Assembly (NCBI GenBank): GCA_010015805.1
Contig: ML978122.1
Location: forward strand, 2,080,453 to 2,144,452
DNA length: 64,000 nucleotides
From: Rhizodiscina lignyota
Taxonomy: Eukaryota
Direction: 5' to 3'
This document shows positions 1 to 64,000 of the stretch, piece by piece (positions within the stretch are counted from its first letter, which is position 1; every line of letters begins with the position of its first letter). The notes under the pieces are model-generated. The model made no database searches and was not told the origin of the DNA. It worked only from the letters and a program-made list of their open reading frames with translations. The translations under genes and the position numbers were made by a program.

Positions 1-1032
1 GATGCAAAAGATTCCTTCGAAAAGCAACTCAAGCTTGTACCAGGGGACAAAGACGCAAATACTAAGCTGCGAAAGATAGAGATGCGCCTCCGTGAACAAG
101 AGATAGGAACATATGATGTGACAAAGATCAGAGCCGGCCTGTCTCGAGCTCGTCCACGGGTTGACGCTGCAAGTTTCATCAAGATGACCAAGCTCGGAGA
201 TAGCCCAGGAAGAGGACGTGGCCTGTTTGCAATGCACAACGTATCCCCTAGGGATATAATCATGTGCGAGAAAGCTTTCTGTGTTGTTTGGGGCCATGAA
301 AGAGAAGCCTGGACAGCGATGACATACGACGTGCGTGACGACAGAATCAGGGTATCACCAGTTGGATTGAGCAAATCGATCGTGCATAAACTTCTCAACA
401 ATCCTTCGCAGCTCAGAAAGGTGATAGACCTCTACGGCGATTACCAAGGCGACGGCGAAAGCGTGTTCATGACTGAAGAGGGTCCAGTCGTTGACACCTT
501 TCGAATACACGACATCATGTCCCGCAACGCCTTTGACGCGGGCAAACAGTATGAAGAAGAAGGTTCAAGCAACGCTAGCACCGGCCTCTGGGTCTGGACC
601 TCTTATATCAATCACTCTTGCATCCCTAACGCTAAAAGAGAATACATCGGCGACCTGATGTTACTCCGCGCCACTCGACCCATCCTTGCGGGCGAAGAGG
701 TCTTCATCACCTACGACGAGTCGAGTGACTACGATGCAAGGAAGACAGCTTTGATGAACACATGGGGCTTCGAATGCAACTGTGCGCTCTGCACTGCGGA
801 GAGATCCGACGATCCAGCTGCGCGAAAGAAGCGGCAAGAGCTGGCGACCGATGCCGATGCGTTTTTAGAAAGGGAGCATTGGGCCAATGCAAAGAGGCTC
901 ACGATCGTGAGAGCGCAGCGTCTTGCGCAGGCTATCGATGACACGTATGATGAGGAGAGATACAAGGGCTTGCCTCGTGTAGCAACACAGAGAATTAAGG
1001 ACTGGCTGGCCAAAGCAAGTCCACGGCGATAG
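1..1032 (+). CDS. SET-domain protein (fungal TPR+SET, SMYD-like lysine methyltransferase), 5' end outside the window
   Basis: Frame is open from base 1. It has GRGRGLFA (SET motif I), SYINHSCIPNA (NHSC motif), GEEVFITY and a post-SET FECNCALC cluster. Confidence 0.9.
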   Translation, partial: DAKDSFEKQLKLVPGDKDANTKLRKIEMRLREQEIGTYDVTKIRAGLSRARPRVDAASFIKMTKLGDSPGRGRGLFAMHNVSPRDIIMCEKAFCVVWGHEREAWTAMTYDVRDDRIRVSPVGLSKSIVHKLLNNPSQLRKVIDLYGDYQGDGESVFMTEEGPVVDTFRIHDIMSRNAFDAGKQYEEEGSSNASTGLWVWTSYINHSCIPNAKREYIGDLMLLRATRPILAGEEVFITYDESSDYDARKTALMNTWGFECNCALCTAERSDDPAARKKRQELATDADAFLEREHWANAKRLTIVRAQRLAQAIDDTYDEERYKGLPRVATQRIKDWLAKASPRR

Positions 1033-1264
1033 ATCTGACACTCACAGAGCCATGTAGTATACACGCACCCTGCGCAGAGAGAACAGCAGCTATTGGTTGA
1101 ACCAAATTGGCGTTTTTAAAGTGGGGAATATAACTATGCACTAGCCTAGATTAGAGTAGGGCGGCGCTGACTCTCGCCCTTGTCGCATGCCGTCCAGTCC
1201 TTCATAATTCTGTCACACATCTCCAGAGAGCAGCGACTACTTGAAATGTTTCTATCAAAGTACC

Positions 1265-2242
1265 ATGCCGGACACACGCCTATCACCGTTACCTAGCCTC
1301 GAACTCCCGCGACGAAAAGTTTTGAGACAAAATAATGCCGTCGCAGCCCCTAGCGATGCATCGTTCATAGCACGATTTGGACATGCTTATCCCAAGCCGC
1401 AGTATCTCGATTCTGACCTTGGGACCACAGCTCTGTACGAGATTCCTCCTCCGTCGAGGCAATCAAAACGTCAAATTTTGATCATTCACGGAATATGCAC
1501 GCCTGCGCTTGGAATGCTGCCTCTCACAAAAGAGCTGCAGGCTTTGGATCCAGATGCTCACATTGTCCTTTTCGATCTTTGGGGTCATGGTCTCTCTTCC
1601 ACGCCTCTTGTGGCACATACACCACACATTTTCCACTTTCAGATCTTTCAAGTACTAGGGTTCATGCAGTGGACAAGTGCGCATATTATTGGATACTCTT
1701 TCGGCGCATCGACAGCGATAAGATTTGCGATTCACAATCCTTGGGCTGCATTGTCCGTGGCACTACTTGCACCTGCTGGCCTGTTGCGCAAGGAGGAATT
1801 CAGTCAGCAGATGCAAGAGCTCTTGGAGGACTCGAAGCGAAGAGAGACTGAAGCGGCAGATTGTGTGTTATCCTACCTTGAGGGTGGTCCACTCGTCGTC
1901 CCAACGGATTGGCGAGAACGAGTCAACTCTGGTGAAATCGTCGCTGAAGCACTCCGGGAATGGGAGCTGCAGGAGCATTCCGGCTACCCCTACAGCGTTC
2001 TCAGTATGTTTCGAGAAGGCGGTGTTTCTGGATGCGAGGACTATTTTCGCGAGTTTGCACAGCTATCATTAAAGAAGATTGGAGTGGTTGCAGAGTTGGA
2101 CACTGTCTGCAGCAAGAGCCAGTTAGTCGGCCTTGGATTTCGCGACGTTGAGATCGTGAAGAACGCTGGTCATGCATTTGTACGTGGCGTACCGGACGAG
2201 GTTGCGAGCATCGTGCATCGATTCTGGACTGAGCAACGCTAG
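1265..2242 (+). CDS. Alpha/beta-fold hydrolase
   Basis: First ATG is at 1265. Motifs: IIHG, LFDLWGHGLS, nucleophile elbow GYSFG, and C-terminal AGHAF His motif. Confidence 0.85.
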   Translation: MPDTRLSPLPSLELPRRKVLRQNNAVAAPSDASFIARFGHAYPKPQYLDSDLGTTALYEIPPPSRQSKRQILIIHGICTPALGMLPLTKELQALDPDAHIVLFDLWGHGLSSTPLVAHTPHIFHFQIFQVLGFMQWTSAHIIGYSFGASTAIRFAIHNPWAALSVALLAPAGLLRKEEFSQQMQELLEDSKRRETEAADCVLSYLEGGPLVVPTDWRERVNSGEIVAEALREWELQEHSGYPYSVLSMFREGGVSGCEDYFREFAQLSLKKIGVVAELDTVCSKSQLVGLGFRDVEIVKNAGHAFVRGVPDEVASIVHRFWTEQR

Positions 2243-2705
2243 CCACCAAGAAGAACCAACTACTAGGTACCACGCAATCATTCACAGGCCCTAAAGACGA
2301 AAATAGATTTTGGTGAGGTATCGTAACCTGAATGGAAAGAGGATAAGGCCTAGATTGAGATATGCTCACGTCGTCTCACACCCTGTTTAGTACACTCAAT
2401 TCGGCCAATAATTGGACTTGTGTATGCACGACATCACAACGGAGTATCCCACTCCACCATGCACCCTTTTGCCCGATCCTCCTCCCGAGAAGCGAGCGGT
2501 AAACGGACGAGATGCAAGTTACTTGATGATGTTGGTTGTGTCCGAGAAGCTCGATGACGAGCTGGACATTGAAAGTGCTATGCGGGGTAGCGGACATAGA
2601 ACATCCGCGTCTCTGCCCATATCATATCGAAACGTCTGAAATAAAACACGCATCTCACATCTCAATTTGCGGAAATTTGAAACAAACAAATTCCATCAAT
2701 TCACA

Positions 2706-3626
2706 ATGGCTTCAGCATTTCAGCACCCAATGAAACCGTTCGTCATTTTTGCCCAGATCCAGACAAAGGGAGAAGACAAGATCAAAATAGTACGCACTTA
2801 GCCCAGAGTTGCATTTTCATCGAGTAACATAGATGCTTCAAGGAGCTCGAGAACGTTGGACCCGTAGTCAAGCACGAGAGTCAGCAACCTGAATGCGACT
2901 CATATTGTTTTCTGCAGCCTCTCGAGGGCAACAAGAGTCGCTTTACAGTCTATGAGGCGTCAGGTTTCTTCCTCCATCATTGAAATATCTGTTAACCCCT
3001 TGCAGTTACGATAATAAGGAATATGCTATGAATAACCACCGAAACTCTGACGCATTCAAAGCATTTAGGGAGTTAGTATAACACTGACTCGGAAGGGAGA
3101 CGGCGTCACACATGCTAAAGAGTCCTACAGAGTAGTGGCAAGCTCTGATACTCGTCAATCTCTCGATGTTCAGGCCTTTACCCCGAAAGGAGGTTTCCTC
3201 TGGCGTTCAGAGCCCCCGAAGCTTCCCTTGGGCGATCAATTTATCTGGATAGCATTCCTGAAGGCGACACCTGGCAAAAGAGACGAGTTGATCTCGTACG
3301 CTCTCACGCACGCAGGCAACGTTCATCGGACCGAGGACGAGACTTTGAGCTTTGTTGTGCTCGAGAAAGACGATGACAAGGAGACAGTTGTTCTCTTTGA
3401 GCGATACACGAGTGAGGAGTACTTCGAAAAGGTCCACAAAACCAGCGAGACTATGCAGCAATACCGTGCCAATGTACGTCCACGGCCCCAAAGATGCTAT
3501 ACGAAGCCCTCTGAAATAGCATTGCTGATTGAAGTATCGCAGATTGGCCCAATTCTTGCAGACAGAAACAGTGAGGGGTTTGCAGCGAGAAGGGGCTTCC
3601 TTGACAAGCGAGAGGCGGTCGCATAA
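2706..3626 (+). CDS. Tandem ABM (antibiotic biosynthesis monooxygenase / dimeric alpha+beta barrel) domain protein, about 5 exons
   Basis: Spliced by eye: MASAFQHPMKPFVIFAQIQTK..ECDSYCFLQP..FTVYEAYDNKEYAMNNHRNSDAFKAF, then a second unit FIWIAFLKATPGKRDEL..VVLFERYTSEEYFEKVHKTS. Both units carry the ABM 'ExYx(n)H' pattern. The first acceptor site is uncertain. Confidence 0.7.
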
Positions 3627-4032
3627 ATGGCCCGTCTCATGCCCAGGCACCAGGGAATCAACGATGTATTATAAAGAGGAAGAAGAAATTGCGAGAAAGA
3701 GGCCATCGATGGATGAGCTTGTATTATGAGATCCACGTGACAGTCCTGGTACAGCCTGTTCTGATTCGCTCGTTCGTTCAATCTGACCCCGATTGCATGA
3801 TCTGCACACAGCCTGCAGCCACCTCCTACAGAGTACCAGCTCGCCAGGGGTCATTTCCATGCTGCTCTCAGTTTAGATATTGCCTCCGCATCTTAAATTC
3901 TCAGCCTGATTGTATTTCCTTTTTCATAAGAGACCGCTGTGATCTCTCTGAACTTGAGGAAGCCGTGTTTCCACTCGTTTATCGACAGCTGCTACGACTC
4001 TTCTGGCGTAAATGACGAAAAAAGCATCGGCT

Positions 4033-4932
4033 ATGCGACTCCTTACGACTGCTCTTTCTGTTTCTCTCTCTTTTTTATTCTCAAAGGCTGAAGCAGGCAG
4101 TCAATGTTATTGGCCAAATGGAGAGCCTGTGACTGATAACTATTCTCCCTGTCCTCCAGCAGGTGAAGCCAGTCATTGCTGTGCCGATACAGAGGTATGC
4201 CCGAGCAACGGTCTCTGTTTTGGAGCTGGAATATGCATGGTATGTTTACAGTTCCTCATCGGCTGTTCACGGAATTCTGTTCCTGTTAGATACCAATCCT
4301 TACAGGTCTACCGAGGAGCTTGCACCGATTAGCAATGGGAACATGAGCCATGCAACAGCGTTAAGGCATTATGTCCATGTAAGCTATCATATAGTGATGC
4401 CTATGTTGTAGAGCGTGCTCTATGTGCAGTCAAGGAAAAAGAAAATGCTGAACTCTGGAAGCGAACGTAGGAACAACAACGAATGTCGCGAAATGTACCA
4501 ACGGCACCAACAGCGGCCTGTTCTCCTGCGAAAATGGTCCTTCCTGCGAAGATTCCACCGCGACTAATGGATTTTTCGAGTGGCCAAACGGTATCGTGGA
4601 AGGCATAGCAGGCGCCAGCAATTCTACTGCCTCATCCAACTCATCTAAGACATGCACAAATGGAACGTCACATGGCGGTGGTATTTCCACGTCGGTTCCG
4701 ATTGGTGTCGGAGTTGGTGTTGGCGTGCCACTTGCCATTGCAGCGATTTCATTTGGCGTTTTGTGGTTCCAGGAGAAGAAAAAGAATAAGGCATAATTGG
4801 CGAGCGAAGGTAGAAGTGATCTTAGACTGAAGGAGTTATCCTACTCGCAGTATTCGGCCTTGCAGAGTCACCAACAGTCACTCTTCCCGATCGAAGTCGC
4901 CGGTAATCCTGTGCATCGGGAGCTGCAGTAGG
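4033..4932 (+). pseudogene. Secreted Cys-rich single-pass membrane protein (Mid2-like fungal family) with two in-frame stops
   Basis: Signal peptide, CYWPNG..CP..HCC..C.SNGLC, YRGACTD, Ser/Thr stalk and TM segment IGVGVGVGVPLAIAAISFGVLWF. In-frame TAG at 4330-4332 and TAA at 4794-4796; the frame continues to ..HRELQ* at 4932. Confidence 0.7.
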
Positions 4933-5192
4933 CGCCGACTTTGGTTGAAATAGCTTTGCTCAGGGGTTCATGTTGGAAGGAAAGGTGGAGACTCAACTGT
5001 GCGCTTGGGCTGCGGACTTGGTCTGTTTAGTTTAGATTTCGGATGACGAAGCTTTCCCGTTCTCTCATGTCGGATCATCGGCAGATGTCTGGAGGAAGAT
5101 ATTGTCATAGCGTGCAGAGAGGAGGCCACTGGAGAAACGCACATAGGTGAATTTTGGGATATATGGCTCGTCCATCAGAAGCAGTTTAGTCC

Positions 5193-6846
5193 CTACCAAT
5201 TTACACTCCTCGTGAATCCGGTCCATCCGTTCTCGATATCTGCGCTGCGGCGAAAAAGGACAATGGCAGACCGCAATCCGTCAAATTCGAGTGAGATATC
5301 TCGGAGCCTACACTCTTCAGGTATATCTGCCATGTGCTGCACACTGCGTGTCTCTCCTTGAGCCCACAGCCTTTTTCCCGCAAGCTCCTCTTCTATCATC
5401 ATCGCCTCCAAAGCAATGCGGCCCGCAATCACGCTGTCCCAGACGCCTTCTCGTCGTGGAAAGTTGAGCATCACGTAAATTGCCTGGATTAGACGCATAT
5501 TGCGGAGGTCGTCCATTCTCGAGCCGTTTAGAGAGACTAGGTCCATTCTTCAGTAATTCAGTGTCGCTACTGAGTTGCCGCGAGTATTGTACGATATCAT
5601 CTGGGGGTGCATCGTAAATGGTGCACGAGAGTCTGAAAATTTCTCTGAATTCGGGCTGTAGCTCATCCCAGTCCATTTCCTTGCGGTCGAACCCTATTCC
5701 TGCGATTTTCAAGAATAGCTTGATAGACACACGGTAGATGCCGAGGACTTGGAGACCTCTGATATCTTTCTTCGTCAGTGAGCTACCCTGATTATGTAGC
5801 ATTCCGGTGCAGGCTGCCTCTCCGGCGGTGAACTGGACTTGTATCGAATTCAAGTGCCGTAGAAGATTTGACGGGCCTAATCCTTGCGGAGAGTCCGGAG
5901 ACTGCATGACCAGAGTTAAGACGTAAAAGAGGTCTACGAAAAAGGCGAGCGCCGCAGGAGTAGAATCGAATGTGTTTATAGGCGCTTGCGGAACGGAAAT
6001 CTTCCTTGAATGCCAAGTCTGGAGGTTCTCCAGGCTCAAATAAAAGCGTGATTGGACATTGAGACGTTTGAAGAGTGACCGAGCAGCAGGAAATGAGATT
6101 GGAATTAAATCATCCAAGTCTTGACGTGTCGCTCGGATCGTTTCAAGTCGTTCAAGAATCTTCATGCCAGTTTCTAGATGAATCAGAGTCTGTTCTTGAT
6201 GTCCTTGTATGCTCGATAAGGAGGGGAAAAGCACACAGACCCCCATCGTAATTGCTTGATCTGCCGACTGCCCAGAACCAGACGTCATAATAATCTGTTG
6301 TATCGCTTTGTTGTATTGCTCTAATGCAAATCGCGTATTTGGATCTGCAGCATCTGCAGCAACGGCCGTCTCCTTCCCGGACCAAAACTTCTGTTGCATA
6401 GTACCAAGCGCAGCCGCAGCATGTCTTACTGCTGGGAAATTATGTGATGCTCTTAGGACGTCACAGCGCCAGAATGTGTCTGCTTCGGTAAAGTACTCCT
6501 TCGACTCCGCCGCCGTGCAAATCCGGAAATGGTAGAGACCCTTCTAGTTCATGTTGCGTCGCACTTGGTAAATCGCTCAACGGTGGTCTCAGCGAGGCAG
6601 GCGTCTCAGAGTCTGAAGACGCATTTGCGTTTGGATTGGTATATCCATCGCATTTTCGTCCCGTAGAGGTGCACTTGACACAAGCCGGCTTCGCTTCATC
6701 GCATTTAATTCTGCGAATCCTGTCGACCTTGTTAGTCTTGCCACACAATAGAAAATGATTGTGATGTCGTGCCTGCAAGTGATGCATCCAGTTCTCGTCT
6801 TGGGTGCCCAGGCACGCTGACGGGATTTGACATTGGCCTTGTCCAT
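5193..6846 (-). pseudogene. Zn2Cys6 transcription factor with two frameshifts
   Basis: KTRTGCITCR/IRRIKCDEAKPACVKCTSTGRKCDGY (split by an intron), middle region PAVRHAAAALG..ALEQYNKAI, and C-terminal PRREGVWDS motif. Frame changes occur near 6540 and near 5500-5550. Confidence 0.8.
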
Positions 6847-7296
6847 GATTTTACTTTCGCGGGCAAGACGAGGTTAGCCTTGCCCATCTCGCGCGCCATA
6901 GACATTTTAAAAAGATTAAGAGAGGAGTCACCCCAAATTGTAGAAGGCAGGTGGTAGGGGGTTTCAGCATTGGTGAAGTACGAATACGACAGGCCGCCGC
7001 TCCGGACCATCAAGAGGGCTTTTAGTAATTCCTCGGGATCTCGGTGTTACAGTTGATGTACGCATCAGAGGGAGGCAAAAGCTTTCTTAACGGAGTATAA
7101 TTGCTGGATTCTGATTGACAGCCGGATTTGGGGGCCAAATAGGCCTTGGGAGTCTGGAACGTGGTGCAGTGCAGCTCAGGGGGGGTGGCGTCGGTCTACA
7201 GCAGGCTAACCTGATTGGGATGGCGGGGGATACCGGAATATGTCCCAACTTCAAGTTTTATACCACGCAGAATGAGGTGTCTTCATACACATCAGG

Positions 7297-9302
7297 ATGA
7301 GCTCCACCGCTAGCAAAACTTGCCCGGAATGCAGGAAGATCAGGTTTGAGTACTTAGAGTCAAGAGACGAAAAGACAATTCGAGAATATTTCACATTCAG
7401 CCAACTTGTGAAGCCAGCTTCAATGGGCTGCCTTTTCTGCGCTTTTGTTCACACGATTATTACTGAAAGGGTAACGAAAAGGAAACGCGATCCTTATCGG
7501 AACATGGAAATGGTGGTAGAATTTATTTCTGGGGTCTCAGCGGATTTTGAGGCCAACATCAGATGTGTATTCTTCCCGCGAAGTCCGGCAGTATTTATGT
7601 CATGGCGGATGCATCAAGAGGAACACACAATGGTCATGATGGGCACCCTTGTTGCCAAAGCAGGTAAGACTTCTTTGATTCTCATATACGAAAAGCTATC
7701 CTCATATACGGACAAAGATGGCCCGGCTGCGAAATTCGTATCAGACAGAGTAGTTGAACCCGACGTAGAAGACGCGATTCAGTTGGCCCAGACATGGATG
7801 AATACCTGCCTCTCTGGACATACCAGATGCTCAGCGAGTGAGGTACCTCTACTTCCAATTAGAGTGGTCGACGTAGAAGTTACTGCTACGCTGAACTGCA
7901 AGCTTCACATCTCTTCTCCTGGCGAACGCAGAAATTATCTTACGCTAAGCTATTGCTTGGGAGTAGGCGAGAAGGGCCATGTCCTTACGCAGAACAATCT
8001 GTCCGAAAAGGAGAGTAGTATTAGCATAGACCTCCTCCCAAAGACCCTACAGGATGCTGTTTTCATAACTCGGAAGTTGCGGCATCGGTACCTTTGGGTA
8101 AGATTTTGCAGGATTCGCTAGAGGATTGGGAGACCGAAGCCGCAAAGATGGGCGACATCTACGCCAATTCAACACTCACTATCGCAGCGGCCAGTGCAGC
8201 AGACGCAAGGCAGGGCATTTTGCTGCCTCGCCCCCCTACATTACCAGAATCACCTCCATTGCAGTTCACTTGCCCCGACGGGAACTCGGGGACAGTATTT
8301 CTTCGGCACACAGATCCTTCAGATGTGGAAGAACCACTGAATCTGCGGGGATGGGCTCTGCAGGAAAGACTTCTCACGCCTCGAACTCTATTTTTCGGAA
8401 CTCACCAGATGACATGGGAATGTCGTGAAACAGTTTTCGCTGAAGGCAAGAGTGACTACAGTGGAATACGATGGTCCGGTAGAAATCCTCTGTCTGATAT
8501 CCATCCATTTTCACAGACGCTGCCTCTCACATCGAGTGAAGTTCTTGCTAGGTGGGAGGAAGTCGTTTCAGACTATACATCACGCAATCTTACACTCGGA
8601 ACCGACAAGCTACCTGCGCTAGCAGGCATCGCGGCTATATTTAAGAGTGCCTTCGGGAATGACGGGTATCTTGCGGGGCTGTGGAAATCGAGTTTGCCTT
8701 GCGGACTCCTCTGGGCTGGTATCGGTAGCGAACATCTGGAGCGCAAACTGTTGCCTTATCGCGCCCCATCCTGGTCTTGGATGTCTGTTGATGGATCTGT
8801 CACGACCATGAGACGGGACTCAAAGGACCCAGTGTGCGCGACAATCATTCATGCAGGTGTAACAGGACGAGCACCACAGAGCCTTACTTCCTGCCTTAGT
8901 GGTAAACTGATTGTGCGGGCCCCGGTGAGAAGACCATCGAAATCCAAGCTCCTGTATAATAGCGCTAATCCTCGTCACAATATACGAGGGTTTTATTTCG
9001 ACGGAGGAGAGAATGACGGGCCCAATGAACCTCTAGAGAAATACAGAGAGCAATCCTGTGGGATTTGTGAATTCGATGACTACGATGAGATGCTTCAAGC
9101 AGACTCAACTCAACTCTTGTGCTTGAGGAAAACATTAAAAAGGGGCCTCATGATCTTACCGGTGGCAGGAACGGATGTATTCCGGCGAGTGGGATATTGC
9201 ACAATTTATGAGGAACCTCTTAAATTTACAATAGAGAAGCCAGAAGACCGGTATGAAGATTTATCTAAGGAGTGGCCAGTCCGGGAAATAAGGCTCGTCT
9301 GA
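7297..9302 (+). pseudogene. HET (heterokaryon incompatibility) domain protein, frameshifted in the domain core
   Basis: LPIRVVDV, YLTLSYCLG, LPKTLQDAVFITRKL..YLWV, then in another frame ILQDS.EDWETEAAKMGDIYANSTLTIAA, PLNLRGWALQERLL, DKLPALAGIA, YLAGLW, RAPSWSWMS. The frame break is near 8098-8103. Confidence 0.8.
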
Positions 9303-9769
9303 GAAAATAGGATGTTTGGGGGTTATTGGCATGCCACATTAATATCGAATGCGCTTTTCAAGGGAAAGATTTCGGGACCGATATAAACAGGCCAGATATT
9401 GTCTGGGGTGGAGTGGGCATCTAATTATACTTAATCGGATTGGGTGGATCTGGATTGGAGCTACCTCATAGTCTATCTGATCTAGTTCGGTCATCATAAT
9501 TTGGCGCAAATTGTTTGAGTGAGCCTCGTGTATAATCGGCCCGCATTGTAGAAAGGTATTTACAGTGTCGTGAGGTCTGCCTATATACAGCAAAAGAGTG
9601 TGAAGGCATCTCGCAGCTGGAAAATGACTCTTGAAAGTGAATGGTATCGTGCCACTTTGTCCCAGTCCGTCCTCTACCATACCCGGGAATTCATGAATCT
9701 TCGTCAATCGTACCAAAGGCGTGACTACAGATGCCAGAGGCATCCAAATCATACGACTTCGGCCCCTAC

Positions 9770-12214
9770 CTAGCGCGACACACTGCCGCTCCTCCGGAAG
9801 GCACTGGTGATAGAACCGTGCCTGGCTTGCTCAAGGCCAGCAGCGACGCTCTTGCTCCTCGCCTGTTCGCTGGCAAGGTTCTGGTCAAAGTGGTAAAGCG
9901 GCTCGAGCTTGGCGTTCTTGTTGCGGAAGATATAGCGCTTAACGAAGTACGGAAGAGAGTGGCGGAGCTGGTACTGCATGTGCTTCGCGGTCGGGACGGC
10001 GAAGACGTAGTCGAGCTCCTCAAGAGTTCGCTGCTTTGTCTCGGGAACCAAGAAGAAGATCATGATGAGTGCGGTAACATTGAGAGCGGCGTAGAAACCG
10101 AACGCGCCGGTGGGCGTCATGGCTGCCACCATGCGGGGCCAGGTGAGACCGAGCACGAAGGCCCAAAAGAGACAGGTCGCGACGGCCCAACTCATTCCGA
10201 CTTCCCTGTGGGAGAGTGGGAAAACCTCTGTAAATGCGTTAAATCTTCGAGCGGCATGAACAGAGAAGGAGAGGATGAGAACATACCAGCAGAGTAAGTG
10301 AATGGCACTGGACCTTCACCAGGGCTGTAGAATGCTGCGAAGAGATAGATGAATGTAGCGACTAGGCCAAGATGCGCTTTATTGTCCGCAGGGATCAAGA
10401 AACAGAGGCCGCAGGCCAGCAGAGTCCAAGCCATGTTGGGAAAAGTGAAGAGCAGGAGAGCGCGCCTCCCAAAGGTGTCAATGGTCCAGACGGCCGGGAA
10501 AGCGAAGACAAAGTTGACAAGACCGAAGCCAAAAGATGCAACCAGGGCATTTGATGCAGTGGCACCGGCCTGCTGGAAGACGGAGGAGCTGTAGAAGGCA
10601 ATGATGTTGATACCACACATCTGTTGGGCGATCATGACGGTAAATGAAGCGAGAGTAGCGCGACGCACACGCGGGATGGTGAAAAGTTCAATGAAGCGGG
10701 TAAGATAGGTGCTTTTTCCGATAATATGAGCCTCCTCGACGAGTTGTGCGTGAACGTAGTACAGATCACGTGCGGCTTGAAGAGGTGTGTTTCGCAGACG
10801 GAGGAGCGACTTGTAGGCATTTTGATAGCGGCCCTGGATCATTGGTTAGCGTTGAATATCTAATTAGGACCTGCAACACATCTGCTTACCTTCTTCATGT
10901 ACCATCTTGGTGATTCGGGACAAAAGAACACACCGAAGACTAGTGGCACAGCTGGAATGAAGGCGGATCCTGGGAGGAAAGAACGTTAGGTGCTTCCTTA
11001 GCCCTCCCAAAATTATGGGACTCACCGAACTGAAGACGCCAGGCAATGGCGCCGGTATTGCGGACCGCGAGATTCGCGCAGAAACCGAGGAAAATGCCAA
11101 ACGCGGTCCAGAGCTGCCAGCACATAACCAGGCCACCTCGGACGGCGGCGGGGACGTTTTCCGCAGCTGAAGAATCATGTTAGTCCGAATAAGAAACAGC
11201 GTAATCAAAGTATTCAATATTTACCGTATATTGGGACCGTGCTAGCCTTGCTGCCCATGCCAATGCCGAGTAACAAACGCGTGATGAACAGTTGATACCA
11301 TGTCTACAGGTGCGTGATGTTAGCCAGTATATTCAAGAGCTTAGGAAATTTGCGAGTGACATTGGATTTCCCTACAGGAACCTGCAGCGGTAATGATATG
11401 AAAATTGAAACGGAGTATTTACCTGGGAGAAGCCAGAACCAATAACTGAGAGGAGGCAGAAGACGGCAGAGAAGAAGATGGTACCTCGACGACCAAAGTA
11501 ATTGTTCAATGGGTCTAAGAAGGCATTCTCGTTAGTTTCTCGATGCATTCAGACATTGAGAATGGCCATCTTACCAGAGATCCAGGCACCAAGAAATGCA
11601 GAGGCCAAGTATGGAGCGCCATTGATCAGTCCCACAAGCCACAGGTTGTGGATATAGTCCGGGTTTGGAACACTGTTGGTAGGAGCGTCGAGGTATTGAG
11701 CGTCGCTGATTCCGAAAGCTTGTGGGAAGGACAAGTTCGCGCCATTAGAGCCAGTCTGATCCCAGCCTTGGACAGCCGCGCCAATAGAGCAGAGGATGAC
11801 TGTGAAGTACATGGCCTTTGGCTGGCGCCACTTGTGAAGGACCTCATTTTGGAGAGCCTCCTTCTCCACATCCGTCAAGCCCTCAACCTCCTCAAAGCGT
11901 GCGGGATCCTGAGCGCAAAGAGCACCCTTCTTGAGAATATCGGTGATATCTGTCATTTCACGCTCCTGTGCGAAGTCCTCGACCTGCTGCAAGAGAATTT
12001 GCTTGGGGATGCCAGCCAATGGGTTCTTGATCCTGCACATTAACACTTATTAGCAAATGCAAACACATAGCGCATTATTATGAGTCAGTGTGTACCTGGC
12101 TTCCTTGTTACTGTTGAGGTTGACCTCATCGTGACTGAAACCCTTCTCGTTGTAGGCAGTGTCGCCATTCTCAAAGGTCTCGTTCTGGACCTTCTTCTCC
12201 TCAATGTCCGACAT
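9770..12214 (-). CDS. MFS sugar porter (polyol / myo-inositol transporter-like), multi-exon
   Basis: Start MSDIEEKK at 12214. Motifs: [72 protein letters not shown]. Confidence 0.93.
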
Positions 12215-15200
12215 TTTGAATAGGAGCGGGCACTTGAGGTGTGCTAAAGAAATGAAATAGCAGTTCGAAGAGATCTGCGAAATCAATAACGTGCCGATAT
12301 GTGCACTCTGAAGTTTGAAACGTGGTCTTCTTTCAAAAGTAGGCCAGAGTGATGGGCAAGGGAGGTTGTGTTTGAAGAAAAAGTGTGGATTTCGTTCGGG
12401 CAGAAGTAATAGTGACCTGCCAATACCCGAGGGAGAGTCACTCGATGAAGATGCTCTTGCTGTGAATAAGGTGCTGGGTGAAAGTGGGGATATAGTGAGC
12501 TTAAATAAATGTTTGTGGCATCAGAGAGCGTGATCGGCAATTTGAAGAGTGAATGGAATTGCACACCACCTCGACAGCAAGGAAGAGCAAATGAAGAGTG
12601 AATGCTGATCTAATTTTGCGGGAAGTACGCCTGCAGCTCTTTCGTGCTAGGGAAGTGCTGGACTAGGACCTATACAGCAGCACTACTGCTCACCTACAAA
12701 CCTGCCTTGGATTACTACTCGAGGAGCACGTTTGGCTCATTCCAATGGGCGTGGTTATTGCCCCATGGAGCCCCAGGCGGAGTGAATGCTTGGGACCTGT
12801 TGGTGATGCAGGGTGTGACCAGCATCTGTGCACGTCGGACAAGGAGACTTTGGAGTTGTTTCCCGTTGACAAGGGTCTCACAAGGCCTAAGGAGCTTCGG
12901 GCTTAACGCGGCCACTTGGCGGTTGCATGGCAGACAGAGCCGCCGCTGAGAGATCTCACGCCTCCGATGTGGCCTGCCCTTGGCTCTCTCCCCAATCACT
13001 CGCAGCGTTTGAGCCGTTGTGGAGAAGATCCACTTGCGCATGCTTCTCTCCTTCAAGATGGTCAAAGCAAAGCGGAAAGCCGCCTTGTTGGTCGGGTCGA
13101 AGCTGCTCAGTCGGCATTTACGCCGCCGAGCCGAATATTCGTGCCACCATCTTCATTCGCAGAGTCGAATGTTCGCACACAGACCACCTCTGAGCAGGGC
13201 TCTCTGGTCGGCTTTGGGAAAGGCCAGTCCATGTTGAGATTCTCGCAGGAGGGAGCTGCTTTGTCGCGTCGAACAGCATGAGACGGTGTCCGCCCTGAGC
13301 CGAGTCACTGCCTCCCCATCATGGCTTGTAGATGCACGTCGAGGGATGACGTCGACTGTGCAAGAGCAAATCCCAGATCTCCTGCTGTAGTTTATGTGAC
13401 TGAGATGTTTGATTCGCACTGGCTTGACTCGTGAGGATGAGAGAAACATTGGATATGTCCTCTGCCTCTTGGTGAGATTGATATGTGGAGTGGAAACACT
13501 GAAGATCCACGACTCCTCGCGAGTCCGCAATTGCAAAGGCGTTCGATCGGCGTCAGAAACTGCTGCATCCAGCCCGTCGTTATCCTGCGAGATTCTGGTA
13601 TGGTCCTGAACGCTCTCTTTGGCCTGTAAAACGCCGCCAAATTAACGGTGGGTTATGCACGAGTCGGATGGGTTATATTTGGATCTCTGGATCCTTTCGG
13701 ACCTCGTCTCAACCATCAGAAAAATGGAGACTTGGGGTAATGGGTCGAGCGCTGCTTCAGGAAGGCTTCTAGAATATGCATGGAAACCAACGACCCCAAC
13801 TTGTGTACGCGGCCCATTCCCAAAATGGCTAGCCCATATTTCAGCTGCCACACCGACTGGATCACTCAGAAATTCTCTGCAGCGGCGAATAATGCAGGAT
13901 GCACTCTCAACAACGCGGAGGCTCCCTTACGTCTTGCAACGGCCAATGACTGGTGCTTCCAAGAGTCTTCTAGATGCATTAGCGTCCTTTTGCTCTGAAG
14001 GCGGTCGAATAACGACGGTTCAACCTTACATCCGCCCGAGGCCTCTGCCATCTGCCACACCATCAATCCGACTCCTTTCTGCTGCTTGATCCCGCTGCGC
14101 TATGCTCGGGAAGACCCATCCTCAAGATTCCTCAGGCGTACCCGCCACAAGGGTTCACACGCCTGTCGCCTCTCGTGGCCTTTCGCACTTTCTCCGAAGA
14201 TGTTATAGATGTAGCTAACGAGTCAGCATTGATGTAACGCTGCTGAGATCCTGGTCACCATGCTGCAGACAGTTTGCAGAAGCGGTCATTCCCAGCACAC
14301 CAGTGCTCTTGCGCGAGCCAGTCAAGAGCATTCTGAGAGCGAGAGCCAGTGAGATAATGCTCTCAGACATGTAGTCCAGCATCATCCATGACATCCCATG
14401 GCACCGCCAGCCGTGTCTTGTACAGCCTTGATGTCGGCTGCCTTGCCGTTTTGGCTATTAGCCCTAGCAATCAAGCCTGCGGAAATAAGTATTCGTCTGC
14501 ACTTCCATTGTCCTTCCTGCAGAACGCCTTCGCTATGTTATCATCTCGAAACCGCCTCGTGACTTCCTTTCAGGCCTCCAGCTGCACAGTCGTCCAAGCG
14601 TTTCCTTCTAGCTTCCTTCTGGAAGATGTTGAGAAGGAATTCCGACAGGCATTCCCCGTACCTTACTCCAGCTTTGTCCACTGTATCGCGGGATTAATCA
14701 GCCTCAACAGGGCTGAAACGCCACAGATGTGTTCGTGCTTTGCAGTAGTTGGTCTTGAATAGAGTCAGTAAGCTCTCGCGAGGCTCACCGCGGACGGCCT
14801 GTGCGGCTGAAAAAGGAGGACGAGACGAAAATGGCTCTTGCAAGAGCTGGCGTGATGTGGGTTTCTGCTCAGAATTCCTGGTCTAACGACTCCACAGGGA
14901 CTACCTTCTAGCGGCCTTCTAGAAGAACGCCGTACGCCTGGGCCCCTTGGTTTTGCGACGCAGACACGGCACACCGATGATGCCATATCGAATGCCGCGA
15001 TACAAACCTGGAGGAGATCTTGACGAGAGATGAAAGTGCCAACTCAACAGTTTGAACCGCCTGCAAGTTTCCACCGAAACGGATCATGACATGTTCGGCG
15101 CAGAAGTTTCTTGACTCGCGCGCTCACAATGCCGTCTCCAACGAAGAATTGCTCGAGCCCTCTCCCCATGGATGCGAAATGATCTCCATCTCTCAACTCC

Positions 15201-15561
15201 CTCTCGTCGCTTGAATCGCTTCAGCGGCGGTGTCGTGAAGATCAGAGGTCTATGTCTTCCAAGTCGGCAAGCCGATGTATCTCAATATTCATCAACTATT
15301 AGGTATGAAGTAGCCTCGCAATCGGAAACTAATCCCGATCTCTCCACAAACGTCCCCGCGCCGCAAACCTGGGGTTCACCCCACTCCTGACCATGGCAAA
15401 GATCACCACTTCCAAGAACGGCACGGAAAGTTCCAAGGTGCAGGAAAACCCCGACTCAATCACGTCGTGTCGCGCGCTACTCCATGGCTACGGCACGCCG
15501 TGAATCTCCTGATTCTCCAAATCGAGATACATCTCGCATTATCCCCGCAAACGCTTGACTC

Positions 15562-15798
15562 GTGCCGCCGCCGACGATATTGGCTCGACACAGTTCAAAA
15601 ACGATGACAACTGAAACCAGATCGGATTTCATCATCGCGCAGAACGTGGCACGCCGATCTTGCTGCGAGTGCGGCTCGGAAACAATCAAATGTGACATGG
15701 AAACGCGACACAGCCAGCCATACGTGAAATTCCGAGTTACTTGCGTTCTACTATCTCATCCGGTCCCGCGAAACCAAAAGATCGCTTTGCTGTTATAA
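15562..15798 (+). pseudogene. Possible degenerate Zn2Cys6 DNA-binding-domain relic
   Basis: ARRSCCECGSETIKCDMETRHSQPYVKFRVTC keeps the C-x2-C-x6-C spacing and the last Cys. Cys4 is missing and Cys5 appears as Tyr (TAC). No downstream TF body was found. Confidence 0.35.
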
Positions 15799-16357
15799 CG
15801 AGCGGGATGGTCATAAGGATGGCTCGGCCACGATAAATAATTGGCTGCAAGAGAAGCTGTAATGGTACGGAGGACCAGTAATACACTTCGGGGCAAGCAA
15901 GAGCATTTTCTGAAAGCTTGATCATTAGTGAGGAGCAACATTGCACAGCAACGAAGTCTTACTCTTCAAGGTAGGAATACGATATACTAGACAGTATTTA
16001 TCAAAATATTACAACTTCAACGATTATAGTTTGTATTAACCGGAGGAGGTTATTCACGATCTCTTGCATTTTGGGGCACACATGGCCCATCACGTTAAAC
16101 GATACAAAGGCACATTGTCTCGAATCATTTTGGTATTCAAGTATGAGACACACTGCTCGCTTCTCGCGCACTTCTCAAAAAGCGGCGGAACGAGCACAAG
16201 TGTCCGTGTAAGCTCTCTGAAGCCACTCTCCGAAAAGCCATGAGGCAAATCACAAGTACCGCCGTCGCCCTAGTCCTCATAGGGTATCATAGCCTGTTAC
16301 TCCGAATCTGGCGAGTATACGACACGCCTACTCCTGAAGATACTCCTGCGATCATAC

Positions 16358-19300
16358 CTATCCCTGAAGCAGAGAATCCTCCTCGTCCATCACATACGCC
16401 TCAATCCTCATCTTCTTCGCACCTTCCTCGATTTCACTCTCCTCGTCGCGAGCACGCTTACCGCCACCAAGTGTGCCGGAGAAGTACGAGCCACTGCCAG
16501 ATGCACCAGGGGTTGCCACACCGGACACAGTACGAGTAGATGCAGTGGTAAGTCCAGCGAGTGGAGCGCTAACAGAGTCGTCATCGTCCTGGGCCAGCTC
16601 CATCTGTGCTCTCGCCTTCTGATGGATGAGCTTCTGCTGCTCGATGAACATTGCCATGTCCTTATCCTCTCGATGATGCGCCAAACAAGGCGCGCACTCA
16701 ACATAGAACGCCGTAGCATTCTCGTCGTAACCAAGGGTCTCGTACTCAATCAGATTGTTACCAAGCAGAGTTGAGCCATCGAAATCGAAACAATCTTCGC
16801 AATATGCATGTGAGCACCAACGGCAACGGTACAGCATGCCTCCAGCGTTCGCGTTGTTCTTACCACAGTCATAACAGTTATGCTGTGGGCAGTAGAAGGA
16901 TATGCCCTTCATTTTTGCCTTGGCCTCGTCGCTTAAACAATCGTGGTGATAGGATCTCGGACAACTGGCACATAAAACTAGTTCCCCGCCATCCCAACAG
17001 ACTTGGCAGTACTCCTGGCTGTTGATGAGAGGGCGCTTAGCTCTCACACGATCGGCCAGACGAGGGTCCTTGCCAGCAAGAGTTGGTACCGCTTCCCAAT
17101 CACCGCAAAGGAGTGACTCTTTGTTGACAGCATAGCCATCAACCATGACGGTCGTGTTCTTGTCCCTGCGGCGGTCCTCTCTGCTGATGTCCTCCGGCAG
17201 AAGAGGCGACTCTTTCCACGTCTCGCGATGGACTTGCTTGCCTTCAAATACTGCACACTCAACGCGTTCCATCATGGCAAGCCATTCCTTCTCATCCGCC
17301 TCTGGCACCGTTTCTCCAGCACTGGAAGCATCAAGACTAGTGTCGCTAGGCTTGTCTCGGCACTTGTCCAGTATGGTCTCCACGTCCCAAGACAGCATTT
17401 CGGTGGGGTCGATGTTTGCATGCGAAAGGGTTTGCGCGCCGCGGCGAATCAGCGACTTCAACGTGCCGGTATCCATCTGAGGCATGTCGTCGGTGGATGT
17501 TCCCGGGCCCTTGCCTTTGCGGCCTTTCGTTGGTGAACTGTGAACGTTCCTCATTGACTCCGTAATCTTCGTCGACAAGTACAGCTTCTTCCGAATGCGA
17601 CCAAGCATCTGCTCCTCAACTGTGCCTTGCGTACAAAGCTTGTACATAGTTACAGGCTGTGTTTGGCCGATGCGGTGTGCTCGAGCCTCCGCCTGAAGAG
17701 TAATCTGCGGATTCCAGTCCTCGTCGAGGAAAATCACTTCACTCGCGGTTTGGCAATTTATACCAAGTCCACCAGCCCGTGTCGAGATAAGCATCACTTG
17801 ATACTCGGGCATCTGATTGAACATTCGTATGGACAGGTTTCGGCGGGCCCTTGAAGTGCCTCCGTCGAAACGTGAGTACTTGAACGAGGATCCGTCACCG
17901 CCAAGGAGAGCAAGCAGATCTTCTGCAAGGTCAAGAGTCTTTGTGAACCCCGAAAAGACGAGGACCTTTTTCTTTCGTTGCAGTACCAAATCTTGGAGAA
18001 GTTTGTGTAACACAACGAACTTGCCTGACGCCATGACAATATGCTCGCCTAGAAAGTATGGCTCCGGGGCCACATTGGGCAGAAGGTACGGGTGGACGCA
18101 GATCTGGCGCAGTTGCATGACGAGATTCTGTAACCTGCGCCATAAATCCTTGGTAGAGACATCGTTCTGCTCTTGTTCCAATGCATCTTGCAATATCTGC
18201 TTCGTCTCTGCCCACTGGTTGTCTGTACTGGTGCTTGCTTCTGCACGCTGGTCGTTATCCGTTCCAACAGCGAGCTCGGCGGCTTCTGCACGCAGAACTG
18301 ACTGCTCTTTGAGGCCAGCATTGTGAAAGACCTCATTGAGCAGACCATCTCCAGCCTTCGTCAACATGCGAGTATACCAAAACCGCTGCATTGGAGTCAA
18401 TGGCACGTAAAGGAGAACTTCTTCCTTGGGAGGGAGGCCAAGATTTACGGTCGGACTGTCTTTCATCCGGCGAAGACAGATGAGCTCGAGAAGTCGTCTT
18501 GCATGGTCCATGACGTCCGTACGAACCTGACCCTTCGTGAGGTCGAACGAAGTCTTGAATAGCTCAGAGGTACGATCAGTGAAGACGTCCGGGTAGAGCC
18601 AGTGCAACAACGCCCACATTTCGAGCATATTGTTTTGCAGAGGAGTTCCAGTGAGTATCAAGCGATGTTCCGCCTTGATACCTTGAAGCGCAGCGGATAC
18701 CTGCGCCAGACTGTTCTTAATCTTGTGTCCCTCGTCCAAGACCACGTATTTCCATACGAATGCTTGTCTGAACCAAGCCTTTTCAGCCGCGAAAGTGTCG
18801 TACGAGGTGATAATGAGCCTGTATGGTCCGCCCTCACTCGAGCTGGCAAAGGAATTTGCGGTGATTGCTCTTTTGCCCTTCGCGCCCCTGATTTTTACCG
18901 ACGCATTTCCGAACCGGTCCATCTGGCCCACAGCAATTTTCTTCAGCATCGCACGCTCGTGAGCAGCTCCGTGGAACCGTAGTGCGTTTAGTTTAGGTGC
19001 CCATTTTGCGGCTTCGGCCATCCAAGAGCTCACGACACTCAAAGGACAAACAACGAGGTAAGGTCGAATCTCGTCTCCTTCTTTCTCCGCCGAGGTCCTC
19101 TCGCGGCGTTCCTCGAGGTGTTGGAAAAGGGACAGAGTCTGAAGAGTCTTGCCGAGTCCCATTTCGTCGCCGAGCATGCCCGAGGTTCCATTGTCGTGCA
19201 GGTATACCATGTATGAGAGACCGGTCAGCTGGTAGTCTTTGAGAGTCGCAGTGATACTAGAATATTGTCAGTACAAGATGAAAATGCCACAATCGATGTC

Positions 19301-20058
19301 ACCTACCCCTCGGGCTGCTGATTGATATCACCGTGAGGCACCTCTTGTCCAGACAACTCAGACCTCTCCATTAGCGTCTCGAGTTTCCTAATGTGATTGT
19401 CGTCGGGGAGCAGAGGGAGAAATAAGGCTTTGTTATGCAACAGCCAATTGTTCTTTTTGGCCAACGTCTGCGTGGCGATCTCATGCCGAATTTGAGATCT
19501 CGAGGTTAATGCAGTCTTGTCTGGCGATAGAAGGTCTTTGCCCGGCTGGGACTTTCGGCGCGGCGAGTAAACCTTCGCCTTCATCGAGTACGAGATTGAG
19601 GGAAGAGAAGTCCTCGTTCGTAATTCTCGGCCGTAGCGAGACTTTGCAGGCTGAGGGGCTTCAAGAACAGCCTCATCCTTCTCAACATCTTCGTCTTCCA
19701 CGCCGCTTGGAACAAAGTCGGAAAAACCTTGGGAGAGGGCTGCGGATGGTGTGGAATTCCCAGAAGAGTCCTCCGTGTACAGAACGCGTGTACGCTCTCG
19801 AAGACCGCGAAGGCTTTCTGCCCCTGTTGTATTCGAACGAGAACCAGAAGAGACTTGAGCAGGCTGGAATGCCTCGGGCTTAGGTTGCATCTCAGCCATC
19901 GCTCTTCTCTCGCGAGTCGCGGATGAAAGAATTCGACGAGAAGCGAAAGCTGCGAGCAGAGTAGAAGCAGTCTCAGATGTTCGCTTTTGAGGGATCTGCT
20001 TTGGAGGAGTGCGGGGGATTGGGGAACCCAATATAATGCGGGGGTATCTGGAGTCCAT
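16358..20058 (-). CDS. SNF2-family chromatin-remodelling ATPase with C-terminal PHD-type fingers, 2 exons
   Basis: ATG MDSRYP at 20058; intron near 19306-19257 (GTAGGT..CTGAC..TAG). Motifs: LGDEMGLGKT, VLDEGH, LTGTPLQN, STRAGGLGIN, QAEARAHRIGQ, then CQVCWDGGELVLCASCPRSYHHDC. Confidence 0.93.
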
Positions 20059-20791
20059 TGTAGGTGAATTGGCCAAAAGAGTAACGAGAGTTGCCAAGGA
20101 AATGTGAATGCAGAAGTAAACTCATCAGGCAGCAACAAAACATGAGGTGTACCAAGTGGATAGTAAGTGAAGCTTGAAGCACACTCTGTTCCTCCTCAGC
20201 GCCGCGCCTTCAAGTTGGGCGGCCTCCACTGTGGTGTAGTAAGTGTTCTTTGACATTGTAAGAACTCAACTGAGTCTACACAAACCCTAATAGCCAAGCC
20301 AACCTCAAGACAACGAGCATGCGAAGCCAAAGTGAGCTAAGATGTGTTGAGCTAATAAAGCGATGCGAAGTGACTGATCTCAAAAATCGAAGGTGTGTGA
20401 AATGAGATGGGAGCGAGTACTGCTCGACGCGTTCACGCGTAGAAAGCTCCCGCCCCCTGTCGATCGGCGGTTTGCTTTTCCGGGGCCGAGAGAGAGGATT
20501 TCCCCGGCCAACCAGAGATCGTCTGGAGCGCCTCAAGGTGCAGGGGGTCTGGAGGATGACATCGGATCGGCCAAGGGAAAAATTGGCGACTCCGTAAACC
20601 AAACTTCACCAGCCACAACACTAAGCAAGGGCACGAGCTTGAGCACACGACATCCACTCCCAAACTTCCGGCATCTTCAACAAGAAGATGTAAATCTCGA
20701 TTTATCGACACCCACGTGATTTGGTGTGAAGCGCCACCGGTTCCCGCGAAGCACTCTAATTACCTCCGCACTGTGACGACCCACGGGCAAG

Positions 20792-22796
20792 ATGGGACGC
20801 TTCTACCCGCTGTACATTCGGCGTAGTGATGGCGTTCTCGAGGTATTGACTGGAAGAGACAAAACAAGAGAAAAGAATGAACCACCCGCGAAGCAACTCG
20901 ATTCTACTCCCGACGAAAAGGGCGTGTCCAATTACTATCGACTGCTTTCAGCCAACGATGCCAAGCACATGGACTGGAGGAGGAAGCTTGGGACCATGCT
21001 TATTCGAGAGATAGGTGGGAAAGAGCACAGTGGGCCTGGTATTTGGTTCCAGAACCTCAATTAATGAACAAAGCTAAATCGTAAAAGAACAAGCATACAT
21101 TCTGCATGATCTTCCGGAGAACTACAGACTGTACGAACATATCAAGTCAAAGGCGGTCCAGCCAAAAGGCGAAGGAGTTACCGAGCCACCAAAGTCGAAC
21201 AAGACTCACGCTGGTGGAGGCCATGATCGTCAAGATGCCTATCTTTACGGCCATCCGTTAGGTCGCAAGAAACGATTCAGGTCGCCAGCTGACTTTTTCC
21301 CACATCTGCTCTGGCTCGCCACCGATCCCCAGGGCGATCCAAACAATTGCACATGCAAAGTATGCTGCCCGGATGAATTGCAACCTGACGAACCTAAGGA
21401 AGTAAAGTCCTTACCAGTTAAGAAGGAAGACACTGCTAGACCGACAGGTCAAACGCAGGTAGTTGTGGAGCTCCCACCAAGGCAGAATTCATCGAATCCA
21501 CACACTCCAGCAACACGTCCACCTTCTGCTGGTGCAAATTCAAACCCCCGAGTACCGACTCCCCAATCCCAAACAACTATTCCTACGCCACTACCACAGC
21601 CTCGTTCTCTCGATCAACAGATAGACTCACAGTACGGTGCATTCCTCTACCGTCCTGGTGAGCTAGTCTGGTTCTATCGTGGCCTCGCATGGGGCCTGGG
21701 TATCGTAACTCGCCGCTACAAGCTCAAAGGAGATACGAATGATGTGCGAGGTTACGTTGTCCAACCTCTCTCTCATCCATTCGAGAGCCCTCCTCAAGTT
21801 CACATCTTTCGTGATGAAAACATGAGGCCATGGCTAGCCTGGAGTGCACCGGGCTTTACTCATCAATCACTCAACAATATCGCAACCATATCATATGAAC
21901 ATATGGATTGGCAAGGGTTGCTCAACAAGAAGTACGGCGAAGGCGATGCCCAAGTCGACGGCAGCATCATGGCCGCACGTGCTATCGACATGACATACAG
22001 CCTTTTCTCCTTCCTTAAAGCGAACAATCCCGAGCCTAATATACAAGAGCGTCGCTACAACGGCATATACATTGGCGGTGAGAAATTCTGGCTTGGGGAA
22101 CCTGCAAGGCTCAGAACAGGCCCCGGTGCAGACGTCATTGTGCTCAGCGAGATCATAGAACGCACTACCAAAGGCTTTGCAGGACAGAGCTCAAATCCCA
22201 CAATCGTCATCGTCGGCGATGTCTTCCAGCTCCACACTGCAGATCCTGGCCAGCAAATTCCTTCAGATGCTGGATTGCCGCTCCGCATGCGGGAAGAGGC
22301 CAAGCAGCGCAATATGATTGCCATTCCTGCCCGTCGTCCTGCATCATATTGGAAGCTGGTGCGGTCGCTCACACGCGCTTCTGTTACAGATATCAAAGGG
22401 AGATGGTACGAAGCAACCATCCTTTGTCCCATCTTACAAGGCGAAGAGTATGCTCGGAAGAAGGCCGAGGGGGATGTGTCAGACGTAGGATTTTGGATGA
22501 ACTCCCGTGGTGATGCACAACAGGATGCAGCAAGGAAGACTGTCGTTGTCCCGAAGGCAGACAGACTCGAAGCGTTTGGCAAGGCGGTTCCAAATGGCAC
22601 GACGATCACAGAGGGCATCCAACCACCGACTCAAGAGGAGATAACTGCGGCACTTGCAAGGATGGGGGCCCAAGACCCACAGCATAGCCAACCGCAACCG
22701 CAGGCAGAAGTACCGATGGAAGAGTTCATGGATTTCGAGAAGATGTCAACCGAGGTGTATGGAAACAACTTCAGTGGTCATTTCAGTGGCGTGTAA
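20792..22796 (+). CDS. clr2: Cryptic loci regulator 2 (Clr2) homolog, transcriptional silencing protein, 2 exons
   Basis: LPENYRLYEH, HDRQDAYLYGHPLGRKKRFRSPADFFPHLLWL..CTCKVC (Clr2 N-terminal signature), YRPGELVWF, YNGIYIGGEKFWLGEPARL, IKGRWY. Confidence 0.85.
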
Positions 22797-23144
22797 AGCT
22801 ATGCGACATTTCATTTTGCGCATTGCGATGGTGAGGGAGATGGTATTTGATTTGACAAATATTATGCACACTCCCAAGCAACACACTTGCTTATATTCGG
22901 AGCAGTCATGATTTTATGAGCGCCAGGCGTCAGTGAAGACTTGCAGTCGAGTTATAGGATAGCAAATAAGTGAAAAAGGAATAAAAATTCATAGCTACTT
23001 TACGTGTGCCCCTTTTCTGGGTGAGAAGGTGAGATCTGTGTATTACCGCCGAATTTCAACAATCTCCACCTCGCCCACGAAGGAACTCTGCCACATCTTC
23101 AACCCTCCAACTTCGACCTTGACTTTCATCGATAAAACAGTACT

Positions 23145-24620
23145 ATGAGGGTCTTCAAAATTGCTTTAGCAGTACCACAGTCAAAAATCAAGACGATAAA
23201 ATCTGCGCTCGAGAGCCGTGACAATGTCGTTGGCAGAGTCAAAATCTCTGCATCGTCATCAGACATATCAACCATCTCAGCGCAGTTTCGTTTCTCAGAA
23301 GCGGAAGATGCAGAAACCCTCAGATGGCTTTTAGATAAGAAGAGTATTTTCATATGGCTGGGGCTCGACACATCCATGACAGGGGGCATCACGATTTCCG
23401 ATGTCTCAAGCTCAGCGGTCGAGGACGCACCCAAGAAGAAGAGCGCGGGAATATTAGACAGAACAGTTCAAAACTGGCTGCATATGCTTCCTCCGGATCT
23501 GGTCCAATCTTCTACGATTCAACTGGACTCATTACAACGAGGATGGCCGAATCGCCATGTCATATATCAGCCAATGTTGCTCCTATCACAAGGCACTTTT
23601 CAAACTCCAGAATGGCAGGGCTTATTCAACGCAGCAGGTGGAGATCAAGTCCAGATTCTCTTTACGACTATGGCACAAGCCCTGAAAGTCACGCACATCG
23701 CTATAAATGAGCCGATTCCGGCAGAAAATCTCACAGCTGCGGGTGAAGAGGTCAACGTCCTCCGCTCCCCTAGCAACCTCCAGCCTCTCTTTGGAGATTT
23801 TGGACCTGTAGTAGCTTCCGATGACCCTTCACTGTCGGACTTTGATGCCGCCTTTTGGGTCTCCGCCGTTCAAAATGGCATCAAGCAGGTCTGGGCTCCG
23901 CGTTACACAATGTTCTCGCGCGGAAACGTTACGGAGAAAGCTCGCATCCTGAACTTGCCCCCCGTTACCGACGCTGTGAGGCGAGGCACTGATGATGGGA
24001 GAGGATGCTCTGCAGTTGATCTGTATGCTGGCATAGGGTACTTCGCGTTCAGCTACGTGAAGGCTGGCGTGGACAAGGTCCTCTGCTGGGAGATTAATCC
24101 CTGGAGTGTAGAAGGTCTAAAGAGAGGAGCGGAGAGCAACGGATGGGAAGTGAGGATTTTCAAAGAGGACGACATGGCTGACTTGGATGCGATCCAAGCC
24201 GCTGTCAATGACCGATCGGTTCGATTGTTGGTGTTCCATGTGTCGAATGAACGAGCACTTGAGACTTTTAGGGGTATATCGGGTGCTGTTCCTCCAGTGC
24301 GTCACATCAATTGTGGTCTGTTGCCCACATCTCGCGGTTCCTGGGAGACTGCTGTGCATCTTGTTCAGCCCGAAGGCGGTTGGATTCATTTGCATGAGAA
24401 CATCGCAGTCGCAGACATCCACGCTCGAGCAGAAGAGATAGTGTTGGACATACAGACTATGTACGAAGCGGGTGATGCGTCTGCTGCTGAGCGTGACGTG
24501 CCTGGAAAAATTGAGTTGCAGCACGTGGAGAGAGTGAAGACCTATGCTCCAGGCGTAATGCATTGTGTATTAGATATTTACATCTGTAGTAGCAAGGCAG
24601 TTGCTCTCGACGAAGGTTGA
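23145..24620 (+). CDS. TYW2: tRNA wybutosine-synthesizing protein 2 (Trm12/Tyw2)
   Basis: WAPRYTMFSRGNVTEKARI, VDLYAGIGYFAFSY, CWEINPWSVEGL, HINCGLLPTS, WIHLHEN, VKTYAPGVMHCVLD. Confidence 0.9.
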   Translation: MRVFKIALAVPQSKIKTIKSALESRDNVVGRVKISASSSDISTISAQFRFSEAEDAETLRWLLDKKSIFIWLGLDTSMTGGITISDVSSSAVEDAPKKKSAGILDRTVQNWLHMLPPDLVQSSTIQLDSLQRGWPNRHVIYQPMLLLSQGTFQTPEWQGLFNAAGGDQVQILFTTMAQALKVTHIAINEPIPAENLTAAGEEVNVLRSPSNLQPLFGDFGPVVASDDPSLSDFDAAFWVSAVQNGIKQVWAPRYTMFSRGNVTEKARILNLPPVTDAVRRGTDDGRGCSAVDLYAGIGYFAFSYVKAGVDKVLCWEINPWSVEGLKRGAESNGWEVRIFKEDDMADLDAIQAAVNDRSVRLLVFHVSNERALETFRGISGAVPPVRHINCGLLPTSRGSWETAVHLVQPEGGWIHLHENIAVADIHARAEEIVLDIQTMYEAGDASAAERDVPGKIELQHVERVKTYAPGVMHCVLDIYICSSKAVALDEG

Positions 24621-24808
24621 AATGGTAACATGAGCGAGTTGTGCTCTTCAACGCATGCAATGTTGTTTCTGAGCGCTTAGTGTCATATGTTTTGGATAGC
24701 GCCAACGGAGCCACGTCTCAGTGGATGTAACCTGTTTCGATTGCAGAGGATATCCATCCTCGTAGTTCAATGTATTGTACATAACTGACCATTTGTGATA
24801 TTGGACGG

Positions 24809-25009
24809 TCAGTAAAGAGGTTCTTCCCCCTTCAACTGTAGCAGCACCACGCTCGTAATAAACAACATTACATACGTGATGAAAATGTCCCGATCTCCAC
24901 CGTCATGCTGTGCGATGAACAGCCAATAACTGTTCCAGCATAAAATTCCCGTAATGATCCAAAACCAACCTCTTTCGTATTCATGGTTCAACCGTCGTAG
25001 CTTTTCCAT
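24809..25009 (-). CDS. Putative 66-aa two-TM small membrane protein (unsupported by homology)
   Basis: ATG-initiated ORF with two hydrophobic segments (GWFWIITGILCWNSYWLFIA and IFITYVMLFITSVVLLQL), 52 nt downstream of the SSP120 stop. Confidence 0.25.
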   Translation of the reverse strand: MEKLRRLNHEYERGWFWIITGILCWNSYWLFIAQHDGGDRDIFITYVMLFITSVVLLQLKGEEPLY

Positions 25010-25061
25010 AACGGCATTCGCGTTCCTTGTGACTAAGACTGTATCATCCGGGTAAGCATCT

Positions 25062-25751
25062 TCAGTCCCGCCGAAACTTCTGTGGTATATTTTCTTCGAT
25101 CACACCGTTCGCAGCCGAAGCCTCTCTCTTCTCCCAAGCCTCCTGTTCCTCCTCCATCTGCTCGTGCTTCTTGAAATGCGCAATGTCCTCTGGATGTGTC
25201 AGGTCCTCCTCCTTCACATCATCGCCGCTGTGGTATTTCTCGAAATGGTGGATCTCGTATTCATACTCGTCGTCGCCGTGGTGGCCTGGGCCAAATCCCA
25301 AGTCTGGCAGCGCTACACCCTTTCCGCTCGCGACGGTGAATTCGGCATACGATATGGTACCAGACTTGTCAGTGTCGAAGAGATCGAGGACTTTCTGCAC
25401 GCCGGAGGCTTTGTCGGCCTCCGAAACGTGCGAGTTTGACTCGTCGAAGAGGCCGTAGGTGCGGCGGATGTCTTCTGGTGACCATTGGCCGGAGTCGTCA
25501 TAATCGTGGAGCTGGAAGAAGACACCAGAATCGAAGGAGGTTATATGATGTTCCTCTGCAAAAGTTATTTATGAGCTTGCGAACAAGCTTGAAGCAGTAA
25601 TTTCATTTCACTCACCTGCCATGTGTCGCGTCGCCCAATCCGCGTCTGCGGAAATTGGAATCTGATCGTGACCATGATCGCCATGCGCAAGGGAGAAAGA
25701 GGCCACAGAAGCTACCACAAATAGCGGCCTCAGAAGCATTCGTAGCTTCAT
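25062..25751 (-). CDS. SSP120: SSP120-like EF-hand secretory-pathway protein, 2 exons
   Basis: Signal peptide MKLRMLL..., DWATRHMA/EEHHITSFDSGVFFQLHDYDDSG, EF-hand DTDKSGTISYAE, GPGHHGDDEYEYEIHHFEKYH, IPQKFRR. Confidence 0.9.
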
Positions 25752-26379
25752 ATTGTTTGTGGATGCAAATGTTGTTTTGATGCGCGAGATGAATCTGGAC
25801 CTCGAGGTAACCTTTAGAGCGATATCTAGCTTGGGCCGCGGCTACTCTAACCAAAAATTGTTAAGGCGGCCTGGGCAATCGACCAATGCGGTTATCGTGC
25901 CGCCGGCGAAAATCTGGAGCTCGCTGAGATCCTCCATTTCGCGGGGGTCGACCAAGCTTTACATTCCATTAAATCGTACTCAAGTTACGCTTAAACTCAG
26001 CGCGGGAGGCTCCTTGATCAGAAGCCTCACATGGCAGATTTTCTAACGTCTTCTATCCTTGGCTCAACTACAAAGTCTTGACATTTATCAGCTACGAGCG
26101 AGCGGAGCTTACTAGTACAGACATTTCCCGGATTTGACACAGCTCATTCCCCACCATTAGAGATCCCCATGGGGTCCTTAAAGCGATATTCACCCATCTC
26201 CCAAAGTTCTATGAGATGTGTGTTCCTGGCCGACAAGTGCTATCGGTGCATTTGATGTCACACTTTACGGGCATTGCAGAGGCTCTACATACCCGTTATC
26301 CAGGCATACGTGACTTATCGCTACGGCAAGAAGAAGAACTTTGCACCGATGGCTTTTCGAATCGAACTGCCTCACACAC

Positions 26380-26553
26380 ATGCCGCATGATGGAGTGATA
26401 GTCACCTTGAAATTCGTGGTGTGAGAGGAGTGTCGGTCCATGATTACACGTGGCGAAACCAAACGGCGAAAGTGCGGCTCGGGCTTTGCCTGTCCTGCCC
26501 CATCCAGATCGTAATCATATCAGCGCATTCCCGATATGCAGAATGCCGCAAAC
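26380..26553. promoter_or_regulatory. Three GCCGCA/TGCGGC sites upstream of the aspartate kinase
   Basis: ATGCCGCA at 26380, TGCGGC at 26473 and ATGCCGCAAAC at 26543; TGATAG at 26396. Confidence 0.55.
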
Positions 26554-26738
26554 CTCGAATGGACTATGGACATGCCGCTTTCATACGGAAGAAGCACTGG
26601 GCGGCAATCTAAACCATATCGAAAGACTACAAAAAGGTAAGTACTTCTACTATTTCCTTCTTGCACTTCTTTCAGGCTATCCCCGCATTCCTTCTTCAGT
26701 TTCTCTACTTCCGAAGCTAGTTCCGAAGCTAGAACAAA

Positions 26739-28465
26739 ATGAGTCCCGCTATCCCCTGCAAGAGAGAATGGGTTGTGCAGAAGTATGGAGGCACGAGTTT
26801 GGGGAAGCTCCTCGATACCATTTGCGGTGAAATCATTCCCGCCTTTTCATACCAGTTCAACGTAGCCGTCATATGTTCCGCCATTTCCGGAAAGTCGAAG
26901 GCCTTAGGCACCACTAGCTTGCTCATTCAATGCATATCCGCCATCTCTTCATCAACAGAAGGTGCCGAAAACGAATTGAACGACACACTGGATCTTTTGA
27001 AGGACAACCATCTTAACATCATCAACTCCATTGCATCAGGGCTGAATCCAGATGCCCAGCAGATATGTCAACGGGCCGCTAACGCGATATCGAAGGAGTG
27101 CGAGCAGATGCGTGCGTTCATGCTGGCAGCACAAACTGTTGGCGAGCTTTCACCTCGTTCAAGAGATCGAATATTGGCACTTGGAGAAAGGCTTGCTTGT
27201 TCGATAGTCGCCACCACACTTCAAGTCAAGGGCGTTCCTGCGCAGCCCGTGTTTCTTGATAATCTCGTCGAAGAAACCTTCGGCCCATCGGTAGCTACCC
27301 AGCGAGACGCGTTCGAAACCCTCGGAGCAGACGTATACCCACTTTTATCACAACAAATTGCACGGAAAATCCAAGACTGCGATGGCGCTATTCCCATTAT
27401 TACAGGTTTCTTCGGCATCGTGCCGAACTCATTGATAGCTACCGTTGGCCGAGGGTACTCCGACTTCTGCGCAGCCCTCTGCGCAGTCGGCTTAGGGGCT
27501 CGCGAACTCCAGATATGGAAAGAAGTTGATGGAATCTTCACGGCAGATCCGAGGAAGATTCCGTCCGCTCGTTTATTACCGGCAGTAACATTCGAAGAAG
27601 CTGCCGAGTTGACATACTACGGTAGCGAAGTCGTTCATCCGATGGCGGTGGATCAAATACGTCACGCCGGTATTCGCTTGCAGCTGAAGAATGTATTCAA
27701 TCCTGCTGGAGCTGGCACTAGAATCTATCCAACGAGCACTCCATTGCCGTCCCCTCCAACCTCGGAAGCCCCCACTCCTCGGAGTACATCGCCTTCACGA
27801 GCTTCAGCGCCGCCTCTGGCATGCATGCTGATCGGCTATCACGGAAATCTGGAAAATCGTCGTACTCCAACAGCAGTTACTGTCAAGGACCCTATCACGG
27901 TTGTGAATGTCCTGTGCAACCAAAAGCGAAAGTCTTCCACGTTCCTTCTCAACGTTCTGGAGCAAGTAGCCAAGCACAATCTGGATATCGACCTTGTCAC
28001 CAGCAGTGAAAAGAGCGTCAGCTTTGCACTGGAGAATGTCGACGACAGGCAGCGGCTACGGAGGCTCATCACCGTGCTGGAGGACTTCGGCTGTGTCACT
28101 GTGTCCGAGGACCGAGCGATAATATCAGTGGTCGGCCACAAGATGAGGAACATGGTCGGAGTATCAAGTACGTTTGTGATTGATAACATTTCGGGACATA
28201 ACTGACCATTTCAGGCGAGATCCTCTCCGCGTTAGCAGCGGCCAAAATCAACGTTCATATGATAAGCCAAGGTGCCAGCGAAATCAATATCTCGTAAGTC
28301 ACATATTTTCCGCTTAGATTTCGACCACTAACGGGTATTCATAGTGCGGTCGTGCGCAAGGATCAAGCACTACTCGCGATGGAGGTCATTCATCAAAATG
28401 TCTTAAAGATTCCATCAAGGACCGAAGTAGAGAATAACTTCATCAAGGGTCCGTGGCTGTATTAG
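26739..28465 (+). CDS. HOM3: Aspartate kinase (HOM3 family) with divergent ACT domain, 3 exons
   Basis: WVVQKYGGTS, AVICSAIS, GERLAC, ITGFFG, VGRGYSD, IWKEVDGIFTADPRK, EEAAELTYYGSEVVHP, and after the introns INVHMISQGASEINIS. Stop is at 28463-28465. Confidence 0.93.
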
Positions 28466-29202
28466 TACCTTTGCGGTAAAGCGTCGTGAGAAAAGCGTCC
28501 TTCTGTATGATTTCATTAGCATGGCATTTGGCGCGATGGATGAGATATGTGGGAAATTTCTATTTCAGCTGCGTTACATATGCACGCAAAGTTTCGCGGT
28601 CAAAGCGCAGGTGTCGGGGAACACTTTAGAGTAGAGTCGAGCTGCTTACGCACAATTGTTGCGCGCTCTCATGTAAATTACCTTAAATATAAGGAAAATG
28701 ACCTTTGCAAAGTACGTCGCAGAGATAAATCAACTATCGTTCTCAGTGTTTGTTGATAAGAATACCGTGGATGGGAGGGAAGTGCTAGCAAAGCTCGCGA
28801 GGAAACAAGTTTTGCTGGCCAAGTCGTCAGGCTCGAGCAGCTTCCGCGAATACTCAGACTATTAGCGAGTGCTATGTGCAATTCGCGGAAGCCCGTCATT
28901 GACGCACCGCCTACTGCCCTCGAGCTCTTCTTCGGGAAACATTGAGCGGCTCTATCAACATGTGCGGATACTTGCGGGAAACTGGGTCGAAGAAATGGGC
29001 AACTCTCTTTTATTCCTAGCACACGGTTGGTGAAAATTTACCGTGATATATGGATTAGCCTTTCTAACAGGACCTTTCCTGCAGTCTAATTCTTCGTCCA
29101 TAAAGGTGATGACCTCTTGTAACTCCTTGACCCCAAATACGAAAAGCACAACACGATATGTACACAAGGTAACAGAGACAAAACTCTTTAATACAGGTTG
29201 AA

Positions 29203-30673
29203 TCATTCCTCCATTTCGCCGACCATGCTCGCCCCATTTGCGTCAATATGAAGGTCAGCATTTCCGGCTACAAGTGGCTCACCCTCGTATATCTGAGGAT
29301 GCTTGTTCTGTAAATGCTCGATCATCAATCGGTCCAAGTCCTCAAAGTCAAGCAGAAAGCCGTCGTGTCCGTTTGTCGATGAGAGCATGTGAAGTCTCGC
29401 GTCCGGTAGTGCATTGGCTAACTGTCTCTGCTCCTCTGGTGTGAAGAGAATGTCAGATTCAACGCCGACGACTAACGCGCCTGGCTCGACCGCTGAGAGA
29501 ACGGATTCGAAGTCGTCCTCAGTAGGGCATTCAGCACCATTCGAATTAGTTGCCCGGCCTCGACATATGTCGTGAGAGTCCATCTTGTTCAAAAGATGCA
29601 GATAACAGTTCGCGTCGAATCTGGAAAGGAATTTGGAGCCTTGATAACCAAGATAGCCTTGAACGGAGAAATGCGGATGTAGTTTCCGTTTATGGGAATC
29701 GGAGTTGCTGCTATTGACAGCTACGTTGCTCACTGAACTGTGAGAATGATTTGACTGCTTCGACTTCTTCGTGACTGTCTTGTTAGGTTTCCGTCCAAAT
29801 CGCGCCTCAAAGCTCGTGGATGATCGATAGGTCAACATAGCAATCATGCGAGCCGCGGCCAATCCAGAGGCAGGCTGGCTTGAAGGATGTGGCTCGTAGT
29901 GCCCGCCGCGGAAGAGAGAGTCGTTCTGTATACATTGACGTTGTGTTTCGGCCCAGGCAATTCCCCATGCGCTATGAGAGAGCGATGTAGCGATCGTAAC
30001 GAGGGTCTTAACATAGTGTGGAGGCGTGCAAAGTCCCCATTCCAGAGCCGTCATGCCTCCCATTGAGCCGCCAACGACTGCAGCTACAGACGAGACACCA
30101 AGGGCGTCAAGGACAAGCTTTTGAGCACTGGTATTTCTGTTAACGACTGACATTGTAGATTCCTTGGAAACTGATCAGGTGGCATGCTTACTTCACATCA
30201 TCTCTGGCAGTAGTTGCAGGGAAGTCAGCTCCATACGGTTTGCTTGTCGCAGGGTTGATGTTGAGAGAAGAACTGCTCCCATACGGCGATCCGAGGCAGT
30301 TTCCACAAAAGATGAAGAACCTTGTCGGGTCCAGTGTCTTGCCAGGACCGAAGAGAGGATGCCACCAGTCAACCAGGTCGCTGCTTCCCGTCAAAGCATG
30401 ACACACGACGAGGACGTTATCCCTCTTGTCATTTAACTTCCCCCATGTCTTGTACGCAATCTGGCAGTTTGAAAGTGTCTCGCCAGATTCTAGGGTGAAG
30501 GAAGGGATGACTGCGAACTTCTGGTTACGGATGAGGCGAGAGTAATGATGCTCCTGTGCGAGACTGGATTCAAGACGAGCCTCTGCATAGTCTTGCGACG
30601 TGAGACGCATCGATAATGTTCGGTTTGACAATTCTTGGACCGTGGTCAATGGAGATTGTAGGGAGGAAGACAT
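29203..30673 (-). CDS. MET2: Homoserine O-acetyltransferase (MET2/MetX family), 2 exons
   Basis: ATG MSSSLQ at 30673 (30709 is a GTG). Motifs: FTLESGETL, CHALTGSSD, CGNCLGSPYGSSS, catalytic GGSMGG, RFDANCY, ESDILF, GHDGFLL. Confidence 0.93.
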
Positions 30674-31032
30674 GTTGCTAACTTGCGTCGTCGACGATGA
30701 GAGATACACTAGGATGCAGAAGCGATGTGTTCATTTTCTGATAGTAACAACCAGTGGTTTTACCTTTATCAGTAGTCGAAGTACCAATATCGGTATCTAA
30801 TGCAGTTCAGAAACCTTGTTGAAGTTTGCGGCATGGTGCGGCACGTTTTCTACGTTCGGGCTTTGCTTTCTGACGTGCATTCGATCCTTGAACCCGCAAA
30901 ATCGAGAACGTCAACAAACAGCTTCGGCGAAGATAACGTCGCAATGCCGCATAACTCCTTATTTGGTAGCTTCTTAAGCAGCCGTAAGGGTCTAATGTCT
31001 CTGGGCTGATCAGCACGCGATAAAGAGAAATC
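30674..31032. promoter_or_regulatory. Bidirectional MET2/nitrilase promoter with two inverted ATGCCGCA sites and four HGATAR sites
   Basis: TGCGGCAT at 30827-30834 and ATGCCGCA at 30944-30951. GATA sites at 30739, 30766 (reverse), 30931 and 31018. Confidence 0.6.
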
Positions 31033-32615
31033 ATGTCTGAAGGCGCAAACGGGTTCGTGAAAGTCGCTGCTGTTCAGGCTGCACCTATCTCATTTGATTT
31101 GCCAAAGTCCCTGCAGAAGCTATCTGGACTGTCTGCAGAGGCAGCATCGAAGGGTGCTCAAATCGTTGTGTTTCCGTGAGGAGCTGTTCTCAGCCCTGAC
31201 GCAAGATCAAACGGCTGATACCCAAGTAGGGAAGGATTCCTAACAGCTTATCCATGGAGATATGCCTTTGATGCAACGATTGGTGCACGAGAGCCTCGTG
31301 GTTTGTGCAGACATTATTTTCCAAGATATTCGCATTCTGATGTACGTTCGCAGGTCGAAAGTGGTATGCACGGTATTATGAATCGGCTGTAGGCATCCCG
31401 TCGCCCGAATGCGATTTTCTCGCAGAAGTCGCAAAGAGCAATCAGATCTATTTATCAGTTGGTATCATCGAAAAGGATCAAGGGTGAGTCATGCCTTTGT
31501 CCGATTGTTCCGATGGTCCCGCCAAGCCCATGCAACGATCGTGTCAGAGTAGATCGAATGGTTCCAGAGAAATGAAATCAACAGGATATGGGTCCACATC
31601 AATAGCTTATTCCTGTAACTTTGCTAACGTGTTCTTCGTGTGCGTAGGACGCTATATTGTACAGCACTGCTGCTGGGAAAGGATGGCACTATTCTGTCTC
31701 GGCACCGTAAAGTGAGTAATCGAGAACTCTGAAATTGCGATGGAAGATTTCGCTGACTGTTGACACAGTTGATCCCAACAGCAGCAGAACGCCTTGTCTG
31801 GGGTCGTGGTGCTGGCGATGGATTGAATGTAGTGCAGACGGAACTCGGAAAGATTGGAGGATTAATTTGGTGAGTCGCACGACCAAGCCTGACCACGAAC
31901 GATGACTCTAATATGAGAACTGTAAAGCTGGGAGAATTATATGCCAGCTGCAAGATTAGCACTATATCAGCAAGGTATCGAGTAAGTGAATACGAATCAA
32001 AAGATGCAAATTGTGCGTTAATTCGGAGACCTGCAGGATATATTTAGCGCCCAATGCGGATGATCTTCCCGAGTGGACTGCTACAATGAAGCATATTGCG
32101 AAAGAGGGAAGATGCTTCGTGGTGAATGTCAATCAATTCTGCAAGGTCGGCAAGAACTTCGAATGGAGGAGAAAATCACTGACGATGTGCTCAGGTCTCG
32201 GATTTCCCCTCTGATTACCCTCCGTTTACGGAAGATCACTACGACCGTAAACCAGACGGATCTAAATGGCAGCCGGATGACATCCTAAGCCACGGTGGAT
32301 CATGTGTAGTGGGACCGTTGGGGACCTTTCTCGCGGAGCCAGTATGGGATAGAGAAGAGATCGTCTACGCAACTCTCCGATCAATGGATATAGTTGAAGC
32401 ACGAGTAAGTTGCCCATGTACATTCCAACGCAAAGACCTGCTGACCAAGTGAAAGCTCGATTTTGACCCTGTTGGAAGCTATGCACGACCCGACGTATTG
32501 TAAGTTGTCATGTTCGCTTCGAATTGGATGCGGATGCATTGGTTAACAGCGTATTAGCTCCTTGACAGTGAATACAAAGCCAGGAGTCAATGTTCGTTTC
32601 GATGGGAAGCTGTAG
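31033..32615 (+). CDS. Nitrilase (plant NIT4-like branch), 10 exons, largely missed by the ORF track
   Basis: Spliced by eye: [23 protein letters not shown] (Glu), [22 protein letters not shown] (Lys), [14 protein letters not shown] (Cys), [35 protein letters not shown]. Nine GT-AG introns. Confidence 0.92.
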
Positions 32616-33410
32616 TAGAATCGGAGTTTGAGCTGGACGATGATGCATAGACTTAAGGTACGGAGTATGGAGTATTGTAGGCGGTTAGCATACGTTGAAT
32701 ACAATATCTACAAAGCTACTCAGGCCTTGTGCATGCCTTCAAAACTTTTGCAAGTAGACATGCAGATACCATTGGTAGGGCTGGAGTAGACGAGTCTTCG
32801 CGCTGGGGAACGCCAGGACGCGTGACGCGTGCTACGGATCGCGAAATGGCGCATCTTTGTTTCCCCGATGTCCGAAGGTTCATTTTTGGTAGCGAGTGAA
32901 ACTCCAACGACCTCGGGAGTTTTTGTCCGCTCAATGAGCATATTCTCTATGCCACAGCAAGCCGAATGAAACATTCTTTCTACGCCTCGCATGGTGATCC
33001 GGATCTATCATTTCAAAGTCGTGTGGATCTTGTTGAACTTTTTCGGCTTCCTGCTACACGATTTAACCGACGCTACGCCGTTGCGTGAACAGCGCCAACC
33101 GTAGGTTGCACGCCTGTCTCAATTGTCTCTCTAGTTCTTCTCTATGTGGTCTGAATATCATCTGATTCATTTTGCCTCGTTTGATGGAGCTTAGCGGAGG
33201 GAGTGTGCAGTCCTATGGGTGAGCGATAAGGCCGCAGGGATCGTGTGATTGCGGGCCGCATTGCTTTTCTTATCGGCATCGTTGGCATCTCACTGTCGCA
33301 CGACACCTCCAGTCAATTGAGCAGCGGCCTTTTCGGCGTTCATGAGGACAGAGTCTGTCTTTATGTCGTAATTGCGCCCTTTCGTACTCAACAGGCGGAA
33401 AGTAAGCAAA

Positions 33411-36056
33411 ATGCAAACGACTAAGAGGAAGTTCGCAACTCCACCCGTGAAGTCCGCTTGTACAGCATGGTACGAACACCGCGCCCTAAGGATTACCGAC
33501 TTTAGAAGCTGACGTCCCGTCTCTTTGCAGTAGAGCATCCAGGACTCGCTGTGATGGAAAAGAAAAGTGTACACCGGTATGACTGAACTCCACAACTAAT
33601 TTCCGCTATAAATTGGCTAACACACAAGTCAATAGTGTGAGAACAAAGGCAGAGAGTGTGTTTATATTCCAAGCAGAAGAGGAGGACCAAGGATATCACG
33701 GAGAAAGAGAGCTCAATTGTTAGAGCAATCGTCGTTGACCGAGCGTACGATTTACGAAGAAGATAACGATACAACTTCGTCGCAACGAGGAGGCACTGCG
33801 CACTCGACAGATTTGTGGCCAAGTGCAGTGCATTTCTCTGAGAGTGTGCTTGCTATGGTCAATCCAGGCGCCGGCCTAACGCGACAGAACAACTCGCAAG
33901 ATTTATTTCAGGATTCCGATATGATCTTTGATAGTATATTTAATCTTCCAACTCCGCCGTCGAGCGCCCCAGAATCGAATTGTCAAGAGGATCTTCCTAA
34001 ACCGACCACGCCGGTGGTCCGAACATATGCAAATGATATAGAAATGTAAGACTCCACGACAATACGACTCTAGAATCCAAGCGGCTAACTCCTACTGCTA
34101 CAAGGTTGAACGGATACTATATCTTCATACACCAATACTTCCCAATTCTACCTCCTCCAGTATCTTCCACAACGATCGTTGACAACTCTATCGCTCGCTC
34201 TCAGGATGAGTTGGATGATGGCGATGTAACTTTTTGTCCTTCTTCGCCGCTGAGTCTGGCGATAGCTGCTATCTTAGCATTGATTCCTCACGATCAATGC
34301 CCGGAGCCTTCTAGCGAGGACGCCATCGTATTTCGGAGGCGTTACTCACACTTCCTTGTTCAATCCGCTATGGAGAGCATTGATATCGAATCTGAAATGC
34401 CCGGGTCGTCTACGTCTCCTGATAAAGCGCTTTCTGAGGACCACGCTGGATGCCCCCGTGCTCCGTTTCACCCGATGGTTCCAGTTGAGCTAGAAAGCGT
34501 AATTGCGTTGGCTTTGTTAAGCATATATGAATACTCTCAGCGGGGAAATATAGCCAGAATGCGGAATAGAGCCGGGCAGGCCCTAGTTAATGCCATGGAT
34601 TTGTGCTTGCACTCAGCCGGCGAAGAGTACGACCACTTTGAAGAAGCAAGAAGGCGAGCCTGGTGGATGACGGTGAGCATATCCCATGGCAAATGCAAAG
34701 TAATAAGTACAATATGCGCTGATTCAAGTGATGACAGTACGTGTGTGTTTGTCAAGGAAGTATCTATTCAAGCACGGTTAGTTTCATCTCACACATCGAA
34801 TATCGTAATCGGCTCCCCATCTTTCGGGCCAGAGCCACTGTTCTCTACCAGCTTTTGGTGGCTGCTACGCCGTGCCCTAACTCTACACAATATTAAACTC
34901 GCTCGAACGAAACAGTTTGCTGAGTGCAGAAGTGTACTTCTTCGCCAGTCGCTCTAAAACTTGCCTTCCGTTTAGAAAGAGTAAAACTGACTATATCTAC
35001 AGCCGCCGATAATATCCGTGCTAGACCCGTCATTTACCAGACAATATCCCTCCATTGCAGCCGATGCGGAGGCCTGGCCGTTCTTTATCGAATCACAGCA
35101 AACAATATTACGAGCGACTCAGTTCGTTGCAGATCTCAACAAGACGTTGGAAAAGGGCGAAGATCTCCAGATTATACGTACACGCATGCAGGAGCTGGAA
35201 TCTGATCTGGTGCCACTGGTCGCCAAAGCGGATGCGTTTGCCCAAGGCATTCCGAGCTTCAACCCGATCGATTCCGAGGAAGAAATCGTTGCGGAAACGT
35301 TGAAAGTGATGGCCCGAATCAAGATCAACAGGTATGTTCCGTATTCAGGTACGAATTTATTTCTAACGTCACCGAAGCGCTCGAATTAAGCTACATCGAT
35401 ATTGCGCATTTTTCGATCACCCGATCTTCAGCCGCAAGCACTGCGATCTTAAACCTGTTCCACTCCCAGGATCAGTTGGCCGAGGCCGAACAGCCTCTAT
35501 CTCCTCAATAGGATGCGGTTGCAGTGGATCCTTCGGCATGATGATCGAATCATCGCCGGGAGGCGGAATCCCCTCAAAGGACTTGCCCACGTTTTCAAAC
35601 GATGACGATGCACTTGAGCAGTTTCCTTTCAGCAGCCGAACTTCGCAGAAGATCTGCCTCAAAGCGGCTCTGAATATCGTTCAGTCGTTTGAGGCTTTGC
35701 CCTATCCGTTTGTAGTCTCAAACAAGCAAATTCCTCGTACAATGCCCTCCATGTCTTGTTGTGCGATGCAATCGAGCTATGCTCTTTTGATGTTGCGCCA
35801 GAAGACGTTGTCAGAGCAGAGGTGTTCGAATGACGTATACGTTCAGACATTGTTTGTCAAGATTCACAGGGCGCTGCAGTCCATTGCAGGGACGTTGGAC
35901 AACTACGCGATAGCTGCAGAAGCAATAGCTGGAATGCGAGGTGTGTATACTCCACAAGGTCTTGGGTTGAAGCTGTGGAAAGCGTCCGACAATGGAGAAG
36001 CTGATTCGCTTTCAGATCAAATACGAGAGTCGATACAAGTTCACTTTGGCGGTTGA
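33411..36056 (+). CDS. Zn2Cys6 transcription factor with fungal-specific TF middle domain, multi-exon
   Basis: MQTTKRKFATPPVKSACTAC/RASRTRCDGKEKCTP/CENKGRECVYIPSRRGGPR across two short introns, then YYIFIHQYFPILP, LLSIYEYSQRGN, EARRRAWWMT, ARIKLHRYCAFFD, PRTMPSMSCCAMQSSY. Confidence 0.9.
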
Positions 36057-36474
36057 AGCCGCAAGCGAGTAGAGAGGCCTTGGCTATTGGCAAGGGTGGA
36101 GGCAGAGAAGGAGCGGCATTACTGCATCGAATGCGGTGAAAGCAGTCAGTGCGAACAGTGGTGCAGCCCCTTTGAACTTGGTGCCCCTTCGAGTACACAT
36201 CTTAGGTGCTGCGAACACGTGCGCCCAACAAGCTGGCAGTCTTAACTTTGTATTATTACTGGTATTAGCGCGTTGCATGCAAGCGGCAAATAACAGCGGT
36301 ATTGGACGCGGAAATCCGTGGATTTGGTGGAAGCACTGCAAAGTACAGGAAACGCTCTGGAACTCTTGGAATCGGCGGCAGTGTTCTTCAGGATGATGGC
36401 GGCTGCCGGAGTGGGATAGCGATAGGGGAGCGAGCATGCTGGTGGCATCCAGTTTGAATTAGGTTTCCGCTCCC

Positions 36475-36754
36475 CCGCATTTGCGGCGATGTTCAGATAG
36501 AAACGATTGTAGATAAACTTGCAGCTCTTTCGCGCGAGTGGCATACTTGGACAAAATACAACGAACACCTGAGCAAGTTCAACGCCGCATCAACACAAAG
36601 CCCTTGCAAGCCGCTTTACATCTCCCCCACACATGAGAACGTCTCTTATCAGTGCCCTGTCTATTTCTTCCTGTATGTGGGATCCAATTGTATGGGATTA
36701 CGGTGTGCTAGGATCCGCCGGGATCTCTCGGTGTTTGAACTATTATCTGCGGCA
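36475..36754. promoter_or_regulatory. GCCGCA/TGCGGC and GATA site cluster upstream of the MET17 paralog
   Basis: CCGCATTTGCGG at 36475-36486, GCCGCA at 36584 and TTATCTGCGGCA at 36743-36754. Further GATA sites at 36495, 36511 and 36646. Confidence 0.55.
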
Positions 36755-36974
36755 CAAGGATCCAATGATGACCGCAAGGTACATGGTTACCCAAGTTGGC
36801 AAGGTCGTCTAGAAGCTATGTTCTGGAATTGATAGTTCACAAGTATATCAATGGCAGTTTAGAATGTTTATTTCCTGCCTCATTGTCATTGCAAGATATC
36901 ATTTCCATTAGCCACCGCTACATCCTTTCATTGAATTGACATCTTACGACATCTCTTTATTTTCGACCAGCAAA

Positions 36975-38585
36975 ATGACTATCTCCGGTTCTCTCGCCAA
37001 TGTCACCAAGTAAGTCACCCCAATCAAAATAATAGCCTCCGCTTTCTGCTGCAATGCCAGAAGGTCCGGCCTTTCAATTTATTTAGAGCCTTTTCTAATG
37101 TGTTGAATTAGGCCCCCCGCTTTCTCCACAATCTCTCTTCATGGTGGTCAAGAGCCAGATCCTGTAAACGGATCCCGTGCTGTGCCATTGTTCCAAACAT
37201 GCGCATACAACTTCACCGACGCCGCCGATGGTGCAAGCAAGTTCGCCTGGTCGAAGGATGGATATGTATACACTCGCATGGGCAACCCAACAAATTCAGT
37301 CTTTGAGACTCGTATGGCGATGCTCGAGGGAGGCGTCGGTGCAGTTGCAACAGCTTCTGGCCATGCTGCACAATTCATGGCGCTTACCAACTGCTGCGCA
37401 CCTGGACAGAACTTTGTCAGCACAAGCTGGCTTTATGGCGGCACTTACAACCAATTCCGTGTCTACATGAAGAAGTTCAACATCAACGTCAAGTGGGTTG
37501 TGGGCAATGACCCAGCCGACATTGACCAGACGATCGACGAGAACACACGATGCGTTTACATCGAGACGATTTCAAATCCGAAGCACAGCGTCCCAGATAT
37601 CACTGCGATCGCCGAAGTTTGCCATAAGCACGGGATACCTCTCATCGTCGATAACACTTTCGGAATGGGCGGTTATATTGCAAGGCCGATCCAGCTTGGT
37701 GCCGATATCGTCACACACTCTTGCACGAAGTGGATTGGTGGCCATGGTACTAGTATGGGTGGTATTGTCATCGACGGTGGCCACTTTGACTGGTCTGCTT
37801 CTGGAAAGTTCCCAGAATTCACAGAGCCGGCGGAAGGCTACCACGGCATGCGCTTCTGGGAAACATATGGCACTCGCGCTCTCTCAGCGAAGCTCAGGAT
37901 GGACTCTATGCGCGACCTTGGTCCGTGTATGAGTCCTTTCAACGCCTGGCTCTTCCTTCAAGGTCTTGAGACATTGTCGCTTCGAGGCAAGCGGCATTGC
38001 GAGACTACTCTGCAACTTGCAGAGTGGCTCGAGGCTCACCCGTCGGTCAATTGGGTTCTGTATCCAGGTCTGAAGTCCCATCCAGACTATGCACACGCAC
38101 AGAAGACGATGCCGAATGGACAAGGTGGTGTGTTGACATTCGGTGTGGTAAGTCCAATTCATTCGATCCCTTAGAGAGGGTCGCTCTGACAAAATCTTGT
38201 ACAGGCCGGCAGCATCGAGCAAGTTCGCGCAGTTGTCGATAACCTCAAGCTTTGCAGCCATCTCGCCAACGTCGGTGACGCGAAGACGCTCATCATCCAT
38301 CCTTGGGTGACAACACACCAACAGCTCCCAGATGAGGAAAAGATCAAGGGCGGTGTAACACCAGACCTTATCCGCATTAGCGTAGGATTGGAAGAGTTTG
38401 AAGACATTCAGCATGACTTTGAACAAGCCTTTGAAGCCGCTGGCCTACCAGTTGCGGACAAGACAAAGCAAGACCCATTCCAGGCGGCTATGAACTTGGT
38501 TGCGGGTGGCTTCATGAAGAACAAGGCGACCGGCGCACCAAGACCAGGGACTGACGGGACTGTGGTTGAGAATGGGGCGCATTAA
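36975..38585 (+). CDS. MET17: O-acetylhomoserine sulfhydrylase-like PLP enzyme (MET17/CysD paralog), 3 exons
   Basis: [54 protein letters not shown]-lysine motif [44 protein letters not shown]. Confidence 0.92.
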
Positions 38586-39430
38586 AGACGACGATGAATT
38601 GATGTTAACTAATTTCATGACCTGTGAATACGGAGTATGCAGAGGGCTCTCGGAACGAAAGGGATTTCGGAAGAGGCGTTGGGTTAATTTCGGAAATCTT
38701 CGACTAATTTTCGGTTGATAGTCTGCCTCCAAATCTGTCCATTTGACTCTGAAGAGTTGCAACAAATCGTTTCCCGTCTCACTCACACGCTCTGCTGAAC
38801 CTCTTCGTGAAGCCACGCCATGCATGCTCTCTGATGCACCATTGTCTGCCCTGCATTACCTTAGAGAAGCCACAGAAGCAGAGCGATGATATATAAAAGC
38901 GGACAAGCCCGTGAGCCGGAAAATCAAGCGACCAGGGACCTTTCGTCAGCCGTGCCGGGCGGCTCCATCCGTTTCACGGTGCTCAATCACGCAGCACTTC
39001 GGATGGACTGCACTGAATATGGAAAGCATTTCGACGCTTCTACGGAACTTAGCAGTTGGCTAGTACCTGGTCTTCGCTTTCTCCGCGCTCAGCACTCTCA
39101 CTACGTCTTTAGAGTCTTCAACTCAAGGTGGAGAAATTTATCATTGGCTGTAGATCGGAACCTGAAATGGCAAGTACTGGTAAGCCGCCTGCTTGTGCAC
39201 GTATCGGCGAGAGAGATTGGCTTTGGAATTGAACCATCTTCTTGCGACAAGAAGTGTCCTGATTGGACGGACGCAGAGACGATGCTTCGGTATAACTCTT
39301 CAGTCCCACTCCAAGCGTCGTGGAGAGCTGAAAGGCTTCATCTTTTGAAGTGAGTATAAGAATTCATCCATTCCCAAGTTCTCTGTGCAAACCATCTCTC
39401 TGCTTGACCAAACAAGTCTCGAATATCATC

Positions 39431-40435
39431 ATGGCTCTTTCTGGAAAAGTTTCTCTAGTTACTGGCGGCGCGAAGAATCTCGGTGCACAGATTGCTCTCG
39501 AGCTAGCTGCTGTTGGATCTGACCTTGCGTTGCATTACAATTCAGCTAAAACGAAGGAGGATGCCGATAAGCTTGCTGAAGAATTGACGAGGAAGTACCC
39601 GAAGATCAGCGTCAAGTTCTACGACGGCGACCTCACTACCGCAGCTGCTGTCGACAAGCTATTCGCCGATGTCCTTCATGATTTTGGCAAGATCGATATT
39701 GTCGTCAACACGGTCGGAATGGTTCTGAAGAAGTCGATTCTCGACATCAGCGAGGAAGAGTACGACAAGATGTTCGCCATCAATTCGAAGGCTGCCTTCT
39801 TCATCCTCAAAGCTGGAGCGAAGAATGTGACGGATGGAGGCAAGCTGATCACTATTGTCACATCATTGCTTGCTGCTTTCACTGGGCTATACACGAGCTA
39901 TGCTGGATCGAAAGCGCCGGTTGAGCATTTTACTCGCGGTGTGTGCAAGGAACTGCAGCCCAGAGGTGTCAGTGTGAACGCCATTGCTCCTGGTCCCATG
40001 GATACACGTAAGTTTTAACTTTCTTAGATCGCGCTTGATTACATTAGCCAGGAGCACTCGCAGAGGCAATTGTTTAATCAGGCACTGTATTGACTCTATG
40101 GTGTGTTTGCTTTGCGGAGACTTCGGCCATGGCCATACGCTCCACCAAGTACCGGTATACTCTTGGCAGAAGTCAAGTCATCTGCGTTGCACAGAACACT
40201 TCCCATGACTTCTAACTTCGCCCTGGCACAGTGTGTCCAACTTGGCTGACCAGACATAGCGTTCTTTTACCCCCAGGAAGGAGCTGATGCTGTCGCTTTC
40301 CACAAAAGTCAAGGCATGGGCGGGCGTCTTACGGACATCAAGGACATCGCGCCAATTGTGCGCTTCCTCTGTACTGAAGGTAGTTGGATTACAGGGCAGA
40401 CTATCTTTGCAAATGGTGGCTACACCACACGTTAA
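39431..40435 (+). CDS. Classical short-chain dehydrogenase/reductase, 2 exons
   Basis: TGGAKNLG, IVVNTVG, catalytic YAGSK, IAPGPMDT/PFFYPQE, WITGQTIFANGGYTTR*. Intron about 40008-40259. Confidence 0.9.
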
Positions 40436-40497
40436 GTCTGTTGCGAACTCGATAATGCGAAACGATTAAGCAGCTTTTCTTTACAAACTAGTTATGT

Positions 40498-42780
40498 TTA
40501 TGCGAAATCAAGCTCATTCAATATCTTTCCCATGATTAGTGCCTCCACAGTCTCTCCTTTCCCGGCTTTCTGTCTTCCAGAATCTTTCGCAGCAGGCAGG
40601 CACAATAGGCCATTCGCGCCCTTGAAACTTCCAATTCTCGAGCTTCGCTGCCCGCCTGTGCTACTTGCGTACAATCTACCATCCCTCTTCGCGACCACTA
40701 TACATCGATGATACTCAGCCCGGGCATTGTCAAACTTGACGTCTCCCTCCAGCATCACCATCACCTTTGGAAGTCCAGCCGGCGTGATACCCGAGGCCTT
40801 GTGCAATGAAGGCAGCACGAACAGGTTGAACGTGACTACTGCAGAAGCTGGATTCCCGGGAAGGCTGAAGACGACTTTATCGAGGCGGTTTCCGGATGCG
40901 GAGTTTTTAATCGGCACTGTGGCAAATGTCGTCGGTTTGCCCGGCTTCATTGACACACGCCCGAAATGGATCGTACCGCCCAGAGATCGTTCGATAGTGG
41001 GTTTGAGGAGGTCAAGTTCGCCCATGGATACGCCGCCGGAGGTGATGATGACGTCGCATTTCTGGAGGCCCTCTCGGAGAGTGGCTTCGAGTGTTCCAGG
41101 CCTACAATATTTAGCCCAATGGATAAATATCTACGATTGAGATTGTGCAACTTACTTGTCTGATGCAATCCCAAGATCAATCGATTCGAAACCCGTCGCG
41201 GTCACGGAGGTCAGAAGTGTCGGCCTATTCGTGTCTCTCACTTCCCCCAGACGTAGCTCTCCAGGCCTGTCGTGATTGACAATCTCATCTCCAGTGCTAA
41301 GCACACCGACGACGGGTTTGCGATACACTTCCACTTCCGTTACACCCACTGATGCCAGAAGACCCAGTTCGCCACCAACGACGGTGATGCCCTCGCTTCT
41401 CCGCAAGATGACGTCGCCTGCCTGGGTATCGCTGCCGACTTCACGCACATTCTCGCCATCTTTCACCTCGCTAGTGAGAATCTCGATTTCCTTCTCTTCC
41501 TCACCGTCTTCCGTCTTTGACTTGAGTACCGTATCTTCCACCATCACAACCGCAGAAGCGCCAGGAGGCAGTGGTGCACCTGTAGTAATTCTTGCGATAG
41601 TGCCTTCTTTCAACTCCGCTATATCGCTCGCTTGTGCATGCGAAATTTGAGACACAGGATATGTACCTTTTGCAAATTGTCCACTCGCAGGCATACGTAT
41701 TGCATATCCGTCCACTATACTCGCGCGAAATGCTGGAACAGACTCCATTGCCTTGACATCTGCAGCAAGAACATAGCCAACAACGTCCTCGTTGACTGGA
41801 ACCTTGATGACTTCGGGATTAGGCGTGTTCTCAGCGATTACTTTCAGTGCATCATCAACCGAGAGCATAGGATAGGGTGACTCTCGATACCTCCTCGACG
41901 GCCCAGCGTTGGGATCGTTCGATGCCGGCGGTCTGTCTTCTGGCCTCGTATGTGCAACTGGAATTTGATGACCACCGCCTCCGCCATGGCCATGCGAGTG
42001 ATGGTGGTGAGAATGGCTGTGGCCACCATGCGTGCCGTTTGATTTCGCCCCAGCACTCACACCTGCATCTTTCTCAAGCTTCTTGATGCCTCCGGCGTGC
42101 AAAGAACGCGAATCGGCTCCGGCAGCCTGAGTACAGGCGTGCGGGAGGAGCTTGATCACCGCTTCTAGGTTCTCTTTAGCTCCTTTAGGAGAGCCGGGGA
42201 GGGTAAGAATTAGTGTTTGGTTGCGAACGCCGGCTATCGGTCTAGACATCATGGCAACTTTACAATGTCAGACTTGATCGAAGTCCCATCGCAGGCATGA
42301 GTACGGGAGTTGGTGCACTTACACGGCGTAACTGCGAGCGAGGCAGCGAGCATCCCATGACTGATTATATGTCAATATCTTCTTTCAAGGCAATAAACAG
42401 GCTCAACACATACACCAAACCAGGAGCATGTCGATGTATCAGAGGCGAAACAGCCTATTGGAATAAATCACCCTCTCAGCTCTTGTCGGCATTCCAATAA
42501 CGCTATTTTTCTAACCCACCTCAGGTGTGACATCTTTGACGGCAAAGCCAGTTCCTCCACTAGTGACTATCAGATTGAGAGGATTCTCTCCATCGGTCCA
42601 TTGTTGGATAGAGCGCTGAACATCAAGAACGCTGTCCGGGACAATTTGCGTCTTGGACACTTCCCATTGTCCACCACCTGACTGCGAGAAAACCTCGCTT
42701 AGCGCTGGAATCGCTTTATCAGTTGAGGGATCTTTGGAGGCTGTTTCGGATATAACTAGAATTGCAGCTTTCAGTGTCAT
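40498..42780 (-). CDS. cnxE: Gephyrin / CnxE molybdenum cofactor biosynthesis protein (MogA-MoeA fusion)
   Basis: G domain ([33 protein letters not shown]), His/Gly-rich linker, and E domain ([49 protein letters not shown]). Confidence 0.93.
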
Positions 42781-43234
42781 GGTGTTGATTAACGAGATTA
42801 TGTGATTCGGAGAGGAGTGGGAAAGAAGTTAGAGCCGCGATACCGATACAAGCGGAATGCGGATATCTTTGAGCTCTCCACGACAACATGTTTCACGTTC
42901 CGCCGAGATACATATTATCAGTTATGAATATATAAGGGTTCGATAATCTATGGTCTCTCAAATTACGCATGCTAACTGGCGCAATAGAGTAACACTGCCT
43001 TGCCACTTTCTTTCAGGGTCCACGTCATGAAGGAAGTCAGAAAGTTCAATATCTACATGTCGTCCAAATCCGGAGACAGCACCAATTAGACCAACCCTAG
43101 TTTACAACTTCTATCCAGAACGCCATGCTATGTCGAACAGCAACATTGATCAGGTATCTTCACTATCAATTCCCCGCTCGTTTGGTCCGAGACGAGAAAT
43201 CCTTCGCTGTCAAACTAATTTGCAGCTTTTACTA

Positions 43235-44052
43235 TCACTGGAAGTCAAGCGCTTTGCTAGATACCAAAAGGCCGACAATGAGTCCGAAAAGACCCAGGAC
43301 AGAGCTAAAGATTTCAACCACCAGGATCTTGACGAATCTAGCCGCAAGTCAGTAACTCCCTTTAAAAAGTAGCAGCGAAGTGCACTTACAAACTCGGATC
43401 TGTCGCATCTGCAAGCGCAGCACTGCTACCGTTGATTCCCACTGATAGACCGCAAATCAGATTGCACATTCCGACAGTTATCCCCGCCCAGAAAAGTGCA
43501 AAGCCAGTGTAGTAGTTATTCGTTGTGTAAAGGGCCGGTCCGCTCACAACTGTGAGTTTGGCTGAAAATACGATGGACATGATGACACCGTAGATCGCAA
43601 CGACTTCACAGAAGATGATGGAGATCAGATTCTTCGTTCGTATTCTGGGTGCTTTGACGCCGCCACCGATGATCGACGAGCCGGTGATGAATATGCCCCT
43701 AAAAACAACTACTGTGTCAATTCACGGTCGTAAATTCCACTTTGATGTAGGCCTCGTTCCAACGTACCATGCTGCCCCGACAACTGACAGTCCCATGCAG
43801 AATCCTATGCCAGTACTCGCCCATGCGTAGGGTGATATGCTTTCGAGGAACGCGCCAACCTATTCACCATTTATGAGGAGCTATTTAGCATAACTAGCGA
43901 AGTCAACGTACGTTAAATGCTTCACCCTCGCCATTCAGGAGCATATCTACTTCTGATCAGTGACTGCCTAGTTGCTGGGGTCGGAGCGTCTTACACAGGC
44001 CAACAACTCCTATGAGAGCGGTGATGCCGCCAGTGTAATATTTGAGAGCCAT
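43235..44052 (-). CDS. VMA16: V-ATPase proteolipid subunit c'', multi-exon
   Basis: [84 protein letters not shown]. Confidence 0.92.
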
Positions 44053-44277
44053 TGCCGCTGGGTCAGAAGCAGCTGTACTGGAATAGTCGAGCTGGTGGGA
44101 CGAAACATCAAGTGAAAGCTCCGATGATGCTGTCGTTCCGCGCTGCACGGCGGGAGCTCTCGATTCGGCAAAATAGAAAACCCGATCTGCGATTCTGGCG
44201 TTCTCCGGGCTTGGCATCAAGTGGCTGCCTCTACCAATCTTCAACGCCACTACATCTTCGCCTCAACATCCACCAAG

Positions 44278-44750
44278 ATGAGCAACGCCGCAACCCAGTA
44301 CTACGAGCTTTACAGGCGCGGCAGGTACTGCTATCCGTTGCAATCTCACCATAGATGTAGAACACACTAACTTCAAGCAGTCTCGGAACGTCACTCGCCG
44401 ATGTTCTCGACGACTTTGTCACCACTGCGCGCATGGAGCCTCAGCTCGCAAACAAGATGTTCCAACACTTCGATAAGCATATTGCGGAAGTTCTGGGCGA
44501 GAAGGTGAAGGCGCGCATGAGTTTCAAGGTATGCGACCCTCCCTCGGTCGTAGCGTGGCAAGCACACTTCTGGACACTATGTGAGGCTGACAATGCGCTT
44601 TAGGGACATCTCGATACCTACCGCTTCTGCGATGATGTGTGGACGTTTATCATCAAAGATGTCAACTTCAAGCTCGACAACTCTTCCCAGGTTGCGTCTG
44701 ATAAAGTCAAGATCGTTGCGATGAACGCTAAGAAGCCTGGCGAGGTATAA
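44278..44750 (+). CDS. TOA2: Transcription initiation factor IIA gamma (small) subunit, 3 exons
   Basis: Spliced: [64 protein letters not shown]. Confidence 0.93.
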
Positions 44751-45311
44751 GTTGGCATTCGCGTTTCGTCTCCTATCGACCTTCCTCGGTGTCGTCTAGA
44801 CTGCGGACAGCATATGGCTTGGGATGGGCTTTAAGTCATCGGGCGGACTTGCTTTGCGGTTCTATCGAAGCGCTTCTGGCCCAGTGGAACTCGTCCATGA
44901 ACAGCATTGCATTTCAAATTCACTTCTCTGAAATTGATGCTCCTAATACGAGCAAGTATTATGGTCGGCATGGCGTCACGGAAGTCGGAATCAGTGACTG
45001 GGCTGCTTTTGCATCGGTTTGGCGCTGGGTGCATGCTCAAGGACTCTCTGTAGAGTTTATCAAGTGATACCAATCAATTCACATCCTGCTTAAGCAAAAT
45101 TGCCATCTTATGAATATCTAGACTCTTGTATATGTCTCTATACATTTCAAGGAATGCCCATGTTACGAGTGCCGCCTTGAGCCAGTCCGTTGGCATTTTA
45201 ACTAGTGCCAGCATATGTAGCTCCTTTGCCCTAGTGACCGTATCCTCCATCTCATCTACCTTTACTCAAATCCAGGCAATTATCTTCGACGATTGTCTTA
45301 TATTCTGTATA

Positions 45312-46130
45312 ATGGACGTGCCCAAGTCAGCGCGCCCATGGCTCGTACTTGCTATCTCTAGTGGTGCTTGTGCGGCCTTCAATGGCGTCTTTGCGAAGCT
45401 GTAAGGTCAAAGGATACAGGCTCTGTTGTACGCAGACTGACTCTTACAGCACAACCACTTCTCTCACGTCCTCATGGGCCGGCTCCATAGCTTCAGGCCT
45501 CCATCTATCACCGGAAAACAAGCTTGTGGAATATGCTGTTCGCGGTGTACGTAAAATTATCCTTACGTGGAAAACCCTACATATCTCTCCCTTTCCATCC
45601 CATTGCTTCTGTTCACTGCCTCTGAAGTCCTGAGAGCGCCTTTCGACTAATATATTGAATGAACCTTTCAGACAATGTTCCTGTTCAACCTCCTGTTCAA
45701 CGCCATAATGTGGGCGCTCTTCACGCGAGCGCTCACTCTCGCACCGTCTGCTATCCGAGTCAATGTCCTCAATACCGCGTCAAACTTTCTCATTACAGCA
45801 GTAGTTGGCCTACTGGTATTTAGCGAAGCACTTCCGGCGTTGTGGTTTCTGGGTGCAGCAATGCTTGTTGCGGGAAGTGTGATCATTGGCGCAAGAGAGG
45901 AGAAGGGCCAGAATAAGGTCGAGGCTCACGAAGAGCCATTGATGGGCGTTGGGGCTGACGGGGTGGAGTTGGACGGGGCTGTGAATGATAACGTAGATAC
46001 GGATGCGCGTGGAAGAGGCACGGCCAGCTCAGATATCCCCGGAGAGGAAAGAGGTTCGAGAGAAAGAGATGGAAGTAAGCGGAGACGACATAGAGAAGAG
46101 GAGTCAGAGCCATACAGAGACGAAGAGTAA
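45312..46130 (+). CDS. TMEM42-like (DMT-fold) membrane protein, 3 exons
   Basis: WLVLAISSGACAAFNGVFAKL/TTT, LFNAIMWALFTRAL, VLNTASNFLITA..VFSEALPALWFLGA. Confidence 0.8.
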
Positions 46131-46289
46131 TCGCATTGTTTTGGTATCTAATGAAATTTGCTAAAATATATCTTCCAGAAAACTAACTGACATCGTGCTA
46201 GGAAATCGTATCTTGCAACTAAAGAGTAACAAAGCAGTTCAACTCCAAATAACCTTATCCCAAAACTTAAAACAGAAATCAAATCATGT

Positions 46290-48183
46290 TCACGCATCCT
46301 TGCGCTGAAGGAACAAGAGGCAGTCACGACCACGGATGCGCCTCAAATCATCTTCCTTTATCTTCTGGAGCAGAGCATCATCACACTCCCACCAAGATTC
46401 TCCCTTCTTGGCATAGCACACGTGGTGCCCATCATCTTCGCTGCAAAGCACAGCTGCCTTGACCTCGTAAAGCGCATTATCCGCTTCAGTTGGAGACCAC
46501 ATTCCTAGATCCAGAGGCTTCGACAGAAATGTGGCGCCGGTGACCACCTTTTCGTGCTTCAGGCTCAGGATGAGATTGTTCGGAAGGACGCCGAAGCTGG
46601 GGTAGAAATTGAAATCTGGGGATTTGGAATCCTTATTCCTCCTTTCGCCCTTCTTCTCGTTCTTTTTGTTGCATTTCTTGCAGTTCTTCGAATCCGTAAC
46701 CGATGTCTTTTCGCGCATGTAGTTGTCCACAGATTTCGTGAGATCAGTAGCATTACCTGAATTCGGCGCATTGATCTTTAGGATCCAGCCAGTTTCTACT
46801 CCACCTTGTTGCTGATTGTCAGCACCGCAATCGCTGCATATACACCGGGGATATAGCCGATACTTCAGCTCGCTCATGAGATACCCAGGATCACCGGTTT
46901 TCTTCTCCTCAACCAGGCCGGTAAGCTCGAGCAGCTCGTCCTTAGTTGTTTGACGATAGTGGATGTTTTCAAGGAGATATTCGAGGAATTTCTCTGGGCT
47001 CCTGTGGTCCGCCTTGTCACGCTCTGCGTCTTCGTACGAATGCTGCAGCGGGAACGACGAAACTAACTCCTCCTTCGACGATGAGCTAGCCAGTTTCGCG
47101 AGAAGCGCTACTGCTTCGGCTGCCGGGCACTGCTCGCTCTGATGGGCTCGCACGTACTTCTGGGCGTACAGTCTACGGCCTTGCGTCGTCAGCAGGTCCT
47201 CCTCTGAGATGCCTTCGAAGCGCAAAGGCATATCCATGTCTACGGCCTGTGAAAGCTCTTTCACATTGAGTGTAGCAGCAAGAGCTTGGATAGCGCTGTT
47301 GATGTATGAAGCTCCGCCGGCGTTCTGGAGCGGCTTGACGGGTTTCTGGTCTGCTGCAGTCGAAACTGCATTCTCGTCGGATTCTGGCTTGAGAAGCTTG
47401 CTTCGCACCTGATCAGAGAGTAGGTGATCGGAGCCAGTGGAGGTGTGAGTGCTCGCTGGAGAGCCATTCGGAGGTGAGGAACCGTCCGCTGGCCCCTGAG
47501 TACGCTTCCGAACATCTCCCGCCTTCTGATCAGGAGTGGTTCGGCCCGAGGAGACTTCTCCTCCTCCAGCCTGCGACTTGTGCTTTTTCACTGGTGGCCC
47601 GGTGGTGTGTTTGTCAGCAGACATGTCGTCAACCTTCCGTTTCTTCTCGTTCGATAGAGTTGGTGGTGCCGGAGTCGTGTTTGCTCTGGAATACTTCCCT
47701 GCGCTTTTAAGTGCAGACGCGGGAATCTTGTTCTTGAGGGCTTGAACCCAGGCTTTGCTAGCAGCTATTGAAGCATATGCCTCAGGCGTAAAGGGAGGTA
47801 GTGTTGTTCGTGGCACGTAGGGCTTAGGCTGCTTCGCCGGTCGTGTTCGACGGGTGGACTTTGGTGTCGACTCCTTCGATGATACTTGTGCAGATGCTGC
47901 ATAAATCTATCCGAATATAGTAAGTATTTAGTTTGTGTTTACTCGAAGCCGGTGAGAGTACCTTTGATTTCTTAGTAGTGTGTCGTGCAATTCGCTTGTC
48001 GGTGTCTTGGTCGATGTCGTCGATGTCCCGCTTTCGCTTTGGTTTATCTTCTTTCGATGCCGGCGAAGGCGCCTTGGACTTCTTGTCTGTCTGGCGGGCA
48101 GACTGCTGGCCGGAGACTTTGTCAGTATTTTCGCTAGCTAGCTTTCGCTTGTTGCTAGGCTCTTTGAGTTGACGTGATGGCAT
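46290..48183 (-). CDS. USP/UBP (peptidase C19)-fold protein with catalytic Cys replaced by Ser, 2 exons
   Basis: Cys-box-like PLQNAGGASYINSAIQAL, CxxC pairs CSDC and CKKC, LPNNLILSLK, His-box-like YEVKAAVL..DGHHVCYAK..WWECDD. Basic N-terminal exon MPSRQ (ATG 48183) splices in frame. Confidence 0.7.
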
Positions 48184-49042
48184 GTTGGATAGACGGAAAT
48201 TGGTCGAAGTGGAAAGTGGTTGGTGACAAGTTACTCCGTGGTTGGGGAATCGTGATGGAAAAGTGGTAGTGGACGTGATTTGCGCATTTTTATACAGTGA
48301 CCGCGTCTTGTGTTCAATAGTAGTCAACTCGTCGATGTTCCATTGTCAATACACGCTTGTGTTCCTATTGTCGAGGCCGAGTGGCTCATGGGTTGTATTA
48401 TTCGTGAAGTATTCAAAAACGCATCTAAATATACTAACTATACATTGAAATTACATCATCCCAATACTGAATTCAAGGTTGAAGACGTGAAAGATGCTAC
48501 AATGCACCTCAAACGTGACTCCGCGATACTGTGCACCTGAAGGCATTCCATATCATCCATATTAGGAGACTGTACAGTTCAACAAGTATATACACAATAT
48601 TACTGCCTTAATAACAATGTCTACATGGCCGTCCATTGGACCGGGCCTCCTCCAGGACTTCCTTTGCCGCGTTTTCTGCCTTTGCGGCATGATGTTGGGC
48701 CATAGCTGCTGTTGGTACCTTGAGTCAAGGCCAGTACCAGGCTCGGGCATACCTACGAACGATTCTGGACACAGCGTTGTGTCGTTATTGAATACTTGCG
48801 ATTCGGATGCCAAGTTCCGGCAATGCTTAAGTACTCACGGCCTGGAAGACGCTTTAGTACATGTACAACACAATTTTCAGAAAGTATACCTTACGCGCAA
48901 TTGCATGTGACTGGAAAGCAACACGAGACACTGCGCAAGTGTCGAAGGCGCGGAAGACACTTTCTCGTTTGTTGAACGCAGCGCCGATATCGATAACACT
49001 AGAAATTTGACCTCGAACAATATTGCAGCGGCGTACCAGTGT

Positions 49043-51510
49043 CTAGTGAAAATTGTATGCTACATGCCCAGGATTCCCATGCACACTCACTTCCGCACTT
49101 AGTTCACCCAGTCTCTCCTGTGTCAGCAGCTCCACTCTGTTTCCTATCCCACCGGCCGGCATTTCGATGCGCTGTGGCGGACTCGGCGCCTCATATACAG
49201 CGGTGTCTACTCCCCCGAGTTCCGATCTTGGTGGTGCTGGTGTTGATATAGGTGACGGCACGCCTGTGTTTCCTTGCCAGTATGGCCATCCATTGTCATT
49301 ATATTGTGGTCCACTAGTGTGATTGTACATGTGGGCAGACGCTGGAAGTGCAAAGTCGAAGGGTGGATTAGGCCGCGAGCCACTGGAGGAGCGGCGGCGC
49401 CGTGCTCCGCCAACAAGGACGAAAGGGTCGTGACCTTGAGGTGGATGGCTTGGTGGGATCCCTGGATTTCTCGTCGGATCGGTGGGGAAATGGTCTGTAG
49501 GTCCCCTGCTGTGAGATGGAGGATGCATCTGTGTGTGATTGGTGTTGGGGCCGCCTGAGCCTGTGGTTGTACTGTTTGGAGTGTTTCCAGTCGAGGTGGG
49601 ATTGAGATTGTGAGCGCTCGGGCCATTGCTGCCAGGTCCTGTACTTGTACCATTCGGCATTGAGCTACGGCGATCGGCACCGGAATTAGTGGAGTGGAGG
49701 TTGGGATCATCATCGCCGCCATCGCCGTCTCCAGACCTGGGCTTATTCTTCGGAGCGTACGGTGGCACAATCGGCGGAATGAAAAACGAGACAGGAGCTC
49801 CTCCTGGTCCTAATGGTTGTAACAACGGCGTCGGATCTTGAAGTGGTGGGCCAGGAGGACCAAGTCCAGTCGAATTTGGCGGGAGCGCCGGCTGATTAGG
49901 GACACCCGTATTGTTCAGCGGTGGCTGAGGCTGAGAAGGAAGCCCAGTGTGGTTCGGATTGAATTCGTTCCCGTTTGGTCCAATGGGATGCGACATCTCA
50001 CTACCGTTTGGCGCATACGGATGCGTTGGTAAGCCTGTATGGTTTGGCGGTATGCCGTTCAGAGGTGGTTGCAGTTCGCTTCCATTTGGAGTATATCCTG
50101 GAGGTGCAGGTGTACCCGGACCAGAAACATGATTGACCTCCACGTTGGATCCTTTGTCGAAATAAGATGGAGACCCAGGCTGATGTTCCGTGCCCGTTGG
50201 ACCGAATGGGGAATGAGGCATGTTTTGAATATACTTGAAGAGGTACCATCCGCCTGCACCAAGTCCGGCAATGAGTATGGGAATACCTATTCCCAGTCCA
50301 ACTTTGGCACCGGTTGACAGCCCGCTTGGTCCTACAGAAGCAAGCGTGCAATTCTGAATTGGAAGATCAGACGTGACACCAATGCTGAACATTGCATTGG
50401 CTTTGTCTGTATTATCAGTAATCTCGATCTTGAGGTCACCGTCGGCTTCTGCGACAACATCAACCACCTCGGTTCCAGTATAGCCATAGCTGCCATAGTC
50501 AAAGGAGCTTGAACTCGTATCGTTGTTGACTGTTGCCTTTCCGAGAGAAGAGCCAGACGAGTCTGTTATGCTCACAGCTAGAGTACTCGCATTGACGCTT
50601 GTGATGGTGAATTCCAACTGCTCGCTCTTCTTCGCGGAATATGTGTAACTGCTGGATTGGGATTTGCTGACGTAACCAGTGGAGAGACCACTCAAGAGCA
50701 CATCTGAAGGTCCCTGTGAATTATCATTATTCGTAAGGCCATTGACAATGACGAGATTCACGAAGCTTTGCTGGGCGGTGCTATCGGTGATTGTTGAAAA
50801 TGTCCCTCCAGAGTTCATGATGGCAGCAAGAACTCCCGAATCTTGGTATGATGAATCCAATGAGAGGAAACCGAAGGATACACGGATGCCTTTCGCTGCT
50901 GCGTTATTGATGGTGTCAATAAGCTCCTGGGTGTTGTCGTCTTCGCCGTCTGTGAAGACGATTATCCCACTACGACCAGATGTTGTACCGGTTCCGTTTC
51001 CAATTTGATCCATGGCAGATTGGACACCACTAGCGATATACGTGCCACCATAAGGTTCAATCTGGCCGAAGGCCGAATTCGCGCCTGCTGGATCGCTAAG
51101 AGGGTATAAGATGTCTGCCTCACCCCCAAATTCAACAACGGTCACAAGATCGGCTTTGGCGTCCCCAGATGCTTTCGACTTTGGAATCAGCCATGAGTTA
51201 ATCGCTCGAGATGCAGAAATGCGGTAGTCGTACTGTCGAAAATTAGCAGGTATCGGACATATTTAAATTATGGATTTACAGGATCATTTTCCAGCATTGA
51301 GCCGCTGGCATCAATGACGATCCCAACCTTTCGGCCGCCATCGTTTGATTTCGCCTGCAATTCCGTACATTGAACCTGTTTGGTTGGTTTCTGTTTTGAC
51401 GAGGCTGGGGTAGTTGATAGGAGTTGACGGCCAGAAATTCTACCAGCGGACGTAACAGTTACAAATAGAAGCAAAATTGATACAATGAGTCTCATAGTGA
51501 TGGACGACAT
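49043..51510 (-). CDS. Secreted vWA-domain single-pass membrane protein with Pro/Gly-rich cytoplasmic tail, 2 exons
   Basis: Signal peptide, MIDAS DASGSM, GGTYIASG, VFTDGED, TM segment VGLGIGIPILIAGLGAGGWYLF, low-complexity P/G/N tail. Confidence 0.82.
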
Positions 51511-53351
51511 GCTGGTATTGTGATAACTGCCAGATGAGTCCCCAAGGAAATCGGCTTCATTTTGTATCAAGTAGATGCGCCTTTAAGTGTTAGCCAGACC
51601 AACAACTCTCAACTTCGAAGCGAGTGTGGCGGCCATACGATACGCCCTGTCCCTTGGCATTGGATAGTCAATACGAAACGAGGTGCAGCGGGAAAGTTGG
51701 TGGAGGACGTGTAGGTGATTGATGCTAAATTAGTTCACTGGCATGATAACCAATAGATGTCAAGGAAACGAAATAAGGACGATAATGAGAATCCAAAGGT
51801 AAAGGGAATAGAAAATAAGCGCCCCTGCGGTAGTACTACTGCTCCACTGTGTTTCTCGTACAGTAATGGCTTCCACAGCCCACGCATGCAACCGCTCATA
51901 GTAGGAAGAGATCTGATTCTCTACGGTTCCAACGATATGGTAGGGCAGGTTGCTGCGAGTGTGAAAAGAAAACTGTTAATTCCTTGTCTAAAGTTCAGCT
52001 TTAAGGGGGGGAGGCGCTGCTTGGCAACGCCGTCCGCGTTAACGTTAAATTTGATATTGGGCTGAACGACTTCGGCAAGTTCCACGACTGTCGGTGCTAG
52101 GTAACGCAGTTCTAATAATGGTCTGCTCCATCTTGGCAAGGCATTCTCGCGCTTTCAGCTGGAATTTGCGTGGTCAAAAGTCTCAATCACCTTCATGGCA
52201 GTCTCGACGAAGCTACTCTTGATTTTAACAAGAAACGAACGTCCTGGTTGACTGATGGGAGTTCCTGAGACCCGAAAGACTTCGTCGGAATATTAATCCA
52301 ATATCGGTCGGTACACTGCTGATGGTTGAAGGATTGATGATGAAGAATGTTGGGTTCCAGTCGAACTTCTTCAGTTCAGGGGCTAGCAGACGTCCACTGC
52401 CAAGCTTCCGCTCCGCGGGCGGACTTCCTCCCCGCACATTGGGGACATCTGGGATCAAAGTCCAGATATTCTTCCGCGCCTAGCGGTCTGAAACAGTTTC
52501 GAACATGTCTAACTTTCATATAACCCAGTGTCTCTCAGGCCAGCTCTGGATTCCGGACGCGTCGATGTCAAAGACCATCGTCTCTGTTTACTTGCAGGGT
52601 TCAGGGGCAGGGTCGTCTTCAAGGTCCAGGTTACTGAAAAACTTCGTCCCCAGAACTTCAACTCATCAGCAATGCCATCATCCATATATGGACGAACACT
52701 TCATAGGTTCATAGGCATCGTGATTTCGTGAAGGAGACTTTTGATCTTGCGACAACAGCCACTTCTTCATGGCATCATCCGCCATTTCGGCCAATCAACC
52801 GGGTTTGAAAGCTGAACCGTGCGACGCGCTTCCGAGACCCTCAGTGCGGGTCTTCTCGCCGGGGAAGGCCTCAAACCCAATCATTTTACGTGTCATCGTG
52901 CGATTCGATGCAGCGCTGATATCCAGAGACGTTGCTACGGCAGCGCACAAGGGTTTGCATGAATTTCAAACCGGGAGGACGACATGATGTGCTCATTGCG
53001 TTCTCTCGACGCGTGACGTCGCGCGTGCTCTCTTAGGCGACAGCTCTGACCTGGCCCAAGCCCAATGACGGCAAGAGCAGGGATACAACGAACGCACTTG
53101 CATTTATTGAGAGACATCCATGGACCTCAAAGAATTTTCCTCTTCCAGGCTTCACATGTTGTGAGACTGATTCACATTTTGCTTTCACCGAATTGCTTCA
53201 TCGCATATTGTGGCTCAGACAGTGGTGTCGCCGTTAACAGCTAGCTACCCTTTGCTCTCTGATATTTTATCCTCACCGCTGCTCTCTTCCTTGTCTGCCT
53301 CATTAAACGTTTCTTCCTTTGCCTCATACAGCTGATGAACTTCTAAACACC

Positions 53352-56300
53352 ATGGCTTCACAATCTTCGAATGCCCTTCGTCGGAAGAGAAGGAGCAGCG
53401 CCGTTGCTGAACGCGATAACAATAAACGCACCAAGCGAACATCGACGCCCAATGTCCAGCAGCTCCAGGCTGAGCGAGAGCAGTCCGAGAACCCAGGACC
53501 TGTAGCAAGCCAAGACACTATCGAAATGACTGAGAACGAGCTTAATAGCAGCATCGAGGTAGCCCAGCAAGCCAACAACGATCGCTCCAAGCATGTCCGA
53601 TTCGCTGGCCAAACCCCCTCCACCCACGCTGAGCATCCTCCAACTCCACCGGATACTGTCAGTCCTGCTATTCCAAATGACACAGGGCTGACACCGTACA
53701 TCCAGCGTACCTCATTATCGCCACACCCACAGAGTAGCTCTCATCGCCGTCGCAGCTCCATGACACCGATCATACGCGATACTCCTGATGGCACCGTCGT
53801 TGCAGAAGTACAGTTTTCTCCACTCAGTCAAGTCATTAACGAGCGATCCCGCCGTCGATTGAGACGAAGCCATCTTAGTGAGGAGGTCAATGACATCGAG
53901 GAGCATAAGAAGGAAGATGCGAAGACTAGGCAGGAGCTGGAGGAGTTAAAGAAACAGATGCAGGAGAAAAACAAGCGTATGAAAGAGCTGGAGTGGGAAT
54001 TGGAGAGCCAGCGACAAATGGGCATTGACATCTCTCAAGCTTCTGAAGAGGAGCAGAGGAAAAACCGGGAAATGCAGGAAGAGCTTAAGAAGCTGGAACA
54101 GGAAGTTGAAGAGCACAAACATGCCCATGATGTCTCAATGAGGGATGACGATGACCTGGTCCTTTTTGAAAATACAGTGGAAGCGCCTGATTCAAGAGAA
54201 GCCACTGCCATTGTCACCAATGAAGAAAACGACACTACCCTCATTGATCCAGGTGATACCGAGGTTTCGACTGGATCTGTTACGCCCGCGATCAAATTAC
54301 CTTCCTCGTTCGTAACGGAGCAAGCGCTGTACGCAGTCCATGATCCAACACGCGAAGCAGAAGTACAGCGCTTCGAGGAGGTCACCACACACCTGAACCA
54401 CGACCTCGCTGCTGCTAGGGCCGAACTTCAGATCCTCACCACCGAATTGCAGACCTTGGGCTTCTCAGGGCTCAATTCGGGTACAGAAAACGTCCTTACA
54501 AACCTGCGCGCCGCCTTCCATGATGCCCGTTACCAGCTCAACCACATGTTGCCCGAAGCAGAAGGCCACAAGTTCGAAAACGCGCAATTCCTTAAACTGC
54601 TTGTCGACAATATCCACAGCTTGCGGCTGAAGGTCGAGGACCAAAAGGAGATGATCCGCAAGGCGGATGAAACAGAGCTCGTCATGAAGGAACAGCATTC
54701 TAACCTTCTCGAGCAATTTACCGAGAGCGAACAGCGCAAGCGGCATCTCGAAAAGCAGTGGAACAGAATGGACCTCCTTGCCGAAGAGCGTGGAAAGAAG
54801 ATTGTCGACTTTGAAGACGAACTTAGCGAATGGAAAGAGGGCTGTGATGAGCGGGACAAGATCATTGCTGACGATGATCAAAGGATTGCTGAGTTGGAAG
54901 AGGATGTTGAGATGCGTGATCAGGACAAGGAGAGGCTGCAGAACGCGATTAACAGTTACAGGAAAGAGTTGGACCAGGCTGAGGCGCTGCTGCACAAGGT
55001 TGAAGAAGAGTATAAGCAGCATGTTGCGACGATGGAGATGGAACATGCACAGACCGTTTTGGATTTAGGTGCTCAAATACGCGATATCAACGACGCGAAA
55101 ATCACGGCTGAGAAAGACGTGGAAGCGAAAGGGACGAGGATTACACATCTGGAAGACGAGATTTCGCGTGCGACAAACGATATCGATGATCTCAAAACCC
55201 AGCTGGCAGCGTCGCAAGAAGAAGTTACCACACAACGCTCCCAGCGCGAGATGGCCGAGCTGGAGATCGACGAAAAGCAATCATTCATCACGGGCCTGGA
55301 GCTCAGACTCGAGAGCGCCGAAGAAAACCTGGACGATCTAAAAGCGCAGCTCGAGCAGGTCGGCAGTATTGCAGACTCGGAGCGCCATCAACGTGAGGCA
55401 GCTGAGGTAGAGCTTGATAATCGCAACACGGATGTTGAGATTCTGGATGAGCGTATAAAGAAAGCTGGCATAGAAGCCAATGTGATCAAGAGCAAGCTGT
55501 TTGAAGTGCAGCAGCGTCGGGAGAAGGAGGTTGCCGAACTCACGGCTGCTGCTGCGGGTCGCGAGGCGATTCTCAGCGCCGAGCTGGATGGAGAGCGAGA
55601 TGCGAGAGCTGCGGCTGAGGAGCGTGTAGAAGAACTCAATGATGTGATTGCGGATATGGAGGAGAAGATCAGGGCGACCGAAGACACGATGGAGCAGCTC
55701 CTTGCTGAGAAGGATGAAATAATTGCGGATCGTGAAGGCAGGATTCAGGAGTTGGAGGGAGAGGCGATTGAGGACGCGGAGAAAAAGTATGTGCCAGAGC
55801 CACCTGCATTGAAACACTTACTTATATGATTATTGTTACAGTGAAGCTACCATTGCGGCCAAGGACGAAGCTATCGAAGAGCTTAATGATAACCTCGACT
55901 CGAAGAAGCAGGAACTGGAGGCTTTGCAACAACTCAAACAGTCCCTCGAAAGACGCATCGAAGATGAAGCCGCCGCGATGCTTGAAGCCGAAAACGCCCA
56001 CAACGACACCATTGCTGGGCTCAACTCGTCCCTCAACGCGCGGGACAGGGAGATTGGAAAGCTCCTACTGGAGCAAGAAGATGCAGAGAAGAGATATGCA
56101 GAAGTGATGCACGGCAAGAACGAGAAGATTGAAGATCTTGAACTCTTGGCTGAAAGTCGACTGGGCGACATCAACAATCTCCATGTGCAGGTCAACGACT
56201 TGAAGGACAAGCTGAGCCAAAGCGTGCGTATGAGCAGGGAAACTGTTGATAGGATCAATAAGAGGATGGCTACAGCGCTGGCTGATAGTCAGAACGAGCA

Positions 56301-56544
56301 ACGGGAGTTGGTCGATGAGGGCGATCGATTGATGACGGATGCTGGATCGCAGATTCTGATGGTTGATGGTGCGGCTGATGCTGAAGAACTCAAGCCATTG
56401 CCCACGAGAAGCACGAGGGCTACTGTCAGGAAGCGAAAGAGAGATCATGACTCTGGCATTGGTCTTGACAGAAGCAGTGAAGAGGAGGATGAGGAGAGCA
56501 TGGTTGAGGACATGAGCCCATTCCTGACTGCATCAGCGTTGTGA
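53352..56544 (+). CDS. Long coiled-coil protein (uncharacterised; basic NLS-like ends), 2 exons
   Basis: ATG MASQSS at 53352. EVQFSPL..RRRLRRSHLSEE motif followed by several hundred residues of E/K/L heptads. Intron near 55788-55841. C-terminal RKRKRDHDSGIG. Confidence 0.8.
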
Positions 56545-57265
56545 AGGCCTAACAGGTATGGACTTGTTCTTGCATCTTCAAACTTGCAGACATACTGTCC
56601 TTCATTCTGTACGCATATCAGCGTTTTGGGGAGTCTGTAAATATTGCCTAACGATGTAACGACTGGCGAATATTGATTGGTCCTCTTTTTCTTTCCTGCA
56701 AGATAGCAGGGCAGTTCTAGGGTTTGTAGAGCACTTGCAGCCTTATCAATAATATTTTCACAATCCAATTCCATGATAGGCGTTATTCCTGCTTGTTACC
56801 CGCAGGCACAGCTCGTCGGCGGCCGACGACGGACTCCGCAAGTGTGCGGAAGCCTGCAAGCTGGATGCCAGGTGAGCAGAAAAACTTGTCTGGACAGCAA
56901 GCTTGTGTGCTGGGGCTCAATTCCGGCGGCAGGATAAATAGAAATGACAATTGCTTTGCTCTTCTAAGCCCTCTCAGTTATTCCTAATTGCGCGTGCGGA
57001 GGATATCATTTATTATCTAGGGCTGGATTGATTCCCGCGCTCCTGCCGGTTACGGAGCTCGCTTGCTCTGAATATGGCAGCTGCGCTCGACCCCCCGATT
57101 TATCGGGATATCGTCATCGGACCGAGAGAGCTCTCCCCAATATCACCTCCCACATGCACCACTCACACAGCTGCCTTTTTCGACCATTGCTGCACCTCTC
57201 AGCTCCCTTACTCTAATCCTGCCATACACTCATGGACACCATTTAATCTCCCCCTCTCCCACAAA

Positions 57266-59116
57266 ATGGCTGAGAGCCAGCAATCCAATTCACCTTCCCC
57301 TCCAATGTCGCCACTCCTCGACCTCCCCGCCGAACTCATCGACCATATCCTCTCCTACGTTACGCCGCTCGACCTGGTCTCCGTATCATGGACTTGCCGT
57401 CTCCTCCACGAGCACTGTCTAACTGATAGTCTCTGGCATCCACACGTCAACGCCAATCTACCTAATCCCCTCTCCTCACCATCGCCATACCCATCCTTTC
57501 GAGCCTTGTACACTGCCCATCACCCGTACTGGTTCCTGACCCGCCACCAACTCTGGTTCGCCGACACCCCGCACACGGGGAAGCTGCTCCTGGCACGGTA
57601 CTCCCCCCAACGAGCATGCATCGAGGCGTACAGCCTGAACGCCGAGCGCGGCGCGCACACGTTCCAGTTCTGGGAGCATGACCGTGAGGTTATTATTCAT
57701 ACGTTCCATCCGACCGTCACGTTGGATCTCAACGCGCCGGTGCTGAAGCTCGACTCTGCGGCGTACTTCCGTGCGGAGCTGCTGAGAAATCAGCTAGCAA
57801 GCGATGGGTCGAGTGCGGGAATGCCGAGCAAGCTACAGCTAGAGATACCGATGAGCACGTACTCGAATAGCCGGATGGCGCATGGGGGCGCGGCACTGTA
57901 CAGCCAATTCATGCTCACGCGGCCTTTGCCGCCCCATTTGATATCGCGCGGCACAGCGGTGTGGCCGCCATTAGTAGTCCCGAGTCCTGGCCCTGAGGGC
58001 GGCGAACGCACACGCAACGAGAGCGTTCAGTTGTATAGAGGGATAAGCCACAAGCCAGAGCGGTGGGATGAGGCGAGCCAGACGACCTGGCGCCTGCGAC
58101 GCTGGATGGAATTCACGAGTCGTGGCCACGATCCGTTAGGCATGCACCTGGTGCGAAACGAGACGGGGGATATGGTGCCCCAGGTGCAGGCGCAGAGCCC
58201 GTTCGGCCCGGCGATCGATACAAGAGTCAGTATTGGGATGGGGTTGCATCCAGCGTCGAGTGTGGGGCGGAATGGAGGTATTAATCTGCGGGTTGGAGAG
58301 GATGTCACGACGTTTGGGACGCTAGATATGAGCGCGTATACGCCGACGAAGAGCAAGCCGTGGCAAGGGATTTGGGTGGGAGACTACAGTGGACATGGTT
58401 GCGAATTTTTGGTCGTGCTGCAGCCAGACGAGGAGGAAGTCAGAAAGGGCAAGAGGCCATTACCTCAGCAAGCGGCGGTGCTGCTGAGGGAGATGGAGGA
58501 GCGGGATCGCTGGCAGAGAAGAGAGATGGGCGAAGAAGAGGAAATTCCGGTAGCGCAATCGAATCTGCTGCTTCCAGAACCCAGCGACGTACTGCCGAGC
58601 GACTCGGCGTACCATGTTGTCAACGTCCCCGACGACGATGGGGGGGAGGAGGTGGCACTCATGGAGCTCTTGGCGGCACCACATCATGTCGAGACGCCGC
58701 TACGCTTCACTAGCGAAGACGAACCCGCTGATGCAGACGATGATGCGTATCGCGGCAGAATCGAGGCCGTCAAGCTCACTGGCGATCCCAACATCCCGAG
58801 AGGCGAGTACACGTTCATCGCGCCGGATATTGGCCCTGCAGGGCTGGTGCGAGTTGCAACGGAGGAGATGTTCCGCGGCGCGAGGGTCGTTCGCAGCGTG
58901 GGACATATTGCTGCGAGAGGATTCAGAGAAGGTGAGTGCATGGATTCTAGCTTCCAGGAATGAAAGGTCTAATGCTAATAATTGGTGATAGATGGGTACA
59001 CGCCCAGCCAGTTGATTCTGGTGAGCCACGACACGCTGGCGCAGTATTGGGAGGCGTTCGGGCATATCAGCTTCTATAAGCGGGTGGATATTAAGCCGCT
59101 TTTGAAGACGGAGTGA
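57266..59116 (+). CDS. F-box protein, FBXO31-like C-terminal domain, 2 exons
   Basis: F-box LLDLPAELIDHILSYV..VSWTCR, WQGIWVGDYSGHGCEFL, EAVKLTGDPNIPRGEYTF. Last exon is DGYTPSQLIL..HISFYKRVDI. An upstream in-frame ATG at 57074 is also possible. Confidence 0.85.
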
Positions 59117-59176
59117 AAGATGTGATTTACTGGTGGGCATAGCGAGGAAGTTTGCACGTCTTAGCCTCATGATGGA

Positions 59177-59506
59177 AAGCCGTATGACCTCGAATGAGGC
59201 GGCATGATAGGAGTATATACTGCATTTTAATGGACCAGCCTCGGCTACAGGTGGAGGTTGCACTTGGATATCATTCGGATCTCCTTGTGTTCGTTGGTCT
59301 GACTTATGAAAATTGAGAAGAGCGTATGTCTGCGTGATGGAGAGCTGCAGGGTCTCAACTGCTGTAGCCTGATAGGGGTATACCATACATTCTAATTAGC
59401 CAACCTCGCCTACGTATGGAGGTTGCATTTGGATATCGACAGAATCTACTTGCGTTCGCTGTTCTGACTTGTGGAAATTGATGGAAGTGCATGTCTGCCT
59501 GATGAA
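59177..59506. repeat. Diverged 2 x 165-bp tandem duplication
   Basis: 59177-59341 and 59342-59506 align without gaps, e.g. ggaggttgcacttggatatc vs ggaggttgcatttggatatc and tctgacttatgaaaattga vs tctgacttgtggaaattga. Confidence 0.85.
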
Positions 59507-60543
59507 TGTCTCAAACCAACGTACGCCTTGTCGAGGTTCTTCTGATTGTCGCGCTTGCTAACATATGCCTTCTTCAATCCCGCGACCAGGAGCTTCTCCT
59601 TCAGGTTGGTGAGAGTTTTCTGTGGCCAACGTGATCATAACTGATATATATATATATGACTGCTAGAGGGGTCCAGCACTGGAATTGCGAAACCAGTCGT
59701 GACGCTGTCTCAAAGCAACCCCGAATGCCAGTCTCTTCCGCACTGATAATGGGAAACTTAGTAAGCGTCCACTGTTATAGTGATATGGAATGAGGTACTT
59801 GAAATCCGATGTTAGCGAGGCAAGAGTACAGAAGGTTGCCAGGGAATCAACACAGATTTAACCATCCTTAGTTAATACATAGAACTAGCGCAGAGTCCTC
59901 CGCAAAAATTCTGACCAAAAAATAAGGAGACATGATCTTCTTTCACTAAGCGCTACCGCAGGGGAAATGTATTTAGAGCAGTCGGGCATGAATGCACAAG
60001 TCGTGCGAACCACACATGAATTGGAATCGTCTTTCATTAAAAGGGAGAGCTGCCACACTCGTCTATACAGCTCCGACGAAGATTGGGAGACATGCTCTTT
60101 TTGGCCAGGTATTACTGCAAGGGGGCTTCGTCAGACAACATAGGAGAACTGAGCATGTGGCAGTGTTCTTTCTGCCGATTCATTTACATGACCACAAGTT
60201 ATCCAGGAGTTCGACGATGCATCTTAGAGTACTCTTTCAAAATTGTTCGATGCGTTGAGCGAATATGCTTTTCGCAACTGCGGATTGTGTGCGCCAACGC
60301 GGCGCATAATTGATCAATATTGCCCAACATACGGAAGCAGTCTCCGGAGATATCCTCCTTGCGATTAAAAGTGAATCCACATTATGCTACAAAAGTTCGA
60401 CCATCGTCGATATCAGACGTCGTCCAATTGACGTTGGCGTGCCAAGACTTCCGCCTCGGTAAATTCCGTCCGCACAAACTAAAATCTAAACCCGCCTGCA
60501 TCAACCTCATCCAAACAACGCCAAATCGCCAACAACAACCACA

Positions 60544-61273
60544 ATGGCGACAGAGTTGACGGTCCAAAGCGAGCGCGCTTTCCAAAAGCAGCCACATATC
60601 TTCCTCAACCACAAGGGCGCCGTCAAGAGCAAGAAGGTCGGCAAGGGCGGTCGACGATACTATAAGGATGTCGGTCTAGGCTTCAGGACGCCTAAGACGG
60701 CGATCGAGGGCAGCTACATTGGTATGACTCCCTATCTCTGCTTCGCTCTCCGGCGCGGAGCGCCAAAGTCGTGATAGCCTGATAAGGTGGCTAACGCGAT
60801 ATTCCGCACAGACAAGAAGTGCCCCTTCGTAGGCCTGGTCTCCATCCGTGGCCGTATCCTCACCGGCACCGTTGTCTCGACGAAGATGCACCGTACCCTC
60901 ATCATCCGCCGCGAATACCTCCACTATATCCCCAAGTACTCCAGATATGAGAAGAGGCACAAGAACCTGGCCGCGCACGTCAGCCCAGCGTTCCGTGTGG
61001 AGGAAGGTGACCAAGTGACGGTGGGACAGTGCAGGCCTCTCAGCAAGACGGTAAGACACCTTGTTTCTTTGTTTCAATGGCTTCCACAGTTGGAGCATTG
61101 CAAGACAAGAGTTTGGACATACCCAATTTTGGCAACCAGCCTCAACTGGCCGCTGTTGCTCTCCAGTTAAAAATATCGGACAAGTACTCATATGTGCAAT
61201 ACAGGTGCGATTCAACGTTCTTCGCGTGCTCCCGAGGACAGGCAAGCAGGTCAAGCAGTTCAACAAGTTCTAG
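60544..61273 (+). CDS. RPS11: 40S ribosomal protein S11 (uS17), 3 exons
   Basis: [70 protein letters not shown]. Confidence 0.97.
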
Positions 61274-61890
61274 GTAAGGCAAGAGGGTGCGGGAGTGGAG
61301 CATTCTGACACTTTTCACGGCTTTCAATGGATTTGTCACACGTTTGCATGGGTCATGGCGATTAGAAGTAGCAAATGCGACTTCAATGGGAGCTTGAAAG
61401 GCTCTTCCTGAAATCTTCATCATCCATTGTCATTGTTGAATACTATTTGTGTTACTGTGTCTCGTGAATACGACTTTTGCTCGACATCGACAAAATAGCT
61501 CAGCGAGAAAATTGACGGCCATTTACCAGCGGCTAATCTCGCACTTCAAGGCAATCAGAAATATCTCTGGAAGTTCACATTTCGGATCGTGCTCAAGAAG
61601 AAAGTGCAAGTTCAATATTCGTATTCGAATTAGAATCGGAGTTAAGAAGATCATCATGGTCCTAGCCATTTGACCTCTACAATGCAGATCAACTTTTGTC
61701 CTCCCAGAAATTTCCGCGCCAGCTTTATTCTTGGGGTATCTCCAGAAGCAAAGCAAGCAATCTGCCACCCCGGTGATGAGGGTAAAACGCATGCGTACCA
61801 ATGGCATAAAAGTACATTAAGTGGGAAACTTGATTGGTGAAACCCCTTGTGGCGCTGGCCACAGTGTCAGTGAAGATGGGCGTGAGGTGC

Positions 61891-63750
61891 TCATAGACAA
61901 TATCTCGGCTGGTGGATGTCGTCCGCTGCTCTAACTAGCACTATCGCGTTCTCCACGAATTGGCCAACTACCTCTTCGTATAAGTTCGGTTGCTGCAACA
62001 CGCACTTCTGTCCTTCTGCAACGATCGTGTGGCCGTCCACCTCGACTTCGACCTCGTGCTGCACAGTCGGTGGTCCATCCACATCGGTGGTCGTAACCTT
62101 TGTGAGGTCGATCTGCGTTGCTTGATGGGTGTAGCTCAACCTGTCCTTCTCTCTGGCAGAGTTGTCCCTCTGCGAACGTGGGGACATGGTCAAGTTGATG
62201 TAGTCGTTAATCTCGCCTGGAAACTCAATTTCCAAGTTCACACTAATGCGGAGGTCGAGGTCGTTGTCCGGACGTAGAATGTCGATGTCGGCGACGCGAG
62301 CCTTGACGATTTTGGCGGTGATTTGGTTGGTCTTGGAATCCGTTGTGATCCGCATCTTCCGCTTATGGTTGGGATTGATGACTTGACGTGCCATTTGAGG
62401 AAGCTGGAGGTATCCAGTTTGGTTGAGCTCGTAGAACGCATCAGTCTCTCTGGGATGCTTGTACGTGATAGGTACACGACCTTTCCCCATCGATAGTCGT
62501 GTGGCCTCGTTCAGATACTGGTTCAGGCGCTGGTACTGTTGCGGAGTGACGCCTGACTCAAAGCGAACATCGTGAACGTTCGGTCTCAGGACGGCCTCGG
62601 TTTGAATACCAAGGTCAAGACGTTCGCCAGTCATCTTGTTGATGATTTTGCCCAGCTTTGCCTCGATTTCCCAATGTGCGATCGCAGGTGGTGGAGCCCC
62701 AGTTGGTGTTTGCGCGATGGATGGATCACCACCCGCGACTACATATTGCTGGAGGAAAGTCATGACAGCTCTCCTTGTTTCGTAGAATGCGGAGATGGCG
62801 GCTATGTTTGGCTCTGGCATGCCGTGTGCTTGCATGCCATGTGGCTGTTGGACATGCGGCTGCTGGACATGCGGCTGCTGGACATGCGGCTGTTGGACAT
62901 GCGGCTGCTGGACTTGGGACTGCGGGGGGTTTGGCTGTTCGCTGCGTTCCGGACCTCGAGCTGGCGTGGCCTCTCTGGACGATGGTCGCTGACTGTGTCC
63001 GTTCACTAGAGACTTGGAAGGGCCGTGAAATCGTCGCGAACCCACAGGTTGTCTTTGTGCCCATTTTGGAACCTCGAGATACTTTCTCTTCTTCCTAGCA
63101 GGCTGTTCTGTGACTGAAGGTGCACTTCCGGGTTCTCTTTTAATGGTAGGTGTGGGTGTTCCGTCAGGTGTTGCGGACATTTTTTCAACAGCGCCATGAT
63201 TCTGCATATCAGAACTAGCGTTGGTTGATACCGACGGTCTTTCAGGACGGATCTGTGTCTCGCCATCGAATGCAGCGTCAGCTTTACGCTTCTGACTTGT
63301 CCTGCTATCCGTGCTTTGTGCGTCGCGATCAGCAGGCGGTGCTGCCATGCTGGGGCGTGAATTAAATTCGGGTGCAGGAGGAGGGGCAGGTGTGCTGCTT
63401 TTGCGGATCGCTCGATCGCTAGGCGAGGAGAGACCCGCGGATGGCGGTGCTTGCGGATTCAAGATGTCGCGCTGGAAGTCGGGAGAAGAGTGCGCCGTAG
63501 TTGGTGTTTGACTTTGCATGATGTCTCGTTGGATTTCTGGTGATGTCCGGAGGAGAGGGGGTGGGTGGCTTTGGAGTATGCTTCGTTGCGATTCTGGAGA
63601 GAGGTCGCCAATGGAGGAGTATGCTCTTACAGGTTGCATGCGAGGAGGTGGATGAGCAAACTGGTCTGCGCTTATTGACATGCTGCGGCCTGTTGGTGCA
63701 GGCGCTTTGTTGGCGCTGCCATCGGTATTGAGTATATTCCGAAGGTCCAT
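61891..63750 (-). CDS. CET1: mRNA capping enzyme beta subunit (RNA 5'-triphosphatase, CYTH fold)
   Basis: MDLRNILN start, PKWAQ guanylyltransferase-binding motif, WEIEAKLG, RFESG, DLRISVNLE, REKDRLSYTH, IDLTKV, HEVEVE. Confidence 0.92.
   Translation of the reverse strand: MDLRNILNTDGSANKAPAPTGRSMSISADQFAHPPPRMQPVRAYSSIGDLSPESQRSILQSHPPPLLRTSPEIQRDIMQSQTPTTAHSSPDFQRDILNPQAPPSAGLSSPSDRAIRKSSTPAPPPAPEFNSRPSMAAPPADRDAQSTDSRTSQKRKADAAFDGETQIRPERPSVSTNASSDMQNHGAVEKMSATPDGTPTPTIKREPGSAPSVTEQPARKKRKYLEVPKWAQRQPVGSRRFHGPSKSLVNGHSQRPSSREATPARGPERSEQPNPPQSQVQQPHVQQPHVQQPHVQQPHVQQPHGMQAHGMPEPNIAAISAFYETRRAVMTFLQQYVVAGGDPSIAQTPTGAPPPAIAHWEIEAKLGKIINKMTGERLDLGIQTEAVLRPNVHDVRFESGVTPQQYQRLNQYLNEATRLSMGKGRVPITYKHPRETDAFYELNQTGYLQLPQMARQVINPNHKRKMRITTDSKTNQITAKIVKARVADIDILRPDNDLDLRISVNLEIEFPGEINDYINLTMSPRSQRDNSAREKDRLSYTHQATQIDLTKVTTTDVDGPPTVQHEVEVEVDGHTIVAEGQKCVLQQPNLYEEVVGQFVENAIVLVRAADDIHQPRYCL
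62839..62913. repeat. 15-bp coding tandem repeat (QQPHV) inside CET1
   Basis: gacatgcggctgYtg x4 plus a partial copy, encoding QQPHV x4 then QQPH. Confidence 0.9.
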
Positions 63751-64000
63751 TGTGCCGCCCAGCCACCTTTTTTTTCAACAATAGCTTATTGAGTATGCCG
63801 AAATTTCTCCAGAGACAATAGTAATAAAGCGCGCGTAGCGATTTATAGATGACATGCGGAGGCTGAGGTACTTGTGACAAGATGGAGGCTGGCGGATCGC
63901 AAGCGTTACTCGCAGCGCGTGGAAAGGATGATGCGGAACTGGGATCGCACTGTCGGACTATACAATTAAAGGGTGGTAGATATCGCCCCGATGGCTACGG

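Follow-up and report, generated by a model that had tools for sequence, protein, structure and literature searches.

Which promoter element unites the genes of this cluster, and which factor reads it? In the window, by which is meant the whole stretch of 64,000 nucleotides of Rhizodiscina lignyota DNA (contig ML978122.1) analysed here, paralogues of aspartate kinase (AK), homoserine O-acetyltransferase (MET2/MetX) and O-acetylhomoserine sulfhydrylase (OAHS; MET17/MetY family) lie together with a NIT4-like nitrilase and a Zn2Cys6 transcription factor (TF), and the hexamer GCCGCA (TGCGGC on the opposite strand) recurs in their promoters (Table 1). An earlier note on this DNA had taken the hexamer for the likely binding site of the cluster's own factor.

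Table 1. Genes and promoter elements of the cluster (positions are those of the window).
Feature	Position	Strand	Details
Three AK-promoter GCCGCA	26382..26550	+, -, +	26382 (+), 26473 (-), 26545 (+); GATAAG at 26314
Conserved site CGGGCTTTG, AK promoter	26480..26488	+	259 bp upstream of AK start; TGCGGC 26473 immediately before
AK, cluster paralogue	26739..28465	+	Pfam AA_kinase and ACT; TIGR00657 above cut-off
MET2/MetX paralogue	29203..30673	-	Best NCBIfam hits are MetX, exon by exon
Composite element, divergent MET2/nitrilase promoter	30827..30865	+	TGCGGC 30827 and 30837 (10-bp period), CGGGCTTTG 30857
Additional GCCGCA, MET2/nitrilase promoter	30946		
NIT4-like nitrilase, multi-intron	31033..32615	+	CN_hydrolase domain
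Degenerate CGGAGTTTG, doubtful	32622..32630	+	7 nt past nitrilase stop, 789 bp upstream of TF
TF proximal promoter	33225..33274		GATAAG 33225, GCCGCA 33231 and 33255, CTTATC 33269
Zn2Cys6 TF	33411..36056	+	Exon translations, homologues
Distal GCCGCA, TF–OAHS interval	36058..36589	+, -, +	36058 (+), 36482 (-), 36584 (+)
Composite element, OAHS promoter	36719..36753	+	CGG 36719, CGGTGTTTG 36729, TGCGGC 36748
OAHS paralogue	36975..38585	+	Homology; PLP-lysine motif

Gene content of the cluster

The cluster AK is 43% identical to its housekeeping copy (on C12) and the cluster OAHS is 54–59% identical to its own (on C8), while the MET2 paralogue, with a housekeeping copy on C4, carries the motifs GGSMGG and HALTG, the latter of which we take to be a homoserine signature. 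The nearest match of the nitrilase orthologue P0241 is plant NIT4 (PDB 6i00, E 1e-86). The TF is present in a single copy in the genome, and the six cysteines of its zinc cluster are spread over three exons; its orthologue P0122 combines PF00172 and PF04082, and its family includes A. nidulans AN0094, which was found in the literature in one paper, solely within a gene list. Genes homologous to those of the cluster are found in Colletotrichum, Xylariales, Talaromyces, Paecilomyces and several Dothideomycetes, and in six other fungi near-consecutive accessions connect AK, TF and/or nitrilase. The SDR gene to the right had no match across 66 related loci, which places the right boundary of the cluster before it. 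The same boundary had earlier been drawn from the lack of GCCGCA upstream of the SDR; the hexamer is indeed absent from those 845 bp, but its absence says little because only about 0.5 occurrences would be expected.

Enrichment of GCCGCA in the cluster promoters

All 11 GCCGCA/TGCGGC sites listed previously were recovered, together with a twelfth, at 30837 (-), which had been overlooked. They are distributed as three in 989 bp (AK promoter), three in 359 bp (MET2/nitrilase), two in 795 bp (TF) and four in 919 bp (OAHS/MET17), the site at 36058 lying in the TF 3' UTR, 2 nt past the stop codon. The claimed enrichment holds in the four promoters (3,062 bp): 12 occurrences were found against 2.09 expected, with a maximum of six in 1,000 dinucleotide shuffles, and against 1.77 expected at the genomic non-coding rate of 0.579/kb (p 4e-7), a rate estimated on 60 stretches of 10 kb that contain 207 kb of non-coding sequence in all. 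Over the full window there is no enrichment: 45 occurrences compare with a shuffle mean of 36.2, and nine of 100 shuffles gave 45 or more. When the background is a Markov model built from the promoters themselves, the signal is weaker, its log10p of -5.1 clearing a hexamer-only correction but missing the wider word-space threshold of -6.7. An 11-mer shared between the AK and MET2/nitrilase promoters, to which the earlier note had drawn attention, is present, but it carries little weight: four promoters of this kind would share some 1.6 11-mers by chance, and a second one is present.

That the repeat is a chance or mutational by-product without function, CGGNNTTTG (see below) alone being of importance, is very improbable. 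The missed word-space threshold speaks for such a reading, as do the fact that some cluster would show such a word when many are surveyed and the lack of conservation described below. However, random promoters are not equally rich: when four non-coding stretches were drawn at random 2,000 times from a small pool (62 stretches of at least 989 bp, with a crude coding mask), no draw had a best all-four hexamer as extreme, and the tandem hexamer recurs independently beside a conserved site at two genes chosen in advance, HOM2 and HOM6.

GCCGCA is not the conserved site

The orthologous promoter set comprised 13 promoters from four clusters, with limits drawn by eye. GCCGCA is not conserved in it (five occurrences in 8,310 bp versus 3.9–4.8 expected), not even in L038, the nearest clade at hand. 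Nor does the hexamer accompany the TF elsewhere, with nine occurrences upstream of 25 unclustered TF loci (16.9 expected) and two in six TF-linked cyanide hydratase promoters (3.5 expected). The GCCGCA repeat of the cluster promoters is thus real, but peculiar to the R. lignyota lineage.

The word that is both conserved and associated with the TF is CGGNNTTTG, which the earlier note had not listed, and GCCGCA is unlikely to be the primary binding site of the cluster factor. In the 13 orthologous promoters, with the window excluded, CGGNNTTTG was the top word of about 240,000 (22 versus 1.49, log10p -17.8), occurred in ten of the 13 regions and in all four clusters, and ranked first or second in every leave-one-cluster-out run; the regions in which it is missing are L041 AK, L041 TF and L043 TF. 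The relaxed pattern CGG[G/T/C][A/C/G]TTTG was derived from these same promoters; the exact 9-mer had been noticed in the window before it was counted in the orthologues (four versus 0.06). The orthologous promoters align neither among themselves nor with those of the window, and the word has therefore outlived promoter turnover. In the window, four of the eight CGGNNTTTG sites fall one per cluster promoter (four versus 0.37), that of OAHS (CGGTGTTTG, 36729) lying 246 bp upstream of the start. GATAAG is also enriched in the orthologous promoters (20 versus 3.45). The spacing CGG-N7-CGG, an AOD2/AOD5-type element, occurs twice in the window promoters (30829, 36719) and is outside the top 15 words in the orthologues. 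In this genome, CGGKVTTTG is missing from the promoters of AOX and of three further nitrilase genes.

Upstream of the 25 unclustered TF loci, CGGNNTTTG occurs 23 times (3.5 expected), compared with 0.125/kb in the remainder of the same loci; 14 of these loci have it, frequently paired, and 11 do not. It is also found in all six promoters of cyanide hydratase genes adjoining the TF (16 versus 0.73), the enzyme being identified by PDB 9ofa (E 1.7e-146); these six loci count as approximately one event because they belong to one clade and their promoters are alignable. The TF very probably binds CGGNNTTTG. Binding as a monomer is somewhat favoured: adjacent sites, 9–44 bp apart, show all three relative orientations, and residues 51–151 of P0122 were modelled with no long helix at pLDDT <50, a low confidence that is not proof of absence. 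Many Zn2Cys6 factors, although not all, have a coiled-coil dimerisation helix following the zinc cluster. The suggested autoregulation of the TF is borne out at the family level by the 14 loci with upstream sites, but is weak in this genome, where the TF promoter has the one doubtful site at 32622 and two GCCGCA at -180 and -156.

Some pathway-specific Zn2Cys6 regulators of gene clusters, of the AlcR and Rgt1 type, recognise an extended site with a single CGG. The present system resembles this type in its CGG triplet with a fixed extension, in its multiple, freely oriented sites per promoter and in self-regulation by a regulator within the cluster; it differs in that the TF family is uncharacterised and the predicted regulon extends to unlinked core genes. 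CGGNNTTTG was not found as a described regulatory site in our literature search.

HOM2, HOM6 and the composite element

The unlinked, single-copy genes HOM2 and HOM6 were chosen in advance by pathway logic, and each has a CGGKVTTTG together with tandem GCCGCA: CGGTCTTTG at -198 with GCCGCA at -170/-162 in HOM2, and CGGGATTTG at -113 with GCCGCA at -136/-128 in HOM6. The four hexamers compare with 0.58 expected in 1 kb (p 0.003), a recurrence outside the promoters in which the word was picked. The co-regulation proposed for the cluster is well supported. The promoters of housekeeping HOM3, MET17 and MET2 contain no CGGNNTTTG, have one, zero and zero GCCGCA, respectively, and lack the composite. 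A GCCGCA lies within 40 bp of CGGNNTTTG at five of the six cluster and HOM sites versus nine of 74 background sites (Fisher p 4.5e-4), and at none of 22 in the orthologues. Genome-wide, the composite is barely above control (22 versus 11 and 16 versus 19), with most hits in coding DNA. Taken together, GCCGCA can be regarded with good confidence as a lineage-restricted co-element with a regulatory function.

As to what reads it, a wider-acting second factor, for example an Stp1/Stp2-like C2H2 protein for which GCCGCA would be a half-site, is a tentative candidate with a little less than an even chance, and would act as a lineage co-activator compatible with the TF binding CGGNNTTTG. The yeast Stp1/Stp2 element is RCGGCNNNRCGGC (PMC2626603), which the HOM2 and HOM6 tandems match exactly (two versus 0.01), and the AK site includes CGGCTC, a tested Stp1 site (PMC5486834). 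Tandem pairs with an 8-bp period are in genome-wide excess (nine versus 1.8), although local duplication can produce such an excess, and 8- and 10-bp tandems lie, mostly without an anchor, near unrelated genes (luciferase-like monooxygenase, HPP, GST, MFS). Stp1 and Stp2 are C2H2 factors of yeast permease genes. Against such a reader, the four cluster promoters carry half-sites only, with no 8-bp tandem, and RCGGC is not enriched in the orthologues (22 versus 30.5).

Alternatively, and more doubtfully, the TF itself may bind TGCGGC here. Auxiliary, weaker CGG sites would then surround a single strong CGGKVTTTG anchor, in place of the site pairs of other fungi. Each of the eight TGCGGC that have an anchor within 40 bp lies on the CGG strand of that anchor, but the background shares this lean (seven versus two) and the eight sites form only five composites. 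Paired CGGBVTTTG is nearly absent from the genome (no tail-to-tail and two head-to-head pairs, none at regulon genes), and the two GCCGCA of the TF promoter stand where orthologues have paired anchors. However, the recognition segment RASRTRCDG is identical to that of orthologues without GCCGCA, only two of the 22 conserved sites have G at -1, and the sequence next to GCCGCA fits TTTG little better than background.

Proposed cyanide route

In the mechanism that we propose, the TF would bind the asymmetric 9-mer, probably as a monomer, with GCCGCA not its primary site, and would activate AK, MET2, OAHS and the nitrilase within the cluster, as well as HOM2 and HOM6 in this genome; the orthologues have two or more CGGNNTTTG, this species a single one accompanied by a nearby TGCGGC. 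The enzymes would jointly convert aspartate to O-acetylhomoserine, OAHS would most likely swap the acetate for cyanide to give 2-amino-4-cyanobutyrate, and the nitrilase would hydrolyse this to glutamate (or glutamine) and ammonia. The outcome would be cyanide detoxification with nitrogen assimilation in a fungus in which no cyanide hydratase was found among the best-scoring candidates, the best match (46%) being of the CWEHFQP type with another active-site motif. All parts of a gamma-cyano-alpha-aminobutyrate pathway (O-acetylhomoserine supply, O-acetylhomoserine sulfhydrylase, NIT4-type nitrilase) are present, by homology alone. Since enzymes of the MET17 family take many nucleophiles, a substrate other than cyanide is possible for OAHS; that cyanide is both the substrate and the inducer of the regulon nevertheless appears likely, and the explanation as a whole, a TF-CGGNNTTTG regulon trapping cyanide with GCCGCA as a co-element, is moderately probable.

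It is unlikely that the regulon instead forms or degrades a different gamma-substituted amino acid or a secondary metabolite, in the manner of a FUB3/FUB5/FUB7-like module, or supplies methionine, the cyanide hydratase linkage being incidental. The fusaric acid cluster, with FUB3, FUB5, FUB7 and two C6 factors (PMC6738028), shares the duplicated AK, the homoserine acetyltransferase, the O-acetylhomoserine lyase and a C6 factor; the nearest solved structures to OAHS are yeast Met17 and Fub7, and the cyanide hydratase linkage is limited to one clade. However, the present cluster has a nitrilase, also present at all four orthologous loci, and lacks the NRPS-like enzyme and dehydrogenases, with no PKS, NRPS or transporter between AK and OAHS; the housekeeping Met genes are separate and without CGGNNTTTG, and the cyanide hydratase promoters share the word itself, beyond adjacency.

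Bacterial OAHS forming gamma-cyano-alpha-aminobutyrate has been described (Omura 2003, as cited in the part of PMC8191291 available to us), and the synthase route is listed for bacteria only (PMC13257105). The proposed cyanide-trapping route shares with it a MetY/MET17-family enzyme and the O-acetylhomoserine supply, but is fungal, has a predicted activity and comes in one cluster with AK, MET2, a nitrilase of NIT4 type and a regulator; the nearest nitrilases in prokaryotes, at 80 loci, have no AK, MetX, OAHS, HOM2 or HOM6 within 6 kb. With plant beta-cyanoalanine synthase and NIT4 it would share the trapping of cyanide on an activated amino acid and hydrolysis of the nitrile by a NIT4-type enzyme, but one carbon longer (homoserine, not serine/cysteine) and with glutamate as the product. 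Fungal NIT4 homologues have been proposed to act on plant-made beta-cyanoalanine (PMC7503981), and the portion of that paper accessible to us makes no mention of a biosynthetic cluster around them. Fungal cyanide tolerance has been described, in the accessible part of PMC8120277, as one conserved mechanism, the KCN-induced cyanide hydratase; our literature search, including that part, brought up neither a regulator nor a promoter element for this mechanism. The present system shares its TF family and promoter word with the hydratase system in one clade and differs in the absence of the hydratase from this genome.

Conclusion

Elsewhere the TF adjoins cyanide-detoxifying genes, and it is probably a regulator of cyanide defence in fungi. 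There is perhaps an even chance that the AN0094-like family is an undescribed cyanide-response regulator of filamentous ascomycetes, with CGGNNTTTG driving cyanide hydratase in some lineages and a clustered homoserine route fixing cyanide into glutamate in many others, HOM2 and HOM6 having been captured in this hydratase-less species through a newly evolved GCCGCA composite. The analysis yields a named candidate cyanide-defence factor (orthologue AN0094 in the laboratory model A. nidulans) with a 9-bp site and a small number of targets, and predicts a second, assimilatory fungal cyanide route, the first step of which is on record only for bacteria. The GCCGCA composite would represent compact regulatory rewiring: to supply its pathway, a cluster regulator would have brought unlinked housekeeping genes under its control.

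GCCGCA in the cluster promoters

The earlier note took GCCGCA (TGCGGC on the other strand) to be the likely binding site of the cluster's Zn2Cys6 transcription factor (TF). All 11 of the sites that it listed were recovered where it had placed them, and a twelfth, which it had missed, brings the count to 12 in the 3,062 bp of the four intergenic regions of the cluster, compared with 2.09 in dinucleotide shuffles (1,000 shuffles, maximum 6) and 1.77 expected at the genome non-coding rate (p = 4e-7), estimated on 207 kb of non-coding DNA left after masking 60 genome stretches of 10 kb. In a random draw of four such stretches, repeated 2,000 times and scored by the best hexamer common to all four, no set was as extreme; this draw allows for the post hoc choice of word, with a small stretch pool and a crude coding mask. 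When a Markov model built on these same promoters served as background, GCCGCA was still the top word, at a weaker log10p of -5.1. Across the whole window there is no enrichment (45 vs 36.2), and the window count is inflated by a coding repeat (see table).

The 11-mer shared between two promoters exists, at about the frequency expected by chance from simple arithmetic, and carries little weight alone; a second shared 11-mer, with 14 genome-wide occurrences, turned out to contain the conserved site described below. The GCCGCA-free promoter of the flanking SDR gene, offered as a boundary marker, is uninformative and likewise has little weight alone. A palindromic reading, RTGCSGCAY, fits 6 of the 12 sites, is not conserved and could not be matched to a named factor, and was rejected, as was GCCGCA as a degenerate form of CGGNNTTTG, since its flanks match little better than background.

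A conserved site in orthologous promoters

One metagenome scan with a TF alignment gave 66 loci, none of which contains the SDR. The cluster was present in five, two of which are duplicates (L087 is 99.99% identical to L041 and was dropped), leaving four independent orthologous clusters. Their 13 promoters (8,310 bp, delimited by eye) show no alignment with one another. GCCGCA was not conserved in them (5 vs 3.85–4.8 expected; rank about 14,000th), whereas CGGNNTTTG headed the ranking of about 240,000 words, contiguous or spaced: it occurred 22 times vs 1.49, was present in all four clusters and in 10 of the 13 regions, and never fell below second place in the leave-one-out runs. This relaxed pattern, with G/T/C and then A/C/G at its inner positions, was read from the same data and lies eleven orders of magnitude beyond the Bonferroni threshold. 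The seed of the pattern, CGGGCTTTG, had first been noticed in the window; the orthologues then gave 4 occurrences vs 0.06. The window contains eight CGGNNTTTG, four of which lie one per cluster promoter, and none upstream of the SDR. In L038, the nearest clade with DNA to hand (97/82 support), four promoters contain ten CGGNNTTTG and two GCCGCA. The TF recognition segment is identical among the window species and the cluster orthologues. The observation in the earlier note stands, and its interpretation is supported in part: the co-element is real, but the conserved site of the factor was missed.

No earlier description of the conserved site or of the GCCGCA co-element was found in the literature searched. 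The cluster, factor or site was not found described among the matches listed, which are mostly open-access main texts; a motif for AN0094, the Aspergillus nidulans member of the TF family, could sit in supplements on TF motifs or RNA-seq. AN0094 occurs in a list in the portion consulted of PMC6106085, and the corresponding portions of PMC9324006, PMC7033362 and PMC4551469 name no regulator.

Features with coordinates (window positions unless a locus or promoter is named)
Feature	Location	Observation
Conserved site, cluster promoters	26480, 30857, 32622, 36729	CGGNNTTTG, one per promoter
Additional GCCGCA	30837	Twelfth site
GCCGCA	36058	In TF 3' UTR
Coding QQPHV repeat	62855–62905	Four GCCGCA, 15-bp period
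P0121, near-identical to window TF	33411–34046 (exons)	Incomplete, without zinc cluster
Another Zn2Cys6-like gene (about 5193–6900, - strand)	6821–6829	CGGGATTTG at 5' end
HOM6 promoter	-113; -136/-128	CGGKVTTTG; GCCGCA
HOM2 promoter (L162)	-198; -170/-162; -38	CGGKVTTTG; GCCGCA; TGACTCA beside them
Divergent promoter, AK and neighbour gene	L038:2186–3300	Four CGGNNTTTG
Between hexokinase-like and Zn2Cys6-like genes, R. lignyota	L316:1501–2042 (G000 C8:606809)	Head-to-head pair and third CGGNNTTTG
Hydratase-linked TF	L053:5431–5850	Recognition segment RSVRVKC instead of RASRTRC; clade uses variant CGGCGTTTG
bZIP gene (PF00170) adjoining TF orthologue	L062:6456–7439	Four CGGKVTTTG directly upstream
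MFS transporter, two genes from TF	L036:228–250	Direct CGGNNTTTG pair upstream

The site travels with the factor

Upstream of 25 unclustered TF orthologues CGGNNTTTG occurred 23 times vs 3.5, in 14 of the 25 loci and often paired; in the remainder of these loci it was at background, and GCCGCA upstream was below expectation. Counted here are those unclustered loci among the 66 whose upstream sequence spans at least about 770 bp, after removal of near-duplicates and short contigs; they are not all independent, and upstream distances take the tblastn match as their origin instead of the start codon. Adjacent sites lie head-to-head, tail-to-tail or in direct orientation, 9–44 bp apart, and in the AlphaFold model the zinc cluster is not followed by an ordered helix, both of which would fit monomeric binding.

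One clade has six loci in which a cyanide hydratase gene lies immediately upstream of the TF (in L068, E = 1.7e-146 to PDB entry 9ofa). CGGCGTTTG is found at about -170 to -205 in every one of the six hydratase promoters, whose 6 kb together hold 16 sites against 0.73 expected; since the loci are related, they count as about one independent event. In the L053 clade, TF protein and site possibly co-vary. The bZIP protein of L062 may be a second-tier regulator in that lineage, and the MFS transporter of L036 is a candidate further target.

GCCGCA as a co-element at HOM2 and HOM6

The cluster has no gene for either of the two steps that lead from aspartyl phosphate to homoserine, and for this reason HOM2 and HOM6 were examined. 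Each promoter has one CGGKVTTTG and two GCCGCA with an 8-bp period within about 30 bp; over 1 kb, the two together contain 2 CGGKVTTTG vs 0.05 and 4 GCCGCA vs 0.58. The composite was absent from the housekeeping HOM3, MET17 and MET2 promoters. GCCGCA lies within 40 bp of five of the six CGGKVTTTG anchors in the cluster and HOM promoters, against 9 of 74 background anchors (p = 4.5e-4) and none of the 22 in the orthologues. This proximity and the recurrence at HOM2 and HOM6 make it very likely that GCCGCA is functional in the R. lignyota lineage. The TGACTCA of the HOM2 promoter is a CpcA/Gcn4-type site, which suggests that the new element was added onto ordinary amino-acid control. Genome-wide, the composite gave 22 and 16 matches for its two orders (controls 11 and 19), mainly in coding DNA, and neither this search nor that for paired sites yielded a convincing further target.

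The tandem evidence favours a second, possibly Stp1-like factor as the reader of GCCGCA: the HOM2/HOM6 tandem is identical to RCGGCNNNRCGGC, the motif of yeast Stp1 (PMC2626603, in excerpt; a Stp1 site CGGCTC is given in an excerpt of PMC5486834), and tandem GCCGCA is in genome-wide excess (9 vs 1.8), mostly at anchorless genes. Anchorless tandems lie near HPP, MFS, glutathione S-transferase, CutC and luciferase-like monooxygenase genes (L215, L222, L223, L224 and L230), and such genes may form a wider regulon of the second factor. Strand and pairing favour auxiliary sites of the cluster TF itself: all eight GCCGCA near cluster and HOM anchors are on the CGG strand of the anchor, and the paired anchors that other fungi typically have are all but missing from the R. 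lignyota genome, the L316 pair being one of only two head-to-head pairs.

Cluster genes and their relatives

The cluster comprises genes for an aspartate kinase (AK), a homoserine O-acetyltransferase (MET2), a nitrilase, the Zn2Cys6 TF and an O-acetylhomoserine sulfhydrylase (OAHS). AK, MET2 and OAHS each have a separate housekeeping copy in the genome, and the TF is single-copy. A database protein attributed to Rhizodiscina lignyota matches the AK exon at 99% identity; P0328, near-identical to the window nitrilase, is incomplete (252 residues vs about 323 in orthologues). Near-consecutive accessions tie AK, TF and/or nitrilase in Microthyrium, Talaromyces stipitatus, Paecilomyces variotii, Pycnora, Colletotrichum noveboracense and Sporothrix, and gene models of other fungi fuse TF with OAHS, nitrilase with TF and AK with aspartate-semialdehyde dehydrogenase. 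The last of these fusions, in Fusarium duplospermum (P0100, with a cluster-type AK), places HOM2 physically inside the cluster there. An AK–SDR fused model from Xylaria (P0086) was rejected as a counterpart, its SDR being a different one (17% over 63 residues). In the TF tree, the Talaromyces and Paecilomyces cluster TFs group with those of the window and Microthyrium (97/82), and a second Paecilomyces copy falls among Eurotiales; this grouping possibly reflects horizontal transfer of the cluster.

A proposed route from cyanide to glutamate

The TF, probably with a GATA factor (GATAAG: 20 vs 3.45 in orthologous promoters, 4 vs 1.27 in window promoters), would raise flux from aspartate to O-acetylhomoserine, whose acetate OAHS would replace with cyanide; the NIT4-like nitrilase would then free glutamate and ammonia. 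Acetate and ammonia are by-products of this proposed pathway, and the neighbour sharing the AK promoter in L038 resembles, by eye, a Gpr1/Fun34/YaaH acetate or ammonia transporter.

Several observations count against the cyanide mechanism. No linked cluster was found in 80 prokaryotic nitrilase loci (the 80 best of at least 599), and the promoters of AOX and three other nitrilases in the genome have no CGGKVTTTG. The same enzyme trio, moreover, serves fusaric acid synthesis (PMC6738028, in part).

Excerpted sources describe cyanide hydration as a single conserved fungal mechanism with KCN as inducer (PMC8120277) and fungal NIT4 homologues as acting on beta-cyanoalanine (PMC7503981). A bacterial OAHS is reported to form gamma-cyano-alpha-aminobutyrate, according to a title cited in PMC8191291, and this formation is tabulated for bacteria in the part consulted of PMC13257105. 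The cluster nitrilase is closest to plant NIT4, and no cyanide hydratase was found in the R. lignyota genome. The nitrilase type, the linkage of the hydratase with the same site in other fungi, the hydratase-less genome and the bacterial OAHS precedent together suggest cyanide as the substrate, and the co-regulation of HOM2 and HOM6 points to a homoserine route rather than the serine route of plants.

Follow-up and report, generated by a model that had tools for sequence, protein, structure and literature searches.

A five-gene locus of Rhizodiscina lignyota as a candidate pathway for cyanide capture on O-acetylhomoserine

According to excerpts of PMC11331486, two fungal enzymes, Fub7 of fusaric acid biosynthesis and CndF of citrinadin biosynthesis, catalyse gamma-substitution on O-acetylhomoserine. 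Formation of gamma-cyano-alpha-aminobutyrate by an O-acetylhomoserine sulfhydrylase is on record (Omura 2003, as cited in PMC9317851), and the relevant passages of PMC6271081 ascribe relaxed substrate specificity to an O-acetylhomoserine enzyme and the use of cyanide and azide as nucleophiles to a related enzyme, O-acetylserine sulfhydrylase. The plant nitrilase NIT4 acts on beta-cyanoalanine. Many fungi already possess cyanide hydratase, a cheaper cyanide-handling enzyme. Cyanide hydratase is also named in PMC7503981, the text of which presents NitAb as a characterised fungal NIT4-type enzyme that prefers beta-cyanoalanine and has more than 500 ascomycete homologues. Excerpts of PMC6989483 state that, in the strain CECT5344, no part in cyanide metabolism is known for a further enzyme, Nit4.

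The locus considered here lies in a 64-kb stretch of R. lignyota DNA (64,000 nucleotides, referred to as the window). A full-text literature search found no description of such a five-gene cluster. If the reading preferred below is correct, a compact five-gene set common to many unrelated moulds would convert cyanide, or a related compound that yields a nitrile, to an ordinary amino acid by a route that has not yet been described in fungi.

The five genes and their products

Gene models together with Pfam and NCBIfam searches place five adjacent genes, all intact, at positions 26739..38585 of the window, bearing out the earlier note, which had listed a contiguous kinase, MET2, nitrilase, Zn2Cys6 transcription factor and MET17 paralog within these limits:

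26739..28465, plus strand: aspartate kinase paralog (Fub3-like), supported by Pfam, NCBIfam and stored-protein identity; three exons (26739-28169, 28217-28294 and 28346-28462 plus the stop codon) that encode the stored protein P0261 exactly
29203..30673, minus strand: homoserine O-acetyltransferase-like gene (MetX/MET2 family, Fub5-like), two exons, supported by Pfam, NCBIfam and motifs
31033..32615, plus strand: branch-1 nitrilase of the NIT4 type, ten exons, fitted to ortholog P0122
33412..36056, plus strand: Zn2Cys6 transcription factor, presumed pathway regulator, with its cysteine motif across two introns
36975..38585, plus strand: PLP enzyme of the MET17/O-acetylhomoserine sulfhydrylase family, from a distinct clade, supported by Pfam, NCBIfam and the tree; three exons (36975-37010, 37113-38147 and 38205-38582 plus the stop codon) that encode the stored protein P0224 exactly

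The kinase product, letter-for-letter identical to the 542-aa P0261, contains the Pfam domains AA_kinase (E 4e-34) and ACT and scores 301 bits against NCBIfam TIGR00657 (cut-off 209). Its nearest relative is 69% identical and the others at most 55%, every one of them from cluster-bearing taxa; in some Fusarium gene models the kinase is fused to aspartate-semialdehyde dehydrogenase domains, which points to the homoserine branch. The acetyltransferase contains Abhydrolase_1, has MetX homoserine O-acetyltransferase models at the top of its NCBIfam matches, and its ORF shows the motifs GGSMGG and GHDGF. For the nitrilase, the ten-exon model yields 327 aa, and a nine-exon model is identical to ortholog P0122 at 245 of 325 positions; the triad Glu48, Lys135 and Cys170 is intact, with the Cys codon rejoined across an intron. 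Among solved structures P0122 scores 306 bits against plant NIT4 (6i00), 163 against the next and 118 against cyanide hydratase, so the NIT4 character proposed in the earlier note is upheld through the nearest solved relative of this ortholog.

The regulator carries an intact CX2CX6CX5CX2CX6C motif and is collinear with the regulator portion of merged gene models in other fungi (P0244, P0195 and P0153), of which P0153 contains PF04082; a Pfam search of the window's own regulator exon ORFs gave no match. The cluster includes a regulator of its own in the form of this intact Zn2Cys6 gene, whose role in the pathway is presumed.

The PLP enzyme, identical to the 483-aa P0224, belongs to PF01053 (E 6e-104) and reaches 597 bits against the NCBIfam sulfhydrylase subfamily model TIGR01326 (cut-off 495). 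The 24 sequences of its clade are monophyletic with a support of 1.0 against 87 ordinary relatives, and their signature residues are N31, D51, K55, W58, M82, M227, Y264 and W391. At the positions of D51, K55 and W58 the 87 ordinary relatives, yeast Met17, Fub7 and two bacterial enzymes have His, Leu and Leu. In the clade these residues flank a conserved Phe, which we take to be the counterpart of the lid-loop Phe50 of methionine gamma-lyase; the clade-specific changes beside it suggest altered substrate handling, and could alternatively confer resistance. Trp391 is also present in Fub7, a C-C bond former, so a carbon nucleophile appears possible; since all general sulfhydrylase features, including the PLP lysine motif, are retained and the subfamily model is passed, the enzyme may still use sulfide. 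Several of its orthologs carry the database name O-acetylhomoserine/O-acetylserine sulfhydrylase, and some PLP and kinase orthologs have automatically been named FUB3 or FUB7.

Linkage in other fungi and a candidate promoter element

Five classes of ascomycetes (Dothideomycetes, Sordariomycetes, Eurotiomycetes, Lecanoromycetes and Leotiomycetes) are represented among about 30 named taxa in which two or three of the kinase, nitrilase and PLP genes are located on one contig or under consecutive accessions. One-contig co-location was judged from the equal size of the longest contig per gene, which was seen in about 31 named taxa, with some contigs of only 14 to 62 kb. Consecutive accessions or locus tags are found in Paecilomyces variotii (seven strains and strain No. 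5), Lepidopterella, Dendryphion, Pycnora, Thermoascus thermophilus, Microthyrium, Colletotrichum jinshuiense and Fusarium phalaenopsidis, and the merged gene models of other fungi show the same collinear arrangement as the window. In metagenomes, two independent contig types (L001/L002 and L013) have all five genes within 11 kb, in orders differing from that of the window and with unrelated flanks, while a further metagenome contig, L008, has four of the five, the kinase being absent within 10 kb; in L001, L008 and L013 the acetyltransferase ortholog adjoins the nitrilase. Of the seven distinct contig types from metagenomes that extend at least 5 kb to both sides, three (L003, L006 and L015/L016) have the PLP ortholog without the other four genes, and the enzyme would therefore be able to work without them. 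Because the linkage recurs in many other fungi, the grouping in the window exceeds chance; the search for the same linkage elsewhere, suggested in the earlier note, showed that conservation of the nitrilase linkage extends over classes, as seen in named taxa, metagenome contigs and merged models. The kinase, acetyltransferase and PLP genes have the patchy distribution of paralogs and do not behave like housekeeping orthologs. No PKS or other FUB gene was found in the 64-kb window or the orthologous loci, and no PKS, NRPS or transporter is conserved alongside the five-gene set in the window and the orthologous loci compared.

An exact 11-mer is common to the upstream region of the kinase and the divergent promoter of the acetyltransferase and nitrilase genes:

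26479..26489, minus strand: candidate cis-element GCAAAGCCCGA, exact match, about 250 bp upstream of the aspartate kinase start
30856..30866, minus strand: second copy of GCAAAGCCCGA, exact match, in the 360-bp divergent acetyltransferase/nitrilase promoter

With at most one mismatch allowed, the window contains three matches to the 11-mer, a number reached in 18 of 100 shuffles and thus not significant for the window alone. The 9-base core CAAAGCCCG occurs seven times in the 221 kb formed by the window and ten fungal loci, each time inside cluster promoters, a fraction of 8.7% of the bases; in L001 and L008 it lies between the divergent acetyltransferase and nitrilase genes, as in the window. 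Upstream of the regulator gene in the window there is no copy of the element, and the upstream region of the PLP gene has only a partial one. The shared promoter motifs claimed earlier therefore hold for the kinase and acetyltransferase/nitrilase promoters, with the core recurring in orthologous loci, in part for the PLP gene and not for the regulator.

A possible route and its alternatives

The reading that we tentatively prefer, at a probability of about 0.4, is that of a self-contained, co-regulated pathway in which a small nucleophile able to form a nitrile, with hydrogen cyanide as the likeliest candidate, is captured on O-acetylhomoserine. The cluster kinase and homoserine O-acetyltransferase would boost O-acetyl-L-homoserine supply, with primary metabolism providing the two intervening steps; the MET17-like PLP enzyme would then exchange the acetate on the gamma carbon for cyanide to give 2-amino-4-cyanobutyrate, and the NIT4-like nitrilase would convert the latter to glutamate and ammonia by hydrolysis, or to glutamine by hydration. 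The Zn2Cys6 protein would activate the cluster genes, probably via the conserved GCAAAGCCCGA element. Glutamate could return to aspartate through the TCA cycle, so that the route could run as a cycle releasing the cyanide nitrogen as ammonia. With no further enzyme conserved, two steps starting from O-acetylhomoserine are what one would naturally expect, and as no PKS, NRPS or transporter is conserved, any nitrile must come with the nucleophile. Cyanide-to-glutamate, already put forward in the earlier note, is the simplest chemistry using all five parts. It is favoured by the conserved linkage of the nitrilase, the paralog behaviour, the likeness to NIT4, the separate PLP clade, the precedents for cyanide as a nucleophile in related enzymes and the lack of a further conserved enzyme; we infer from the genes the order of the steps and the identity of the nucleophile (cyanide), the intermediate (2-amino-4-cyanobutyrate) and the product (glutamate or glutamine). 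Against it speak cyanide hydratase, with which many fungi can do the same at lower cost, the possible use of sulfide by the PLP enzyme, its near-equal scores with Fub7 and yeast Met17, the solitary PLP orthologs and the kinase missing near the L008 genes.

The match to the sulfhydrylase subfamily model and the kept PLP lysine motif would also suit a homocysteine-making sulfhydrylase, with the kinase and acetyltransferase as extra isoenzymes keeping direct sulfhydrylation going when cyanide or beta-cyanoalanine poisons the normal route of methionine synthesis, and with the nitrilase only destroying the nitrile, e.g., converting beta-cyanoalanine to aspartate or asparagine. Such a stress bypass, which we consider unlikely, agrees with the far better conservation of the PLP enzyme (69-87% identity) than of the kinase (about 50%) and with aspartate being both the nitrilase product and the kinase substrate, but the changes beside the lid-loop Phe argue against it, unless they confer resistance, and nothing was seen to indicate nitrile sensitivity of ordinary fungal enzymes. 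The preference of the characterised fungal relative NitAb for beta-cyanoalanine (PMC7503981, in the text drawn on here) fits the bypass as well, as does the cyanide-induced bacterial cioAB-dapA1-nit4 locus, in which Nit4 is likewise accompanied by a cysteine synthase and a paralog from an amino-acid pathway (excerpts of PMC6989483). The kinase, acetyltransferase and PLP trio is, on the other hand, the known supply-plus-substitution module of fusaric acid, and the PLP enzyme might, like Fub7 and CndF, couple O-acetylhomoserine to a nitrile-bearing C, N or O nucleophile, the nitrilase tailoring the resulting non-proteinogenic amino acid. The Trp391 common to the PLP enzyme and Fub7, the regulator within the cluster, and an MFS transporter and an FAD oxidoreductase close by in L075 speak for this biosynthetic role; the set, however, is accompanied by no conserved maker of a nitrile nucleophile, transporter or further tailoring enzyme, and the cluster has a very wide and ecologically mixed distribution, so that we regard this role as similarly unlikely.

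A very low probability is given to thiocyanate assimilation, an argument from chemical logic only, in which the PLP enzyme, still near the sulfhydrylases by the subfamily model, would accept thiocyanate as a soft sulfur nucleophile akin to the natural substrates of its family. The resulting S-cyanohomocysteine would be another amino-acid nitrile fitting a NIT4-like enzyme; hydrolysis of its S-C≡N group by the nitrilase and loss of CO2 would leave homocysteine and ammonia, tying the nitrilase directly to methionine synthesis. However, S-cyano amino acids are prone to cyclise, we know of no precedent, and the literature search found none. No more probable is a fungal copy of the plant route, with serine acetylated by the MET2-like enzyme, O-acetylserine and cyanide joined to beta-cyanoalanine by the PLP enzyme, and aspartate or asparagine formed by the nitrilase and passed on by the kinase. 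In its favour, the serine acetyltransferases of fungi are members of the MET2/MetX family, and O-acetylserine is often accepted by MET17 enzymes. The O-acetylserine sulfhydrylase part of the database names of PLP orthologs and the substrate preference of NitAb (PMC7503981, same passages) point the same way, but the clustered aspartate kinase, with its Fusarium fusions, indicates the homoserine branch, and the top family models of the acetyltransferase are homoserine enzymes, in a comparison set without a fungal serine enzyme. That duplicated methionine genes came by chance to lie beside an unrelated nitrilase and regulator, as the solitary PLP orthologs of L003, L006 and L015/L016 might suggest, is scarcely credible: the same five genes occur together in other orders and with other flanks, travel together across five fungal classes and have a conserved promoter element in common, and the recurrent linkage and the restriction of the core to cluster promoters already contradict it.

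Comparison with described systems

Like Fub3/Fub5/Fub7 of Fusarium and CndF, the cluster has a MET17-family PLP enzyme of the kind that in Fub7 and CndF substitutes the gamma position of O-acetylhomoserine, and it shares with the former the clustered paralogs of aspartate kinase and homoserine O-acetyltransferase, the roles of Fub3 and Fub5, respectively, in the fusaric acid module. In contrast to the fusaric acid cluster, a nitrilase stands here in place of the PKS and the other FUB genes, and the PLP enzyme forms a separate clade with D51, K55 and W58 instead of the His, Leu and Leu of Fub7, which is no nearer to it than yeast Met17, the scores being almost equal (503 and 511 bits). For the gamma-cyano-alpha-aminobutyrate synthase of a thermophilic Bacillus, neither a linked nitrilase nor supply genes or a regulator are known to us; that O-acetylhomoserine sulfhydrylase is of the bacterial housekeeping type and the cyano product a side activity, whereas the cyano activity of the fungal clade is predicted. 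It nonetheless belongs to the same enzyme family and carries out the reaction proposed here as the first (Omura 2003, as cited in PMC9317851).

The cioAB-dapA1-nit4 locus of Pseudomonas pseudoalcaligenes CECT5344 is likewise cyanide-responsive and combines Nit4 with the cysteine-synthase-type CysM3 and an amino-acid biosynthesis paralog, but it is bacterial, includes a cyanide-insensitive oxidase, has a PLP enzyme of another family and, in the passages of PMC6989483 concerned, no homoserine branch. NitAb of Agaricus bisporus and NitTv1 of Trametes versicolor, which can be likened to the cluster nitrilase by description, are fungal NIT4-type enzymes with beta-cyanoalanine as their best tested substrate, and NitAb is reported to have hundreds of homologues in the same ascomycete classes as the cluster; in excerpts of this account (PMC7503981) gene neighbours are unmentioned and 2-amino-4-cyanobutyrate is not among the substrates named. 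The proposed route resembles, in its logic, plant beta-cyanoalanine synthase and NIT4, as a PLP enzyme would fix cyanide on an activated amino acid and a NIT4-type nitrilase would hydrolyse the nitrile. The plant synthase, however, is a fold-type II relative of cysteine synthase acting on the beta carbon, whereas the cluster enzyme is of fold-type I (PF01053) and would act on the gamma carbon. The expected product, glutamate or glutamine, has one carbon more than the aspartate or asparagine of the plant route, and, unlike in plants, the genes are clustered together with their own precursor-supply genes and regulator.

Gene content of the cluster and its surroundings

The cluster occupies positions 26739-38585 of the window, its gene limits agreeing exactly with the coordinates of the earlier note, and consists of the following genes.

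Genes of the cluster in the window
26739-28465, + strand: aspartate kinase; three exons, translation identical letter for letter to the public protein P0261
30673-29203, - strand: MetX/MET2-type acetyltransferase; Pfam Abhydrolase_1, nucleophile-elbow and GHD motifs seen
31033-32615, + strand: nitrilase; ten exons, modelled on the Paecilomyces ortholog
33412-36056, + strand: Zn2Cys6 regulator; six-cysteine zinc cluster complete after removal of two short introns
36975-38585, + strand: MET17-family PLP enzyme; three exons, translation identical letter for letter to the public protein P0224

The relatives of the kinase (one at 69% identity, then 55% or less, about 50%) are all from cluster-bearing taxa, a pattern that would be unexpected for a dothideomycete housekeeping gene. 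The family models that best fit the acetyltransferase are those of bacterial MetX homoserine O-acetyltransferase; by family it is assigned as a paralog of that enzyme, and a preference for homoserine over serine is predicted. The motif of the regulator, CX2CX6CX5CX2CX6C, spans the two introns at 33412-33660. For its middle domain the window exon ORFs gave no Pfam match, and the collinear ortholog within the merged model P0153 has PF04082.

The ten-exon nitrilase model of 327 aa is collinear with P0122, the 325-aa Paecilomyces ortholog, and contains the complete Glu48/Lys135/Cys170 triad, the Cys codon being rejoined across an intron. The public record for this gene (P0187, 252 aa) omits several exons. 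P0122, identical to the nine-exon model of the window nitrilase at 245 of 325 positions, was the query in the structure comparison, in which plant NIT4 (6i00) was by far the nearest solved structure with 306 bits, versus 163 bits for cyanide dihydratases and 118 bits for cyanide hydratase. One nitrilase exon of 70 aa had no match in the PDB, and a protein atlas search returned generic CN-hydrolase clusters only. The nitrilase is of the NIT4 type (its triad is intact and its ortholog is nearest to plant NIT4), and the cluster has, in line with the earlier note, a presumed regulator of its own, with a six-cysteine binuclear zinc cluster. Two fungal NIT4-type nitrilases have been purified, of which NitAb of Agaricus bisporus was far faster on beta-cyanoalanine than on the other nitriles tested; more than 500 homologues of NitAb are reported there, in ascomycete classes also seen here (PMC7503981).

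One flank of the window cluster is composed of housekeeping genes (Clr2, a TRM5-like methyltransferase, an EF-hand protein); the other, also classed as housekeeping, begins with a short-chain dehydrogenase followed by MoeA/gephyrin. The dehydrogenase (39332-40018), the next gene 3' of that for the PLP enzyme, was a candidate sixth member; since none of the orthologous loci has an equivalent of it, it probably does not belong to the cluster. No PKS, NRPS or transporter gene was found near the cluster, and PKS/NRPS-like genes are absent from the whole 64-kb window. Elsewhere in the window, a HET-domain (heterokaryon incompatibility) gene at 7276-9302 is broken across two ORFs; an ABM monooxygenase (3069-3626) and part of a sugar transporter (10192-10845) are encoded nearby. 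The 15-base unit ATGCGGCTGCTGGAC and its variants form four to five tandem copies at 62854-62913, within an mRNA triphosphatase ORF on the opposite strand.

Conservation of the linkage

The five-gene linkage exceeds chance, as four lines of evidence agree. The best 21 PLP enzyme matches listed, of 69-87% identity, come from a patchy set of ascomycetes, and below them the full-length matches, at 62% or less, are from basidiomycetes, other early-diverging fungi and bacteria. Searches with a nitrilase exon and with the kinase recover the same taxa as that with the PLP enzyme. The linkage with the nitrilase, on which the earlier note had made its proposal depend, is kept in accession runs, collinear merged models and metagenome contigs.

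Linkage of cluster genes in public records
Paecilomyces variotii: GAD93980 (nitrilase), GAD93981 (PLP enzyme), GAD93985 (kinase); accession adjacency
Paecilomyces variotii, seven further strains: consecutive locus tags
Lepidopterella: OCK74948, OCK74950; accession adjacency
Dendryphion: KAH7110546, KAH7110548; accession adjacency
Pycnora: M1827_002179, _002180, _002182; locus-tag adjacency
Thermoascus thermophilus: VTN02DRAFT_845, _848; locus-tag adjacency
Microthyrium: KAF2670352 to KAF2670356; accession adjacency
Rhizodiscina lignyota, the window's own species: KAF2103141, KAF2103143, KAF2103145; accession adjacency
Fusarium solani: merged gene model nitrilase-regulator-PLP enzyme; collinear with the window
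Penicillium expansum: merged gene model regulator-PLP enzyme; collinear with the window
Cladophialophora: merged gene model nitrilase-regulator; collinear with the window
Thermoascus crustaceus: merged gene model kinase-PLP enzyme; collinear with the window

In about 31 named taxa the longest contig is of equal size for two or three of the kinase, nitrilase and PLP enzyme, which is a proxy for linkage, taken without direct inspection of the DNA; some of these contigs measure no more than 14 to 62 kb. Among metagenome contigs, 14 fungal-type loci with a PLP enzyme ortholog were found, 13 of them at least 75% identical to the window enzyme and one, L005, at 62%. Their gene content was read by local tblastn; the contigs of L004 and L038 are too short for it to be judged.

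Cluster genes at metagenome loci
L001/L002 and L013: five of five genes inside 11 kb, in gene orders unlike that of the window
L008: four of five genes, the kinase missing inside 10 kb
L075: kinase-like gene, nitrilase and PLP enzyme
L014 and L005: kinase and PLP enzyme up to the contig end
L007: regulator and PLP enzyme up to the contig end
L003, L006 and L015/L016: PLP ortholog without other cluster genes

The flanks vary by locus, L013 being bordered by chaperonin and tRNA-splicing endonuclease genes and L001 by unrelated ones; because of these differences the five genes appear to be a compact unit that is moved or retained together. Across the metagenome loci no sixth gene is conserved with the five, and the flanks of L001, L008, L013 and L075 lack PKS/NRPS-like genes. 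Among ten relatives of the acetyltransferase that were looked up, none had an accession from a cluster-bearing species, so the linkage of this gene rests on the metagenome loci and on the gaps in the accession runs. That the five genes came to lie together by chance is contradicted by the conservation data and is excluded.

Several loci depart from the common arrangement. At L075 (12908-19666) the genes after those for the nitrilase and the PLP enzyme encode another Zn2Cys6 regulator, unlike that of the window, a FAD oxidoreductase and an MFS transporter. The PLP clade member encoded by L005 (1-3566) is more divergent, at 62% identity, with the signature residues kept, and there the PLP gene and the kinase are divergent, with the core CAAAGCCCG in between; since L005 and L004, a copy of the approximately 80% type, come from one assembly, two PLP sub-clades may coexist. 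In the merged models P0380, P0360 and P0346, two Fusarium species join the kinase to aspartate-semialdehyde dehydrogenase domains and one Xylaria joins it to a short-chain dehydrogenase, which does not match that at 39332-40018 of the window. These models suggest that extra cluster members may exist in some lineages, and the two Fusarium fusions point to the aspartate-to-homoserine branch.

The PLP enzyme clade and the promoter element

The PLP enzyme belongs to PF01053, of fold-type I, and passes the O-acetylhomoserine/O-acetylserine sulfhydrylase model TIGR01326, its 597 bits exceeding the 495 required. It scores nearly equally with yeast Met17 (511 bits) and with Fub7, the PLP enzyme of fusaric acid synthesis (503 bits). 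The PLP lysine motif S/T-K-W-I-G-G-H-G is aligned, and the lysine is kept in 12 of the 12 fungal loci examined. In a tree with 87 ordinary relatives, the enzyme and its orthologs, 24 sequences together, are monophyletic (support 1.0), and the stem of their clade measures 0.31 substitutions per site. The patchy occurrence and monophyly of this clade, together with the cluster-bearing relatives of the kinase, suggest that the two genes are not the housekeeping MET17 and HOM3.

Ten positions distinguish the clade from its ordinary relatives, and eight of these (N31, D51, K55, W58, M82, M227, Y264 and W391) are invariant in all fungal loci covering them, even in lone copies and in the divergent L005. 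D51, K55 and W58 flank a conserved Phe a few residues ahead of a Tyr-x-Arg motif; the Phe, Tyr and Arg are the equivalents of Phe50, Tyr59 and Arg61 in methionine gamma-lyase, where the loop that holds them closes the active site of the adjacent subunit. In place of D51, K55 and W58, His, Leu and Leu are found in yeast Met17, in Fub7 and in two bacterial enzymes, and W391 is common to the clade enzyme and Fub7, being Tyr in yeast Met17 and Ala in the bacterial enzymes. The residue pattern fits a change of the compound admitted to the active site, whatever that compound is.

The earlier note has the five genes share promoter motifs; of two candidates, one element (GCAAAGCCCGA, with the core CAAAGCCCG) is conserved across cluster promoters and ATGCGGC is not. 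The latter, present in four window promoters, shows no excess once all 7-mers are tested and is not kept in orthologous promoters; further scans gave no CGG-N-CCG spacing and no exact 8- to 12-mer in common. The exact 11-mer GCAAAGCCCGA occurs upstream of the kinase and within the divergent acetyltransferase/nitrilase promoter; on the window alone it is not significant, three one-mismatch matches being reached in 18 of 100 shuffles. The core was initially seen in three of four divergent promoters; L004, L005 and L013/L014 each have one copy as well, again in a cluster promoter. Over the window and ten non-redundant fungal loci (221 kb), where 1.7 occurrences would be expected anywhere and cluster promoters make up 8.7% of the bases, all seven occurrences are in cluster promoters; loci with a lone PLP gene have none. 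In reverse complement the element includes the triplet CGG, which zinc-cluster proteins usually recognise as a half-site, and the element is a candidate site for binding by the Zn2Cys6 regulator of the cluster. A separate 23-base stretch, AAAGCAATGCGGCCCGCAATCAC, is present in two identical copies, at 5411-5433 (+), inside an unannotated 408-codon ORF (5317-6543) without a Pfam match, and at about 33249-33271 (-), some 150 bp upstream of the regulator start; it holds a near-palindrome with inverted CGG/CCG, and the surroundings of the two copies are dissimilar.

Proposed pathway and known systems

The cluster combines two dedicated and two supply enzymes with a regulator, and nothing conserved in it would build a nitrile; therefore the nitrile must be brought in by the nucleophile. 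The simplest such nucleophile is cyanide, and its use by the PLP enzyme is predicted. In the proposed pathway, to which we give a probability of about 40%, the kinase and the acetyltransferase would supply O-acetylhomoserine from aspartate, the PLP enzyme would add cyanide at the gamma carbon to give gamma-cyano-alpha-aminobutyrate, and the nitrilase would hydrolyze this nitrile to glutamate or hydrate it to glutamine. A bacterial enzyme of the same family as the PLP enzyme reportedly makes gamma-cyano-alpha-aminobutyrate (Omura 2003). The related enzyme O-acetylserine sulfhydrylase accepts cyanide and azide, and the specificity of the O-acetylhomoserine enzyme is called relaxed in the same source (PMC6271081). 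Since glutamate can return to aspartate, which would proceed via the TCA cycle, the reactions might operate cyclically. That the five genes are a widespread, horizontally mobile unit providing ascomycetes with a cyanide-assimilating cycle, evolved apart from the plant beta-cyanoalanine route, is put forward more tentatively still; which nucleophile is used would in that case depend on D51, K55 and W58, a proposal as tentative as the cycle and bound to it.

Other functions may be considered for the same genes. The PLP enzyme might still make homocysteine as a bypass under stress, the nitrilase merely removing beta-cyanoalanine or a similar poison; we regard this as unlikely. It has a bacterial analogue in a Pseudomonas, where cyanide induces the cioAB-dapA1-nit4 locus (PMC6989483). 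Rather improbable, too, is an amino-acid product of another kind, made with another nucleophile, which would parallel Fub7 and the citrinadin enzyme CndF (PMC11331486). Thiocyanate capture leading to homocysteine appears very unlikely, and a version of the plant route that starts from serine is considered equally so.

If the cyanide pathway is true, many of the ascomycetes associated with plants, wood and lichens, among them the crop pathogens Colletotrichum and the Fusarium solani complex, have a pathway dedicated to tolerating cyanide and feeding on it, the purpose of hundreds of fungal "NIT4-like" nitrilases is explained, and the PLP clade offers biocatalysis a natural gamma-carbon C-C bond former using cyanide. 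Even with a substrate other than cyanide the cluster is compact and strongly conserved, and with just two dedicated enzymes its function should be easily settled at the bench; its interest lies in wide occurrence, compactness and direct testability. In the full-text literature, subscription journals and authors' manuscripts aside, no paper was found that ties a nitrilase to O-acetylhomoserine enzymes in fungi. To our knowledge, a dedicated cyanide-feeding route has been known for decades in plants, and not in fungi.

Among known systems, the Fub3/Fub5/Fub7 module of fusaric acid synthesis, which serves supply and substitution, likewise groups paralogs of aspartate kinase, homoserine O-acetyltransferase and a MET17-family PLP enzyme. 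However, the FUB cluster has the PKS Fub1 and other FUB genes, whereas the window cluster and the orthologous flanks have no PKS, and the window PLP enzyme is not an ortholog of Fub7, being no closer to it than to yeast Met17 and not sharing D51, K55 and W58 with it. With the PKS missing and the PLP clade different, the window cluster is not a FUB cluster. The plant beta-cyanoalanine synthase/NIT4 route is alike in logic and in its NIT4-type branch-1 nitrilase with the Glu-Lys-Cys triad. In contrast, plant beta-cyanoalanine synthase is of the cysteine-synthase family and fold-type II, while the window PLP enzyme is of fold-type I, and among the scanned window ORFs there is no cysteine-synthase-type gene; the proposed reaction takes place at a different carbon, its product would be one carbon longer, and the genes are clustered here. 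The O-acetylhomoserine sulfhydrylase that forms gamma-cyano-alpha-aminobutyrate shares its subfamily and the PLP lysine with the window PLP enzyme, for which the use of cyanide is predicted.
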